Shown one piece after another: positions 1-64,000 of a stretch of 64,000 nucleotides of DNA (position 1 is its first letter; each line of letters opens with the position of its first letter). The stretch comes from Trichosphaerium sp. ATCC 40318 (taxonomy: Eukaryota > Protista > Tubulinea): contig JALMLS010000420.1 in assembly GCA_038496445.1 (NCBI GenBank), forward strand, positions 186,001-250,000, written 5' to 3'. Made by a program: the position numbers and the translations under genes. Below the pieces are notes generated by a model, which saw only the letters and a program-made list of their open reading frames with translations, searched no databases and was not told the origin of the DNA.

Positions 1-814
1 TGATAACACGTGGGCTTACACATGCAATAGAATCAAAAAAACTGATTTTGATAAGTTCATATCGAAATGCAAACAAAAAGGAATGACAGTTCATTCGGGC
101 CTTTGTGGTGTTCTTTTCGAAACTCTTCAAGAAGAACTTGGGCTAAAGAGTGGATTTAAACTAGCTGTCAGTACACCCGCAAGTTCTAGGAAGCTGTTGA
201 ATATACCAAAGACTGCGCTTGGTCCTTATATCACTTATTACAATCCTGTCTTTTTGATAAAAGAAGGAAACACTTGTTGGGATTACGGCAAGCAGGCACG
301 ATTATCAAAAGAGTTGGTGAATGGTGGTGAATCTAATATTGCATAGGTTGGTGTTTGTAATAAGAAAAACGTCCCAGCAAAAACTCTTCCTAACTGGTAC
401 ACTACACTTGGCATCGCTGATTTATTTACCCTGAGTAAGTAAATGTTACAAAACTTTTTATTTAAACATTATCAGTTGGTTACCCTCTGGCCCGTGAGAC
501 TATAAATAAGAACTCTGGGAGGGCTCCACATACTCTTCTTTCCAATGTTGGTATCATTGATGCCGAAAAGACATTTAACAACAGACTTGACTTCAAAGAG
601 TACTACTTTGGATCAGGTAAGTATTTTTCTCTTGTTATTGTTGTATTTGATATTAAGACTCAAAAAAGGTCGAAGAGGCACTGGTGAAATATTCCAGATG
701 TTTGTTGTAACATGGGGAGGAGATTTATGCGTATCATCACAATGGATAGAACCGTTCATGAGTGCTGAGGCAGCAAAGAAGATAGCCACAAAATTTTGTT
801 CAAGAATAAATTAG
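1..814 (+). CDS. CoA-dependent acyltransferase (alcohol acetyltransferase/PapA5 C-terminal-like), 5'-truncated by window edge, spliced
   Basis: Exons give KFISKCKQKGMTVHSGLCG, STPASSRKLL..LGPY, CWDYGKQAR, FSNVG and VVTWGGDLCVS..PFMSAEAAKKIATKF*. This matches the CK.xG.TV / PxxxR / SNxG / VxTxxGxL pattern of the family. Confidence 0.55.
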
Positions 815-1174
815 TGAACTTCGGTTTATGTTACAAAGTTTTCACTGGCTACAATGATCGATTTATTCTTTCAAGGATGAAAGACAATGCATCTTAGTGG
901 CTGCATAACGCGCATTAGGATAATAAACAGTTACAACTGCAGAATTTTGTGTTCTGTTACAAACATTATATTCATTGCTTTCACGTGCTACTAAACCTGT
1001 TTTTATCATTTTTCACAAAATGTACCAATGTAGACATAATAATAGTTCGTCATTTGATTAATATAATTTTATTCTATCCATAATAATAGGTAGTTAACTT
1101 TTTTTTGGAAAATGTCTTTGAATCTACTCGTTAACAATAATGTAAATTTTTTTTTTCATGTCTTTTTTTTCCTT

Positions 1175-3235
1175 TCAACTCAAGTTTGAGTCAACACGTG
1201 ATTGGTATGAATTTGTAAGAGTTACTGTGCGGACCCAACGGAAAGGTTCTTTACCATTGACACCCTCAGAAGGGTTGGCAAGGCGAAGATATAAAATTTT
1301 CAAGTTAGAAGTGCTGAAAGTGGGCACTTCAAACTTAAGGCTGTTAAAAGTTAGATTTAAGTCATTTTGCGCTTGTAGTATACTAAAACCGTACCATATA
1401 GGTCCTATTTCTGCTTTTGCTTGATTATTAAAACCTGGATGGCCAAGGTTGATCTTAATTCTGCAAATATGTTCGTCACCACCACGAAATTTTCTAACAA
1501 GCCACAACATTCTTTTTTCTTTCTCCAAGTATTCACATTCTTGGTTTCTCGCGTCCAAGTCCATTTCACAGCTCGCACTAAATTCATATTATAAATAAGC
1601 CATGATACAAAGAGATAACGAAGGACAGGACAGGAATTGATGAAGGGCAAGTCTCAAAGAAAGACAAAAGTGTAACAAAAAAGAAGGAATAAAAAAAAAC
1701 CTCAACGAACCTTTCTGTTATTTGTGGTAACCTGCAAGAACACAATACGTTGCTAGCCGTCTTATCACTTGGTAAATCAGCTCGAATCTATACAAAATGA
1801 ATAATAAAACCCTCCACAAGCAAGGCAATTCTGTCTTTGAATTTTTAACCAGAAGAGTTTGTTCACCTTTACAACTACATCTACTGAGCCTCCACCAAGA
1901 TCAGATACGTATGGAAATACTCGAAAAGGCGGTGCAAATTTATCAGATACATGATACTTCATTAAGAAAATCTCGCCATTTGGTGGTGCAAACACCAATT
2001 CTCTAAAACTAAAAAAAATATATGTGATCAACTTCAGCGCATCTGATTGACTGAGTGGTTGTACCTATCCCAATTTGTGAAATCAATACAATCATGGAAC
2101 CTGCATTGCTCTATACAAGGTGTTTGGCTGTTAACAGGACTCAGAGTACTCATTGGACCGACTTGTAAGTCAGGACTCAATCCAAGTCTGTTATTCAAAA
2201 AAAAAAGTTAATACAATCCATTAAAACCACCACAAGGTTTCTGTGTACCTTAGAGTTGGTGAACCGTGTAAATATGTTTTCAGCTTTAAAACGCCATCAA
2301 TTTCTCTTGTAACAGGTATTCCCTAAATCGAAGGTTTTACAATCTCGTCAAAACTACCAAAAAAAAAAGAGCAAAAAAAGAGTTATGGATATACCTCCGA
2401 ATTAAATGTAACTGTAATGTATTCAAATAGGTCCAAGTAAAGCTCGTTATGCTTGTTCGTTGTTAAAACTGTCTTATTAGCGTTTTGTGAGGCAGTAGTC
2501 TTGTTTTTCTAAAAATTTGTGTTACACACATGTCAAGTGTCAAACTAACTGTGAATGTGCGTCACTTACTCTACCAACCCATGGCTGTGCCGCGCTAGTC
2601 TCTGATACACCTTGGGTCGCTATTGACTCATTCTGTATAAAAGGTTTTATCATTTCCGTCCTACAAGCTTGTGGGTATCCAAAATCGAGTGCCTGCGCGT
2701 AATTAGAATTACAGGGAGTCTTTAAACGGAAATCTGATGGAATTATTTCCGTTGGTGTACTTCATCTATAATTTCGTATACAAGCGAGAAATTGACTCTG
2801 ATGGCCTAATTGAAGGTTAAAGAGTTATTATAGAGAGTTTACGTGCCTCTTCTGATAATACACCGCAATAATCCTTTATAAGTTGTGAAATACAACAAAG
2901 GAACTCCACGCCTACTGCTGGAGACACATTTTGATCAGTCACAAAAACAAAATACATTCCCTTTCGAAACATGTTTATAAATGATCTTTCCATTAGCCTC
3001 TAAACGCGTTTTAGATACATATAGACCAATGCTTACGAATATTGGAACAGCTTTTGCTTTAACTTCCTTGTAAAACATTTCTGTGAGGTCTTTAATGTTT
3101 GCATTACGAACTTGCGCGTTAAGGAAGCAACGTAGGCAGTTTACGAAAGTTTTTAGTTGTCAAAATGTGTAGGATACAGTCACGCATTATTAGACAGTCC
3201 CCATGAGCGCTCACAATAAAGAAGTGAGTAAACAT
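1175..3235 (-). CDS. AP4M1: Adaptor protein complex mu subunit, most like AP-4 mu (multi-exon)
   Basis: Starts MFTHFFIVSAHGDCLIMRD. Contains NELYLDLFE, FHDC, FAPPNGEIFLMKY, PPFRVFP, FEVPTFSTSNLKILYL and ends PFRWVRTVTLTNSYQSR. Confidence 0.8.
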
Positions 3236-3427
3236 ACTATTCACTACAGCTTTTGGTGCGCCATTAGCTTGTTACACTTGAAGACATTTTAAGTCATACT
3301 ATTTTTTTTGTTCTCTTTACTCACTTAACCTAATTTCAAAGCATCACATTGTTGCACAAGGGAAAGAAAAGAAAAGGCCTTAGAAATGAAGGATGATGCT
3401 CGGCACGTTTATTTGGCACGTGATAAG

Positions 3428-5325
3428 TTACTTAAATTTAGGATAAATCAAGTTGACTTGATCAGTTACAGGGTCAATGCCTGGTAGCTTGTTCGCCGCC
3501 TCTTCGTACTTTGTATCCTAAACTCGATTATCTACATGCGTGGTGTTATTTTTAATCGTACTTTATAGGCTACAGAAGCTATCCTGAGGATATTGAAGTA
3601 AGAACCAATGCATTGATCCACCGATGTAATGATGCATCCATTTTTTGGTAAAAACGGAACAACTTGCTGGAGAGTCCATGGTTTTTTAAGTTCAATGTAA
3701 GGAAGTTGCCATTCAAGAGCTAGCTTTATGCGAGAATCCCTTGCGAATAATACATTAATAATAAGTCTAGAGGTAAAACGGCGTACCAGATGTGAGTATC
3801 GTAGTATTCGGCTAGTTTACCAAGATGGAAAAAAGCATTCAAGCAAAACTCATTGTACGACCAAGATTTTGTCCTTGCGTCTTCCATTGGTAACTGACCA
3901 TTGTCAGTAATCTGGGCATTAACACGTTTGTCCAAAGCATCCTAAAACATGTGTTACACAACCTTTTTTTGAGGAAAGTAAAAGCAAACTACCTTTGCTA
4001 TCTTGCTTGCTGTTTTATCATCTCCAACATGTGCTGCAATGAACCCGAGTTGAACGTCGTACCTGATTTAGTTAGTGCTAAAAAACAATATAAGATGGTG
4101 GCATTGTACCAGACACCATGATTATTAGTAGCATTGGCTTCTTCTTTACCGAGGTCACTAGTACGTAGCCAATCGTCGAAATCTTTGAACCAATCTTTAA
4201 GCTCCTTTCGTTTTGTTTAGTTTCAAAAACAGCAAATGAAGAGAGCCTTTACCTCATGTTGTTTACTAGACCATTTGCTTGATAGAGCTAGGACAGATGC
4301 TGCGTCAAGCATCTCAGGAAAGTAATGAGAATCGATAATAGCTCCGTGTTCTCCGTTAGATACACCAGGTATGAAATGACCAAAGCTGAATTAACACTCG
4401 GTTAGAATAGTGTCTGGCTCTGCTAAGTTTACTCACTTTAGGTTGGGATTCATCTTTGTTGTCTTATTGAGGAACCATGTATCCAAAAATAACGCTGCCC
4501 TTTCGGCGAACATATCATTATCGGTGTAGTACCATCCTAGCACAGTGTCACTCAAAAAAGTATTTAAATACCGTAAGAGTACCTAGTGAGAGAGATATAA
4601 CTGCGGTTGTCATATTCAATAGGCCGTCGTGATCGTACTTATGCAAATCTGGATTTACATACCCGTCATGATGTACCTCAAAAAAGAAATAAGTATCTTT
4701 CAAATAATGAGGAAAAAAAAGAAAAACAAAGGAATAAAATTTTGACATAATGTACCCACGGTAATCCAGTCTTGTTATCACAAGCAACACTACAAACAAG
4801 AGTAAGTATAACTTTCTCAGAGGTCATAAAATTTTTGTCTCTTCGTTAACACGTGATAAAAATAGGAAAACAGCACGAGTTTAGAGTGAAATCAGGTGGA
4901 AATGTCAATTTCGTTCTGAGGTCGCTCGTAAATACTTACAGTGCTTCGGATGGAGGTGGAACAATCGCATTACAAGGCCAGTAGTATTTGTCAAGAGACA
5001 CATAATCATGTTTATCGCCACTTGGTGGAACGGTAGGCTTAGTCATAACAGTCCAAGGTCCTACGAAATAGGTAAGCACGCAAAACAAGTAAAAGCACGT
5101 GATATACTAACCTTGATGCATCCAGTTGGTCGCACGAACTGTTAATGCTTCAACAGCTCGTTTCATATCCGAGTCACCTTCTTTGTACAGTTTCTTCAAC
5201 GAAACAAGGTCTGAGCCCTTCCATAGTATCGTACTTGGTTCTGCGAGGGGTGCGTCGTTATTTATTTGTAAAGATTGAATACATGATAATAACAGCAACA
5301 GGCTAACGCAATACAGAGTTTTCAT
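3428..5325 (-). CDS. Secreted alginate lyase (PF05426 / PL5-like), about 10 introns
   Basis: Signal peptide MKTLYCVSLLLLLSC. Motifs PPSGDKHDYVSLDKYYWP, DGYVNPD, WFLNKTTKMNPNL, NNHGVW and GQLPMEDARTKSWSY. Ends QVNLIYPKFK*. Confidence 0.85.
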
Positions 5326-6256
5326 TTGTTTTACTGCGAGACGGAAAATTCTTTTGATATTTTTCCGCCATTACTTAAGTAATGTCATAGCTTAATAACC
5401 CTCGCACGGAATGACAACCTCAAATTTTACGACCTAACTAAAGTAGTCAGTATAAAAACATCGCTAGAAAAGTTACTCAGAGTTTACAAAACGATCAACG
5501 CCTTCAAAATTAAAAAAAAGCCTCAGAAAATGTGAATGAAAAAAACTTGAGGTATATGAACGAGTCTAGAAAACGTGGTTTAGTGGCACGTGAGCCAATA
5601 ATGATGTCTCGTTTCAGAATATGATTGTAATACAGTCGATTTACTGCCGCTTGTATAGCTCAAAGCCCTCTCAACGGAGGTAGTTTGCGAATGATATTGA
5701 TGAAAGAAATATTGAGCTCCTGGCTGTTATTTATGCAATGATACAAGGCTAAGAAATTGCCAAAAAAACGACACGATTCCTGTTTTTTCACCAGATCTTG
5801 ATTAGTATTTGTGCATAATTCAAAGCATTGTGTCATTTTATGTACAAGAATTCAAGTAGTTCAAAAGTGACTCTTAGAAAGGTCAAAAGGAATGATAACA
5901 ATTAGTTTCGCACAAAGTCCAATATATCACGAGAACCGTGCAAAATTCACGTGCATTCTCATTGTTTTAGCAAAAGAAAAGAACCTATGAAAATGATTCT
6001 TTTTGCACGTGTTAGCTTTTTATAAAAAAAGGACCAATCAGCTTTGACATCCTTCACACTAAGTTTATATCAAAAAATCAGCAAATACCAGAACTATGCA
6101 CCTCCTGCTGGTTACTTGGGATGTAAGCTAAACAAAGAAGCCTAACCTCCGTACAATACTCCTTTTTTTTCTTCAAACAACAGTTTTGTTCTCGAAATCG
6201 TACATCACATTGCTTCTTGAAAGAATCCTCTAGTACTTATCTCGATTTTTAGTAAC

Positions 6257-6719
6257 GCTACCCTTAGTTCAGGCGTTAAATGTCTAAGATCCTTCTTCAT
6301 AGAGGTGATGGCGTTTCACCTCTTTTGTTAGGTAACTGCAGCAAACTGCCACATCAGACGTAACATCTACGTGAAGCTACCTTTAATTCGGGCGTTAGAT
6401 GCCGTAAGTCGCTCTTCAAAGCGGTGAAATGGCGTTTCACCTCTTTAGACAAATAACTGCAGCAAACTGCCACAGCTAACGTAACATCTACGTGAAGCTA
6501 CCCTTAATTCGGGTGTTAGATGCCGTAAGTCGCTCTTCAAAGCGGTGAAATGGCGTTTCACCTCTTTAGATAAATAGCTGCAGCAAACTGCCACAGCTAA
6601 CGTAACATCTACGTGAAGCTACCTTTAATTCGGGCGTTAGATGCCGTAAGTCGCTCTTCAAAGCGGTGAAATGGCGTTTCACCTCTTTAGATAAATAGCT
6701 GCAGCAAACTGCCACAGCT
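6257..6719. repeat. Tandem repeat, 121-bp unit, about 3.8 copies, with an internal hairpin
   Basis: TAACATCTACGTGAAGCTACC recurs at 6361, 6482 and 6603. Each unit carries the inverted repeat AAAGCGGTGAAA-TGGCG-TTTCACCTCTTT. The first copy is more diverged. Confidence 0.95.
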
Positions 6720-7991
6720 GAGGTACTTTTTACGTGTAATAATACACGTAAGATAACTTCTAGCGGAAATGCTAGAAAATAAACAGCTGATTGCACGTAG
6801 GAAATATATGGTTGAAAGATCTCTTTTGTTGCATGGTCGGTTGAGAATAGCAATTGGCATGCAGGATTTTTTGGCCATGATAACAACACAGTACCACACC
6901 CGTTCTGGTAATCTCGCAGCAAATGTTGTGTTGGTTCGACACCAACTAAATGCTAACATTCGAGCGTTTAAGTAACGCTACCCGTAATTCTCTGAAATCT
7001 AGATTGTTGAACAAAATTTACAAATTTCTTCGCTTTTCTAAAAAGATTTACGCCTAAGCATTCAAGATTGTAATACCAGACATTACGACAAAGCCTTCCT
7101 TATAATAGCTCTTCTTATAATAACTTACTCAATCACCAAAAAATTCATACTATAAGACAAACCACAATAGCTCTTCATAATAACTTGATTCAACCAATCG
7201 TTCTTTAAAAAACACAGTGACTTCCAAGTTGACTGTGTTTTAAAATACTTTACGTTTAATGGCTAGTAAGTACAATTACAACTTCCGCCTGTAAATTCAG
7301 CCTATGTGGAATGGCTAGTCAATACGTTTGTATTGACATAGTTAACTGTACAAGTTAACCAGTGTCGTAACGAGTGATGGCATAATAAATAACCACTTTC
7401 AACTCAAACTGACTTGGTTTTTTTTTATTTGTCACCAAATGAACAAAGATAACTTGGGTGTTTAGTTTTATTTGCTTAGACGTTTCCATTCCTTTGTTTT
7501 GATTTTATTGCCAATTATTTTAACCAAAAACACGTTTTTCCTTTTTTGGTATGCATCTCGAAAAGGAGAGAAAAATTGTGAAATAAAAATTTATGAGAGC
7601 AACCACTAGCGTTACTATTTTTTTTATAGTCGCTGTTTTTTCGTCCCAATGTATGGAGACTAGGAATCTGTCTCCTGTTTACACTTCCGCCAACAATTTG
7701 CAGAAAAATGCTATCACAGCATGTAGGAGCAGGGTTGAAGGTTATGAGACTAGATGTTGTCAGCCAAACACTAACAAACGGCTTGCTTTTTTGTTAAAAT
7801 TGTTGTTTGCTAAACCCACGTGACATTGAAGTAATCCAATATCCTTTACCACCAGATCCTTTTGAAATGTTGTATGTTCTATTTCTGTATTTAAATTATT
7901 GATGGTTAGTAGTGATGGAACATAAGCAAACAACCAAGTATTACAATTAAAAGATACTTTTTTTTATTTCTTTTCCGCTTTTGGTTATGGG

Positions 7992-9360
7992 TTACAGTAG
8001 TCTCGCGTTTAAGATTGCCTGATATTGTTCAGGTATCTCTTGTAGTGCCATTAATGCAAAATTAGCTTCTTGAGCCTCAGAAGTATCAGACCAAGATAAG
8101 ACACGGCTAAATTCAACAAACTGAAAATTATCAAAATTTCTGGAAGGAAGTCCATCATCAAACTAAACCATTTGACGTTAGTGTACATCTATATATAATC
8201 ATATAATTGATCCATACCTCTTCCATAGTATCCCAAGGACCATCGCCAACACCAACTAGAGTAATTGGTAAGCATAAATTAGCAAGTACAAAAAACATTA
8301 CCAAGAATTATAGAAAGTGGATAATTTGATGCTTCTACAATGGCCCTTCTTGTCTCGGATTCTGCCTTACAATAATCGCCATCAGGAGTAACTACTCAAA
8401 TATTAGTCGATTAAATTCTTTAATTGTCAAAAACGTGATTGACACGTGACAAGAATAAAACGTTTTGTAAGTACCTTGTCCGTCAGCAATGATAACTAAA
8501 ATGTGATAGCTTCTTTCTTGTTTAATTATTTCAATTGCCTTTCGTATGATAGGTGCAAAACTCGTAGGTCCTGCCATATTTACAGATGGTGTTATTTCAG
8601 CGTAGCGTGTCAACACTTGCTCAAAACCCTACAATCCAAGAGTTTGACCTTATCCAAAATACAAAAAGAAAAAAAATTATAAAGTCCATCACACGTTTTA
8701 ACATACTTGACAGGTACGATCAGGAAAGAAAGGAAATACCGTCTTATCATTTGTAGTTTTGTCTCCGAACCCAAACCTAAAATTTAAAAGAGTGAGTACA
8801 CAACCAAGCCCAGCAAGGCGCAATTTTCATGAAATTACAATAAAGTTAATTGAAAAAGTGAAATTGTAGGAAAGGTGTTTTAACGCGTACACTGGGATCA
8901 TATTATCGTCATCAAACGCCTTGGAGTGATATTGAGAATTGCTGAATTGGAGAAAGTGCAAAAAATAGTGCGTACCTCTAACGTCTTTCCTAGGATACGT
9001 ATAACTTGCTGGTACGGATTTAGGTGACCCAGATTTGTATTGTGTAGGTTTTGGCCGTTAAATGTTTTTTTTCCAGCAGTTTGATTAGAAATAGTATAAT
9101 CTATACCTATATAACAGTTTAACACGAAGAAGCGCATTAACGGGTAAACCCACTAACCAATAATTAAATCTGAGCTCTCAAGGCCTGAAACAATATTAGA
9201 TTACGCATCACTACGGTGAAACGGTACCCGCTTTGCGTAATGCGTCTTGAACTTGTTCAACAGATTCATATTTGTCAAGAATTGCTTCAAACTTCTGTAC
9301 AGGTGGTCGAGACGCAGCTGGAGCGTGACTCTTATGCTTCCTACTCGATTTATTTCCCAT
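7992..9360 (-). CDS. RGLG-type copine (vWA domain) with N-terminal Gly2 and no RING domain
   Basis: MGNKSS...DKYESVEQVQDALRKAGLESSDLIIGIDYTISN, NPYQQVI, AGPTSFAPII, YHILVIIADG, GVGDGPW, FDNFQFVEF, ALQEIPEQY. Confidence 0.9.
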
Positions 9361-9542
9361 TTTATTAAATGGTCATGTAGTTTCTTTAACAGATTGTAAT
9401 GCGCTTCACTGACTCTAACTACTCAGTGTAATAACGATGGGCGGTTTAAAACGTAGTTTAATAATACAATACATGGCGTGGCGTTTTCAGTGAGAGAAAA
9501 CAAAATAACCTGGTTTGGGAATAGTGACGAAATGAGCTGTTG

Positions 9543-10074
9543 TTACCGATCTCTGGAGAACGGTAGTAGTAAAATTGACCACATTGCAACCGCTCCTTGC
9601 ACCGCAGCTACAGAGAAAGCGCCATAACTACTCGTTTGTTAGTTCGCAATCTTGTTTGATTTGTAGAGTGATGACTACGCTTCGTTATGCAGTTTGACGC
9701 GGTAATGGCCGTTTCGGAGTGATTTTTATAAAAAACGTACTGGTAGCATAGTAATGCAATGTAAGAGTACGTTCCAGCGTTTAAATACAATTGCCACTGT
9801 CTTTGCCATGATAAATCGGAGGTTAACGCAAATAAGTTTGAACCACTAATCATTGCGTATAACTACAAGTGATGCGTAAGAAAACGTGGGCAAAGCTGTG
9901 TAAACAACGTACTTGACCCATAGCCCGAATTAGAAATATTGATTCTACATTGGTGTTCTGAACACCAATAGCGTTTGCAACCTGTCCAGGTACCAGTACT
10001 GCGCTTAAACATAATGGTACACTTGCAAATGATATAGTCTTAAAGTAAACATCTCTAGACCGCAGTAGCTCCAT
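9543..10074 (-). CDS. Small multi-pass membrane protein, function unknown
   Basis: Spliced hydrophobic exons from MELLRSRDVYF through ESIFLIRAMGQ and LYAMISGSNLFAL to AVAMWSILLLPFSRDR*. Confidence 0.55.
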
Positions 10075-10207
10075 TAGGAGCTCTAAAACCGGTTTATTTT
10101 GCTATTTGTAACTGCCTGATTTACTTCTGTGGACCAACTTTCCTTTCTCGTCTATCGAATCAGTACATTTACGCCACGTAAATAAGAGTTCACCAAAACT
10201 GATAATA

Positions 10208-10723
10208 TCACCTTATCTTTATCCCACACTTATACATGAACGATTTCTTACCATCCAGAGGCAACATTATCTCTCTGATTCCGTGTAACATACCATCAAC
10301 GTAATTAGAGCGCTCAGACACAGTCTGTGCGCGTCCAGCAAACCTGTACTTTATCATTTCGCCTTCTAACCTTCCTTGCTTGTAGCTAGCAACCTTTTTT
10401 AATTTACCGTTGTTGTACCACTCCTTGTACTCTCCTTCCATCTTACCGTTTATAAAACGCACGTGTGCTGTCTTTGTATTATTGTAAACGTTGTACCGTT
10501 TGAATAAGCCATGTTTTGTAAAATTATGTGTATAACGCGTTGATAATGCTGTATACCTGCATAATAGCGGTAAAAGGATGTAAAAAGATGGGCTATGATC
10601 GGATATGATGAGTAGAACCTCTACAGGTAAGTCTAGGAGCGTAATGTCGATTTTTGTATCAACGCCTTCAAAAAAATAGTTAACCACCGCAGTTTCATTT
10701 GTAGACGTACAACTCAAGGACAT
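10208..10723 (-). CDS. Intronless F-box-like plus MORN-variant (MORN_2/YwqK-type) repeat protein
   Basis: LLDLPVEVLLII is an F-box-like start. Repeats GKMEGEYKEWYNNGKLK, YKQGRLEGEM and YVDGMLHG follow. The first in-frame ATG is at 10723. Confidence 0.75.
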   Translation of the reverse strand: MSLSCTSTNETAVVNYFFEGVDTKIDITLLDLPVEVLLIISDHSPSFYILLPLLCRYTALSTRYTHNFTKHGLFKRYNVYNNTKTAHVRFINGKMEGEYKEWYNNGKLKKVASYKQGRLEGEMIKYRFAGRAQTVSERSNYVDGMLHGIREIMLPLDGKKSFMYKCGIKIR

Positions 10724-10868
10724 AGTGCGTAAAACGCTATTAATATCTGTGTTAAAGTAATAAACGCACAAATTGTATTAAAGTCTCCAACTTTCTTGTC
10801 TCTTTTAGAAAGAAGCTAACATAGTGTGTGGGACTAACAGCTTCCATATTTTGAAACTAAGCTACACA

Positions 10869-10880
10869 CGTCACGTGACG
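10869..10880. promoter_or_regulatory. 12-bp palindrome CGTCACGTGACG (extended E-box / CLEAR-like) in a divergent intergenic region
   Basis: Perfect palindrome about 37 bp upstream of the ATG at 10917, between divergently transcribed genes. A regulatory role is inferred only. Confidence 0.35.
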
Positions 10881-10916
10881 AGGTTTTTGATCTAAAAGAT
10901 AAATATTACTGATACA

Positions 10917-13206
10917 ATGCGTGCGCCTGTGCGCTTCTGCTTATTGATGGCTTTGGTATATTGCGTTCTATCAACAAAAGGTATGCGCCCATGTAATACC
11001 CTTTTTAAGCAAATTTGCTAAGAGGGAAATAGAAGTACTAACATCTCAGTATTGCGTTGATACCTCAACGAACAGTGATGACGACAATCCACTTGGATCT
11101 TCCGAATATATTTACACCCAACGTGGTGACGGCGATATTAGGGCAGAGAGAAACGCTCTCATCTTCTTCCAGATATTCGAAAGAGAAGGTAAGGGAATAT
11201 TAGCAATACACAACTTTAATACACCAATTAAGAATTTAAAAACCACTCCTTTAGCAATATAACCACGCTAAATCTCTCTTACCCAAAGGTGGTATAATAC
11301 CGGACAACGCCACTATAGATAATGCAACGCTAGTAATGCACTTGAACCACAAACCAGACCCAGACGCTTCACTATGGAAAGTAAAGAAAGAATGGGATGA
11401 AATGACAACCTATGATTCGTTTGGTGGTATGTATCACGTGATATCTCGTTGACATTAATATTCAAAGGGACACCGCTGTTAAGAAGCCAATTTGTATCTC
11501 CTGGCATACCACTAGCGAGTCCAGACGACCTCCAACTAGTGGTAGATATTACAACATTTGTACAAGACTGGGCAAACGGCACTATAGTGAACAGAGGCAT
11601 GATTTTTGTCCAAGGCACTGGTCTGTTTTCAAGAGATTGGAAATTCCTAAGGTATAACCGCTTTTGTACACAACACACCCATATATGGCGTCTTTTGCTG
11701 CCTGTAAGCACTTGAAGGCTAAACAGACGAAGTGTCTCGCTAAAATATGCTCAAATGGTACAGGAAACTAAAGTTTGTTTAGCTGTGATTCTAGTAATGA
11801 TAATCAGCGCCCTTATTTGGCGATTGAATACACAGAAGCAGTACCTCTTACAAATCAACCTACCGTCTCTCCTACAACACTACCGCCCGTACCACCTTCT
11901 TTTGACTGTTTTTATTACCGCACTGCAGGCACGTGACTGAAGAATTCTCGTTAACTAATAGAAAGCATAGACTTTGATTCCGGCTCGCAATACCAAGGCC
12001 CATTGTCTGCCTTCAGTAACGTGTGTGTTCGTTGCGTTTCTGATACAGAAATACCAGGAGGATACATGGTAGATCCATCTTCAATAACGATGAACGAGAT
12101 ACCTGTGCTTTCAGTACAAACAATCGAAAACTCTGATTCAGAAAAAGGTGAGTTTCAAAAATAGCTCTTCCTTTTTGGCTGTCATTGACAACAAATGGTG
12201 ATCTTCAATAACACGTTTACTAGATACCCTCAAGTCTTGTTTTATTGTGCCAAAGATCGAATTGGTTCCAAAGAGAACGGAAGCGAAGCTTAGGTTAAGG
12301 TTGGTTTTTGTTGAGGAAAGTTGAATTGTTTCTTAATTAAAACTGTTAGGTATATGCCAAACAATGATACTTTGGAAAAAACAATAGAATATAGCCCATC
12401 TCTACCTTCAGTACTTGGTACTCAAACGATTACAATGAAGAAAAAAACTAACAAAAAGAAAAACTTAGATTGTCAAGTTTTTCGATGTGAAAACGGAAGT
12501 ACAGTCATAGAGGGAGACTTGGTCGTTACTACGCCATTCCATACTACAGTTGATATAATTATTGCAGGAAATTTTACGGTATCTTCAGCAGGTATGTTGG
12601 GTTTTTATACGACAACAAAACCTAACATTAATTTTTAAGGAAATTGGTCTTTGCTTGTTGGCACAAAAGTTTCTGTCATGGGATGTGCTGAAATATCTGG
12701 AACTCTTCAAGTGAATATAGATCAAAACACATCACCTGATGGCACTTATACTTTAGTAAGTGGTGATTGCATAGAGGTAAATGGGACTACATAAAACTAA
12801 TTCTCAGCCTAACCTGTTTTCTTTTAGAGCAATGTTGACAACTTTGTATTGAACGTAAAAAATCAGGTATGCTCTTTATGTCGCACAGGTATTATTCTAA
12901 CATCAATAGGATCCTTGTATTAAACGGTCAGCTTCTCAGAATAGAACTCCAAGGACTCTAAGTGCTGTGATTACAAGTACTGATACTTGCGGGAATGAAG
13001 ATAATGACATCTTTGTTTGGCTTATTCCAACTGTTGTTGTTGCTGCTATCATTGCTATTCTTGTTGCAACGCTCGGAGGATACTATGGAAGGTACTATAC
13101 GCAAAGAAAACTTAAAAAAAAACAGACTCTGCCTGGAATAACTAGTTTATTTTTTGTTTCTGGAAGTACCGGCGTCATTTTTAAATTGAGTACTTCATCC
13201 AAATGA
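10917..13206 (+). CDS. Type I single-pass membrane protein with a DNRLRE/CBM96-like N-terminal domain, multi-exon
   Basis: Signal peptide MRAPVRFCLLMALVYC. Contains TIDNATL and VVDITTFVQDWANGTIVNRG, a Cys-containing membrane-proximal domain, a TM segment (WLIPTVVVAAIIAILVATLGGYY) and a basic stop-transfer (RKLKKK). Confidence 0.65.
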
Positions 13207-13389
13207 TTGTGATGGAGCCCACTTCAAAAGTGTCATTACTATATATTTATCGACAGTGTTTCCATACTTTCGCACCTTCCTTTTCTGGAGTCAAAATTCA
13301 TCCTGTTGTTACTCTTTTTACTATAGTGATAGTTACTTACTTAAACAAATAGAAAATGGTATCACGCTAGAGCAATATCAAAAGTTGAG

Positions 13390-14130
13390 ATGGCTTTTCA
13401 ATCGCAGAATCCATCAATGACATAAAAAAGTTGATCGAGAAGAAATTAACTTGTAATTTTTATAAATAGTTTTCCAAATGCAGCAAGGCCTTTTTAAGTT
13501 TGCGGATTTCAAGAATGGGAAATAAATACAATAGCTCATACAGCATTAGCGCGCATCACGGAAAAAACAACAAATAAGGACGATCATAAACTGAAAGATT
13601 CAGTCAGCACCGAAATCCAACAATTCCTTTTCTGATCTTCTAATATTCGGAGGTTATACTTACTTACACTTGCTAGTATGCCCACCATCGAACTATATGA
13701 CTCCAATACGCTAATACTGATGCCTAGGTAAGTAATGAGATGCGTTAACTGGGCTGCAGCTAATTCTTTAGCGATCTTCGGTTTGAATCCATTTGGTCCT
13801 CTAAAACTAATTAACAGCGCCATGTGGAACAAATTGGCTGAATATCTTGTGTTGCAAACCAAAATCATCCATATTTCTATCTCTTCGAGCACCCTCCAAT
13901 AACCTGGAGGTGGAACGCTTTTCCTAATCCTACTCATGCAGCTGAAGTAGCATACGTGTTCAACTAGAACGTAATTCTGGATAACCAGTTTGAAAACAAC
14001 AACGAGAAGAAATTATCTAAGAACATGATAAAGTACAGTCAAAGTTCCACAAGAACGGTGTATCATCTCGATATAACGAACCAGAGGTTTGGAACAACTG
14101 TGATTTTACGGCAGGTTGGAACTGTATTTT
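13390..14130 (+). pseudogene. Type-B carboxylesterase C-terminal pseudogene fragment
   Basis: YFYLFEHPPITWRW..PTHAAEVAYVFN* carries the catalytic His motif. It is followed by NEKKLSKNMIKY../KFHKNG and CDF. In-frame stops and frameshifts separate the motifs. Confidence 0.6.
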
Positions 14131-14233
14131 AAACAAGTGTTTAATAAAATACCTCTTCACTACGAATTTACAGTCGCATACAACCGAACAACACAAGGTA
14201 TTTATTGAATACCTTTGTTTTGTTGTGGAGCAT

Positions 14234-15211
14234 CTACTTCCTGTTGTTACTCTTTTTTCTGTTTGCACTTGCACTGAGCTTGTTACTCTTGTTGTTCGGC
14301 TTACGTCCTCTGTACTTCTTATTTGATTTAAAGTACTTTCTATTAGCCTGCTTATACTTTGGGTGACGCCCCATCCATTGTTCTGACTGTTCTTTAGTTG
14401 CACCAAGGAGTTGAATCATAAAAGAAGAATCCATGAACGCTCCAAGATGGAACATCTTTCCTTATCTGAAGAAAAACGGGGCGATGTATTGATCACGTGT
14501 TGCGTGCTTCTTAACAAGCTTTTCTAGCCGAACCAAGTTTTCATACAGATCTTCTTTTTCAACATGTTGTTTAAACATTGCAACTCTTCCAATGTTCAGC
14601 ATCGTGTCATAATCGGAAATCAAAAACCCTTGTTTGTCAACAAGATCTGGTACTTTTGACAATAGGCGACACTGTTTTAATACACACTCAGAATCGTATC
14701 TCTTCTGACACTCAGCATATACTTCAGGATTGGAGGAAACTTGAAAAAAATGAGAATACATCAAGTAGAGCGTTCGTCTTTGGTAGTCAGTTTTTTCAAG
14801 TTTAAAAATTGGTCATGTGACGTTTTCTACGGACTACGGCGTAGCTTCCAACGATTTATATGATGAGATGCTTCCTCAAATCAACATTTGTGAGGTACGT
14901 ACCGCCAAAGTGTTCTACTGGTACAAAGCACTTCAAGTGAAACGCTTTGCTTCTCATATAGATAGGTAAGTTCCATGTAAACCAGCAGTCATCGCCATCA
15001 GGTATCTTGTTTAGTAGCTTTGTAATCATCTCTTCTACTACATCGGATGGTATCTGGTCGATAGTAGTAATACTCTTGTTTACTAACCATTATAGTAGTG
15101 AGTACTTAGGCTTGATTTTAATTTATTACACGTACAAACATTCCATATAAACGCTGGTCTTTGTTGTCTGTCTTTTTTCACTGCCTTACAAATATACACC
15201 GCCTCACTCAT
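14234..15211 (-). CDS. Hypothetical protein (spliced) with an in-frame TAA at 14462-14464; possibly a pseudogene
   Basis: Exons MSEAVYICK..., LNKSITTIDQIP... and VSSNPEVY...FFFR* join at GT-AG sites. The frame continues past the stop into a Lys/Asn-rich tail. Confidence 0.4.
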
Positions 15212-16440
15212 GTATGAAATACTGTTTTGTTACTATTCTATTTTACAAAAGCTCTCAGAGAGCTGACTTAAATATTCACAAACAACTCTCCCTTAATCAC
15301 TTATTAACCTTACCCAAATTTTAGTTGCTTCCATGATTCTGGCTCTGATTCTCTTATGTAATGGTTCTCATACGCAATGGTATCAGAACATTTTTGGAGT
15401 GGATTTTTACTTCAAATAAAGTTTGAATTGCAAACAACGTTCATACGAGAGCATGTCATTGATAACGCCAAAACGTCCCGCTAGCTAACGTCTTCCAGTA
15501 TTTCGAAACGAATCTACAAAATAGACCAAAAGGTTGATCCACAGCGGAAGTTCTGATCTACTGCTACAACTTTTTTCAAAGCATACTTAGTACAACAATT
15601 GCTTTTGCTTCAGAAACGCCGCTTGTGTTAGGGTCGTTGAGCGACATTCTCATTGTTTGACCGGGTATCAAGGAGCACCATTGTTAGCTTAAAACGGGAA
15701 TTTACATTATTCTACGCTCTTAACCCGAAAGCACTGTATCAAAAGGGTAAACCTTTCAACAAATTCTCATCGTTGACAGGTAGTGCCACTGCTTATAAAT
15801 GTAAACTACAACAATGGAAGTGACATCACCAAATGAAGAAGGATATGAAGAAGAAGCACCCTCTGAACATGAGGCCAATTTTTTGAAACAAATCCATTTT
15901 GCTAATGCTACAGTTTTTGTAGGATTCCAGGGATACATTATTCGTTATTCTCGCTTTCCTATTTTTGATCATAGTAATCTTATAGAGAAAAATACGTAGT
16001 TGCATAATACAGTAAAGGAGCTTAGTGAAGAAATTAGGTGAACAATAAAAGTCAAAAAACTATCGAAATAAAACATGGAGCTAGTTTACTATTAGCTAAC
16101 CAAATATCACAAGAAACCCTCTCAGATAAGGCTTGGAATAATTACCCCTAAACGCAGAGTACATTCGTGTGATTTTATATTTTCAAAACAAAGGAGCAAG
16201 CACACAACACTGTGCTGCTTGAATTTTTCAAAAAACGTGATACTTTTTCTTTTCTGTCGATAAATATTTATTCTTAATATTTTTTTACATTTTGACAGCA
16301 TTTTGTGGGGTAGTAGAGTGTTAAAAAAAATATAATCTGGTTTTGTAGTGTTTGTGAAGGTGGTTTTTGTTTTTTGGGTTTTTTTTTTGATGTTTTTGGT
16401 GATTTGACGAAGTCGAAAGATTCGTTCTTTTCGCTTTTTT

Positions 16441-19400
16441 TTACTTTTTAGAAGAACTAAACCATCCCGAAAATATAGAAGTAGACTTTGCGCGTTCACG
16501 CTTAGACCACCTCCTTGCCAATTGAATAAAATTGTCCAAAATCTCACGTGGAAACTTCTCACCCATAACATCATTTTCAGTGACATTATGTAAAGATGAA
16601 GCATCTAGCGAGAACTCTGTTGCATTAGGCAACATTAAAGGTACTGTAGCATCATAATCAGGATGCTTTGTCATGGCAGCAATAGCAGACACTACAAAAA
16701 CATATCAGTAAAAGGTAATCAAACAACAACAAAAAAAAAATCTTACTTGAAATTGGCTCGTCATCAAGGTTTGTGTTGTACAGCGTGCACAGCTTTTTCA
16801 TTTGAGATAATGATATATCAGGGCACACATTTTGACGTGTTGAATGGTCATTAGCAATAGGATGAGGTGCAAGTAACACGTTGATTAACTGGCGTGTCTC
16901 TTTAAAGGCTTCTTTAAATGGTGCAACCCATTGATCACCCACTATACAACAATAAGCACAAAGCCAAGAATTTGTTTAAATAGTACGTACCATGCTTGAG
17001 ATTTGGCAAGATTGTGAGTTCAACGTCCATCTTAAGCTCAAGACCTTTAGTGTGAGAACACAAGTCCTTTCTAAAGATAAAAAAAGTCAGTAAACAAAAT
17101 CCGAAAATAAACATACAAAAAAAAGTACGCACCTCAAGATGATAGCATTGAATATCTGTACATTAAGGAAACGGAACACGTATTTAAAAAATTGTTCAGC
17201 AAGAGGTTGATGAACATTATGTTGTTGAAAGCTCATTAAATAGAATCGTAGAAGATTAATAATTGCACCAACCTAACAAAATTAAAGTTAATAAACAGGT
17301 TACTTAAATTTATAAAAACAATTCGCAAGGCGCGTACCGAAGGGCTTCGTGGTGATGTTGGACTTGTTGGATCCTCTACAGAATCTCTAAGCTCTACGAG
17401 CTTGAGAACATGTGCTTTTAGGCGCACTAATAGACCACGGAGGAGCATTCCGTAAATCTTTACACAAACGTTTTCCATCTCGTCCCTGAACTTAAGACCG
17501 CGATCCTTTAATGCGTTCTTGGTGTGTACAGACCCAGGTAGTTCGACTGGGTACTTCTCAATATCCTTTAAGATAAAAGACACATTTTGACTAGCACCAG
17601 CGCCTAGAAAAGGAAGGTATGAGCAAGGAACATAAAATAAAGGTTTATAACAACTTAAGTACGTACGAAGCTTCTGCCTGGCCATGTGGTATAATGCTGT
17701 AGATGTGGACAACCAATAGATAAGCAAGTGATTATCAGATCCATTATTCTAATTGGTACACAGGTAAGAAGGTGATATAATTATAGCAGGTTTTAAGAGT
17801 AAGTTAGACGTACCAAAATGAAAGAATTGATTGCTTTAGGAATATGTTGAAGAAGAATATGTTCATTGTCTTCTTCGAATACACTCCATTTTGCAAGACA
17901 TCTCCAAACGACAAACGCAGGAGCAGGTAATGTGTTTGTAAATGCAGAAGAATTGAACTCACCTTCAAAGAAAAAAAGTCAACATCGAAGTTTTACATGC
18001 GTTTTGGTTGAAAAAAAAAGTACCTGTCTTGTTTCTTATCCTGTTTGTCTTGAACAAGACCTCTAATAGGAGTTTATCCGCTTGCGGTTGTGTCTCGGCC
18101 ATAAAACGAAGAGTATTCGCAACAGTCTCCTACAAAACAAATGTCAGACTTCCCAGTAAGAGTAACAAAATGTCTAAAAAAAAACGCACCTCTGCAGTAC
18201 CAAGCAATTCATCAATATCGAGTTGTTGCTTTGGTTTCTCTTTGAGCTTGTTCTTAAGACTTAGGATCTCTTTTTCAAGAACTTCACGCATAGCTTGTTC
18301 AGCATTGATGGTATCTTTCAACGTAGCGTTCTCAGACATTGTTTTTCTGGCATGTACAACCTTACGGTACAACGCCTTGTTCTTCGCTCTGAGCTCTGTA
18401 ATGAGACCTTGAAGGTGCTCTGCTTCGCGGTCATTCTTAGCACTTGTTCCGTTCTGCTCAACAGCAGTAGGTTCTTTTATACTCTCAACCTTATCAGTTG
18501 ATTGGTTGTTGTCCTCTACTGGTGTAACTGCTGTCCAGTTATCAGTCAACTCCTTCAACTTCTCATCTTCGTTACTCTTGTTGGCTGTTGTATTCTTCCT
18601 AGGCGACTTGGAAGATGACTTTAAGTTCCTCTTTGATGGGGATCTAGACGTTCCAAGTGGGTTCTTACTATCATCTCCAAACAACATACTACCAAAAACC
18701 GTAAGCAAGCAAACAACAACTGCATCACACTTACCGAGAAAGACTGAAGCCTCCTTTAGAATTGCCCTTTTGGTCCTCAGGAACAGGAGCAACAGGTTCT
18801 GTTGGTGCCTTCTGATAAAAGAGTTAGTCTATTAAAGAGAGAATAAAAGGTTTAAGAGAACGTACTGGTGTAGGTTTCTTGCTGTTTGATGAACGCCTTG
18901 CTCTTCGAGCGTTTTCGCGTTTAGCCTTCTTGTAAGCCTTTGTAACAGTTCTAACCTTAGCAGCAAGTCTTCTGTTATCCTCCAAGAGCTCTGCTCTACT
19001 CTTGTTAGCTTGAACAGCAGTCTCTGGTCCTTCACGGAGAGCAACATGTTCAGCTAATGCTCTATTGGCAGTAATCATCTCAGCCTCACTTCTAGCAAGC
19101 TCAGCACGTTCACTGCGCCTCTCTAATATTTCATTTTGTTGCTTCAATTCTGCAATAGCTAGCTCCAAGTCTAGAACCTTTTGTTTTCCTCCATCTTGAA
19201 GAGGATCACTCTCAATCTGAGCATTAAGAATACCAATCTTTGTTTCAGCCAAAGCAAGCTTCTCTTTGGCATACGTCAAGGCTTCCTCGGACACTTTAAG
19301 CTTTGCAACATTCTCCTCGGCTTCCTTGAGAAACTCTGGGTCGACCTTTGTTGTCGTTTCATCCTCGGGCTGTCTTTGGCTATCATCGTTCACCTGAGGC

Positions 19401-22400
19401 AAAAAACCAAGTTAGTGAAATGATTGCAACCAAACTAACAGCCACCCAGGTTGCGTACAAATACGACGCTACATCAAACTCCAACATTTGGCTTACAAGC
19501 TCACTATAAAGCCAAATGTCGGCGTCATCGCCGGTTTCTGTAGCAGTACTAACCTTAGTATCATTTTCAACATCCGAACTATCGTCTTCAGTCCTATCAG
19601 TGTTTGTGCCTGCTTCAGAGGTTGCAGCAGCCATGACCTTTTGTTGTTCGATCAAATCGGCCATTTTCACTTTAAGCTCGGCGCTCTCGTCCGAAATCTC
19701 AGCATTCTTTTCTTTCTGCTCTTCGTACTTAGTCTTCCAAGTGTTAATCTCGGCTTGATCTAATGCACTTCGAACAGGCTCTTCACCGTCTTCACCGGCT
19801 GCAGCTTGTTGTTCTGTAATTGTCTTAAGCTCTTCATACCGTGTTTGCCACATGCCGAGCTCTTCTTGTTTATCAGCTAGAGCCCTTGTATTTGACTCAG
19901 TACGTTCTTCATCAGAGGCAAGGAGAGCTTCATATTTAGTTCTCCATTCTTCAACTTGTTCTTGTGTTATAACAGGTTTTTCATCAGAAGACACAACACT
20001 ATCCTCAGGGGCAATGTTGGTTGATGTATTACTTTCTGTGAGCGCTTTGAGTTCTTCATACTTGCTCTTCCACATACTGGCTTCTTCATCATTGGATGTA
20101 ACGCTGGCAACAGGTGTTGTTGCTTCAGTTGAAACTAGTTTTTCACTAGCAGCATCTAATTGTGTCTTTGTTTCTTCATATTTGGTCTTCCATACCTCAA
20201 CTTCAGCGAGCGCAATTGCTGTAGCTGGAGCTGTGGTTTCACCATCTTTGCCATCTTCTGTGGCAGCTTTCTCTGTGATCTCTTTGAGTTCGTTGAAACG
20301 AGCTTCCCACAACTCAGCGTCTTCGGTTGCTTTAGTGAGCGCTTCATTGGCTTTATCAAGCTCTTCTTTACTGATACCTTCAGCAACACCGGATGATTCT
20401 GGTACTGATGGTTGTTCTACACTCGCTGCATTATCAGCAGAGCCTGCAGGGACCATTGTTTTTTGTTGTTCAATCAAATCGGCCATTTTCACTTTAAGTT
20501 CAGCACTCTCGTCCGAAATCTCGGCATTCTTTTCCTTCTGTTCTTCGAACTTAGTCTTCCATACCTCTACCTCTGCAAGTGCAATAGCTGTAGCTGGTGC
20601 TGTTGTTTCACCGTCTTCACCATCTTCTGTGGCAGCTTTCTCTGTGATCTCTTTGAGTTCGTTGAAACGTGCTTCCCACAATTCACCATCTTCTGTTGCT
20701 TTGGCGAGCGCTTCATTGGCTTTATCGAGCTCTGCTTTACTTATGCCTTCGACAGCAGGCTCGACAGGGGATGCTTCTGGTGCTGGTTTTTCACTAGCAG
20801 CATCTAATTGTGTCTTTGTTTCTTCATATTTGGTCTTCCATACTTCAACTTCAGCGAGCGCAATTGCTGTAGCTGGGGCTGTTGTTTCACCATCTTCACC
20901 ATCTTCTGTGGCAGCATTCTCTGTGATCTCTTTGAGTTCGTTGAAACGAGCTTCCCATAACTCAGCGTCTTCGGTTGCTTTAGTGAGCGCTTCATTGGCT
21001 TTATCAAGCTCTTCTTTATCGATGCCTTCAGCAACAGGAGCTTCTGTGACATCCCCAGCGCTTTCTTCTCTATCAGGTTTTGCATCAAGACCAGCTTGAG
21101 CATTCTTGAGTTGTTCATTGAGGGTCTCAAGTTGTGTTTGTGCTTCCTCATACTTTTGCTTCCACTCTTCAGACGCAGAATCTTCTGGCTCTGCTGTAGG
21201 TTCAGGTGTTTCTAAAGCTGCAGCTTCTAATGCTTCTTTTGTGGCAGCCAGTTCCTCATTAAGAGCTTTAAGTTCAGCATTGGCTTCTTGACCAGCTGCA
21301 AGTTCTGCATTGAGTGTCTCAAGTTGAGAAGTGCTCTCATCGCATTTCTTCTTCCATTCTTCAATCTCTTCAGCATGAGCCTTTTCCAAGGCTTCAGCGG
21401 CAGATTGGTCTTCGGATTCGAGCTTAAGAGCTTCGTACTTTTCCTTCCACTCACCGCCAGCACTTTCCTAAGAGAAGTATAAGTCACAAAAAAGTAATTT
21501 CGGTTCAAATAGTCAGCTAACCTGTTCAGACTTCAATGTGTCGCGTTCGGCTTCCAAAGAGGTAACACGATCTCTCAACGTAGCAATACGTTTTTCCATT
21601 TCTTTCTTTTGTTCAACAACATTTGAGAGTTGTCGAGACTCTATTTTGAGTTGCTTCAATACACCTCTGTAAAAAAAATTAAAGCGTTAGTTATTTGCCA
21701 CCAGCTAAATAGGTAGGCAACGTACTTTGCTTTTTTACCTCTCCATCGAGTTTGTGCAACAATAGCACCTCTGCGAAGGTGTTGGTGGTATGTGGCACCA
21801 TTGTAACAGCGAATGTATTTTTGTATAATAGTAGCATAATGGTTACGTCGCATCAAATCAAATTTAGCCATTTCATTGGCCCTACGTAACACTAAAAATA
21901 ACTGTCAGCAACCAAAATTACACAAACACAAACAAGTAACAGCTGCAATTCTAATTGAAAAAAAAGATAGGCGTTAGGCTAACAAAATGCAAATACGTAC
22001 ATGTTTGTGAGCTGACTACATTGTGATGAGAATCATCAAAGTCAACAGCACAAGCGTATCCTCGAATATACTTTTGCAAAACAGTTGCATGGTACTGCTC
22101 ACGTACAATCTGTACATAGTTACGAGAACAAATCATACGTCCGACTAAGTAACAAAAGTTAATACTTGCTTTCGCGATAAAAAAACTATTCAAGACATAC
22201 GCGATTGTATCTTGATAGCAGCAGTGCGCATCCTCAAAAACCGCTTGCGGTGATAGTGTGTCTTATAATAACGTTGTATAGTGCCTGCAGCAGTTGCCAT
22301 GCGTTGTGTACGGCGATCTTCTAAAGAACCGAGCAATCCACTCTTTAAAAAGAGCTTAGTCTTACCATATCTGGCTTTCTCAGCTTCTAGGGTAGAATAA

Positions 22401-25400
22401 AATTAGCAAAGAACACTACAACCATGTATTTCTCCATTAGCGTACCAATACCAATGAGTCCAACAAGCTCTTTTACGGCATCCTTAAAATCATTACCACT
22501 TTGCTTAGGTAGTGGGTTTGGAAGTGTGAGCATCTTGTAACGACGCCAGAACTGTTTATAAAGTCTCCTTGTTGGAAAACCAGCCTTGCAGATACGAATA
22601 CATTCCAAAACACCACCACAACGGAGCTGTTGCAAAGTTTTTTTACCTTCGAATAAACCTGGTTTCTTGGCATCGTTGGGTTTAATACAACGGACATAAT
22701 GAGGCGTTGTTGCATTAATTGTGGACATGAGTCTTGCCAATGATGATTTAAACTGTGAAGCAATAGAAACAAACGTAGAAGATGAGTCAGTATCATTAGC
22801 AACGTCATCTTTCATCAAGCCTGAAAGGAAGGCATCAGTAGACCCTTTCAAAGCAACAATTTGTTCTGGGATAATGTAATCCTTATTCTTCATTACAAAT
22901 CTACAAAGAGTTACAAATGCCCAAGTATCAAAACAAAAAAAAAACCAAAATCTTTAACAAAGAACGTACCCGTCTACCAAGTATTTTACTTTACCAGCGT
23001 AGTGAAGCACGATAAATTCGTTATCAGTCATACGCGGTTTTGTCATGTAAGGATGTCTACCATTATGCTTGAATAGCTTCCTAGTGAGGTTGTAAATAAT
23101 TTTCAAAATGCTGTAAAACAACAAAAAAAAAGTCACGCACTCAGCAAAACGCTTATCAGTTGCGGATTTGACCTTAGATTCTTCATCAAGTATAGATAAG
23201 ATACCAAGTCGCTTCTCAATAAGTTCAATACAGTACTAAACACAGGCAGTAAGATACAACGAACCATAAAAGCAAAAAAAATAAAGTACCTTGTTATCAG
23301 CAAACTCAATGTAGTCCCAAGCAATTTCTTCTTTCTTGTACTCATCCTGCTCAACTTTGAAGATGTACTAAACCGTGTGAGTACCTACCTTAGTTCCTAG
23401 GAAACGTACTTGATTAAATTGTTGCTGTAGCTTCTCATTAGCGTAATTAATACAGAATTGTTCAAAACTGTTAACTTCAAAACTCTCGAAACCGTAAATA
23501 TCCAACACTCCGATGAAATTAACCATCTTATCGCGTCCATTAATAGATAGATTAATACGTGTTACGAGCCTACAGCAACAATATTAACACCTCTCCAAAC
23601 ACACAAGCGAAAATAAACAACATCAATTTTTGTCAAAACTTCTAAACGCACCAGTCGAACAAGCGTGAATACACAAGCAATGCAAGCGCGTCACGAGCCT
23701 TACCAGCAGCATCTGGACTTCTTGGGGTTGTCAAAGTCTCTGTACGAGTACGTAGCGTCTAAAAAAAGAGCATATTTAATAAACCACAGAGCTACAGAAA
23801 AAAATACATACCTTTTCTAGCAGAGACTGTGCAACTACATCAACATCAACGCCTAGTGCGTTACAAGCAACGATCAAAGGACCATCATCTACCATAATGG
23901 CAGTCTCTCCATCCTCTTCACCCATCTCATTCTCGCCTTCAACGAATTCGATATTACCGAGATGAAGAATAGCCGCAACAATACGGAATATACTACTCAA
24001 TTCATCTCCTGTGATACCGACAACTTGTAAAGCATCTTTAGTCTCCTGGAAGACCACTGCGTCATCAACACGCTCAACTGTTGTACATTCACCACGGTTG
24101 AGGTAGAAATAATCTTCTGGATCCCGAGACAATTTAAGCTCTTCACGCAATGCATCATCATCTAAACCACGCACAAGCTGATCAAAAAAATTAGTAATCA
24201 AATAAAAAACCAAACCTGAAACAAACAGTTATTCAAACCCCTCTGCATACCTGGTAAAAAATATGATAGCCACGCTCTCCTTTGGCTTGTGTAACAATAC
24301 GGGATTTTTCCAATAGGTACGTAGTTAAATTAGCACCACAGATACTGCCTTCCTTGCCGAATTGAACTTCAATCAATTTACCGAAACTAATAGAAAGATA
24401 AGCAAAAAAAAGGTACAATGAGGATAAAATACCGCAAGCTTATACGTACCGGGAGGAGTTATCATTACGCAAGGTTTTGGCATTACCTAGAAGTTAGTCA
24501 ACACTAACAGAACAAAAAAAATATAGTTTTTCATCTCATGTTGACTAACCGAAAGATTCCAGGATTGGTGTAGATCCCAACACCTTGTGCTCAATACTTG
24601 TTTCTGAAGAGACATCTGCGCCCATAGCAGCAAAGAATTGTAGCAAAAACTTTGTTGTCTCAGTTTTACCGGCACCAGACTCACCACTGACGAGAATGGT
24701 TTGATTCTTTTCCTCAATTTTCATATTTTTATAAGCTTGGTTACCAATTGCATAAATATGTGGTTCCATCATCATTGTCTTTTCTCCAGAGTATGCAGCT
24801 ATCATTTCAGGGCTACACAAGGAAAGCCTACGGTATGGATTTACCTAAAAAGAAACGTTAAACAACGCAAAAAACAAAAAAACAAAAAAAAAGGAATTGG
24901 GAGTCTAAAACGTACGGCGATTAAAATAGGACCAGAAAATGTGTAGATGTTGTCCATCTTATAACGGACATTAATACCGTTTAGTACAGCAGGTTCGTGA
25001 AGGTAAGACAAGGTAGTCAGATCATCAACACCATCTAGAATCGTTGGATTACGGACGAAAACATCCGAACGTTCTTTTGTAACTGCCTTTAGCGGTTTTA
25101 GTAAAGCACGCATTGATTGACACCAAAACGAAATAACATTGTAGAAACAGCTGTATAAGCGTTTTTTTATGCGTCGTTCCATAAAACAACTACCAAACGT
25201 ACATCTGATCCATCGTCTGGTTGTACAGTGATGCTATCACCTTTTCTTTCTGTCACAACTCCAGGCAAGTACTCCTCTTCAGTCTAGGACGTCATTGTGT
25301 TAGTTTGTGTCTTTGTGTACGTTGTAATTAAAAACAGAGTTGCACAGACCGAAAAAATAGGAATGGAAACAACAAACGTACATTAAACCATACTCGACGC

Positions 25401-25738
25401 CCTTTATGTAGTTCGTCCTCGTCTTTGGGGTCCTGTACAAAAACGGTCAGTTGTGGACAAGTTTTTACAGTATAGACAGCTAGTATGCGAATATAGCATT
25501 ACTTTTGAGTAACTTGTAATACGATAGCTACGTCACCAAATAGAAGCGTACCTTCGCTACTTCAGCTGCAGGTTCAGCTTTAGTCTCTGTCGGTTGAGTT
25601 GCTGGCGCAGCAGCCTTTTTTTTAGCTAAAGGGAGTTAGATCAGGAGAAGCAACCAAAATCGTGTAAAAACCTGCTAAACGGCGTTGTCTTCTACGCTCT
25701 GCAGCCTTCTCTTCCTCAGTAGGGCCGTTAGATGACAT
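16441..25738 (-). CDS. Myosin heavy chain, class V/XI-like (motor, IQ motifs, coiled-coil tail, DIL domain)
   Basis: [10 protein letters not shown]-loop, [35 protein letters not shown] and LRCGGVLE. Several IQxxxRG motifs. DIL-region LIYWLSTS and [13 protein letters not shown]. Confidence 0.95.
19640..21035 (-). repeat. Internal coding repeats in the myosin tail exon
   Basis: Three near-identical copies of [31 protein letters not shown]..[27 protein letters not shown] and two copies of [29 protein letters not shown]. Confidence 0.9.
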
Positions 25739-26313
25739 TATAATGTCTTGCTTTCAGAGGTGCAGAATTCAACAAACAAGGTGTAGAAGTGCCAAAGAGG
25801 TAACAGGTAGCACTATACGCTTTTCTTGTGGATCGAATTTTAAAATAAGCTGCACAAGAAAACTTAAACTACCTTTCCACAGTGCTCGCTTTTTACACTA
25901 CTAGTACGCCCACGCTAGTAAAGACGTTCTACTTCTGTATTGTTGCAAACTTAGCCCAAAAACTTCACCACATAGCATCACCTGAAATCGGAGTACTAGC
26001 GACATCGTTTATAAGGTGCATACGCAACAACTTCGATTCCGAACTAGTTTAGGAAAAGGGAACACACTTTGTGGCCATCGATTTGATTGTACAGCCGCCT
26101 AACTGGTTACTCTCTTGCTTTCTTCTTTTTCACATTGGTAAACTAGGTGTTGCAACCTAAAACAGGTTTTTGGCATTTCCCAAAAAACCCTCCGAATGGT
26201 GCTAGTACTAGCTCGTATCGCTATTTTTACCACCACGCCGTTTGCCAGTTCCTTTGTTGCACCAGTGCCAAAGATTTTGGAAAAAAAAATTTAATTAAAA
26301 CTGGATTTTACTC

Positions 26314-27108
26314 TTACTCCGCTTTGGGTGGAGTAAAAAAGTGACTCTTTATAGGTTTGACACCGAATAGCTTTTGAAAGTTACCACGAATAGCCACAGA
26401 GCAGACAACGTATAAGAAAATAAATGAGCAATCAGTGTAGTCATCACCTGTTAACAAAAACAAAAAGTCGTTAGATTGTGTCTGACACTACTTTAGTCGC
26501 TCAATAGGCGTCTTACCTCTTAAACCACGATGTGCGAGGCTTCTGAAGAAAAACATTGGTTCAAAAGGCAGTTTGGCAACTACCATACCCTCAAAGCTAA
26601 TGCGCGTTAACCAGGGAGCAACAAGAAATGTTTTCTTTGTCGTTTTGTGGTGAGAGCGTACATGGAATTGAGGAGTGCTAGAAACATGATATTAAAACCA
26701 ATTAGAAATAATCCATCGCTTTTAAAGCGTTGGAATGTCATTGATCGTTTTGCAGCGTCAAGTTCTTCTTCAAGCCCTTTTTTCTTTTTTTGGTTGTTCT
26801 TGTTGCCCACATCACGCGTTTTACGGACTAAGAGATAAATTATAAGATTTTTGTCGTTTAAATTGACACATTGGCTTGAGAAAGTTGTGACTTCCGTGTT
26901 TGAACCATAAATTGGGAGTTATACGTACTTCTGCCCTCAAGTTTGTCAATTTTGCTCTTGAGGTTTTTATAATCTTTCGTCCTGTATATAAGGAGCCATG
27001 ATAGACCTAGCTCAATAAACACTAAAAAACAAATTTCAAACTATTACCCTCTACCATAGCTACACTGAAAAGTGAAGCGAGTAAGATTTGTATGCACTCC
27101 ACAAGCAT
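26314..27108 (-). CDS. TMCO1: TMCO1 (ER membrane protein, EMC3/TMCO1 family)
   Basis: SWLLIYRTKDYKNLK, FEGMVVAKLPFEPMFFFRSLAHRGLRGDDYTDCSFIFLY and IRGNFQKLFG. Confidence 0.9.
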
Positions 27109-27249
27109 TTGTATACTCAGTTTGTACAGCACAAAAAAAAGAACAACCCACAAAAAACCACAACGTCAAACTTGGTCACAATTTACACGTAATAATTATT
27201 CGTTGTAAGCTCAAGGCCAAACATCACTTACAAAAGAAGAGGATATAAT

Positions 27250-28524
27250 CTACTCTGGTTCTACAGTTTTTACCATCATCGTTGCACAGGCTCTGAATGC
27301 TTCATCTACGTACGACCGTTAGATTCACGTGATTGTTTTTTGTCTAATTAGTTTTAAGTACCAACGCCTTTGCTTGTTTTACAACTTGTCTCAAAGTATG
27401 GCATTCTATATTTCGAAGCTAGGTTTTCACCTTGTTCTTTAGTCACCTATCAAACATATGTTAGAGAAGTGTTAGTTTCTTGAGTACGTACCATTCTTTT
27501 ACCAGTAACATCATCAAATTTTCCAGCAACTAGAACCCCACAGACATTAAATGGAGCCTAAAGTCTACAGTGAGATTTCTTTGTTTTCGAAAAGATAAAT
27601 ATGTCATACAAAGTTAGCCATGTCTTTGATCCAAATCTCAGCCTCTACGATACGATGAATATAGACTATCAAACTGCATTAGCAATACATACCTTGAAAA
27701 GAGCTTGTGTCGTTCATGTCATACATCTAAAGATGGACACAATTAGTGGTTAGTGGTTTGTTAAGCGCTCGCTAAATAGTGGAATTGCGTACAAATATGA
27801 CACCACGAAAGTAAGAGCTTTGGTACTCGAATGGATGTTTGTTCTTATCTTTTGTAGCATCTCCCCCGCCAAGTCGGATTCTTTAAAGTAAAATAAGCAA
27901 GTAGCACGTGACAAAAATGTTGATCAATTAGTTGCGTGCCTGTGAATACAAATAAGATCTAGTTTTACCTTACGCCTTCTTGGTGTCACATTATCCACCA
28001 CACGCGCCAAAGAACCTTTTGTAACCTCAAAACGAGGATATTTCTGCAATAAAATATTAATTGATCTGTTTGGTAGGATGACGTTCTTATAGGAGCGCTC
28101 GTTTGAGTGTTTTCTCTTTGTTGTAGTTTTTAAAGGTATAAAGATCGGATTAATCGCTTTACCATTGCATCCTGTAGGTGTGGAGGCTTAAATTCCTCCC
28201 ATTCTAGCTTCTCGAGATCCCTCCTGGGCTCCTCGCCCATTTTTTCGTCATCTTCTGGAATAGGAAACTAGTTTAGAGGTTAAATTGGTGACTGACGGTG
28301 AGTGTAACGCAGTGTATTTATTCGAAACGATAAATAGGCACGTGTTTAAAAAATAATAGTTGTTAATTACACGGCACGTGCTTTACCTGGCATCTAACAA
28401 AGCGATATACGAGGCTTCGCTTTCCGCTACCTTTTGCGCCTACTACAATAGTTCTAAAGGAGAAATCGATACCACCACTAGAAGGAGACGATGTATCCTT
28501 CTTTTTACTCTTTTTACCACCCAT
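27250..28524 (-). CDS. Atypical Rab-like small GTPase with an N-myristoylation motif
   Basis: MGGKKSKKK, FRTIVVGAKGSGKRSLVYRF, SYFRGVIF/MYDMNDTSSF, LVAGKFD and PYFETSCKTSKGVDEAF. Ends KTVEPE* with no Cys prenylation motif. Middle exons are unresolved. Confidence 0.75.
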
Positions 28525-29028
28525 TCGTTAAAGGTTGCCGATTAAAAATATTGATTCGAATAGTTTTGACACTATTGTGAACAAAGTACTGTGTCGAGTT
28601 AGTAATTGATCATATAGTGGTAGAGACTCTTGAATTGATCCGGATTATCTACAAAAAATTATAATCAATAATCGCATTTTTTTGCTTGTATTTGTTCATC
28701 GCTATGGGCCTTTCAAGACGTTGTAACAAGCAACCAATATGTGATTCACCTGATAGCATCCATTTTATCAAATATGAGGCATGGAAATTATTTAGGTTAC
28801 TCATTACGACTGACAGATAATCATTTTTCTCGATAATCCGGGTCAATTCCATCTTGAAGCTATTGTATTTCAGTTTGGACGGTAAATTACTGCGGAACAA
28901 GTTGCACGTGTTGCTATGTGTCTCTGTTAACAGTTAAAAAATGGTGTTGTGAGTACCAGAAAAAAGTGTTCCGCGGAATGTACTGGTCAAATTGGCCGGC
29001 GTCTTCTATCACAAATTTGTTTTTGAAG

Positions 29029-30066
29029 ATGGAAAACGCAACTGATGGTATTACTGTCATGACATTCAATGTCTACATGGACGGCCACAGCCAAAAAGGG
29101 AGTATAAAAACTAAAGTTCGTATTTCACCTGCCATACGCGATTAATGGTATTAGAACGCAATTATAGCGAGTAACGCTTGTATTGTATGTCTACAAGAAA
29201 CAAATCAGCAATGGGAAGCTTACCTCGATACAGAAGGTACTGTCGAGCGTCTTACGTCATTAAAACCAATGTAACGTATTTTTGGACGCAGATTCAGACG
29301 GTTTAAGCTTATTCTATTTAGACATGCGAAAAATATATCCTCACATTACGTTCAAGAACCACAGGTGGAAATGGGGAGGATTTGCTGTGTTTTCTAAACA
29401 TCCGTTCAATGAAGGAGGTTTTATTGACTCCGTACAACCTTGGTGGTACGTTATAAGTGTATCTGACGCATCACATAACGTCCAAAGGTATCCCGGATGG
29501 CGCGTAGTGGTCGACCACCCTAAAACAACCTTACAGATCTTAAACCTTCACTTGCAAGCTCCATTCCCTTCCAACCCTTTTACAGTATGTATCGTATTGC
29601 GCGTAAGTGAACTAATTACTCTATTAGGTTCAAAGAAACAGAAAATTTGAAGTGTCTTCGTACTATGCTCTCATGGATGATCCAAATACAATGTCATCTT
29701 TAGTTTTAGGTGACTTCAACACTAAAGGAGGGCCTCCACTCCGTTATTTAACAAAGAGAGGCTACAAAAATGCACTCAAAGGTACGCCAAAGAAAATGTC
29801 AACCTGACTCGTGGTTGTCATAATTTGACACGTGTCTTCTTTGTGGAATCCAACAGTTTGAAAAAATGCATTGTTTCTTCTGCACCACGCAAGCACTAAC
29901 GATTGTAGATGTAAATTGTAAGAAAAGTACATGGCGTTGGGGTTGGCTTAGTCATACTTACGATCATATATTCTATCAAGGGCTTTCTATTCATTCTGCA
30001 GATGTACCTAGAGTTGGCGGTAGCGATCACTTCCCTATTGTAGCAACTTTTTCTGTTCAAGCATGA
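29029..30066 (+). CDS. Endonuclease/exonuclease/phosphatase (EEP) family protein
   Basis: VMTFNV, VCLQET, NLHL, LGDFN, YDHIF and GSDHFPI. Confidence 0.9.
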
Positions 30067-30598
30067 AAAGCTGCACGTGATAAAAAAAAATAAACATCTT
30101 GTGCGATTCTACTGCTTCAATATCTTTGACAAATATTGTGATATTTCCGGAGTTTGCGTGAGGACTGCTGTGACTGATTAATATCTCACTGAGGATTTTA
30201 CAAAAAAAAATACAGCATATTCGAGATGTTGTCATATAAAAACCGTTTCGTTTCACGTTTGTACAACGGTTTACGAGGCACATAGTAAAGTTGGCTCAAC
30301 GCTCGAGAAAATATGCTCCAATGGTACCATATGGTCACGTTTCGTTATGGCTACAGCTGGTAAACAGCATGAAGTATTTTAAAACGCTGGAGCTATTTCC
30401 CCCTCACATAAGTCGTTTTTTCACAAAATCACAAGCTCAAAATCTCCCATGAAGTCATAGATCTAAGTGAACAAACAAATGCATAAAGCGGCATATAGAT
30501 ACATGGCAAGATTATCGGGCTCTTTTTTTTATAAGACGAGTTTCAAATGTTTTTTATTTTTGGTTGTTGGTCTTACTAAACAATAGCTAGTATAGCGG

Positions 30599-32659
30599 TT
30601 ATGGTGCTACTACTGGAGGTGGGCACATGGCTCCTTCGCCTTCACAATTGAGGTTTGTTCCTGCTGAATCAGAGCTACAGGCATCTGTATCAGCACCACC
30701 GTCAACAGTTGGTTGGCCTACTCCGTTAGCGCCTACGTTGTTACAATCAAAGAGTTCATCATCGCCTGCATCACCAAGGATTTCTCTCAACTGGAAAAAA
30801 TATTAGAGATATATTTATATAAAACGCGGTAGTGTGAATATATCGCCTTCCAAAAGAAACAGCATTGTGGCTTTTAATAAGAGAAACTAGTTTGTAAGCG
30901 TTTGGTCATTACGTACACTACTGTCTGATACTATCATTTCATCGTCACCAGCCTCACCGTCTAATGTACCACCATTGAATTCATCAGCTGTTGAATCAAA
31001 TACGTCAATGCAATCATTTTCTGTTCCGCCCATAATATTCCATATTTGAGAGCAACCAATGGATAAGTCATCATCACCACCTTCTAGATAAATATTTCCG
31101 CTGACTTGTGCGTTTTCGATAAACACTTTGTCACTTCCAGCACCCATCCTAATCTCGGATGATGAGCGTACGTTTCCTTCAATCATACTGAATCCATCAT
31201 CAGACATTCCAGTAAAAGTCACTGAGCTTATGGTAGAGTCTACAAGGCCTATGAAATTTGGGTCGTTACCCTCGCCTATTTATAATATTAACATACATGA
31301 AGTCGCAACTCCGAATGAAGCTCAAAGACAAATCGAAAAAAAAAAAAAAAAAGCAAAATTTTTGTTTCAACACGTGCCATCTACATTGTTGACTGCTGAA
31401 CCTTCAGCAAAAAGACAACCAGATCCTTGACCGAACATTACATTTGCAAGTGAACTGCCTTCCATAGCCGCAGCTAGAAGAAAAGTGAGTCAAAAACAAC
31501 TCGTAAAATCAAATGTGCTTACTTGTGTCAGTCAAAGCTTTTATGCAATCGAGTTCATCCCCTCCTGAAATTGTGCCTGTTGCTCGACCACCGTAGTATG
31601 TTGCGGTGTTAGTACCCTCACCGAGATTCACAGCACCACTAGTTCTACCGCTTACAAACACGCAATCATTTCCCGAACCTAAACAAACAAATTTAGAAAC
31701 CAAATAACGAAATAAACCGAAAAATACACAAATCACGTGAAGTGTTTGGATAAAGTCAAAGTGGGTTTTTTTTCTTGTGGTTAACTTGATTCAGTTATAG
31801 AAGCCGTTTCAGAAATTAAGCAATAAAGTTGCGAAATATTATAGCAAGTTATAATCCACGTGAACAAAAAAAAAAACCTACAAAAAATATCTTAACGGGC
31901 CGGTCGCCGTACCAAAATTAGCATTTCGTGTGATTTCACCATTTACAAAAACGCAGTTATCAGCAGTTGAGGCGGCAAAGTTGAGGGTTCTTACTGTAGC
32001 GCCCTCTTCAATCATGACACATACAGGATCACCGTTGTTTTGTACCCTCAGTGTACGAACCTCCGCTCCCGCTTCGATAATGGCACAACTAGAGACACGG
32101 AAAACATCTAAATAAAAGCGTCAGTTATTCCGGAGAGTTTTGATGGAGAGATTCAAGTTATTAAAAAGAGTTGAACCGAGTGAACTGGTTAACACCAAAA
32201 AAAAAAAAAAAAGACAAAAAAAAATCACGCTGTAATCTGGTTTGTACTTGTTGATGAGCTTAATGTATCACATCCGCCTGACATTAAGAGCGTTGTACAA
32301 GATGAACACGGATCAATATCTCCAGCGCATGCCATATCCGCTGCACAATTACAAATAGGACAAGAAGCATCAGTGGAGCACATATCTAGTTCGGAGAGTA
32401 AGTGGGATATGTCTTACAACAATTTGTAGTTTTTTTGAGCCATTGTTTTTGTGATCAAAACAGAAAACATCGAAAATAGGACCCCGTTCAATGGTATTAG
32501 TTACGTTAAAGATAAACACGTGATAGCATCGTGTTATAACAAGAGAGGTATTTTCAAACGTAATTCTAGGCTTAGACGTTAAAGTAAGGACTTACTAGGT
32601 ATCTGAGTGTATGCAATAGACAGTAAGGCTGCCACCAGTAAAATATTAAGAGCTCTCAT
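30599..32659 (-). CDS. Secreted acidic Gly/Asp/Cys-rich protein with RTX-like (GGxGxD) calcium-binding beta-roll repeats
   Basis: Signal peptide MRALNILLVAALLSIA. Repeats GSGNDCV, GGDELDC, GAGSDKV, EGGDDDL, GGTENDC, DGEAGDDEM, GDAGDDEL and DGGADTDAC. Confidence 0.7.
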
Positions 32660-33326
32660 GAGGGTTATGTTGTGTTAATTTGTTATTTATGATTTGTTAA
32701 GTTGTATCTCACATTATCTGAACTAAAACGCCGGTTGTCTCCCTCATTTCTCGAAACAATCGTTTAGAAAAACGAGTGGAATAATGTATTTTTATGATAA
32801 ACGACGGGAATCTTTAAAAAGATGAGGTGAACATTTTGTGGAGTTGTTTTTAGAATGTTGTAATCACCATCCCCGTCTTTGTTGAGATTGTGGGTTGAAG
32901 CTTGTTGTAGTTTCTTGGCTTGTTGGCGGCTCTATTCTTCACGAAAATATAGCGTCATTTATCGCAGGAAGAAGCATTTTGTTGGGAAACGGTAGCTGCT
33001 TAAAATCACCGTTTTTCTGTTTTCAATGATATAAATCAAATTGTTTTTTTTATTACTTAAGAGTACGCCGTGTGATGACGGGTTTTCTGAACTTGCTAAA
33101 ACCTGTTAGGGGTTACGTGACACGTGAATTGGTTTACATTTTAAGCACAAAAAGTGTTTTCAAATCGTTAATTAACTAAATACTTTCGACCTTTTTTTTT
33201 TTTGTGTGTTGTGGTACTTCCTCTTCGTATAATCACGTGCGCAATGAATATTGTTTCCATGACTGTAGATAACTTCGCTATGGGGAACATTTCTTTTTTG
33301 GATTTCAGTGGGGAGGTTGAACTTGG

Positions 33327-33569
33327 ACTCAGTTTAGTAACTACTAGTTTGATGAAACAAGAAATTGCAAGGAAACACGTATTAGGTTTGAGCCCTTTAT
33401 AACAACTAAATTTGTTTGGTCGTGGCTTCGTCATACTCTTCTGTAATATCAGAGTTTCTTCAATACTGTTAAATGGAACGTTGTAGAAGGGAACACAGGC
33501 GAGACAACGTACATTAAAGTATTACAGTATATTTTTTATAGTGGCTTTCTGTAATATGTGACACATTGA
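33327..33569. repeat. About 240-bp direct repeat, copy 1 (degenerate coding-like)
   Basis: ACTCAGTTTAGTAACTA...GTGACACATTGA recurs at 34474-34702 with indels. Confidence 0.85.
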
Positions 33570-34473
33570 CGTGTTGTAAAAACTGCAAATGTTACTGTAC
33601 AACATAACGAATACACACAAAGGATACTGTGATGAAAGGAAGACAGTCATTCTTTAGCTCTAGCATTTCTATTCGAGCGAGTTTAGAATTTAAAGTGCGC
33701 AATATCACTTATTGTTGAACCATTACCAAGCAACCTTGAAAGGTGTAAAATCGTGGTAATCTAAAAACTAGAAGAGTTTTTGTTGTTACAAGTTTGTCCC
33801 TTTTTTTGGTTGTTTTATGTCATGATAAAGAATACTGGGATAGCGTAAAGACTTTCAAGTTGTTAACATTAGTACGAATCAAATTTTAAGCAAAGGTTCC
33901 CTTGCTCTGACACTGCCTTTGTAGCTGGTATATCACTGTCCTCAAAACAAAGCGCTGAAGGAGTTCACATGTTAACAGTACACAAAGAGACTGGTTCCAT
34001 GACATTTGAATGTATCAAAGAGTCTCCATTCAATTTCGATTCGAGAGTATGTTTTGCAAACAGGTTATTCTAACCACGGAGTTTGTAAAGTATCATGAGA
34101 ACAGGAAACACTTTCAAAGTATCTTCCTGTTCACACAAGTACATTTGAGTCAATAAATGACGATTATCGATGTCAGTTCATGGCTAACAAAGGCGGAACA
34201 ACAGAAGGTATTTTTTTTGTAAATGATGAGATGCTTGTATTCGAACCAGCAACAAAGTACGCACTTGAATCTTTACTAAACTAGACGAGTCCTCTACTGT
34301 GCTGAATAATAACTCAATCATTTGTTATTTAGACCAAAAAGTTCATGCACCACATCTTTTAGAGAAATCTCAGCATGGTGCGAGAATTCATTTGATTGAC
34401 GAAAGAGGAGTTGATGGTATTAAAAGCTACAAACATTTGTATTTCAAATAAATCAGATACTTTTTGTTTAGCA

Positions 34474-34702
34474 ACTCAGTTTAGTAACTACCAGTTTGAT
34501 GAAACTAGAAATTGCAAGGAAACACGCATTAGGTTTGAGCTTTACAACAACTCAATTTGTTTGGTAGTCTCGTCATACGCTTTGTAATATCAGAGTTTCT
34601 TCAATACTGTTAAATGGGACGCTGTAGAAGGGAACACAGGCGCAACAACGTACATTACAGTAAGCTCTATGCAGTGGCTTTCTGTAGTGTGTGACACATT
34701 GA
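34474..34702. repeat. About 240-bp direct repeat, copy 2
   Basis: Homologous to 33327-33569. Confidence 0.85.
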
Positions 34703-35304
34703 TTTGCCTTGATGGTACGTCTACTAGTGCTGTACATGTTGTGATTCAAGGCTTTTGTACTCGTAAATAGTTGATATCCTTGAAAACATGAAGTTTACAA
34801 TTTTGTGAATGTAGTTTGAGAAAGATACAACTGTCACGCTTTGTGTATATGAGAACGAACTTATTGCTTATTGTATGTCATCAACCCTGTGTTTGAGCAA
34901 AAGGCTGTCAAGACCACTGCCTTACAAATGTAGCATTCTTGATGTCGCGTCAGTTCGTATCTTTCAAGTACCTAAACCAGTATCTGCTCTGCAGAATCCT
35001 GTTCCTTTCGCTGCTTTTTGGTTGTACACAGGCAATCAATTCGCATATCAACCTTTTTACAATTAAGCGAGTGGAAAACTGTAAACTAACCAAATTGACC
35101 CAACTTTTTACGGATGAAGGCCACCGCGTACGAGAATATTACTCGACAGGGTATAGTAGACCCTTCGGTGGTGTCTCCTAGCAATCGACCTGCGATAGAA
35201 TCAAGGCACGTGAATTAAAGCAAAAAACCACCACAAAACCTTTCTCTTTGACTCTCAACTTGATTGTGACTGCAGTATATAGGGTAAGAGAAATAAAAGA
35301 GCAC

Positions 35305-38300
35305 ATGCAATCTCTACAAAGTCTGATGGGATCAAAATCACCACCTTCAACAGCTAGACGTGTTAGTAGTGAGAAGGATGCTTCCTTTTTGAGAAATCAG
35401 GCAATTCAAAGTTATATTAAATCAAACGATAAGCTCCGACGGCGTAATGAGTATCTTAGAGGAAAGTTAAAGGAAGAGCAATTACGTTCTAGGTAAAAAA
35501 ACAAAAGTACAAACAAGTATAAGTACACTTTTTGGTTTATTAATACTGTTTGTTTGAAAAAACTTTTTTTCAAAATATCACGTGATAACGAAAAGGGTTA
35601 CGTGTAAATTTTTTTTTTTTCAAATTGAACACACGTCCGTAAGGTCACGAAAAAAAAAAAAAAAGAAGTTTCAGATTGAATTTACTTAAATGGTAAATGT
35701 GCTCGACGTGATGTTGTTTTTAGGGAGTATAAACGAAGGTATGGAAATACGCTTAAGCAAGTAAAATACAACAGCGAGACAATAGCGATGCTAGAGAATC
35801 AATTAGAGAAGTTTATTGAACTAGCGAATAACAGTCAGGATCAAATTCGCGCAATGCAAAAAGAAAACGAGCTACAGCGTCAATATATCGCGACATTAGA
35901 AGCTAGGAAGGGACATGGTCCTAAGTCCCTTAGAAATGGTCCAGTATATAATATTAGAACAAGATCACCTAATGGAAAAAGCCGCGATAGTGGTGCTGGC
36001 GAAGAAAACAGTTCTGAAGAGCAAAGCCTAGAAAAAACAGCGGTACGAACCTTTTTTTTGTTGTTTTTTTTGTGGTTTTTTTTGTTACCCACGTGTTGTG
36101 TTATACAGCCGATAAATAATTTTTATATAGTCTGGTCGTGTGCGTTTACATAAGAGACATAGATCCCAGTCTTTTGATCAACTTGTATTCGGGAAAAAAA
36201 TCGATAAGTTGAAAAAACAGCAAAGTGATGAAAACGAGTCTAGATCACTCCGTAAAAGCGATGATCCTAATAGATATAAGCCACTAAAGAGTGACAATAC
36301 TCCAGAAAAGTATAAGCACGCTAGAAAGGGAAGTAGAAGTCCACGAAATAGGCGGAAAAGAGATGGAGATGTTTCTCTTGCAAAACGTTTTATTGCAGAG
36401 CAAGACAAACGTGCCTTGCGTACAAGATCTCTGGGTTCTCCAGGAGGTAAAAAAAAACCAACTCAATAATTTAAACACAAAAGCAAAATACTAATACATT
36501 ATTTTTCTAGCAATGCGTGCGCGTCGTAAAGCTCAAGGTGAGTGGTTTTCCTTCTTTTGAAATATTCAAAAAACTTATATTTTTGTTAAGAAGAGGAAAA
36601 GTCTGAGAACGATAAGGATAAACGTGCTCATACAGCAAAACATGATACGAAAAAAATTCAAGAAATTGCAAAAGCAGCACTTATACAAAAAGCCAAAGAA
36701 CTCGCTGAAAAATCCGAAGAAACTCATGAACGCACGTGCAAAGATTTCTTTGTGGATAGATTTTCTTATTTTCTGACATTCTGCCTTCATTAGAACGTCC
36801 GGAGCCTATCGAAACTGTTGAGCCGGAATCAGATGTCCAAACAACTGATACTGAAGAAGACCATAAAGATGGTATGTATACAGTTTTATTAATCAAGTGT
36901 TTTGAGAAAAAATAGAATTCTATTAATGTGTTTCAACTTTAGCGCTTTCTAGACGTCTTACAAAGTATGAAGAGTCTTGGAGGATAAACTATGAAGATTT
37001 ATATTTCATATCTGAGCTAGGAAAGGGTACTTCTGCTACTGGTAAGTAATATAATTTCGGTCGATTTCAGTTTCTTCAGAATTGATAAAATGTTGGTTTT
37101 TGACTTTTTTGGTTTAGTGTACAAAGGAACATACAAGAATCAAGCAGTTGCTATCAAAGTGCTAAGATTACCTGAAAGGAGACAATATATGGCTGATTTT
37201 AAAAAAGAGTTAGAAGTAGTAACGTATGTGCTTTTTGAAAAGGCTTTCTTTTTTCATTTTGCTCTAACCTTTTGTTAAAGGACTATTCGTGCACCTAATA
37301 TAGTGCACTTCTTTGGTGCCACTCTAGGAGAGCCTCACTGTTGTATGGTTTTGGAATTATGCAAAAACGGTGATTTGTTTCATTTACTTGGTAATAAATC
37401 GATTGACATCACGTGGGACAGGTAATAAAATACAACAACAAGAGTTCCCAAGTATCAAAAAAACCTATTAACATTATTTTATAGAGTGCTACAATGGATT
37501 ACTGATACTGTTGTGGGTATTAATACATTACATCAATGGACACCTCAGATTGTTCACAGAGATCTAAAAACGCTTAATCTACTAGTATGTTTGATCTTGC
37601 CTTTAGCAGAGACACCTGATATTAAAAACGAAATTTAGGCTGATGAGAATTTCCGTGTTAAAGTTTGCGATTTCGGTCTTAGCCGATTTACGAATGGAGA
37701 GCACACGTTAACGACCCTTGGTCGCCTGAGAGGAACTTATGCATACACAGCTCCTGAAGTATACCTTGGAAAGACTTTTTCAACAAAGTCAGACGTGTAC
37801 AGGTTAGAACGAAATCAATAGTATCAGTCTTTTTCTTATTTTTTTAAACTTAGTATTGGTGTAATTCTTTGGGAAATGGTGATAAGGTGTATGTCAGGTG
37901 ATCATCAGCGACCGTTTGCAGAGTATAAGGCTATGTTTTCGCGACCTTTCCAAATCATTATCCAAGTGCGTTGTGGTGTTCCTCACTTCTTTTTTTCCAT
38001 AACAAACTTTTAAGGCTGCTACGAAGAAGCGAAGACCTACAATCCCGCCAAAGACACCTGTACGTAACACGTGATTTTCCATCATCTATACATCCAACAC
38101 CTTACAATGCATAGTCTCCTGTTTTTGGTATGATTCAAGTATGTTGGGCACCTCTACCAGAAGACAGACCGAGTTGCGAGCAGCTATTGAGTATGTTATT
38201 GTTTGTAATTTTTTCTGTTTATTAAGTGGTTTCTTGAAGGCATGTTAAAAACGATTCGAGAAGAGTACGCTTCACATAAACAAGAATGGGATAATACGTG

Positions 38301-38589
38301 CCATGATTCTCCAGATGTTATACCTGTTCTTAAGCCTCCACCAAAGTTAATCAAAGAGATTAAAGCGAAAGGAAGTAAATCAAAAAGTAAGCACAGTGGT
38401 TTTTCTTTTTTTTTTTTTTCAATGGTTTTGAGCTCTGTTGACTTTTACTCCTTTTTAGCAAACGTTGTGGGTAAATTATTCAAGAGAAGAGGTTCCAAGG
38501 TACCTCCTAAAAGTAAAGACAAGGATTATAAAGACTCCTCAAAAGATGTTGGATTCAGATCTTCTTCCGAAACATTGGGCACATCATAA
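35305..38589 (+). CDS. TKL-group protein kinase with an N-terminal coiled-coil/low-complexity region
   Basis: LGKGTSATVYKG, VAIKVL, HRDLKTLNLL, DFGLSR, GTYAYTAPE, DVYSIGVILWE and CWAPLPEDRP. The start is uncertain. Confidence 0.9.
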
Positions 38590-38900
38590 CCTTTTTTTTT
38601 TTATTATTGTCATAGTATATAACCACAAGCGCTCTTAACACTCTTCACATGCTGTAACATTTTAAAAACTGCAACAATATGATAATACCTATTCATGTTG
38701 TGCCACAAAAACGTTGTAGATCATATCTGAGCAACCTTGTAAATGAGTAAAAACGAAAACAAAAAACCTCGTTGACTTAGTTAAATAAATCATAAGTCAC
38801 AAGCAAACTTTACTCAGATCTATCTCTAGAGTTTTGTAGATTCACAGAATCCATTTTTGACAGTTTATTAGAAGTTCTACCAGGAGAACACTGCTGCGAG

Positions 38901-41180
38901 ATGATATTTCTGTTGTCTGTAACTGTTTTTGTAACAGTAGTGGTTGCATTTATCTTGGTACTGCATTAGACGACGTTTTTGTGGTTTTTAACGCGTTGTA
39001 GAGGGCATTAACACCATTTTACAGATTGAGACATATACCTGGCCCAAAAGTGTTGCCACTCTTCGGTACTAACTGCTACGCGCCAGTAAGCGTACTAAAA
39101 CGGCTAACACGATGCAGGTAATTTGCTTTCATTTAAAACTGAGCAATATCCTATTCTGTACCATAAATGGGCGAAGCAGTACGGCGGAGGTGCGTATGTA
39201 TGTTTAGTGGCAACATTTAACTGTTTTTCTACAGTTTATCGTGTATGGATGGGTACAAAGCCTATGGTTATTGTCACAGATCCACGTACGCTTGGAGAAC
39301 GTATGACGACTTTGTTGATGCCTCGCTAGATGTCATTCACGACATTTCCTTGAAACGGTTTGAAAACTGGCGAAACCGCCCTCCACAGCAAGTAAGTATT
39401 ATATACTAACCAGAAAATATAAATTTATCTGTCTAGCATCTAGTATATTTCAGTATTTTGATGAAAGTTATTAACTAACATTATTTTAGATAAAACCACG
39501 TGAAAAACGTGATTTGCTGTGGACTAGAGATGATGACTGGAAGTCTATGCGTAGGGCTGTAGCTCCTTCTTTCAATACAATTAATTTAAAGAGTATGCTG
39601 GATGTTATGAATGACCATGCAAGGGTGTTTGTTGAAAAGCTAAAACTAATGACAAAAGAACCAGAAATTGATGTATATCAGATGATTGGCAAGTTCACTT
39701 TGGATGTTATAGGTACACCTTGTGATATTATTTAACTGATATATGTATCTCATTAATTGTAATTCAGGTTCTACTGCATTCGCTGCACAACTTCGTTGTC
39801 AAGAAAACGAAGGACATGCCCTGGCAAGAGCAGCACGTGTATTATTTGATAATAGTGGTATTTTGGCTCCAAAAGGTGGATGGCTTGTGACATTGATAAC
39901 AACTGCTTTCCCTTTCACAGTGCCTATAATATCTAAATACTTTCCAAGTGATGCAATGAAGAAATTGCGATCATCGTTGAAAGTAGTAGGTACTCCTGCA
40001 ACGAAGTCTATTTTTTCTGTCATTTTTTTTTCTTCGTTTTTCTTTTGGTCTTCCAGGCTTTTAGTTCGTACTGACTCTTCGTCTCATCTCTTATTTAGAT
40101 AGCCATACATTAGAGATACTTACCAAACGCAATAAAGCTACTGAAGAGCATGCTGACTTTTTATCATTACTGCTAAAAGCAAAAGACAAAGAAACAGGAA
40201 GATCTTTGACTCACGAAGAAATACGTGATCAGGTTAACCTGTTTATGCTTGCTGGTTATGATACAACAGCTAATTCTATAGCATGTACAATATATAACCT
40301 AGCAAAGCATGAGAAGGTGCGTTAGACTCAAATGCTGTTGTAAACCTCAAATACTAATACTATAGCTTAGATATGTGAAGAAGTTGTCGAAGAAATTGAA
40401 CAAGGTAAGTTTTTTGAGGATACAAGCGCCTCTGGTCACTTATGGATACTTACTTACTACTTACTGTTTAGTAATGGGTGATGATCAGCCAACCTTTAAC
40501 ACTTTGCTTAACCTCAAAAAGCTCACAATGGCGTACAATGTTAGCTTTTTTTTTTACGTGTATAAAAACCAAAACGAGGACTAATTTAATGGTAACAGGA
40601 ATCCCTTCGTTTATATCCTCCTGGACCTATGATGCTCCGAGAGACAGTCAAAGAAACTGTAATTGGTGGCTATTATATCCCACGTGCGTTCATCATCACA
40701 ACATCACGTGATTGTCATTGAAGCATATCTACCAACTTTTTCATTTAGGAAACACTGTTATAAGTATGCCTACATATGCAATGCATAGACATGCCAAGTA
40801 TTGGCCAGATCCAGATGCTTTTAAACCTTTCGAAAGGTGGTCTGAAGAAGCAATATCTAAGAGATCAAAGTTTGTATTTTTTCCTTTTGGCATTGGGCCA
40901 AGAAGTTGGCAAGTTGTTTTTTTCATAGAACTAAGTTTGCTAATGTCGGACTAGCATCGGCTTTAGATTTGCTGAAATTGAAGCAAAAATTGTTCTTCTG
41001 CAACTACTAAGACATTTTAAGTTCGAGCTAACTCCAGGGCAAGATCCATTGGTACGTCATACTTGCATTGCACAAAACTGTACTTGAAAAATTGAGTTAA
41101 CCTTTTTCATATAGCGCTTACGTTCTGGCATTACTATGGGTCCTGCTAATGGTGTAAAAGTAAAAGTGTCCCTGAGGTGA
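38901..41180 (+). CDS. Cytochrome P450 (membrane-anchored)
   Basis: N-terminal TM then IPGP, AGYDTTA, ESLRLYPP, PFERW and FFPFGIGPRSCIG. The heme Cys codon is split by an intron. Confidence 0.93.
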
Positions 41181-41277
41181 GGGTATTTAATGACAATAAC
41201 ATAATAATAAACCAGGTAACCTTGTTACAGCGAAGTGAAAGGGGTTTTTTTTAATGAAATTAGTTGAAATACACATA

Positions 41278-43302
41278 TCAATTTCTGAGCGTCATTTCAA
41301 CTTTTACACCTTCCTTTGGTATAACAGTGAATGATTCACTCTGTGGTATAGGCCATGTTCTATTATCTGGCCATCCAAACTTAAATTTTTGAATAAGACG
41401 AGAAGTAGCTAATAAAATCTCTGCTTCAGCAAATGACTTTCCAACACAAATCCTAAGTCCAGCTCCAAATGGAGAATACCTGTATTTGAGAAAAAAAAAA
41501 ATTAGAAAAAAACAAGAATTGTTTCTATCTGTGTACTGCCGTTCAAAAATGAAATTTTTAAGTTTCTTACCCATGTAGTGGTATATTCTTTGCGTTTTCT
41601 TGTGAGAAACGAGATGGTTTATATTTATATGGTTCAGGGTATACTTTAGGGTTAAAATGAGACATAAAGAGAGACATCATAACTACTGACTAAATGGGTG
41701 TTAAGTCAGCTTTTAAACGTTTTTAAAGGATCTCGTACCCCTTTGGGAATATTATGTGATCCTACTTGTACATCCTTAACAAGTTGACGACGTACACTTG
41801 CACCTGAAGGGTACATTCGCATTGCTTCTTTAACACATTGACGTAAGTACTTAAAGTTTTTTACATCAGAGTATTTTGGCTGAGACTCTACGCCACCCAT
41901 GTGCTTTACAACTTCATCAAAAACTTTTTGTTGATCTTCAGGGTGTTTAGCTAGACACCCTATGGTATAAGACAATGCATTCGATGTTGTCTCTGCGCCA
42001 GCTAAGCTGTAGTTTTTGTAAGAAAAAACCTAAGCAAAAAACTGATAGCAAGAAACGTACACAAATGTGAAACATTCATCAAGCACTTCCTTTGGAGTTA
42101 GGTATCTTCCTTCCTTCTTTATTGATATCAAAATATCCAGTAAGTCACTCTTCTTACGATCAATATCTTCCTAAAAACAACAAGTTGAGCTAAAATGTGT
42201 GTTGTTCTTTTTTTGTTTGAAGCAAGTTCTTTGAAAAAAAAACCCAATCACTTTCCAATCAGAGCGTCTCACATACCCTGCTTTCTCTTGCCTCCATTTT
42301 CTTGTTAATTATATCAAAGCATACTCTTTCAACGAGTTTTCTTGCTTTGACAATCTTTCTTTGAGGCGCAAACGGAATAAACTCCAAATACTTTGATAAT
42401 TCTAAAGGTTCCTGAACACGGAAGATTGTTTCCTTCATGAGCACTTCTATAGCTTCCTGAACCTTTGATCTATTTCCAAATATAGCTAACACAATCAGTA
42501 CAACCATTAAAACATCAAACGGGGTCCAATAAACTCGCTAACAGCGCGAAATATAGAAAAACTGTCAAAGTTGAAAAAAACCAAAAAAAGCTGTTTACCA
42601 TTAAACTCGAAGCTGAATGCAGCTTTGCCAATGACATCCAGCGTAAGGTTTCTATACTCCTCGTACATATCCACAAGCGTTCTTGGTTTTGATACTTTGG
42701 ATTCTAGTTTTTTCGCCAACTGGTCTACACATTCTACCATAGACCACGTAATACGCTCTAACGACTTACTGTGAAACACAGGGGATATTAAACGGCGGTG
42801 TTGATTCCATTTTACGCCTTCTTGCATAAAAAGCCCTTCGACCCCAAAAGTAGTCGCTACTACGCGACTAAATCCTATCGTAATGCGTTAGACATTGTTT
42901 TACGAATTTTTTGTGTTTACTGTAACCGCGAACGTTTGTCGAGCGTAGAACCTTTGTCATCCATTCGAGGTTATTTATAAAGTATATAGAGCGTCCAGGG
43001 AAGGAAACGTTAATCTACAAAAACAATTGTTTGATTGAATGACATTTACGTCATGAGCGTACAATGTCGCCGCATTGATCATGCCATCTCCTCACGCAGC
43101 GGTGCAGTGATCCTTCTTGTTTTATTTGCAGTGCATGACCGAAAAACCAATGAAAAGGCTCCGGTCGGGGTACAGTAGCTACTGGCTTAGGTATGCGTAA
43201 CTAATATATAAAATTGAGCGCTGTATACGTTGTAATCCTACATACCTGCCAATATAGTAATAAAACGATGGTAACGGCGCCTAGTAGCAGTTCTACGAGC
43301 AT
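41278..43302 (-). CDS. Cytochrome P450, convergent with its neighbour
   Basis: N-terminal TM, WNQHRRLISPVF, AGAETTS, EAMRMYP, YKPSRF and YSPFGAGLRICVG. Confidence 0.93.
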
Positions 43303-43429
43303 ACCGCATTAAATGAATCAATATTGGTATTTCGAAAGTCTTTAGTGACACAAAGCGTTTTCAGATAAAAGAGCGTTTGTGTTGTTCTAGTAGCTCCTCG
43401 CCCTCATACTTTTTTCCTTTATCCGAACA

Positions 43430-44248
43430 ATGAGTCGTCAGCCTTGTGCAAAGAGAGAACCTTTAAAGATAGCAAGACTCACAACAAAAGACGTTGACGC
43501 AACGACCAAGGCGTTTGTAGATGTCTGGATGGATTCTAACACGATTGTAAAGGTAAAATAATCTTTTTTTTTTAACTCTTTGTTTTGCTTGCTACTAACG
43601 CTACGGGGAACCTCAGGCGTTGAAGATACCACGAAGGGAGTTGATACCGTATTTAAGCCTTGTCGTGAAACAAGCTTCTTTATATCCTTCAGTACGCTTA
43701 AACACAATAATAAATATCCTCACGCGTCGTAATAGGTTATTGCAAAGGTTGGAGAACGTATTGTGGGGTTTTTCCTTTGCTTTGATTTTCAGGATAAAGA
43801 TATTTTTGAATCGAGGTACATGTCAAGAAAAGTACAAATATGGAAGTCTTTCATAGGTGCTTGTGAAGACGAATCTACAAATGTTTTATATGATATGGGT
43901 ATACCTCTAAGTAGAGGTAATATTATATATGGCGTTGCAGGTGGCATGGATAGTGAGTATAGATCATCAAGACATTTTTATAAACTAGTTAGCGCTTTTG
44001 TTTCTAGCGTTCATGGAGCTGGTTATAATTATGCTTACGCTATTCAAACACATCCTTCGACTGTCACAAGTCCTGTAGCTGGACCTGGTATACATTATAA
44101 ATCGTGGAATTCCTTTAAACTACCTGATGGTAGCAAACCGCTGGCACATGTTAGAAGACCTTCTACAGCAAAAGTTACATTGGCCACTTTTTCAGACAAC
44201 TTTTTACAATCTCAGTATCCAAAGGAGAGGTTAAGGGCAAGACTGTGA
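43430..44248 (+). CDS. GNAT-fold acetyltransferase-like protein with a C-terminal PTS1-like ARL
   Basis: IARLTTKDVD, VIAKVGERIVGFFL and motif-A-like GMDSEYRSSRHFYKLV..GYNYAY. Ends RLRARL*. Confidence 0.55.
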
Positions 44249-45745
44249 CTGAGCTAAACGTATAGTTCATAAAAATAAAAGATTATTGTACAAATAAGTT
44301 GCGAATCTGTCCTTTTGAGGAGACGTACAAAAACCTAACAAATTAAGAATACAATAGCTCGTTTTGAATATAAAGAAGTGTTTATTTACTGGAGGGTAAT
44401 GAAATCATTCCCTTATTATTGAGAATGTTTCACCCTCATTCTCTTTTTTTTGATTGAGCTAGGTTTGTACCTCATATCTCGTACATTCCCAAGTGGAATG
44501 CGGTACACACAAAGGCAACTATGGTAAACACAGTGTTGGTGAAAGCGTCGCTTTGTGAGGGAAACAAAAGTGATGGTGCTAGTTCAGTTTCTGTTGGCAG
44601 ACCAGTTGGTGAGCTGGTTGGAACAAAAGCACAAACACCATCAATAAGAATTGATTCTGTATCACATAAACAATCTGGACCACAAAAGTCTGAACCATCA
44701 CATTCCTCAGTTAAGTCATCGTGGATATTGTTACCACAATCTACAGAGTGCTAATGTTAGTATTTCTTCCGGTTTTATTGGCTCTCTAAATACGTACCGT
44801 TGGTAACATTCAATGGTAGGGAGACATTTATAATATATGGAGGTGTTGTTGAGTCAATAAAAAAGTCGATGAGAAACTCTAAGGTAACAGTGTGTTCACC
44901 GTTTAATGGACCAACTAAATCTAATTTTAGGTGCATTTCAAATTGGTTTGATTCATTGGCTTGTTGTAATATCTCGATAGTATTGTTACTGGTCATGTTG
45001 ATGCGCAAATTGCTTGGACTAAACAAAACTGTTAACAAGTCTAAAAACAACTTTTAAAAGCGTCACGTGCCTTGGGGTTTCAAAGGTAACTGTAGCATAT
45101 ACGCTTTGTTTTAAATCAAACAGAGTTTGTTCAGATGCGAATTCATTCGTTCGGTATGTTGTTGACAAAACCGAGGTGATGATAGACGGTTCAACTTGAG
45201 AAAAAAAAAAGTCAGAAAAAAAAACCAAAAAAAAAAATTCCCTCAAAAACACAAAGAAAACTACGTACTTGGACTACCGTTTATAATATATACCTTGGCT
45301 TCATCAGGGGCACCTATTAATATGTCATCAAACCTATCTCCATGCACATCTACGCATTTTAAAGTTGGGTTTGTTATATTTCCGTTGATGAATACTGTAT
45401 CATCATCTGTGAAATTTGATAAAAAGCTATGACGATCAAGAAGTCTGCTGACATTTTGTAATACTATAGTATTGCCGCTATCTTTATCAGTCAAAATCAA
45501 ATCCATTACTCCATCTCCGTTGAAGTCACATACTTCGATGAACTGACTAGAATTAGTAATATCATTTGTTATTATTCCTCCATCTCCGTCTTCAATCAAA
45601 GTAGTAAGATTGTACGGCTCTTCAATCTCAAGGTATCCTGTTTTACCCCGAAACAGATAGATCGTGCCTAAAACATGTGCGATTAATAGTTAGAATCGCT
45701 TATTCTTTGTACCTTGAGCTGTGCCAATAGCAAACTCTGCCAAGC
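44214..45745. repeat. Left arm of a near-identical inverted duplication (pairs with 57903-59434)
   Basis: Reverse-complement match including introns and 3' flank; for example ORFs 44521..44754(+) and 58898..59131(-) encode identical peptides. Confidence 0.95.
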
Positions 45746-47012
45746 TATCTCCAGTTATATCTGTTAACCCATTAATGGAACTCCCAAATTCATCTCCCTC
45801 ATTTGTGCCACATAAAATAAAACCCACTTGACCTGCTTTTGCTATGAAACCAGCTGACTCGCTCTCCGCTTCTTGGTAAGAAATTAATATCCATACACAT
45901 CCTGTATTATTTTCTGCAGCCACATGGCTCATGGCAAGCGAAGAGCCAGGATTAGGATTTCCTTCTTCCTGAAACCCGCTTATAGAACCTACAAAAGGAT
46001 TATTGTAAACTATACTGACTGGGCTTACCAATAAATGTTAGAACTTGTCCGAAATCGCCAGGCAATGCTCCAATGTGTACCGAGCCAGGAAATAGTTCAT
46101 CAGGAACGTTGTATACTGCGCCAGGAACAACATACGCTGTACTTCCACGGAAAAAGATAACTACAGTGCTATTGTCTGTATCGCCCTTTATCGAAGCGGC
46201 AACGTCGCCAATGCCATCTCCGTCGCCATCACCACCGGCCACTGACAACACATTCTGCGGATAAGTGAAATCTGGTTCAACTGCAAAATCTTGAACTCTT
46301 TTCCCATTGTTCAATCTTGTCGCACTACTTATACCTATATGTACCTTTTTTTATTATTATGGATCATTGTTGTAAACGCAACGTACTTGTCGCGCACCAA
46401 ACAGTCCCAGGATGAGATCATCAACACCATCTCCAGTAATATCGGACGTTGCAATCAGCTGCAAGTTCTGGTAAGAAATCACTTCAGTACAGTTCGCCTT
46501 ACCTTGCCTAGCATTTCACCTATCCCTCCCAAAGCAAGCGCCAATTCTTCTATGACATTTGCTCTTCCGTTTTGGAGTAGATCAAGCACATTGACACTAG
46601 TTGTCCCTAGGTTGGTAAGTATCAAACTGCAGCATAGTATCATACCAAACCGAAAAACATCTACTCCTGTCTGAATTGTGTGTATTCGCCCAAGTTCAAC
46701 TTCTTGTGAAGTAAACTTTGGAGCTCCAATGGTAAGCTGAACTGTTCCAGTTAAGCTCGTAAAAAGTGCACTACTTGCGTACACTCGCTGTTGTTGCGCA
46801 ACACCTCTATGGAGCTTCCGAATTGGAAATCACTAGCACCAGCAGTAAGAGTGGTAACTTTGTAACCATCTACGTGAGCTATGTCTATAGTTCGTCCTGT
46901 TGAGATGATTGAGCTTATGCACGCGTAATTTAGCTAACTTTAATGTGTACCCACTGTGTACGACCAATAAAGGCAAATAATGAAAACTCTGTTTGCGTCT
47001 AGGCCTAACCAT
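44472..47012 (-). CDS. FG-GAP/integrin-alpha-like surface protein, long form, gene A
   Basis: IGAPKF, DITGDGVDDLILG, GDGDGDGIGDV, DFNGDGVMDLIL and DVHGDRFDDILIGAP. CGNNIHDDLTEECDG Cys module and a hydrophobic GPI-like C-terminus. The 5' end is uncertain. Confidence 0.8.
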
Positions 47013-47336
47013 CGTAAATACTGGAGTTAGGCGCTATTTATGTACTTTTGTACATTCCAAAGAGAGTAAGTAACGAAAAAAAAAGGAGCAAACATGGTTT
47101 GCTATCCGATAGTCAAACACTTTCAAGAGGAAAACAAGATCACCCTAGCTGAGCTATGTAGGGAGGGTTTTGCTGCTTACGTATAAGTTGCGTAATCGCT
47201 CACTAAACCACGTGGTCATACTTTGTAAGCACAGGCAGAAATACTTGATTGATTCATTCCGTATAAGTTGGATGTTTTAAGTCTTTTATCATTCTAACGT
47301 AATTCAAACAACTCAGCACCTCAGCTCTTTCAAAAA

Positions 47337-49747
47337 ATGTATTGTATTTCGAAAATATTGGTTTTGTGCGTTCTAGGTACGCGTGATAAACAGAAATCGC
47401 TCTGATTCTAGATTACACGATGAATAGAAATCACTCTGACTTTATGTAGTTTCTATTGTTGTAGGCATGCACTTGGAGCCAGTGTTAGTTGGTCGTATTC
47501 AAGGGCGCCCTGAAGAAGGATTTGGGAACCCTTTCTATGCAGATAACGTGTTCGGTGCGCAACTTGTTAGATTGAAATACTACTTTTTCTCACTCGATGA
47601 AGGCGCCATACTTTCAGGAGCGCCACAAAGAGATACCATTAGTGGTATCCAGGGCTTTGGAGCGTTTCAACAGTTTCAGAAGAGTGCCATGAAAGGCACC
47701 CAATCATTGGATGAGGTGCCACACACTACCACCCAGCATGTTCCAACACTGCAACGGAGAGATGCTGGTTTTGGAACAAACGTAAGAACTCGCACTGGTT
47801 AATTTTGCTAACTTTTCAATCAAGCTATCTCGCGCAATTTTGGGAGGAATGGTGAGAATTTTTGCCAAATTGCCTGGTAAACCTGTAAGTATTATTGTGT
47901 TGTCTGAATCTAACAACCATGTAGATTTATGTGTATCTCGATAATTCAACAGATCAACCTGCACAATTATACATAGATGGAGAGTTGTGCTTCGAGTTTG
48001 TGCTTGGACAGAACAGACCAAATGGAACTGTTGGGATTATGATGCAATGTGATAACCTTTACGCATTTGATGCGAATTTGGAAATGCTAGATGTAAACAC
48101 TTCTACATCAATACTAGACACCCCAAATATCAACACCCAAATATTTCTTGATGGTTTAGAAATCTTGGGCTACTACCGTGCGTTTGTTTTTTGTTTTATA
48201 CAAATACCTATTCACAAATTGTTAACCAAGTACCATTCTAGATACGACTAATAACTCATATCCAACTTTAAAACAATATCTTAATGACCAATCTACCCGT
48301 GTAGTTGTCATAACAGACGAATCAAATCCAGTTGTGCGTGATGAAAACATTCAACCAGTTGGAACATCGGGATTAAGTTTCAATGTGGACATGTATATTA
48401 CATCAAGCACACAAGTCGGACACACTGAGACAAGCTTTTTTCTTGTATTCACTGACAATAATCGTGAGTTGGGATTGCTTAAATCGTAGATAGTCGTCTT
48501 ACTGTTATTTTAGAGACAATAAAGGTGATGGAAGTACCAACCAATTATTTAAATGCTCCTGTTGAATTATTTGAGATATACAATGACATGTGTCCTCAAG
48601 GAGAACAAGTCCACGTGACTTCAGGGAAATTAGACGGAGACACTTACAATGACCTTGTGTTCGCTTGTAATAGTGAAATTTTGCGTTTAAGTGGAAGTGA
48701 ACTAGCTGGCGTAGAGCAAGGAGCGAAATTGATCCTGTCTGAACTCAACATTGTGAAGCAAGCAGTAGACAATAATATTACTGGTATACAATCAGCTGAT
48801 GTTGATAACGATGGTATAGATGAAGTGATAGTAGGCAGTCTTAATGCAGACATGTCAGCTTACAACATGGGTACGAGCAACAAATTGCAATGATGTTTCT
48901 AACCTTAAACTTGTAGGAACGCTCGGGGAACCAGTTTATACCATAGAAGTAGTTGACTCTAACGATGAGGTAATGAGTACCAATGTGTTTGATAGACGTC
49001 AAAAAAGATTTTTGCGTGCAACATTCGACGATATGAGGTAAACGTTTTTGTTGGCACATTGTTTAAGAATTGTTCCTCACATAATTGTTACAGAAATGGA
49101 AACGTCAACGTCATTGATGTCACTGTGAATGGTGTCACTGTAGATTTCACTGTAACTACTCAGATAATCGAAGGGTCAGTAGTAGTGAGGGTAGACTATG
49201 TTCGCGATACAACTGATAGTGTCGAAAATGTTGTCATTGTGTTGACTCGCTCCGAACACCCGTTCATTTCAAAGCAATTTAACATTGGCAGCATTATAAG
49301 TATAACTTCTGGTGCGTATTGTAAACTGTTCTTAACAAACTGTGTATCAAACTAACTCATTAAACAGACTGTGGGAATGGTAACTTTGATTCGGTCACTG
49401 AAGAGTGTGAAGGTACACCTGGGTGTTCTTATGATTGTCTGTGTGAAACTGCTTACTTGGGCAATGGAACTTGTGTACCTCCTCCAACAACTTCACCAAC
49501 AACAAATGCACCAACGACAGAGTCTCCTGCAATGAGGTCAACGACTGAGGCTCCTTTTTTCATTACTGAAGCACCTGAGACTTCTGTGATGCCAACTGCA
49601 TCTGTTCCAGTTGCTTTGTCTCCATCAAACCCGGTAACAGTTCCGTCAAAGTCCATAACAAGTGGCTCTTCAAAGAATGCCTTCACAAATGTGATTAGTG
49701 TTATTATCGCAATTTGTGTTGTATTTGCCACCGCCCTGTCCTATTAA
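47337..49747 (+). CDS. FG-GAP-like GPI-type surface protein, short form, gene C
   Basis: Signal MYCISKILVLCVL/VSIVVG, SGAPQR, GKLDGDTYNDLVFAC, DVDNDGIDEVIVG and DCGNGNFDSVTEEC. P/T-rich stalk and hydrophobic C-terminus. Confidence 0.8.
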
Positions 49748-50471
49748 TAAAAACCAATTTTGCATAGTTACTTTAGTACCTAGTGACACCAATAGAGTAC
49801 CACGGATATGATTTTTCTTAACTAAACAAGACGGTCACTTACCATGGATGGAGTGACTTGGAAGATATAAATCCTCACTAGCGTGTTGCGTTTGACCCAC
49901 ATATACGTTACTCTTCCTCCAAACCTGCCTTTTTGCTTACTCTGTCCCTTGTTGGTTCTAACTTAGGTTGTCTTTTAATTTTTGTTCTTTGTTTTTACAC
50001 TGTTGCTCTTCATTTTACAAAATTGAGTTTGGTGTTTCTAACAAAAAGTACCAACCCCTCCGTTTATTACTCTATGAAACGTTAAAGGGCACACGAAAGA
50101 TGAGAATATGTGGAAGAGAGACGCGGCCTTAGTTACGCTATTGTGACATACGTAATACATTCAGAATACATTTGTGTATTTCGTCAAAGTTCACAATGAA
50201 TATCTTAGTGGAAATACTTGGAAAAAATGCATACTGAACATGGTGACGTTACACGTTACACTCTACAAGAAGCATACGTCTGAAAAAGGTTTGGGATTTT
50301 GCTAGAACTTATTACAAAATTGGAAATGTAAATTTATGCAATAAAACTTGGGCATGTGATTTTTTCAACAACTATTATTTTGGCATAACTTCCGCAATGA
50401 AAGACGAGTGTTAGAAACGTTTTGTGGTGCTTTCAGATCACATGTTACCATTGACATATCAAAAACAATAT

Positions 50472-52832
50472 TTATGCGACAGTACAGTGTACTACTAGTA
50501 TCCACAAAACTAAGAAGAATGATACAATATGCGTTGGTGAGTTGCTTGTAATTGTTGATATTGTAATTGGTGGGGTTGTATTTGGTGATGTTGTGGTTGA
50601 ACCAAATGTAGTTGATACTACTATTGATGTTGGTGATGTTGTTGTTGTTTGAGAAGTAGTGGGTGCATTTGTAGTCGATTGAGAAGTAGTGGGTGCATCT
50701 GTTGTCGGTATCATTGTTGGAGGTACACAAAATCCATTACCCAAGTATGATGTGAAACACAGACATTCATTGTCACATCCAATTGTACCATCACACTCTT
50801 CAGTGTTTGAGTCGAATACACCATTTCCACAATCTGTTTAGACAATGTCAATATTTACAAGAGTTCCAATGTTCTTGTTTTACAAAGTACTTACTTGATG
50901 AAATGTTGATTGTATGACTCACGTTAAATGAAACATCAACAAAAGGGTATTCAGTCATACTCAACATGATATTTACATTTTCTTCACTATCAGTGGTATT
51001 ACGTTTGTAGTCCATTACCAATACTATTGATCCATTGATGCGCTCAGAAGTTTTTTTATACGCAATTGTATTATCATTCACAGTGACTTTTGCTATGTCG
51101 ATGTTTTGGCTTCTGAGGTTGAAACATGAGCAGCTCAAAACAAAAAAAAGAAAAATCAAGCTTGTACTACAAGACGGAAAACCCTTCTTTGGAGAGTATC
51201 GAACATATTGGAATCATTTGCAGTTGACAATGTAAGCACCTCAAGTTGATACGCTGGCGTTTTGAGGATTCCTAAAAGTTGTGTTAAAACAAAATAAAAA
51301 AGAGCTGTAGTTTTTAGTACCTGTTTTATAAGCAATGACCGATGGAACTCCAGAAATACCAATTTCATCAATACCGTCTTTGTTAAAGTCACAACTTTGA
51401 AACCCAGTCATGTTGACAGGAGCTTGTGCCACCTGTGCTGTGATTTCTGACATATTCAATTGTGTTCTGTTTTCGAAACTGATAGAGCGACCAGGAATCC
51501 AAAAGAATGTTCTGTCGTTGAGGCAACCGAATGCACTATCTGTTATATTATCTCGGTCATATTTCCCTGACTTCATAACCAAAGCTCTTTCAGGACAGAT
51601 GTCGTTGTACAACTTAATCGATTGACTTTGGGCATTTGACCCATTGATTGATATTGTTTGTGGTGTAACATATTCTAAAGCAACGTGTTAATACTTAATT
51701 GTAAACCCCCAAGACTATACGTTTGTCGTTTTGGATATAGAGGAGAAAAGAATCCTCATTTTGGACCATTTGGTAAGCTGCCATGACACGGTAGTCTAAT
51801 ACAACTCTGATACCAAAAGTTGATTCTGGTTCAAAGTCATCAGCATGTACAATCTGTTTCAGTTTGTTTAAAACGAAATACAGAACTGTAGATTGGTTGT
51901 TGTGCTTGTAATAGGCCGGATACATCTCATTACTAGTAGCTATATTGATGCTTAGAAGAACATTGGTCACGTGTTTTAACTAAGACGTACTGAAATACCC
52001 CAAGATTTGTAAACCATCAATGATTAATTGTAATTTAACAGTGGTGTTGTCAAGTATCGACGTTGATGTTTCTGCAGCGTACATTTGGGGAGTGATAATA
52101 AACGAGTATAATTGGTCACATTGTGCCATTATCCCGATGTTTCCATTGAGCTTATTCAGCGCAATCTCAAAGTTATAAACTCTCTCTCCGTCCAAGATTA
52201 GTTGTGCTGGTTGAGCGCTTGAACCATGAGTGTATATGTAAATCTACATAACAGTAAAGATACAGTACATCTATTTCAGTAGGTACCTTTCCTCGACCTG
52301 GTATAATAGTAAAAGTGTATTGTACTCCTTGAAACACTACGCTTGCAAGCTTGATAGAAAAGTTAGCAGTAGAGGGAGCCATGATTTCGTACATTTGTTC
52401 CTAAATACGAATTTGGAAGTGCAGGTGAGGGAAGATGTTGTGTGGTTGTATGAGGAACATCTTCTAGAGATGAAGTGCCAACTAAACTAAGTGAGCGGAG
52501 AATATTCCGTAGTGATTGAAGTTAGTTACCAGGTACATTTTTTACAAAACTGTTAAACGACCCAAAGTTCAAAACTGAGCCCTTTCTTTGCCGTGGAGCT
52601 GACACGTCAAAATTATCTACAGCTTAAGTAAGCAAAAACCGAGTACGATCATAAAAAGAAACATGGCGTACCTAGATCGTTAGACGCAACAAATGACTCT
52701 CCAAAGCTGGCATCAACTATTCCTGTTATGGTGAAGAGCTCAGAAGGCTCCGCAAGCTTACTAAGTGAAGTTGAAACTATAAACTGTAAGATTTGATTAT
52801 CACGGACTATACGTCGACATCCCCAAAAACAT
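50472..52832 (-). CDS. FG-GAP-like surface protein, short form, gene D
   Basis: Same exon layout as C. GKYDRDNITDSAFGC, DFNKDGIDEIGI and DCGNGVFDSNTEEC. T/P stalk and hydrophobic tail. The first exon is uncertain. Confidence 0.78.
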
Positions 52833-52983
52833 TTCTGTTTTGTTGCAAAAAAGCCGAAAATGGTGTGAGTTTTCTGTAAACGACAAATTGGTGAAAGTGG
52901 CTGCAAGTGTACTAGGTCTCTTTGTAAAGACACCCACACCGACAGGAAACTAAGCCCATTTTAGGGTTTGTTTGACTTTCGTT
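52826..52983. repeat. About 150-bp conserved 5' block between divergent genes D and E, duplicated at 62420-62578
   Basis: TTTCTGTTTTGTTGCAAAAAAGCCGAAAATGGTGTGAG...GGTTTGTTTGACT occurs twice in direct orientation. Confidence 0.9.
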
Positions 52984-55293
52984 CATAAAAGAAGAAATAA
53001 CTAACTTATTGTGCAGTTTCTGTTGCTTTCAGCGACCTATCAGATCCCGTACTGTATGCACGTATTCAAGGGGACACTTCAGGCGGTTTTGGAAGCCCAT
53101 TTTTGGCCAGCAACGACTTTGGTATGTCATGTTTTTATTGTGAACATTTGCTGACTTAAATCAGATTACATTACAATCTCGTCACCGTTGTTAGACAAGC
53201 AAGGAATAGAAAACTTCGGAGGTATTTACAAAATACCCACAAGTTTTCAAGGTAAACAACTATTTATAAATCTACGTAATTTATTATTAGGTGAACAATT
53301 AATTGAAGACATACAACACGACCTCATTCAAGACATTCCAGCCGAGTCACTCAATAATGCTGTTCTTGGAACTAATGTACTTTATCGAGAGTGTTTTACC
53401 ACTAACCTCAATCAAGATTGGCCTTTCTATTGTTGGAGGAGTGGAGCACACTATGACCACAATAGCAAATGGAAACAAGGTGCATCTTACTTTTTTGTCA
53501 TATCATTTACTAATCCTTGTGTAGATTTTTGTGTATTCTAATTCAACAGCTCAACCAGCAACTCTGATCATGGGCGAGTTTTGTAACAAGTTCATGACCG
53601 CTCAGTATGCACATGATGGAAATGTTGGGGTTGTCGCAGAATGCATAAACGCAGTTATTTCGTTTGTTGTGACTCCAGCTATGCATGTTCAAGGGGTATC
53701 AACAGATTTAAACTCCAATTCTTTTGCTCGTTTTCAACATATCGTTGGTGGTTTGCAACTGTTGGGGTACTACTGTACGGTACAAAATGTACACCGCCTG
53801 ATACTAAATGCATTGTAGATACAACCAATGAAATATATCCCATGTTTTTCACACGTGACAATCAATCTACCTTCATATTTATCGCTACCGACAAAACAAA
53901 GCAAGTAGTACGGATCACCGACTTTCAAGGACCTCATGGGTTCACAATAGAATTGAACTTTAATGTTACATCAGCTACACAAGTTGGACACAACGAGAGC
54001 ACTATTGTTCTTATGGTTTCTGACAATAATCGTAAGTTTTTAGTTTGTTTGTAATATTATGGTCTTCTTAAACACTTTTTTAGAGACATTAAGGCTGATG
54101 TCAATAGCAATTAATGATTCTAATGCAACTGAATTGTTTGAGATACACAATGATGTGTGTACACAAGGACAGGTCTTTATGACATCAGGGAACTTGGACA
54201 GAGATGATATTATTGATTATGGCTTCGGTTGTCCTGGCAATAATCTATTTGGTTGGATAAGTGGAACACAGCTTGACAGCATTGAACAAGGTTCAAAATT
54301 AATCATGTCCGAGATCAGTAATCATGTGACGCTTGGACTCACAACAATCACTGGTGTACAATGTCAGGATTCAAACAGTGACGGTGTTGATGAACTTGTT
54401 GTTGGATCAGTTCCATATATTTCATGGTACAACATGGGTACAATGCAATACTGTTTGAATACAATCACTAACTTTGCGTTTTAGCAACACTCAAACAACC
54501 AATGTATCAAATTGATTCATTCAAATCAAACAATTTGACATCTGTCACAGCTGATTTTGATACACGTCAAACAAGAATCTTGGTTGTCACAATTGATACT
54601 TTAGAGTATGTCTAAAGTGGTTACCTGACCTACCCTATCTGACTGTGTTCACTTATTTGCAAACTAGGGATCAAGATATTCAACTCAATGACATCACAGT
54701 AAATGGTGATAACGTCACATATACCAATACATCTCAACAGACCAATGGATCAATGTTATTGACAGTGGAGTACAAACGTAATACCACTGATAGTGAAGAA
54801 AATGTAAATATCATGTTGAGTATGACTGAATACCCTTTCGTTGATGTTTCATTTAACGTGAGTCATACAATCAACATTTCATCAAGTGCGTACTTTGTAA
54901 AACAAGAACATTGGAACTCTCGTAAATACTGACATTATCTAAACAGATTGTGGAAATGGTGTATTCGACTCAAACACTGAAGAGTGTGACAATACAATTG
55001 GATGTGGCGATGAATGTCTGTGTTTCACATCACACTTGGGTAATGGATCTTGTGTACCTCCTCCAACAATGATACCGACAACAGATGCACCCACTACTTC
55101 TCACCCAACAACAGATGTACCAACTACTTCTCAACCGACAACAACATCACCAACATCAATAGTATCAACCACAGCGTCACCAAGTACAACCCCACCAATT
55201 ACAATATCAAGGATTACAAGCAACTCGCCAAGGTGGCTTACATCGCATTTATCACTATTGACGCTTGTCATTTATTATTGTGTATTTATGTAA
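52860..55293 (+). CDS. FG-GAP-like surface protein, short form, gene E
   Basis: GFGSPFLASNDFG, GNLDRDDIIDYGFGC, DSNSDGVDELVVG and DCGNGVFDSNTEEC, then stalk and hydrophobic tail. The start is uncertain; a clear exon begins at 53017. Confidence 0.78.
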
Positions 55294-55389
55294 AGACATC
55301 CAAGTAAATAAATGCCCATCAAACGTTTCATAAAACGGTGTACTTGTGAGTCTCAAAAATAAGTAAAACAGTATGTGCGCGGTAAACTG

Positions 55390-56399
55390 GCTTTACGAAA
55401 ACTTTTTTGCATTTGTCGACTTTTTTGTCTTCACTGGTACGTGGCCATTGGTGACAATACAAGTAGTCACCAGGAATTGCATTATGTGCATTTAAACAAT
55501 TAGAAGAAGGAACTTTCAAATTCTCTACTTTTTTTCCCCACGTGTTGAAACTGCTCATTGTATAAGTGTGAAATGAAAACGTAAACTCAGGGTTTTTAAT
55601 TAGTGATGTTATATAAGGAAGTCTGGCTTACAACTACTCCAAAGATCATTAACCAACCCATTCCTCAGTTGTTGCCCAAAGACAGTACAAGTGTATTTAA
55701 TGTACTGGTAAGTGGCTAAAATGAAGCTAGAATAGCTACATTGCACTCTTCTCTCCATGTCTACTACATTACCAGCAGAAAACAAACATGCGCCTTGATT
55801 GTTCTCGCTTGGGAGGTGAACCTGCACTTTCACTCATTTGTAAGAAAATACTGTGATTTTCGATTAAAAAACGAGTTCGACTTGAACCTATTATTTTTAT
55901 TGCAAAGACCGTTTAAAAGGCCGTTTTGGAAACATCTCTACGTTTTTTTTAAGTCGTTTTTTCATTCAAATCTCATCACAGTTGGCAGTTTATCATGATT
56001 AGCTATTTCACTCTATTTTGCTTCCTCACTTTACGTGTGTTTCTGGTAATTTATGTACCACATCAATCTCTAAAGTTATTGGAATTGACGCGGATCAGCA
56101 CCAAAAAATTTATCGATAATTCCAATTTTGAGTTCGTCATTAATACTCATAAGCAAAACCTTTTTCATCCCTCATACTTGTTACGATGGGTACTTTAGAC
56201 ATGTTTTGGTTTGTTAACAAGAAGTACATGCCCTCAGTGACAAACAATACCGAGCTGAAAATTGGGATTGGGTCAATTCTAGTGTCAGGTTTTCGCCAAG
56301 CTTGCGGAACGCATACAATATGCCAGTGTTTGAGGATTGGCATAAGACGGGTTTGGGAGCCAAGTACTCGTAGGCAATGGCGGCACCACGGCTTTTCAT
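55390..56399 (-). other. Possible hypothetical gene or gene remnant
   Basis: Short exon-like frames (MKSRGAAIAYEYL..., VQVHLPSENNQGAC...) with no recognisable motif. Confidence 0.25.
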
Positions 56400-56628
56400 G
56401 ATTGAATTTTATACAGTTCTATTCGTTCATCACTTATTGCCCAAAATATCACTCAAAAGTCGACTTGGTAGCGATTCTTTAATGTTTTTAAGGTAATATG
56501 GTCTCCACCCTCAAAAACAATAAAACTATTATGACTGGAGGATGTTTGACTTGCAAATAATTTCGGCCAGGTTTTTCGACACTTACTTGCTTTGGAATGT
56601 ACTCAAGTAGAAGAATACTACTTAATTA

Positions 56629-59180
56629 ATGACAAATTTACGTGAGCGTAGGGGTTTTTGTGTACGCACACTTTTTTGTTATTTGCCTTTGTTGGTCGTG
56701 TACAACCGGTACGTACTGGTTAATCTACGCATGTACTAAGCTCAACAAGGATTAACGGTAGATATTCGGGACGTTGATGGCTACAAAGTTACAACTCTCA
56801 TTGCAGGGCCAAAAGACCATCAATTTGGAACCACTATTGAGGTTTTGCGCAACAACAGTGACGGTAACATGTTTTTGTTATTTTTTCAAAAACTAAGCGC
56901 TAATAGTACACGTTGTTGTGGGAGCGTCAAATTTTGAACCTGACTTCGGGTTCGGGCGTATACACTACGTAAAGACAGGATCTGATGTTTTTTGTTTTGG
57001 CACGAAACTTTTGTACTTTCAATACGCTTACCTTCTGGTAGGCAAACCTAGTGTCAATGTGCTTGATCTCACCGATGGCAATGCAATAATCGTTGAGTCG
57101 CTATCAAGTCGGGATACTCTTTTAAATGATATGTTAGGAAAGGTACAGTAAGGCTGTTCGCTATTTAATAAACAAGTACTAGCTAGTTGCAACATCTGAT
57201 ATGACAGGAGATGGTATTGATGACCTTATAATTGGCATACTTGGCCCAGTGCGTTGCGTTTACTAACATCCTTCCGTAACACAAAAAGGTATACGTTACT
57301 ATAAGCAATGCACCTAGATTGGATAATGGAAGGCAGGCACAAAATTTCGTTATTGACGCTATTACAACTGGTTTGGGAGCGTTGAATATGCTTTCGGTAG
57401 CCGGTGGTGACGGTGACGGCGATGGTATTGGCGATGTTGCATTCTCATTAACTGCCGCGACAAACGGTAACAATTCTGTTGTCTTTTTGCGCGGAAGTAC
57501 AGAGTATGTTGTGCCAGGTGCAACGTACAGAGTTCCTGATAATACAACACCTGGATTTCGTACATCTGTACACCTCAAATACATGCCGGAGAATTTTGGC
57601 GAAGTTCTATCATTTATTGGTAAACAAGCGCATTTTTAGTTTAGTAATCTCTAATAGGTTCGATCAGCGGTTTTAAAGAAGAGGGGAAGCCCAATCCAGG
57701 GTCTTCGCTTGCAATGAGTGACTTAGCTGCGGAAAGTAGTACGGGCTGTGTGTGGATATTAATTTCCTACGAAGAATCATTTGTTAATGCAGCTGCTTTG
57801 GCAACAGGCCAAAGCCAAATTGGTTTTATTTTGTGTGGCGAAAATGAGGGAGATGAATTCGGTAGTTCAATTAATGGGTTAACAGATATAACTGGCGATA
57901 ACTTGGCAGAGTTTGCTATTGGCACAGCTCAAGGTACAAAGAATAAGCGATTCTAACTATTAATCGCACATGTTGTAGGCACGATCTATCTGTTTCGGGG
58001 TAAAACAGGATACCTTGAGGTTGAAGAGCCGTACAATCTTACTACTTTGATCGAAGACGGAGATGGAGGAATAATAACAAATGATATTACTAATTCTAGT
58101 CAGTTCATCGAAGTATGTGACTTCAACGGAGATGGAGTAATGGATTTGATTTTGACTGATAAAGATAGTGGTAATACTATAGTATTACAAAATGTCAGCA
58201 GACTTCTTGATCGTCATAGCTTTTTATCAAATTTCACAAATGATGATACAGTATTCATCAACGGAAATATAACAAACCCAACTTTAAAATGCGTAGATGT
58301 GCATGGAGATGGGTTTGATGACATATTAATAGGTGCTCCTGATGAAGCCAAGGTATATATTATAAACGGTAGTCCAAGTACGTAGTTTTCTTTGTGTTTT
58401 TGAATTGTTTTGGTTTTTTTTTTTTGGTTTTTTTTTTCTGACTTTTTTTTTCTCAAGTTGAACCGTCTATCATCACCTCGGTTTTGTCAACAACATACCG
58501 AACGAATGAATTCGCATCTGAACAAACTCTGTTTGATTTAAAACAAAGCGTATATGCTACAGTTACCTTTGAAACCCCAAGGCACGTGACGCTTTTAAAA
58601 GTTGTTTTTAGACTTGTTAACAGTTTTGTTTAGTCCAAGCAATTTACGCATCAACATGACCAGTAACAATACTATCGAGATATTACAACAAGCCAATGAA
58701 TCAAACCAATTTGAAATGCGCCTAAAATTAGATTTAGTTGGTCCATTAAACGGTGAACACACTGTTACCTTAGAGTTTCTCATTGACTTTTTTATTGACT
58801 CAACAACACCTCCATATATTATAAATGTCTCCTTACCATTGAATGTTACCAACGGTACGTATTTAGAGAGCCAATAAAACCGGAAGAAATACTAACATTA
58901 GCACTCTGTAGATTGTGGTAACAATATCCACGATGACTTAACTGAGGAATGTGATGGTTCAGACTTTTGTGGTCCAGATTGTTTATGTGATACAGAATCA
59001 ATTCTTATTGATGGAGTTTGTGCTTTTGTTCCAACCAGCTCACCAACTGGTCTGCCAACAGAAACTGAACTAGCACCATCACTTTTGTTTCCCTCACAAA
59101 GCGACGCTTTCACCAACACTGTGTTTACCATAGTAGCCTTTGTGTGTACCGTATTCCACTTGGGAATGTACGAGATATGA
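56629..59180 (+). CDS. FG-GAP/integrin-alpha-like surface protein, long form, gene F (paralog of A)
   Basis: VAGGDGDGDGIGDVA, DITGDNLAEFAIG and DVHGDGFDDILIGAP. The 3' half is nearly identical to A and the 5' half is diverged. The start is uncertain. Confidence 0.8.
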
Positions 59181-59434
59181 GGTACAAACCTAGCTCAATC
59201 AAAAAAAAGAGAATGAGGATGAAACATCCTCAATAATGAGGGAATGATTTCATTACCCTCCAGTAAATAAACACTTCTTTATATTCAAAACAACACAGAT
59301 TCGAAATTTGTTAGGTTTTTGTACGTCTCCTCAAAAGGACAGATTCGCAACTTATTTGTACAATAATCTTTTATTTTTATGAACTATACGTTTAGCTCAG
59401 TCACAGTCTTGCCCTTAGCCTCTCCTTGGATACT
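57903..59434. repeat. Right arm of the inverted duplication (pairs with 44214-45745)
   Basis: Extends through the 3' flank and the last about 10 codons of the GNAT gene. Confidence 0.95.
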
Positions 59435-59464
59435 TGCTTCAAACAAAAAAAGATCAACACGCGT

Positions 59465-59920
59465 TTTAGCTCAACTTGTTGTTTTTAGGAAGATATTGAT
59501 CGTAAGAAGAGTGACTTACTGGATATTTTGATATCAATAAAGAAGGAAGGAAGATACCTAACTCCAAAGGAAGTGCTTGATGAATGTTTCACATTGTACT
59601 TTTTTGCTATCAGTTGCCTACTTACAAAAACTACAGCTTAGGCGACGGTGGGACAACTTCAAACGTATTGTCTTATACCAAGGGGTATGAGATCCTAAAC
59701 GTTTAAAAGCGGACTTAACACCCATTTAGTCAGTAGTTATGATGTCTCTCTTTATGTCTCATTTTAACCCTAAAGTATACCCTGAACCATATAAATATAA
59801 ACCATCTCGTTTCTCACAAGAAAACGCAAAGAATATACCACTACATGGGTAAGAAACTTAAAAATTTCATTTTTCAACCAGTACATGTGATTGAAACAAT
59901 TCTTGTTTTTTTCTAATTGC
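59465..59920 (+). pseudogene. Truncated, internally deleted copy of the P450 at 41278-43302
   Basis: Matches the reverse complement of about 42194-41500 (EDIDRKKSDLLDIL..., VVMMSLFMSHFNPKVYPEP). It lacks the ExxR exon and both termini. Confidence 0.9.
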
Positions 59921-60109
59921 TCATCGGTACTTGTGAGTCTCTTAAATAAATAAAACAGTATAATGTGCAAGTGGTAAGCTGTCCCGTTTAGGTCTATATT
60001 ACAAATGAAAAAACATAGTATAGGATGTACTATGATCACAGCATAGTTGCTCTAGTTTATTTATACAACACGGGTTTCTACAATGTTGGAAACTACCTTA
60101 CTAGCATGT

Positions 60110-62376
60110 TTATACTATGATGCAGTAAATCAAAAGCATCAGTAATAAGACGAATACTGTACATTTTGACGATGTGCTTGTTATTGCTGATATTGTAATT
60201 GGTGGAGTTGTACTTGGTGAAGCTGTAGTTGATACTACTATTGATGTTGGTGATGTTGTTGTTGTTTGAGAAGTAGTGGGTGCATTTGTTGTTGGTTGAG
60301 AAGTAGTTGGTGTTTCTGTTGTCGGTATCATTGTTGGAGGAGGTACACAAGATCCATTACCCAAGTATGATGTGAAACACAGACATTCATCACCACATCC
60401 AATTGTATTATCACACTCTTCAGTGTTTGAGTCGAATACACCATTTCCACAATCTGTTTAGACAATGTCAGTATTTACGAGCGTTTCAATGTTCTTGTTT
60501 TACAAAGTACATACTTGATGAAATGTTCAGTGTTTGATTGGCAACAACCAAAACTGAAACGAATGGGTACTGACTAAATTCCATAAAAATGTCTACATTC
60601 TCTTCGCTTTCGTTGGTGTTCCGTGTGTACTCCACTGTTAGCACTATAGATCCATTCTGTCTTCGAGACGTGTTGCTATACGTTACTGGATTGTTATTAA
60701 CAGTCACATTAGCAATATCAACGTTTTGTTTGCTGTTAATATAAAAGTGAGTATCCTGGTGTAGCATATAAAAAAAAAAATTGCCGTACGATTTCGCCTC
60801 TACCACAACGCTCAATACTCTTCTTTGAAGAGTATCAAACACATCAAAAGAAGATTCAGGATTCCAGGTGAGTACATCCACGTGATATATCGGAGTTTTT
60901 AGGATACCTGAGGTACAATGGATTAGTGTAAGATAGAAAGTATTGTGTTGTACTTGTTTCATAGGTTAGGATACTTGAACCAGCACCAAGTAAAATCTCA
61001 TCGAGGTTGTTCTCATTAAGATCACAGCTTTGAATACTTGTGATATTTCCAGGAGCATGTGACACTTGCTTTGCGATTTCAGACATATTCATCTGGAAAC
61101 CGGAATCCGCGATATCACGCCCGCTTAGCCATCCATATTTGGTGTGATTGATACAAGCAAAAGCATAGTCGAGTGTACCATCTTTATCATAGTGACCTGA
61201 TATAATACCCACGTGGTATGGACAAAAGTCATTATTTATACTAAATGATCCTTGTTGGGAGTTCGACCCATTGATTGATACGGCCAGGTGCATAACATTT
61301 CCTAAATCAGGCGTTAGATGAGCTAACGTAGACGAAAACAGTACCCTCGCTGTCAATAACCATTAAAAATATTGTGTCGTTATTGCGGTCAACTTGTACT
61401 GCTGATACCACAGTAGCGTTTATCACTATTATAAACTGAAAGTCGAGATCGCGTATAATACTCTTCGTCTTGTCTGGGAAGAAGTGCAGGGTGGTAGATT
61501 GATTAAAATCCGAGAAACTAAAATATGCAGAATATATTTCATTGTTCGTTCCTACAACGCTTTTAGCAACTGTCGTTGCAGTAACTTAACTGTAGACATA
61601 CTGAAGTAGCCCAATGGTTGTAAATCATCAATGATTTCTTGAAATCTAGCAGATGGGTTGTCTTTTATGAACGTAGATACTCCTCCAGCATGCATTTCTG
61701 GAGTTACAACAAATGCAAAAACTTTGTCTAAGCATTCTACAACAACCCCAACGTTTCTATCAGGAGCAGACTGAGCAATCATAAACTCTCCACAGAACTC
61801 GTTAGCCAAGATTAATCTGGCAGCTTCAGCTGGTGAAGAAGCAGGAAACACATTGATCTACACGTGAATGTTAAATAGGATAAAGATAAAAAGTAGGAGG
61901 TACCTCATTTCGCTCTGGTATGCTTGTATAAATGTACTCAACCCCTCCGATATTAGAACGCCCAAGCTTGACAACTGTTAGTGACAAAACAGGGTACACA
62001 ATTTAGTACATAAGTTCCAAAACCAGCGTCTGTATATGGTATTATTGGAGTGTTTTGGATCACCAAACCAGGAATGTCTTCCAGTAATTGACTGCCTAAC
62101 AAACGCATTACGAAAAGAACTATGCAAGCTTCTTATTACCTTGAATGGTTTTAAGGATACTTTTAACCCCTCCGAACCTGGTAGCACCTGGCTTGTCCAA
62201 TGACACCAACCCGAAATTTATAAGTTCTACACCAGAGCATAAGTTTCAGTCAATAAAAAAAAACCTTGTCGTACCGAATTCGTTGGTGGCCAAAAAGGTA
62301 CCAAGTCCATCCTCCAACCGACTTATAATGGTGGAGTGCAGTTTTGGGCTGGCAAGCTCGCTTGATGAGCACGAAA
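60110..62376 (-). CDS. FG-GAP-like surface protein, short form, gene G
   Basis: GLGTFLATNEFG, GHYDKDGTLDYAFAC, DLNENNLDEILLG and DCGNGVFDSNTEEC, then stalk and hydrophobic tail. The first exon and ATG were not resolved. Confidence 0.75.
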
Positions 62377-62419
62377 CTACAATACATCAGAGATTGATTT
62401 TGCTTATCGGAATCCACCT

Positions 62420-62578
62420 AAACGTTTCTGTTTTGTTGCAAAAAAGCCGAAAATGGTGTGAGTTTTCTGTAAACGACAAATGGGTGAAAGTGGCTGCAAG
62501 TGTACTAGGTTTCTTTGTACAGACACCCACAATGACAGGAAACTAAGCCCATTTTTGGGTTTGTTTGACTCTCGCTCA
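62420..62578. repeat. Second copy of the conserved 5' block, upstream of gene G
   Basis: About 90% identical by eye to 52826-52983. Confidence 0.9.
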
Positions 62579-63189
62579 CATCTCTGAAACGCATACAAAT
62601 AGTCACAATCGGCTATTCTACGCACGTAAAGGCCGTACAGAAGTGGAAATGTTTCGGTGGATGTCGACATAAAAGAAGTGTACCTGATAGAGCGTAAATA
62701 CAAATAAAACAAAGATAACAGTATATCTTCGCCATTGTAAGAGTTGCAATGTTTGTTGGATGAGGAGTAATAATGAACAAACTTAATCAAGAAAAACATG
62801 AAATGTTTTGTATTACGAGTTTTACGGAGTTAAGATTGCGTTTTTTAGTGTATATCTTAACATCTAAGTGTGTTTTAGTGTATTTTGAATAATTGTTCTG
62901 ACGTTTTTGCAGTATTTCGGTCTATTTCATCCTAATATTGGACAATCATTCATTATCTCTTGATTCCGTACCAATGATCTTACTTTCGGTAGCGTGTACA
63001 GAAATTGTAACCTCCAAAGTGAGTAAGTGATGAAAAACTTTCTCGTCTTTTTCTAAAAACTCCACAAACCTGTTAAACCAAAACATGCTCAGTTAACGCG
63101 CACATTTTACCGTTTTACTTATTTTTGAGACTCACAAGTACACCGTTTTATGAAACGTTTTTGACGAGCATTTATTTACTTGGATGTCT

Positions 63190-64000
63190 TTACATAAATA
63201 CACAATAATAAGAAATGACAAGCATCAATAGTGATAAAAGTGATACAGTCCACCTTGATGAGTTGCTTGTAATCGTCGATATTGTAATTGGCGGGGTTGT
63301 ATTTGGTGGCGCTGTGGTTGAAACTAATATTGTTGTTGGTGATGTTGTTGTTGGTTGAGAAGTAGTGGGTGCATTTGTAGTCGGTTGAGAAGTAGTGGGT
63401 GCATCTGTTGTCGGTATCATTGTTGGAGGAGGTACACAAGATCCATTACCCAAGTATGATGTGAAACACAGACATTCATTGCCACATCCAATTGTATTGT
63501 CACACTCTTCAGTGTTTGAGTCGAATACACCATTTCCACAATCTGTTTAGATAATGTCAGTATTTACGAGCGTTTCAATGTTCTTGTTTTACAAAGTACG
63601 CACTTGATGAAATATTGATTGTATGACTCACATTAAATGAAACATCAACAAAAGGGTATTCAGTCATGCTCAACATGATATTTACATTTTCTTCACTATC
63701 AGTGGTATTACGTTTGTACTCCACTGTCAATAACATTGATCCATTGGTTCTTTGAGATGTGTTGGTATATGTGACGTTATCACCATTTACTGTAATGTCA
63801 TTGAGTTGAATATCTTGATCCCTAGTTTGCAAATAAGTGAACACAGTCAGATAGGGTAGGTCAGGTAAACGCTTTAGACATACCCTGAAGTATCAATTGT
63901 GACAACCAAGATTCTTGTTTGACATGTATCAAAATCAGTTATGACAGATGTCAAATTGTTTGATTTGAATGAATCAATTTGATACATTGGTTGTTTGAGT
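63190..64000 (-). CDS. FG-GAP-like surface protein gene H, 3' part (near-identical to E, runs off the window)
   Basis: ORF 63575..63844 is almost identical to 54645..54932. The inverted homology covers 54489-55388 versus 63089-64000, including introns and 3' flank. Confidence 0.85.

Follow-up and report, generated by a model that had tools for sequence, protein, structure and literature searches.

Trypanosome VSGs and Paramecium surface antigens are coat proteins from multigene families whose exposed parts vary, and Paramecium demonstrates that free-living protists can bear mutually exclusive coats (PMC4235209). The Pneumocystis msg superfamily encodes GPI-type surface glycoproteins that are mosaics of ectopic recombination; some members are leaderless and have a 5' element in common. 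The msg-I genes are subtelomeric, all contain the identical 33-bp junction and use one expression site, and their switching has been demonstrated (10.1101/158881). Neighbouring clustered protocadherins of fugu are 60-80% identical in their 5' parts and near-identical in their 3' parts, with a sharp boundary for which regional gene conversion has been invoked (PMC1852091). Amoebozoan ITGA proteins of types I and II carry FG-GAP blades with cation motifs; GFFKR is missing in all but one of them, and some also contain an Ig-like domain, an EGF-like domain at the C-terminus or a Pro-rich extension (Kang et al., 10.1101/2020.04.29.069435). Trichosphaerium is not mentioned in the main text of that study. 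Metazoan integrin alphas also have FG-GAP Ca-loop motifs, with a leg of one thigh and two calf domains and a transmembrane helix ending in a KxGFFKR tail. The Tgr proteins of Dictyostelium are Ig/TIG-repeat transmembrane ligand-receptor pairs. The tgrB/tgrC locus is a hotspot of duplications, inversions, recombination and gene loss (PMC12745789).

We analysed a 64,000-nucleotide stretch of DNA from the marine amoeba Trichosphaerium (the window). As the original prediction had it, at least seven paralogous surface-protein genes (A and C to H) lie between 44472 and 64000, H being cut by the window edge (Table 1). The locus is apparently a recombining surface-gene array of a familiar type, on an undescribed family. 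Its copies repeatedly overwrote each other and exchanged pieces, in what looks like ordinary array recombination, any coat-switching being hypothetical. The cluster shares with the fugu protocadherins neighbours that are divergent at the 5' end and homogenised at the 3' end with a sharp boundary (PMC1852091), whereas its fold is unrelated, it has no common constant exons, its strands alternate and its tracts, which are older, cross introns and flanks. Like tgrB/tgrC it is a rearranged amoebozoan surface-protein locus; there strain polymorphism is demonstrated, while here paralogs of one isolate are compared. In contrast to msg-I, most members here carry a leader of their own, and the shared block occurs in just one leaderless copy, D. 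For this cluster a VSG- or Paramecium-type expression site, telomere linkage, large archive or exclusivity would be conjecture. The VSG analogy would require an expression site and switching, and the Tgr analogy polymorphism between strains.

Table 1. Genes, shared tracts and damaged sites of the cluster (positions in the window).
Feature	Position	Strand	Basis or remark
Gene A, long type	44472..47055	-	hand-built model; 5' micro-exon inferred by agreement with F
Gene C	47337..49747	+	644 aa, 10 exons; joints from cDNA
Gene D, body	50472..52776	-	model; signal exon not found
Gene E, body	53017..55293	+	model; reading frame unbroken between exon 2 and the stop codon; signal exon not found
Gene F, long type	56597..59180	+	model; open frame; inverted paralog of A
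Gene G	60110..62735	-	model, 626 aa, open frame
Gene H, last three exons	63190..64000	-	partial; remainder beyond window
A/F tract, A side	44214..45744	-	alignment
A/F tract, F side (96-98%)	57902..59434	+	alignment; ends ~250 bp beyond stop codon
Two inverted P450-gene fragments joined to F flank	59432..59918	+	93% and 97.5% to 41957-42227 and 41500-41743
Conversion tract in D (~93% to E/H)	50534..51037	-	from mid Ig-like exon to stalk end, without tail
Conversion tract in G (~94% to E/H)	60188..60527	-	last intron, Cys module, stalk; without tail
E/H near-identical block, E side	54489..55385	+	includes ~90 bp of 3' flank
Diverged copy of E/H 3'-flank sequence	59927..59990	+	faces 3' end of G
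172-bp block upstream of D, forming head-to-head D/E junction	52814..52985	-	93% to part of G intron 1
G intron 1 block shared with D/E junction	62407..62578	-	alignment
Lesion in D: short deletion across splice donor, then in-frame stop	51113..51165	-	comparison with G

The order encoded in the family is signal peptide, FG-GAP-type head, Ig-like domain, Cys/EGF-like module, P/T stalk and terminal hydrophobic tail; the open frame of A predicts each of these, with a propeller as head and a short stalk. The claim that all genes share the signal peptide and modules stood only in part: exon 1 was found for neither D nor E, and FG-GAP passed the Pfam cut-off in the tested F exon only. A single-exon search placed both FG-GAP and FG-GAP_3 above the cut-off in this exon (57957-58382), while FG-GAP remained below it in C and G and went undetected in the D and E exons. 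Read by eye, A and F have about seven blade-like motifs, and they carry two strict cation motifs (up to four by a loose pattern). At most two clear blades are seen by sequence in C, D, E and G, with one strict cation motif in C and D and none in E and G. By motif counts A and F would qualify as amoebozoan ITGA-like proteins, a class defined by three or more FG-GAP blades and a cation motif together with either a signal peptide or a membrane segment. The F exon weakly matches integrin alpha-4 and alpha-V propellers (best E 2.5e-4), and the FG-GAP exon of C/D/E/G, searched as a profile against the PDB, gave no match.

Unlike metazoan integrin alphas, these proteins have a single Ig-like domain and lack a transmembrane helix leading into a KxGFFKR tail. 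The thigh, calf-1 and calf-2 leg domains are absent, and only ~110 aa separate the head from the Cys module. A 72-aa exon is predicted to form a beta-sandwich (pLDDT 83) with generic Ig-like structure matches (best Z 5.9, rmsd 3.0, 67 aligned); Foldseek gave it no match at E<=0.001. The hydrophobic stretch runs to the stop codon in seven of seven genes, with no cytoplasmic part, and none of the seven members has a GFF motif. Because they lack a cytoplasmic tail, the family members are not integrin alphas proper. They differ from the ITGA proteins of Kang et al. in combining head, Ig-like domain, EGF-like module and P/T stalk with a hydrophobic end that has no cytoplasmic part, and in forming a recombining cluster. 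Signal peptide, S/T/P stalk and tail-less terminal hydrophobic peptide make up the layout of a GPI-anchored adhesin (D and E without signal exon, the 5' end of H outside the window), and on sequence grounds the proteins would most probably be GPI-anchored adhesins or lectin-like receptors. The Cys module gave one match, a weak one to EGF_3 in C (E 0.004, below cut-off), leaving its reading as a Myxococcus-type Cys repeat unsupported. The single-sequence fold of G exons 9-10 (pLDDT 47) was too poor for use. Single exons or open frames served as queries for the database searches, and spliced proteins were compared only with one another. A HMMER search of 1.84 billion representatives with the F FG-GAP exon returned generic FG-GAP repeat proteins and no near relative, and the exon-6 alignment had no match in a set of 5.8 billion (short candidates only). 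Nothing relevant came from NCBIfam and nothing of use from atlas feature searches, and no related loci were found in metagenomes or viral contigs, nor the exact DNA pattern in metagenomes. The cluster adds an apparently undescribed tail-less, integrin-alpha-like surface-protein family in Amoebozoa, and bears on the roles of FG-GAP heads before or outside integrin heterodimers.

Near-identical blocks with staggered starts, introns included, were found in D/E, G, A/F and H as foreseen. In best-fit tracts, D 51037-50534 and E 54743-55231 are 93% identical, against 49% before and 43% after, and the G tract (60527-60188) reaches 94%, against 57% before and 45% after. E and H are 93.6% identical across 908 columns. 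In the last intron, D, E and G are 92% identical to one another and 55-65% identical to C, other introns being 43-69% identical. Differences within tracts are biased to transitions (12:2, 15:1, 8:0). Since the blocks include introns and differ mainly by transitions, they are gene-conversion or partial-duplication tracts between paralogs; synonymous and intron divergence drops locally, with sharp ends inside older paralogs. Purifying selection was rejected as an explanation of the 3' identity, since homogenisation extends to introns and synonymous sites, and assembly collapse of identical repeats was rejected because the copies differ by transitions. The younger conversion tracts measure 340-1500 bp and are now 2-7% diverged. 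Every short-type tract overlaps the Cys module. In C, a gene outside all recent near-identity tracts, this module is likewise the best-conserved island (76%, versus 52% and 38% alongside).

Alignment of A and F shows 58-80% identity per 100 columns, then 97-100% from A 45744/F 57902, one nucleotide from the predicted switch (45745/57903); the exception is one 87% bin in a poly-T intron. At this boundary dS falls 25-fold, from 1.07 in the 5' part to 0.043 in the 3' part, and differences within the tract are mostly synonymous. The tract starts in mid-propeller, spans over half of the protein and extends into the 3' flank and into sequence from a neighbouring P450 gene. Such a tract with jumps into P450 sequence would fit template-switching repair. 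Near-identity is not confined to gene 3' parts, occurring also in the 5' 172-bp block (D versus G, 93%), in 3' flanks and in the P450 fragments. The prediction of homogenised C-termini survives as near-identical 3' blocks; the D and G tracts stop short of the hydrophobic tail, and the extreme C-termini are not homogenised. Likewise, the sharp staggered breakpoints through introns were borne out along the genes, whereas a design of constant anchor and diversifying head was not: D and G tails lie outside the tracts, the A/F tract enters propeller, flank and P450 sequence, and head dN/dS is below 1.

An older exchange involved the N- and middle halves of C, D, E and G. Tree topology changes from CD|EG in exons 2-6 to CE|DG in exons 7-10 (0 of 2000 permutations), and AU tests reject the alternative topologies on either side (p 0.008-0.014 and p 0.0004-0.001). 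The heads are under purifying selection. Pairwise head dN/dS among these paralogs of one isolate is 0.29-0.61, every interval lying below 1, in a comparison that, with dS near or above 1, is blind to selection on a few loop sites. The expected design of a diversifying exposed domain found no support in this dN/dS comparison.

Might the leaderless copies D and E form a silent archive, activated by recombination at the shared intron-1 block or by tail-swapping inversions, with one member per cell? No orphan signal exon homologous to that of C or G was found in any intergenic gap, and E keeps 31 nt of its own intron 1. The block upstream of D is in direct orientation to G intron 1 (307 nt, following signal exon 62735-62684), so a crossover would give D the leader of G in correct splice phase. 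The smallest of three libraries contained C, the one gene for which expression was seen. Activation of this kind operates in Pneumocystis msg-I (10.1101/158881). Yet the block, which has no unusual RNA fold (z -0.13) or Rfam match and is not a structured RNA, is 93% rather than 100% identical and common to D and G only, with no copy in C, A or F and none in sense orientation in E; it is not an identical junction element of a leaderless archive, as in VSG or msg. Moreover A, C, F and G carry their own leaders, D as assembled is broken by loss of the donor of its second-last intron, the window contains no telomeric repeats, and the tracts are evolutionary rather than ongoing because they are 2-7% diverged. 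We regard such regulated variation as very unlikely. That a free-living amoeba has here a functioning system of coat variation or self-recognition on an integrin-like head, in which a shared promoter-plus-signal-exon module would activate leaderless bodies, inversions would reshuffle head halves and one member would be used at a time, appears just as improbable.

Slightly less remote, though still unlikely, is a self/non-self or prey-recognition locus like tgrB/tgrC, an unstable hotspot whose heads would be under diversifying or balancing selection between strains. It would account for surface proteins with divergent heads, for dN/dS values up to 0.6, high for old paralogs, and for duplication, inversion, recombination and gene loss packed in 20 kb as in the tgrBC hotspot (PMC12745789). 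Against it, no dN/dS exceeds 1, no member in the window has a cytoplasmic tail and hence none is a receptor-type partner, and a comparison of the single transcript with the assembly shows 4 differing sites over about 2 kb. The draft itself must also be weighed: Trichosphaerium DNA was REPLI-g-amplified and the assembly polished three times with short reads (PMC10521059). Inversions with deletions make up more than 85% of amplification chimeras (PMC1855051), and the D/E junction and the P450 fragments have this geometry. That amplification chimeras or cross-polishing between paralogs made most blocks and junctions is nonetheless highly doubtful: copies are 93-98% rather than 100% identical, and their differences are biased to transitions and, in A/F, mostly synonymous; tracts lie in register inside open frames; D and G revert to gene-specific tails; and the old half-swap cannot arise from amplification or polishing. 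Single junctions of an amplified-DNA assembly may be artefacts, and for the D/E junction and the D lesion alone this is a possibility to be taken seriously, if not a probable one.

We consider it fairly likely that the locus is a lineage-specific surface-glycoprotein cluster, probably of GPI-anchored adhesins or lectin-like receptors, shaped by birth-and-death and undirected ectopic recombination. A Ca-loop FG-GAP-type head would be held out by the Ig-like domain, the EGF-like Cys module and the P/T-rich stalk. Repair events would start at the conserved Cys module, where paralogs stay most alike, and run on for variable lengths, which would give nested tracts, staggered left ends and 3' polarity. 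One tandem duplication of a tail-to-tail pair, then a single inversion between the middle two genes, which stand head to head, would explain the half-swap and reproduces the observed gene order and strands. Damaged copies are present in the cluster. Three observations sit less easily with undirected recombination: D and E without exon 1, with D starting in the G intron-1 block, also fit a leader-swapping design; the E frame is otherwise intact; and C appears in only one of three libraries. Together these 20 kb preserve three recombination layers (old half-swap, nested conversion tracts and complex repair), a clean case of a protist surface array acquiring 3' polarity without a dedicated machine.

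Intact genes would each have their own promoter, probably differing by cell or stage. Exclusive expression in eight published single-cell libraries, if true, would turn the cluster into a coat-switching system that can be tested in a free-living amoeba. Transcript contigs, which show presence only, include D in none of the three libraries. A full-length cDNA contig of C (47291 to 49766, run X1) has nine GT-AG joints matching all nine introns, and shows a start site and a signal exon belonging to C itself.

Judged by its sequence, the cluster of paralogous surface-protein genes A and C to H carries real and well-marked gene conversion. Gene D matches E and H at 93% over ~490 bp and gene G matches them at 94% over ~340 bp; identity falls to 43-58% on either side, so that both near-identical tracts stop ahead of the anchor tail. 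Between E and H, the match extends along all 908 visible columns, flank included. As originally predicted, the identical blocks take in introns: the last intron shows 92% identity among D, E and G, whereas other introns show 43-69%. Differences within tracts are nearly all transitions (12:2, 15:1 and 8:0), as expected from real mutation since the event. The jump to near-identity predicted for the pair A and F, at about 45745/57903, was located within the propeller. Their first 285 aligned codons show protein identity of 58%, dS of 1.07 and dN/dS of 0.30 (interval 0.21-0.41), whereas the last 353 show 98% and dS of 0.043. The A/F match runs ~250 bp beyond the stop and then makes two jumps, into two pieces of the neighbouring P450 gene, at 93% and 97.5%.

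The genes fall into a long subfamily (A, F) and a short one (C, D, E, G, H), which can be aligned with each other only across their last 80-290 residues, at 25-40%. No additional members were found elsewhere in the 64-kb window. One exon of F exceeds the Pfam thresholds of both FG-GAP and FG-GAP_3; FG-GAP matches in the C and G exons stay below cut-off, and the D and E exons gave none. The nearest solved structures are integrin alpha propellers, matched weakly. The second-last exon is a predicted beta-sandwich (pLDDT 83) whose structural matches are Ig-like but generic (highest Z 5.9). A six-cysteine module (weak EGF_3 match) and a P/T stalk follow it, and the protein closes with 19 hydrophobic residues, after which neither a cytoplasmic tail nor a GFF motif is present. 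The proteins do not match integrin alpha in leg or tail, and we infer that they read as GPI-type surface proteins. They resemble the loosely defined amoebozoan ITGA-like proteins, in which GFFKR is mostly missing and Ig, EGF or Pro-rich parts are possible. Searches of sequence databases and metagenomes with single exons revealed no close homolog, and a literature search brought up no description of them from Trichosphaerium; this family of integrin-alpha-like, tail-less surface proteins is apparently undescribed.

A spliced cDNA contig of 2024 nt from library X1, with nine GT-AG joints, defines gene C and its 644-aa product; C is without one intron that D, E and G have. For the remaining genes, models were built manually on the positions and phases of homologous introns. 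In A, F and G the frame is uninterrupted and a signal peptide is present; E has an intact frame that begins with its second exon and runs to the stop. In D, a short deletion has left the second-last intron without a donor. D and E lie head to head, with second exons 240 bp apart, and no signal exon for either was found in this gap or in any other gap. A short hydrophobic open frame in the E-F gap was rejected as a family signal exon: its phase is wrong and its similarity to the C and G signal exons is not significant.

Through the end of exon 6, informative sites favour the pairs C/D and E/G (44:16:17); beyond it they favour C/E and D/G (22:57:12), a switch supported by permutation (0/2000). 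Likelihood tests rejected the alternative trees on either side, with p-values somewhat optimistic because the breakpoint was picked from the same data. Among C, D, E and G, each of two N-halves occurs with each of two middle halves. A tail-to-tail pair duplicated in tandem, with a single later inversion between the two inner genes, would yield exactly C(+), D(-), E(+), G(-) with the observed contents; two independent conversions would be an alternative route. Since within-type divergence is large (dS 0.8-1.6), this half exchange is ancient.

The simplest account of the cluster would be undirected repair between paralogs in opposed orientation. Even in C, which is unconverted, conservation peaks in the Cys module (76%), and all short-type tracts overlap this module with differing left ends, which together explain the 3' polarity with no need for selection on a constant anchor. 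Fugu protocadherins are known to show the same pattern, and the Dictyostelium tgr hotspot shows structural turnover of a like kind. The original prediction held that recombination keeps a constant anchor while the exposed head diversifies. Conversion between paralogs and staggered tract starts were borne out; a constant anchor beneath diversifying heads was not, as the D and G tracts end before the tail and head dN/dS is 0.29-0.61 pairwise with every interval below 1, in a coarse test near saturation. The sole feature pointing beyond undirected repair is that leaderless D opens with a block 93% identical to G intron 1, an arrangement that recalls the Pneumocystis leader-junction system. Against this stand the damage in D, the imperfect identity of the blocks and the separate leaders that most members carry. 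Programmed variation is unlikely. The D/E junction with this block could also be an amplification chimera: the draft genome used REPLI-g amplified DNA with short-read polishing (PMC10521059), so single junctions need caution.

The eukaryotic window has ~37% GC and numerous introns of 40-70 nt; the draft has 37.69% GC, a mean intron of 75 bp and single-cell cDNA libraries (PMC10521059). The sole run matching the stretch is template-switch cDNA from 2023. The C transcript was found in X1 and not in the larger X2 and X3, and no D transcript was found in any of the three, as contigs, which cannot prove absence. Nor did any contig match the D tract at 88% likeness, although E, G and H transcripts should partly fit. 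These runs, from one sample, hint at cell- or stage-specific expression.

Features of the window, with positions and strand
Feature	Position	Strand	Remarks
Tandem repeat	6257-6719		unit 121 bp, 3.8 copies, 92% matches
Open frame, 668 aa	19383-21389	minus	internal repeats; adjoins myosin head exon 22390-22893; possibly a myosin tail
Direct duplication, ~240 bp	33327-33569, 34474-34702		86% identity
Two cytochrome P450 genes	39100-43000		tail-to-tail; no mutual DNA-level similarity
Duplicated P450 pieces	59432-59918		from the minus-strand gene of this pair
A/F identity switch	45744/57902
Putative GC donors	45019-45070, 57000-57041, 58582-58633		modelled A/F introns
25-bp motif	47056-47080, 56571-56596		immediately 5' of A and F start codons; possible promoter motif or leftover of long-type 5' end
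Same motif	63013-63038	minus	between G and H, no gene behind
Gene C contig	47291-49766	plus
C intron 2	47555-47602	plus	48 nt, in frame without stop; noted together with 47603-47781
Probable dispersed repeat	50073-50260		between C and D; single copy in window, further copies at 90-99% identity in several contigs across all three runs
Hydrophobic open frame	55995-56045		splice-donor-like site at end
F exon with FG-GAP	57957-58382	plus
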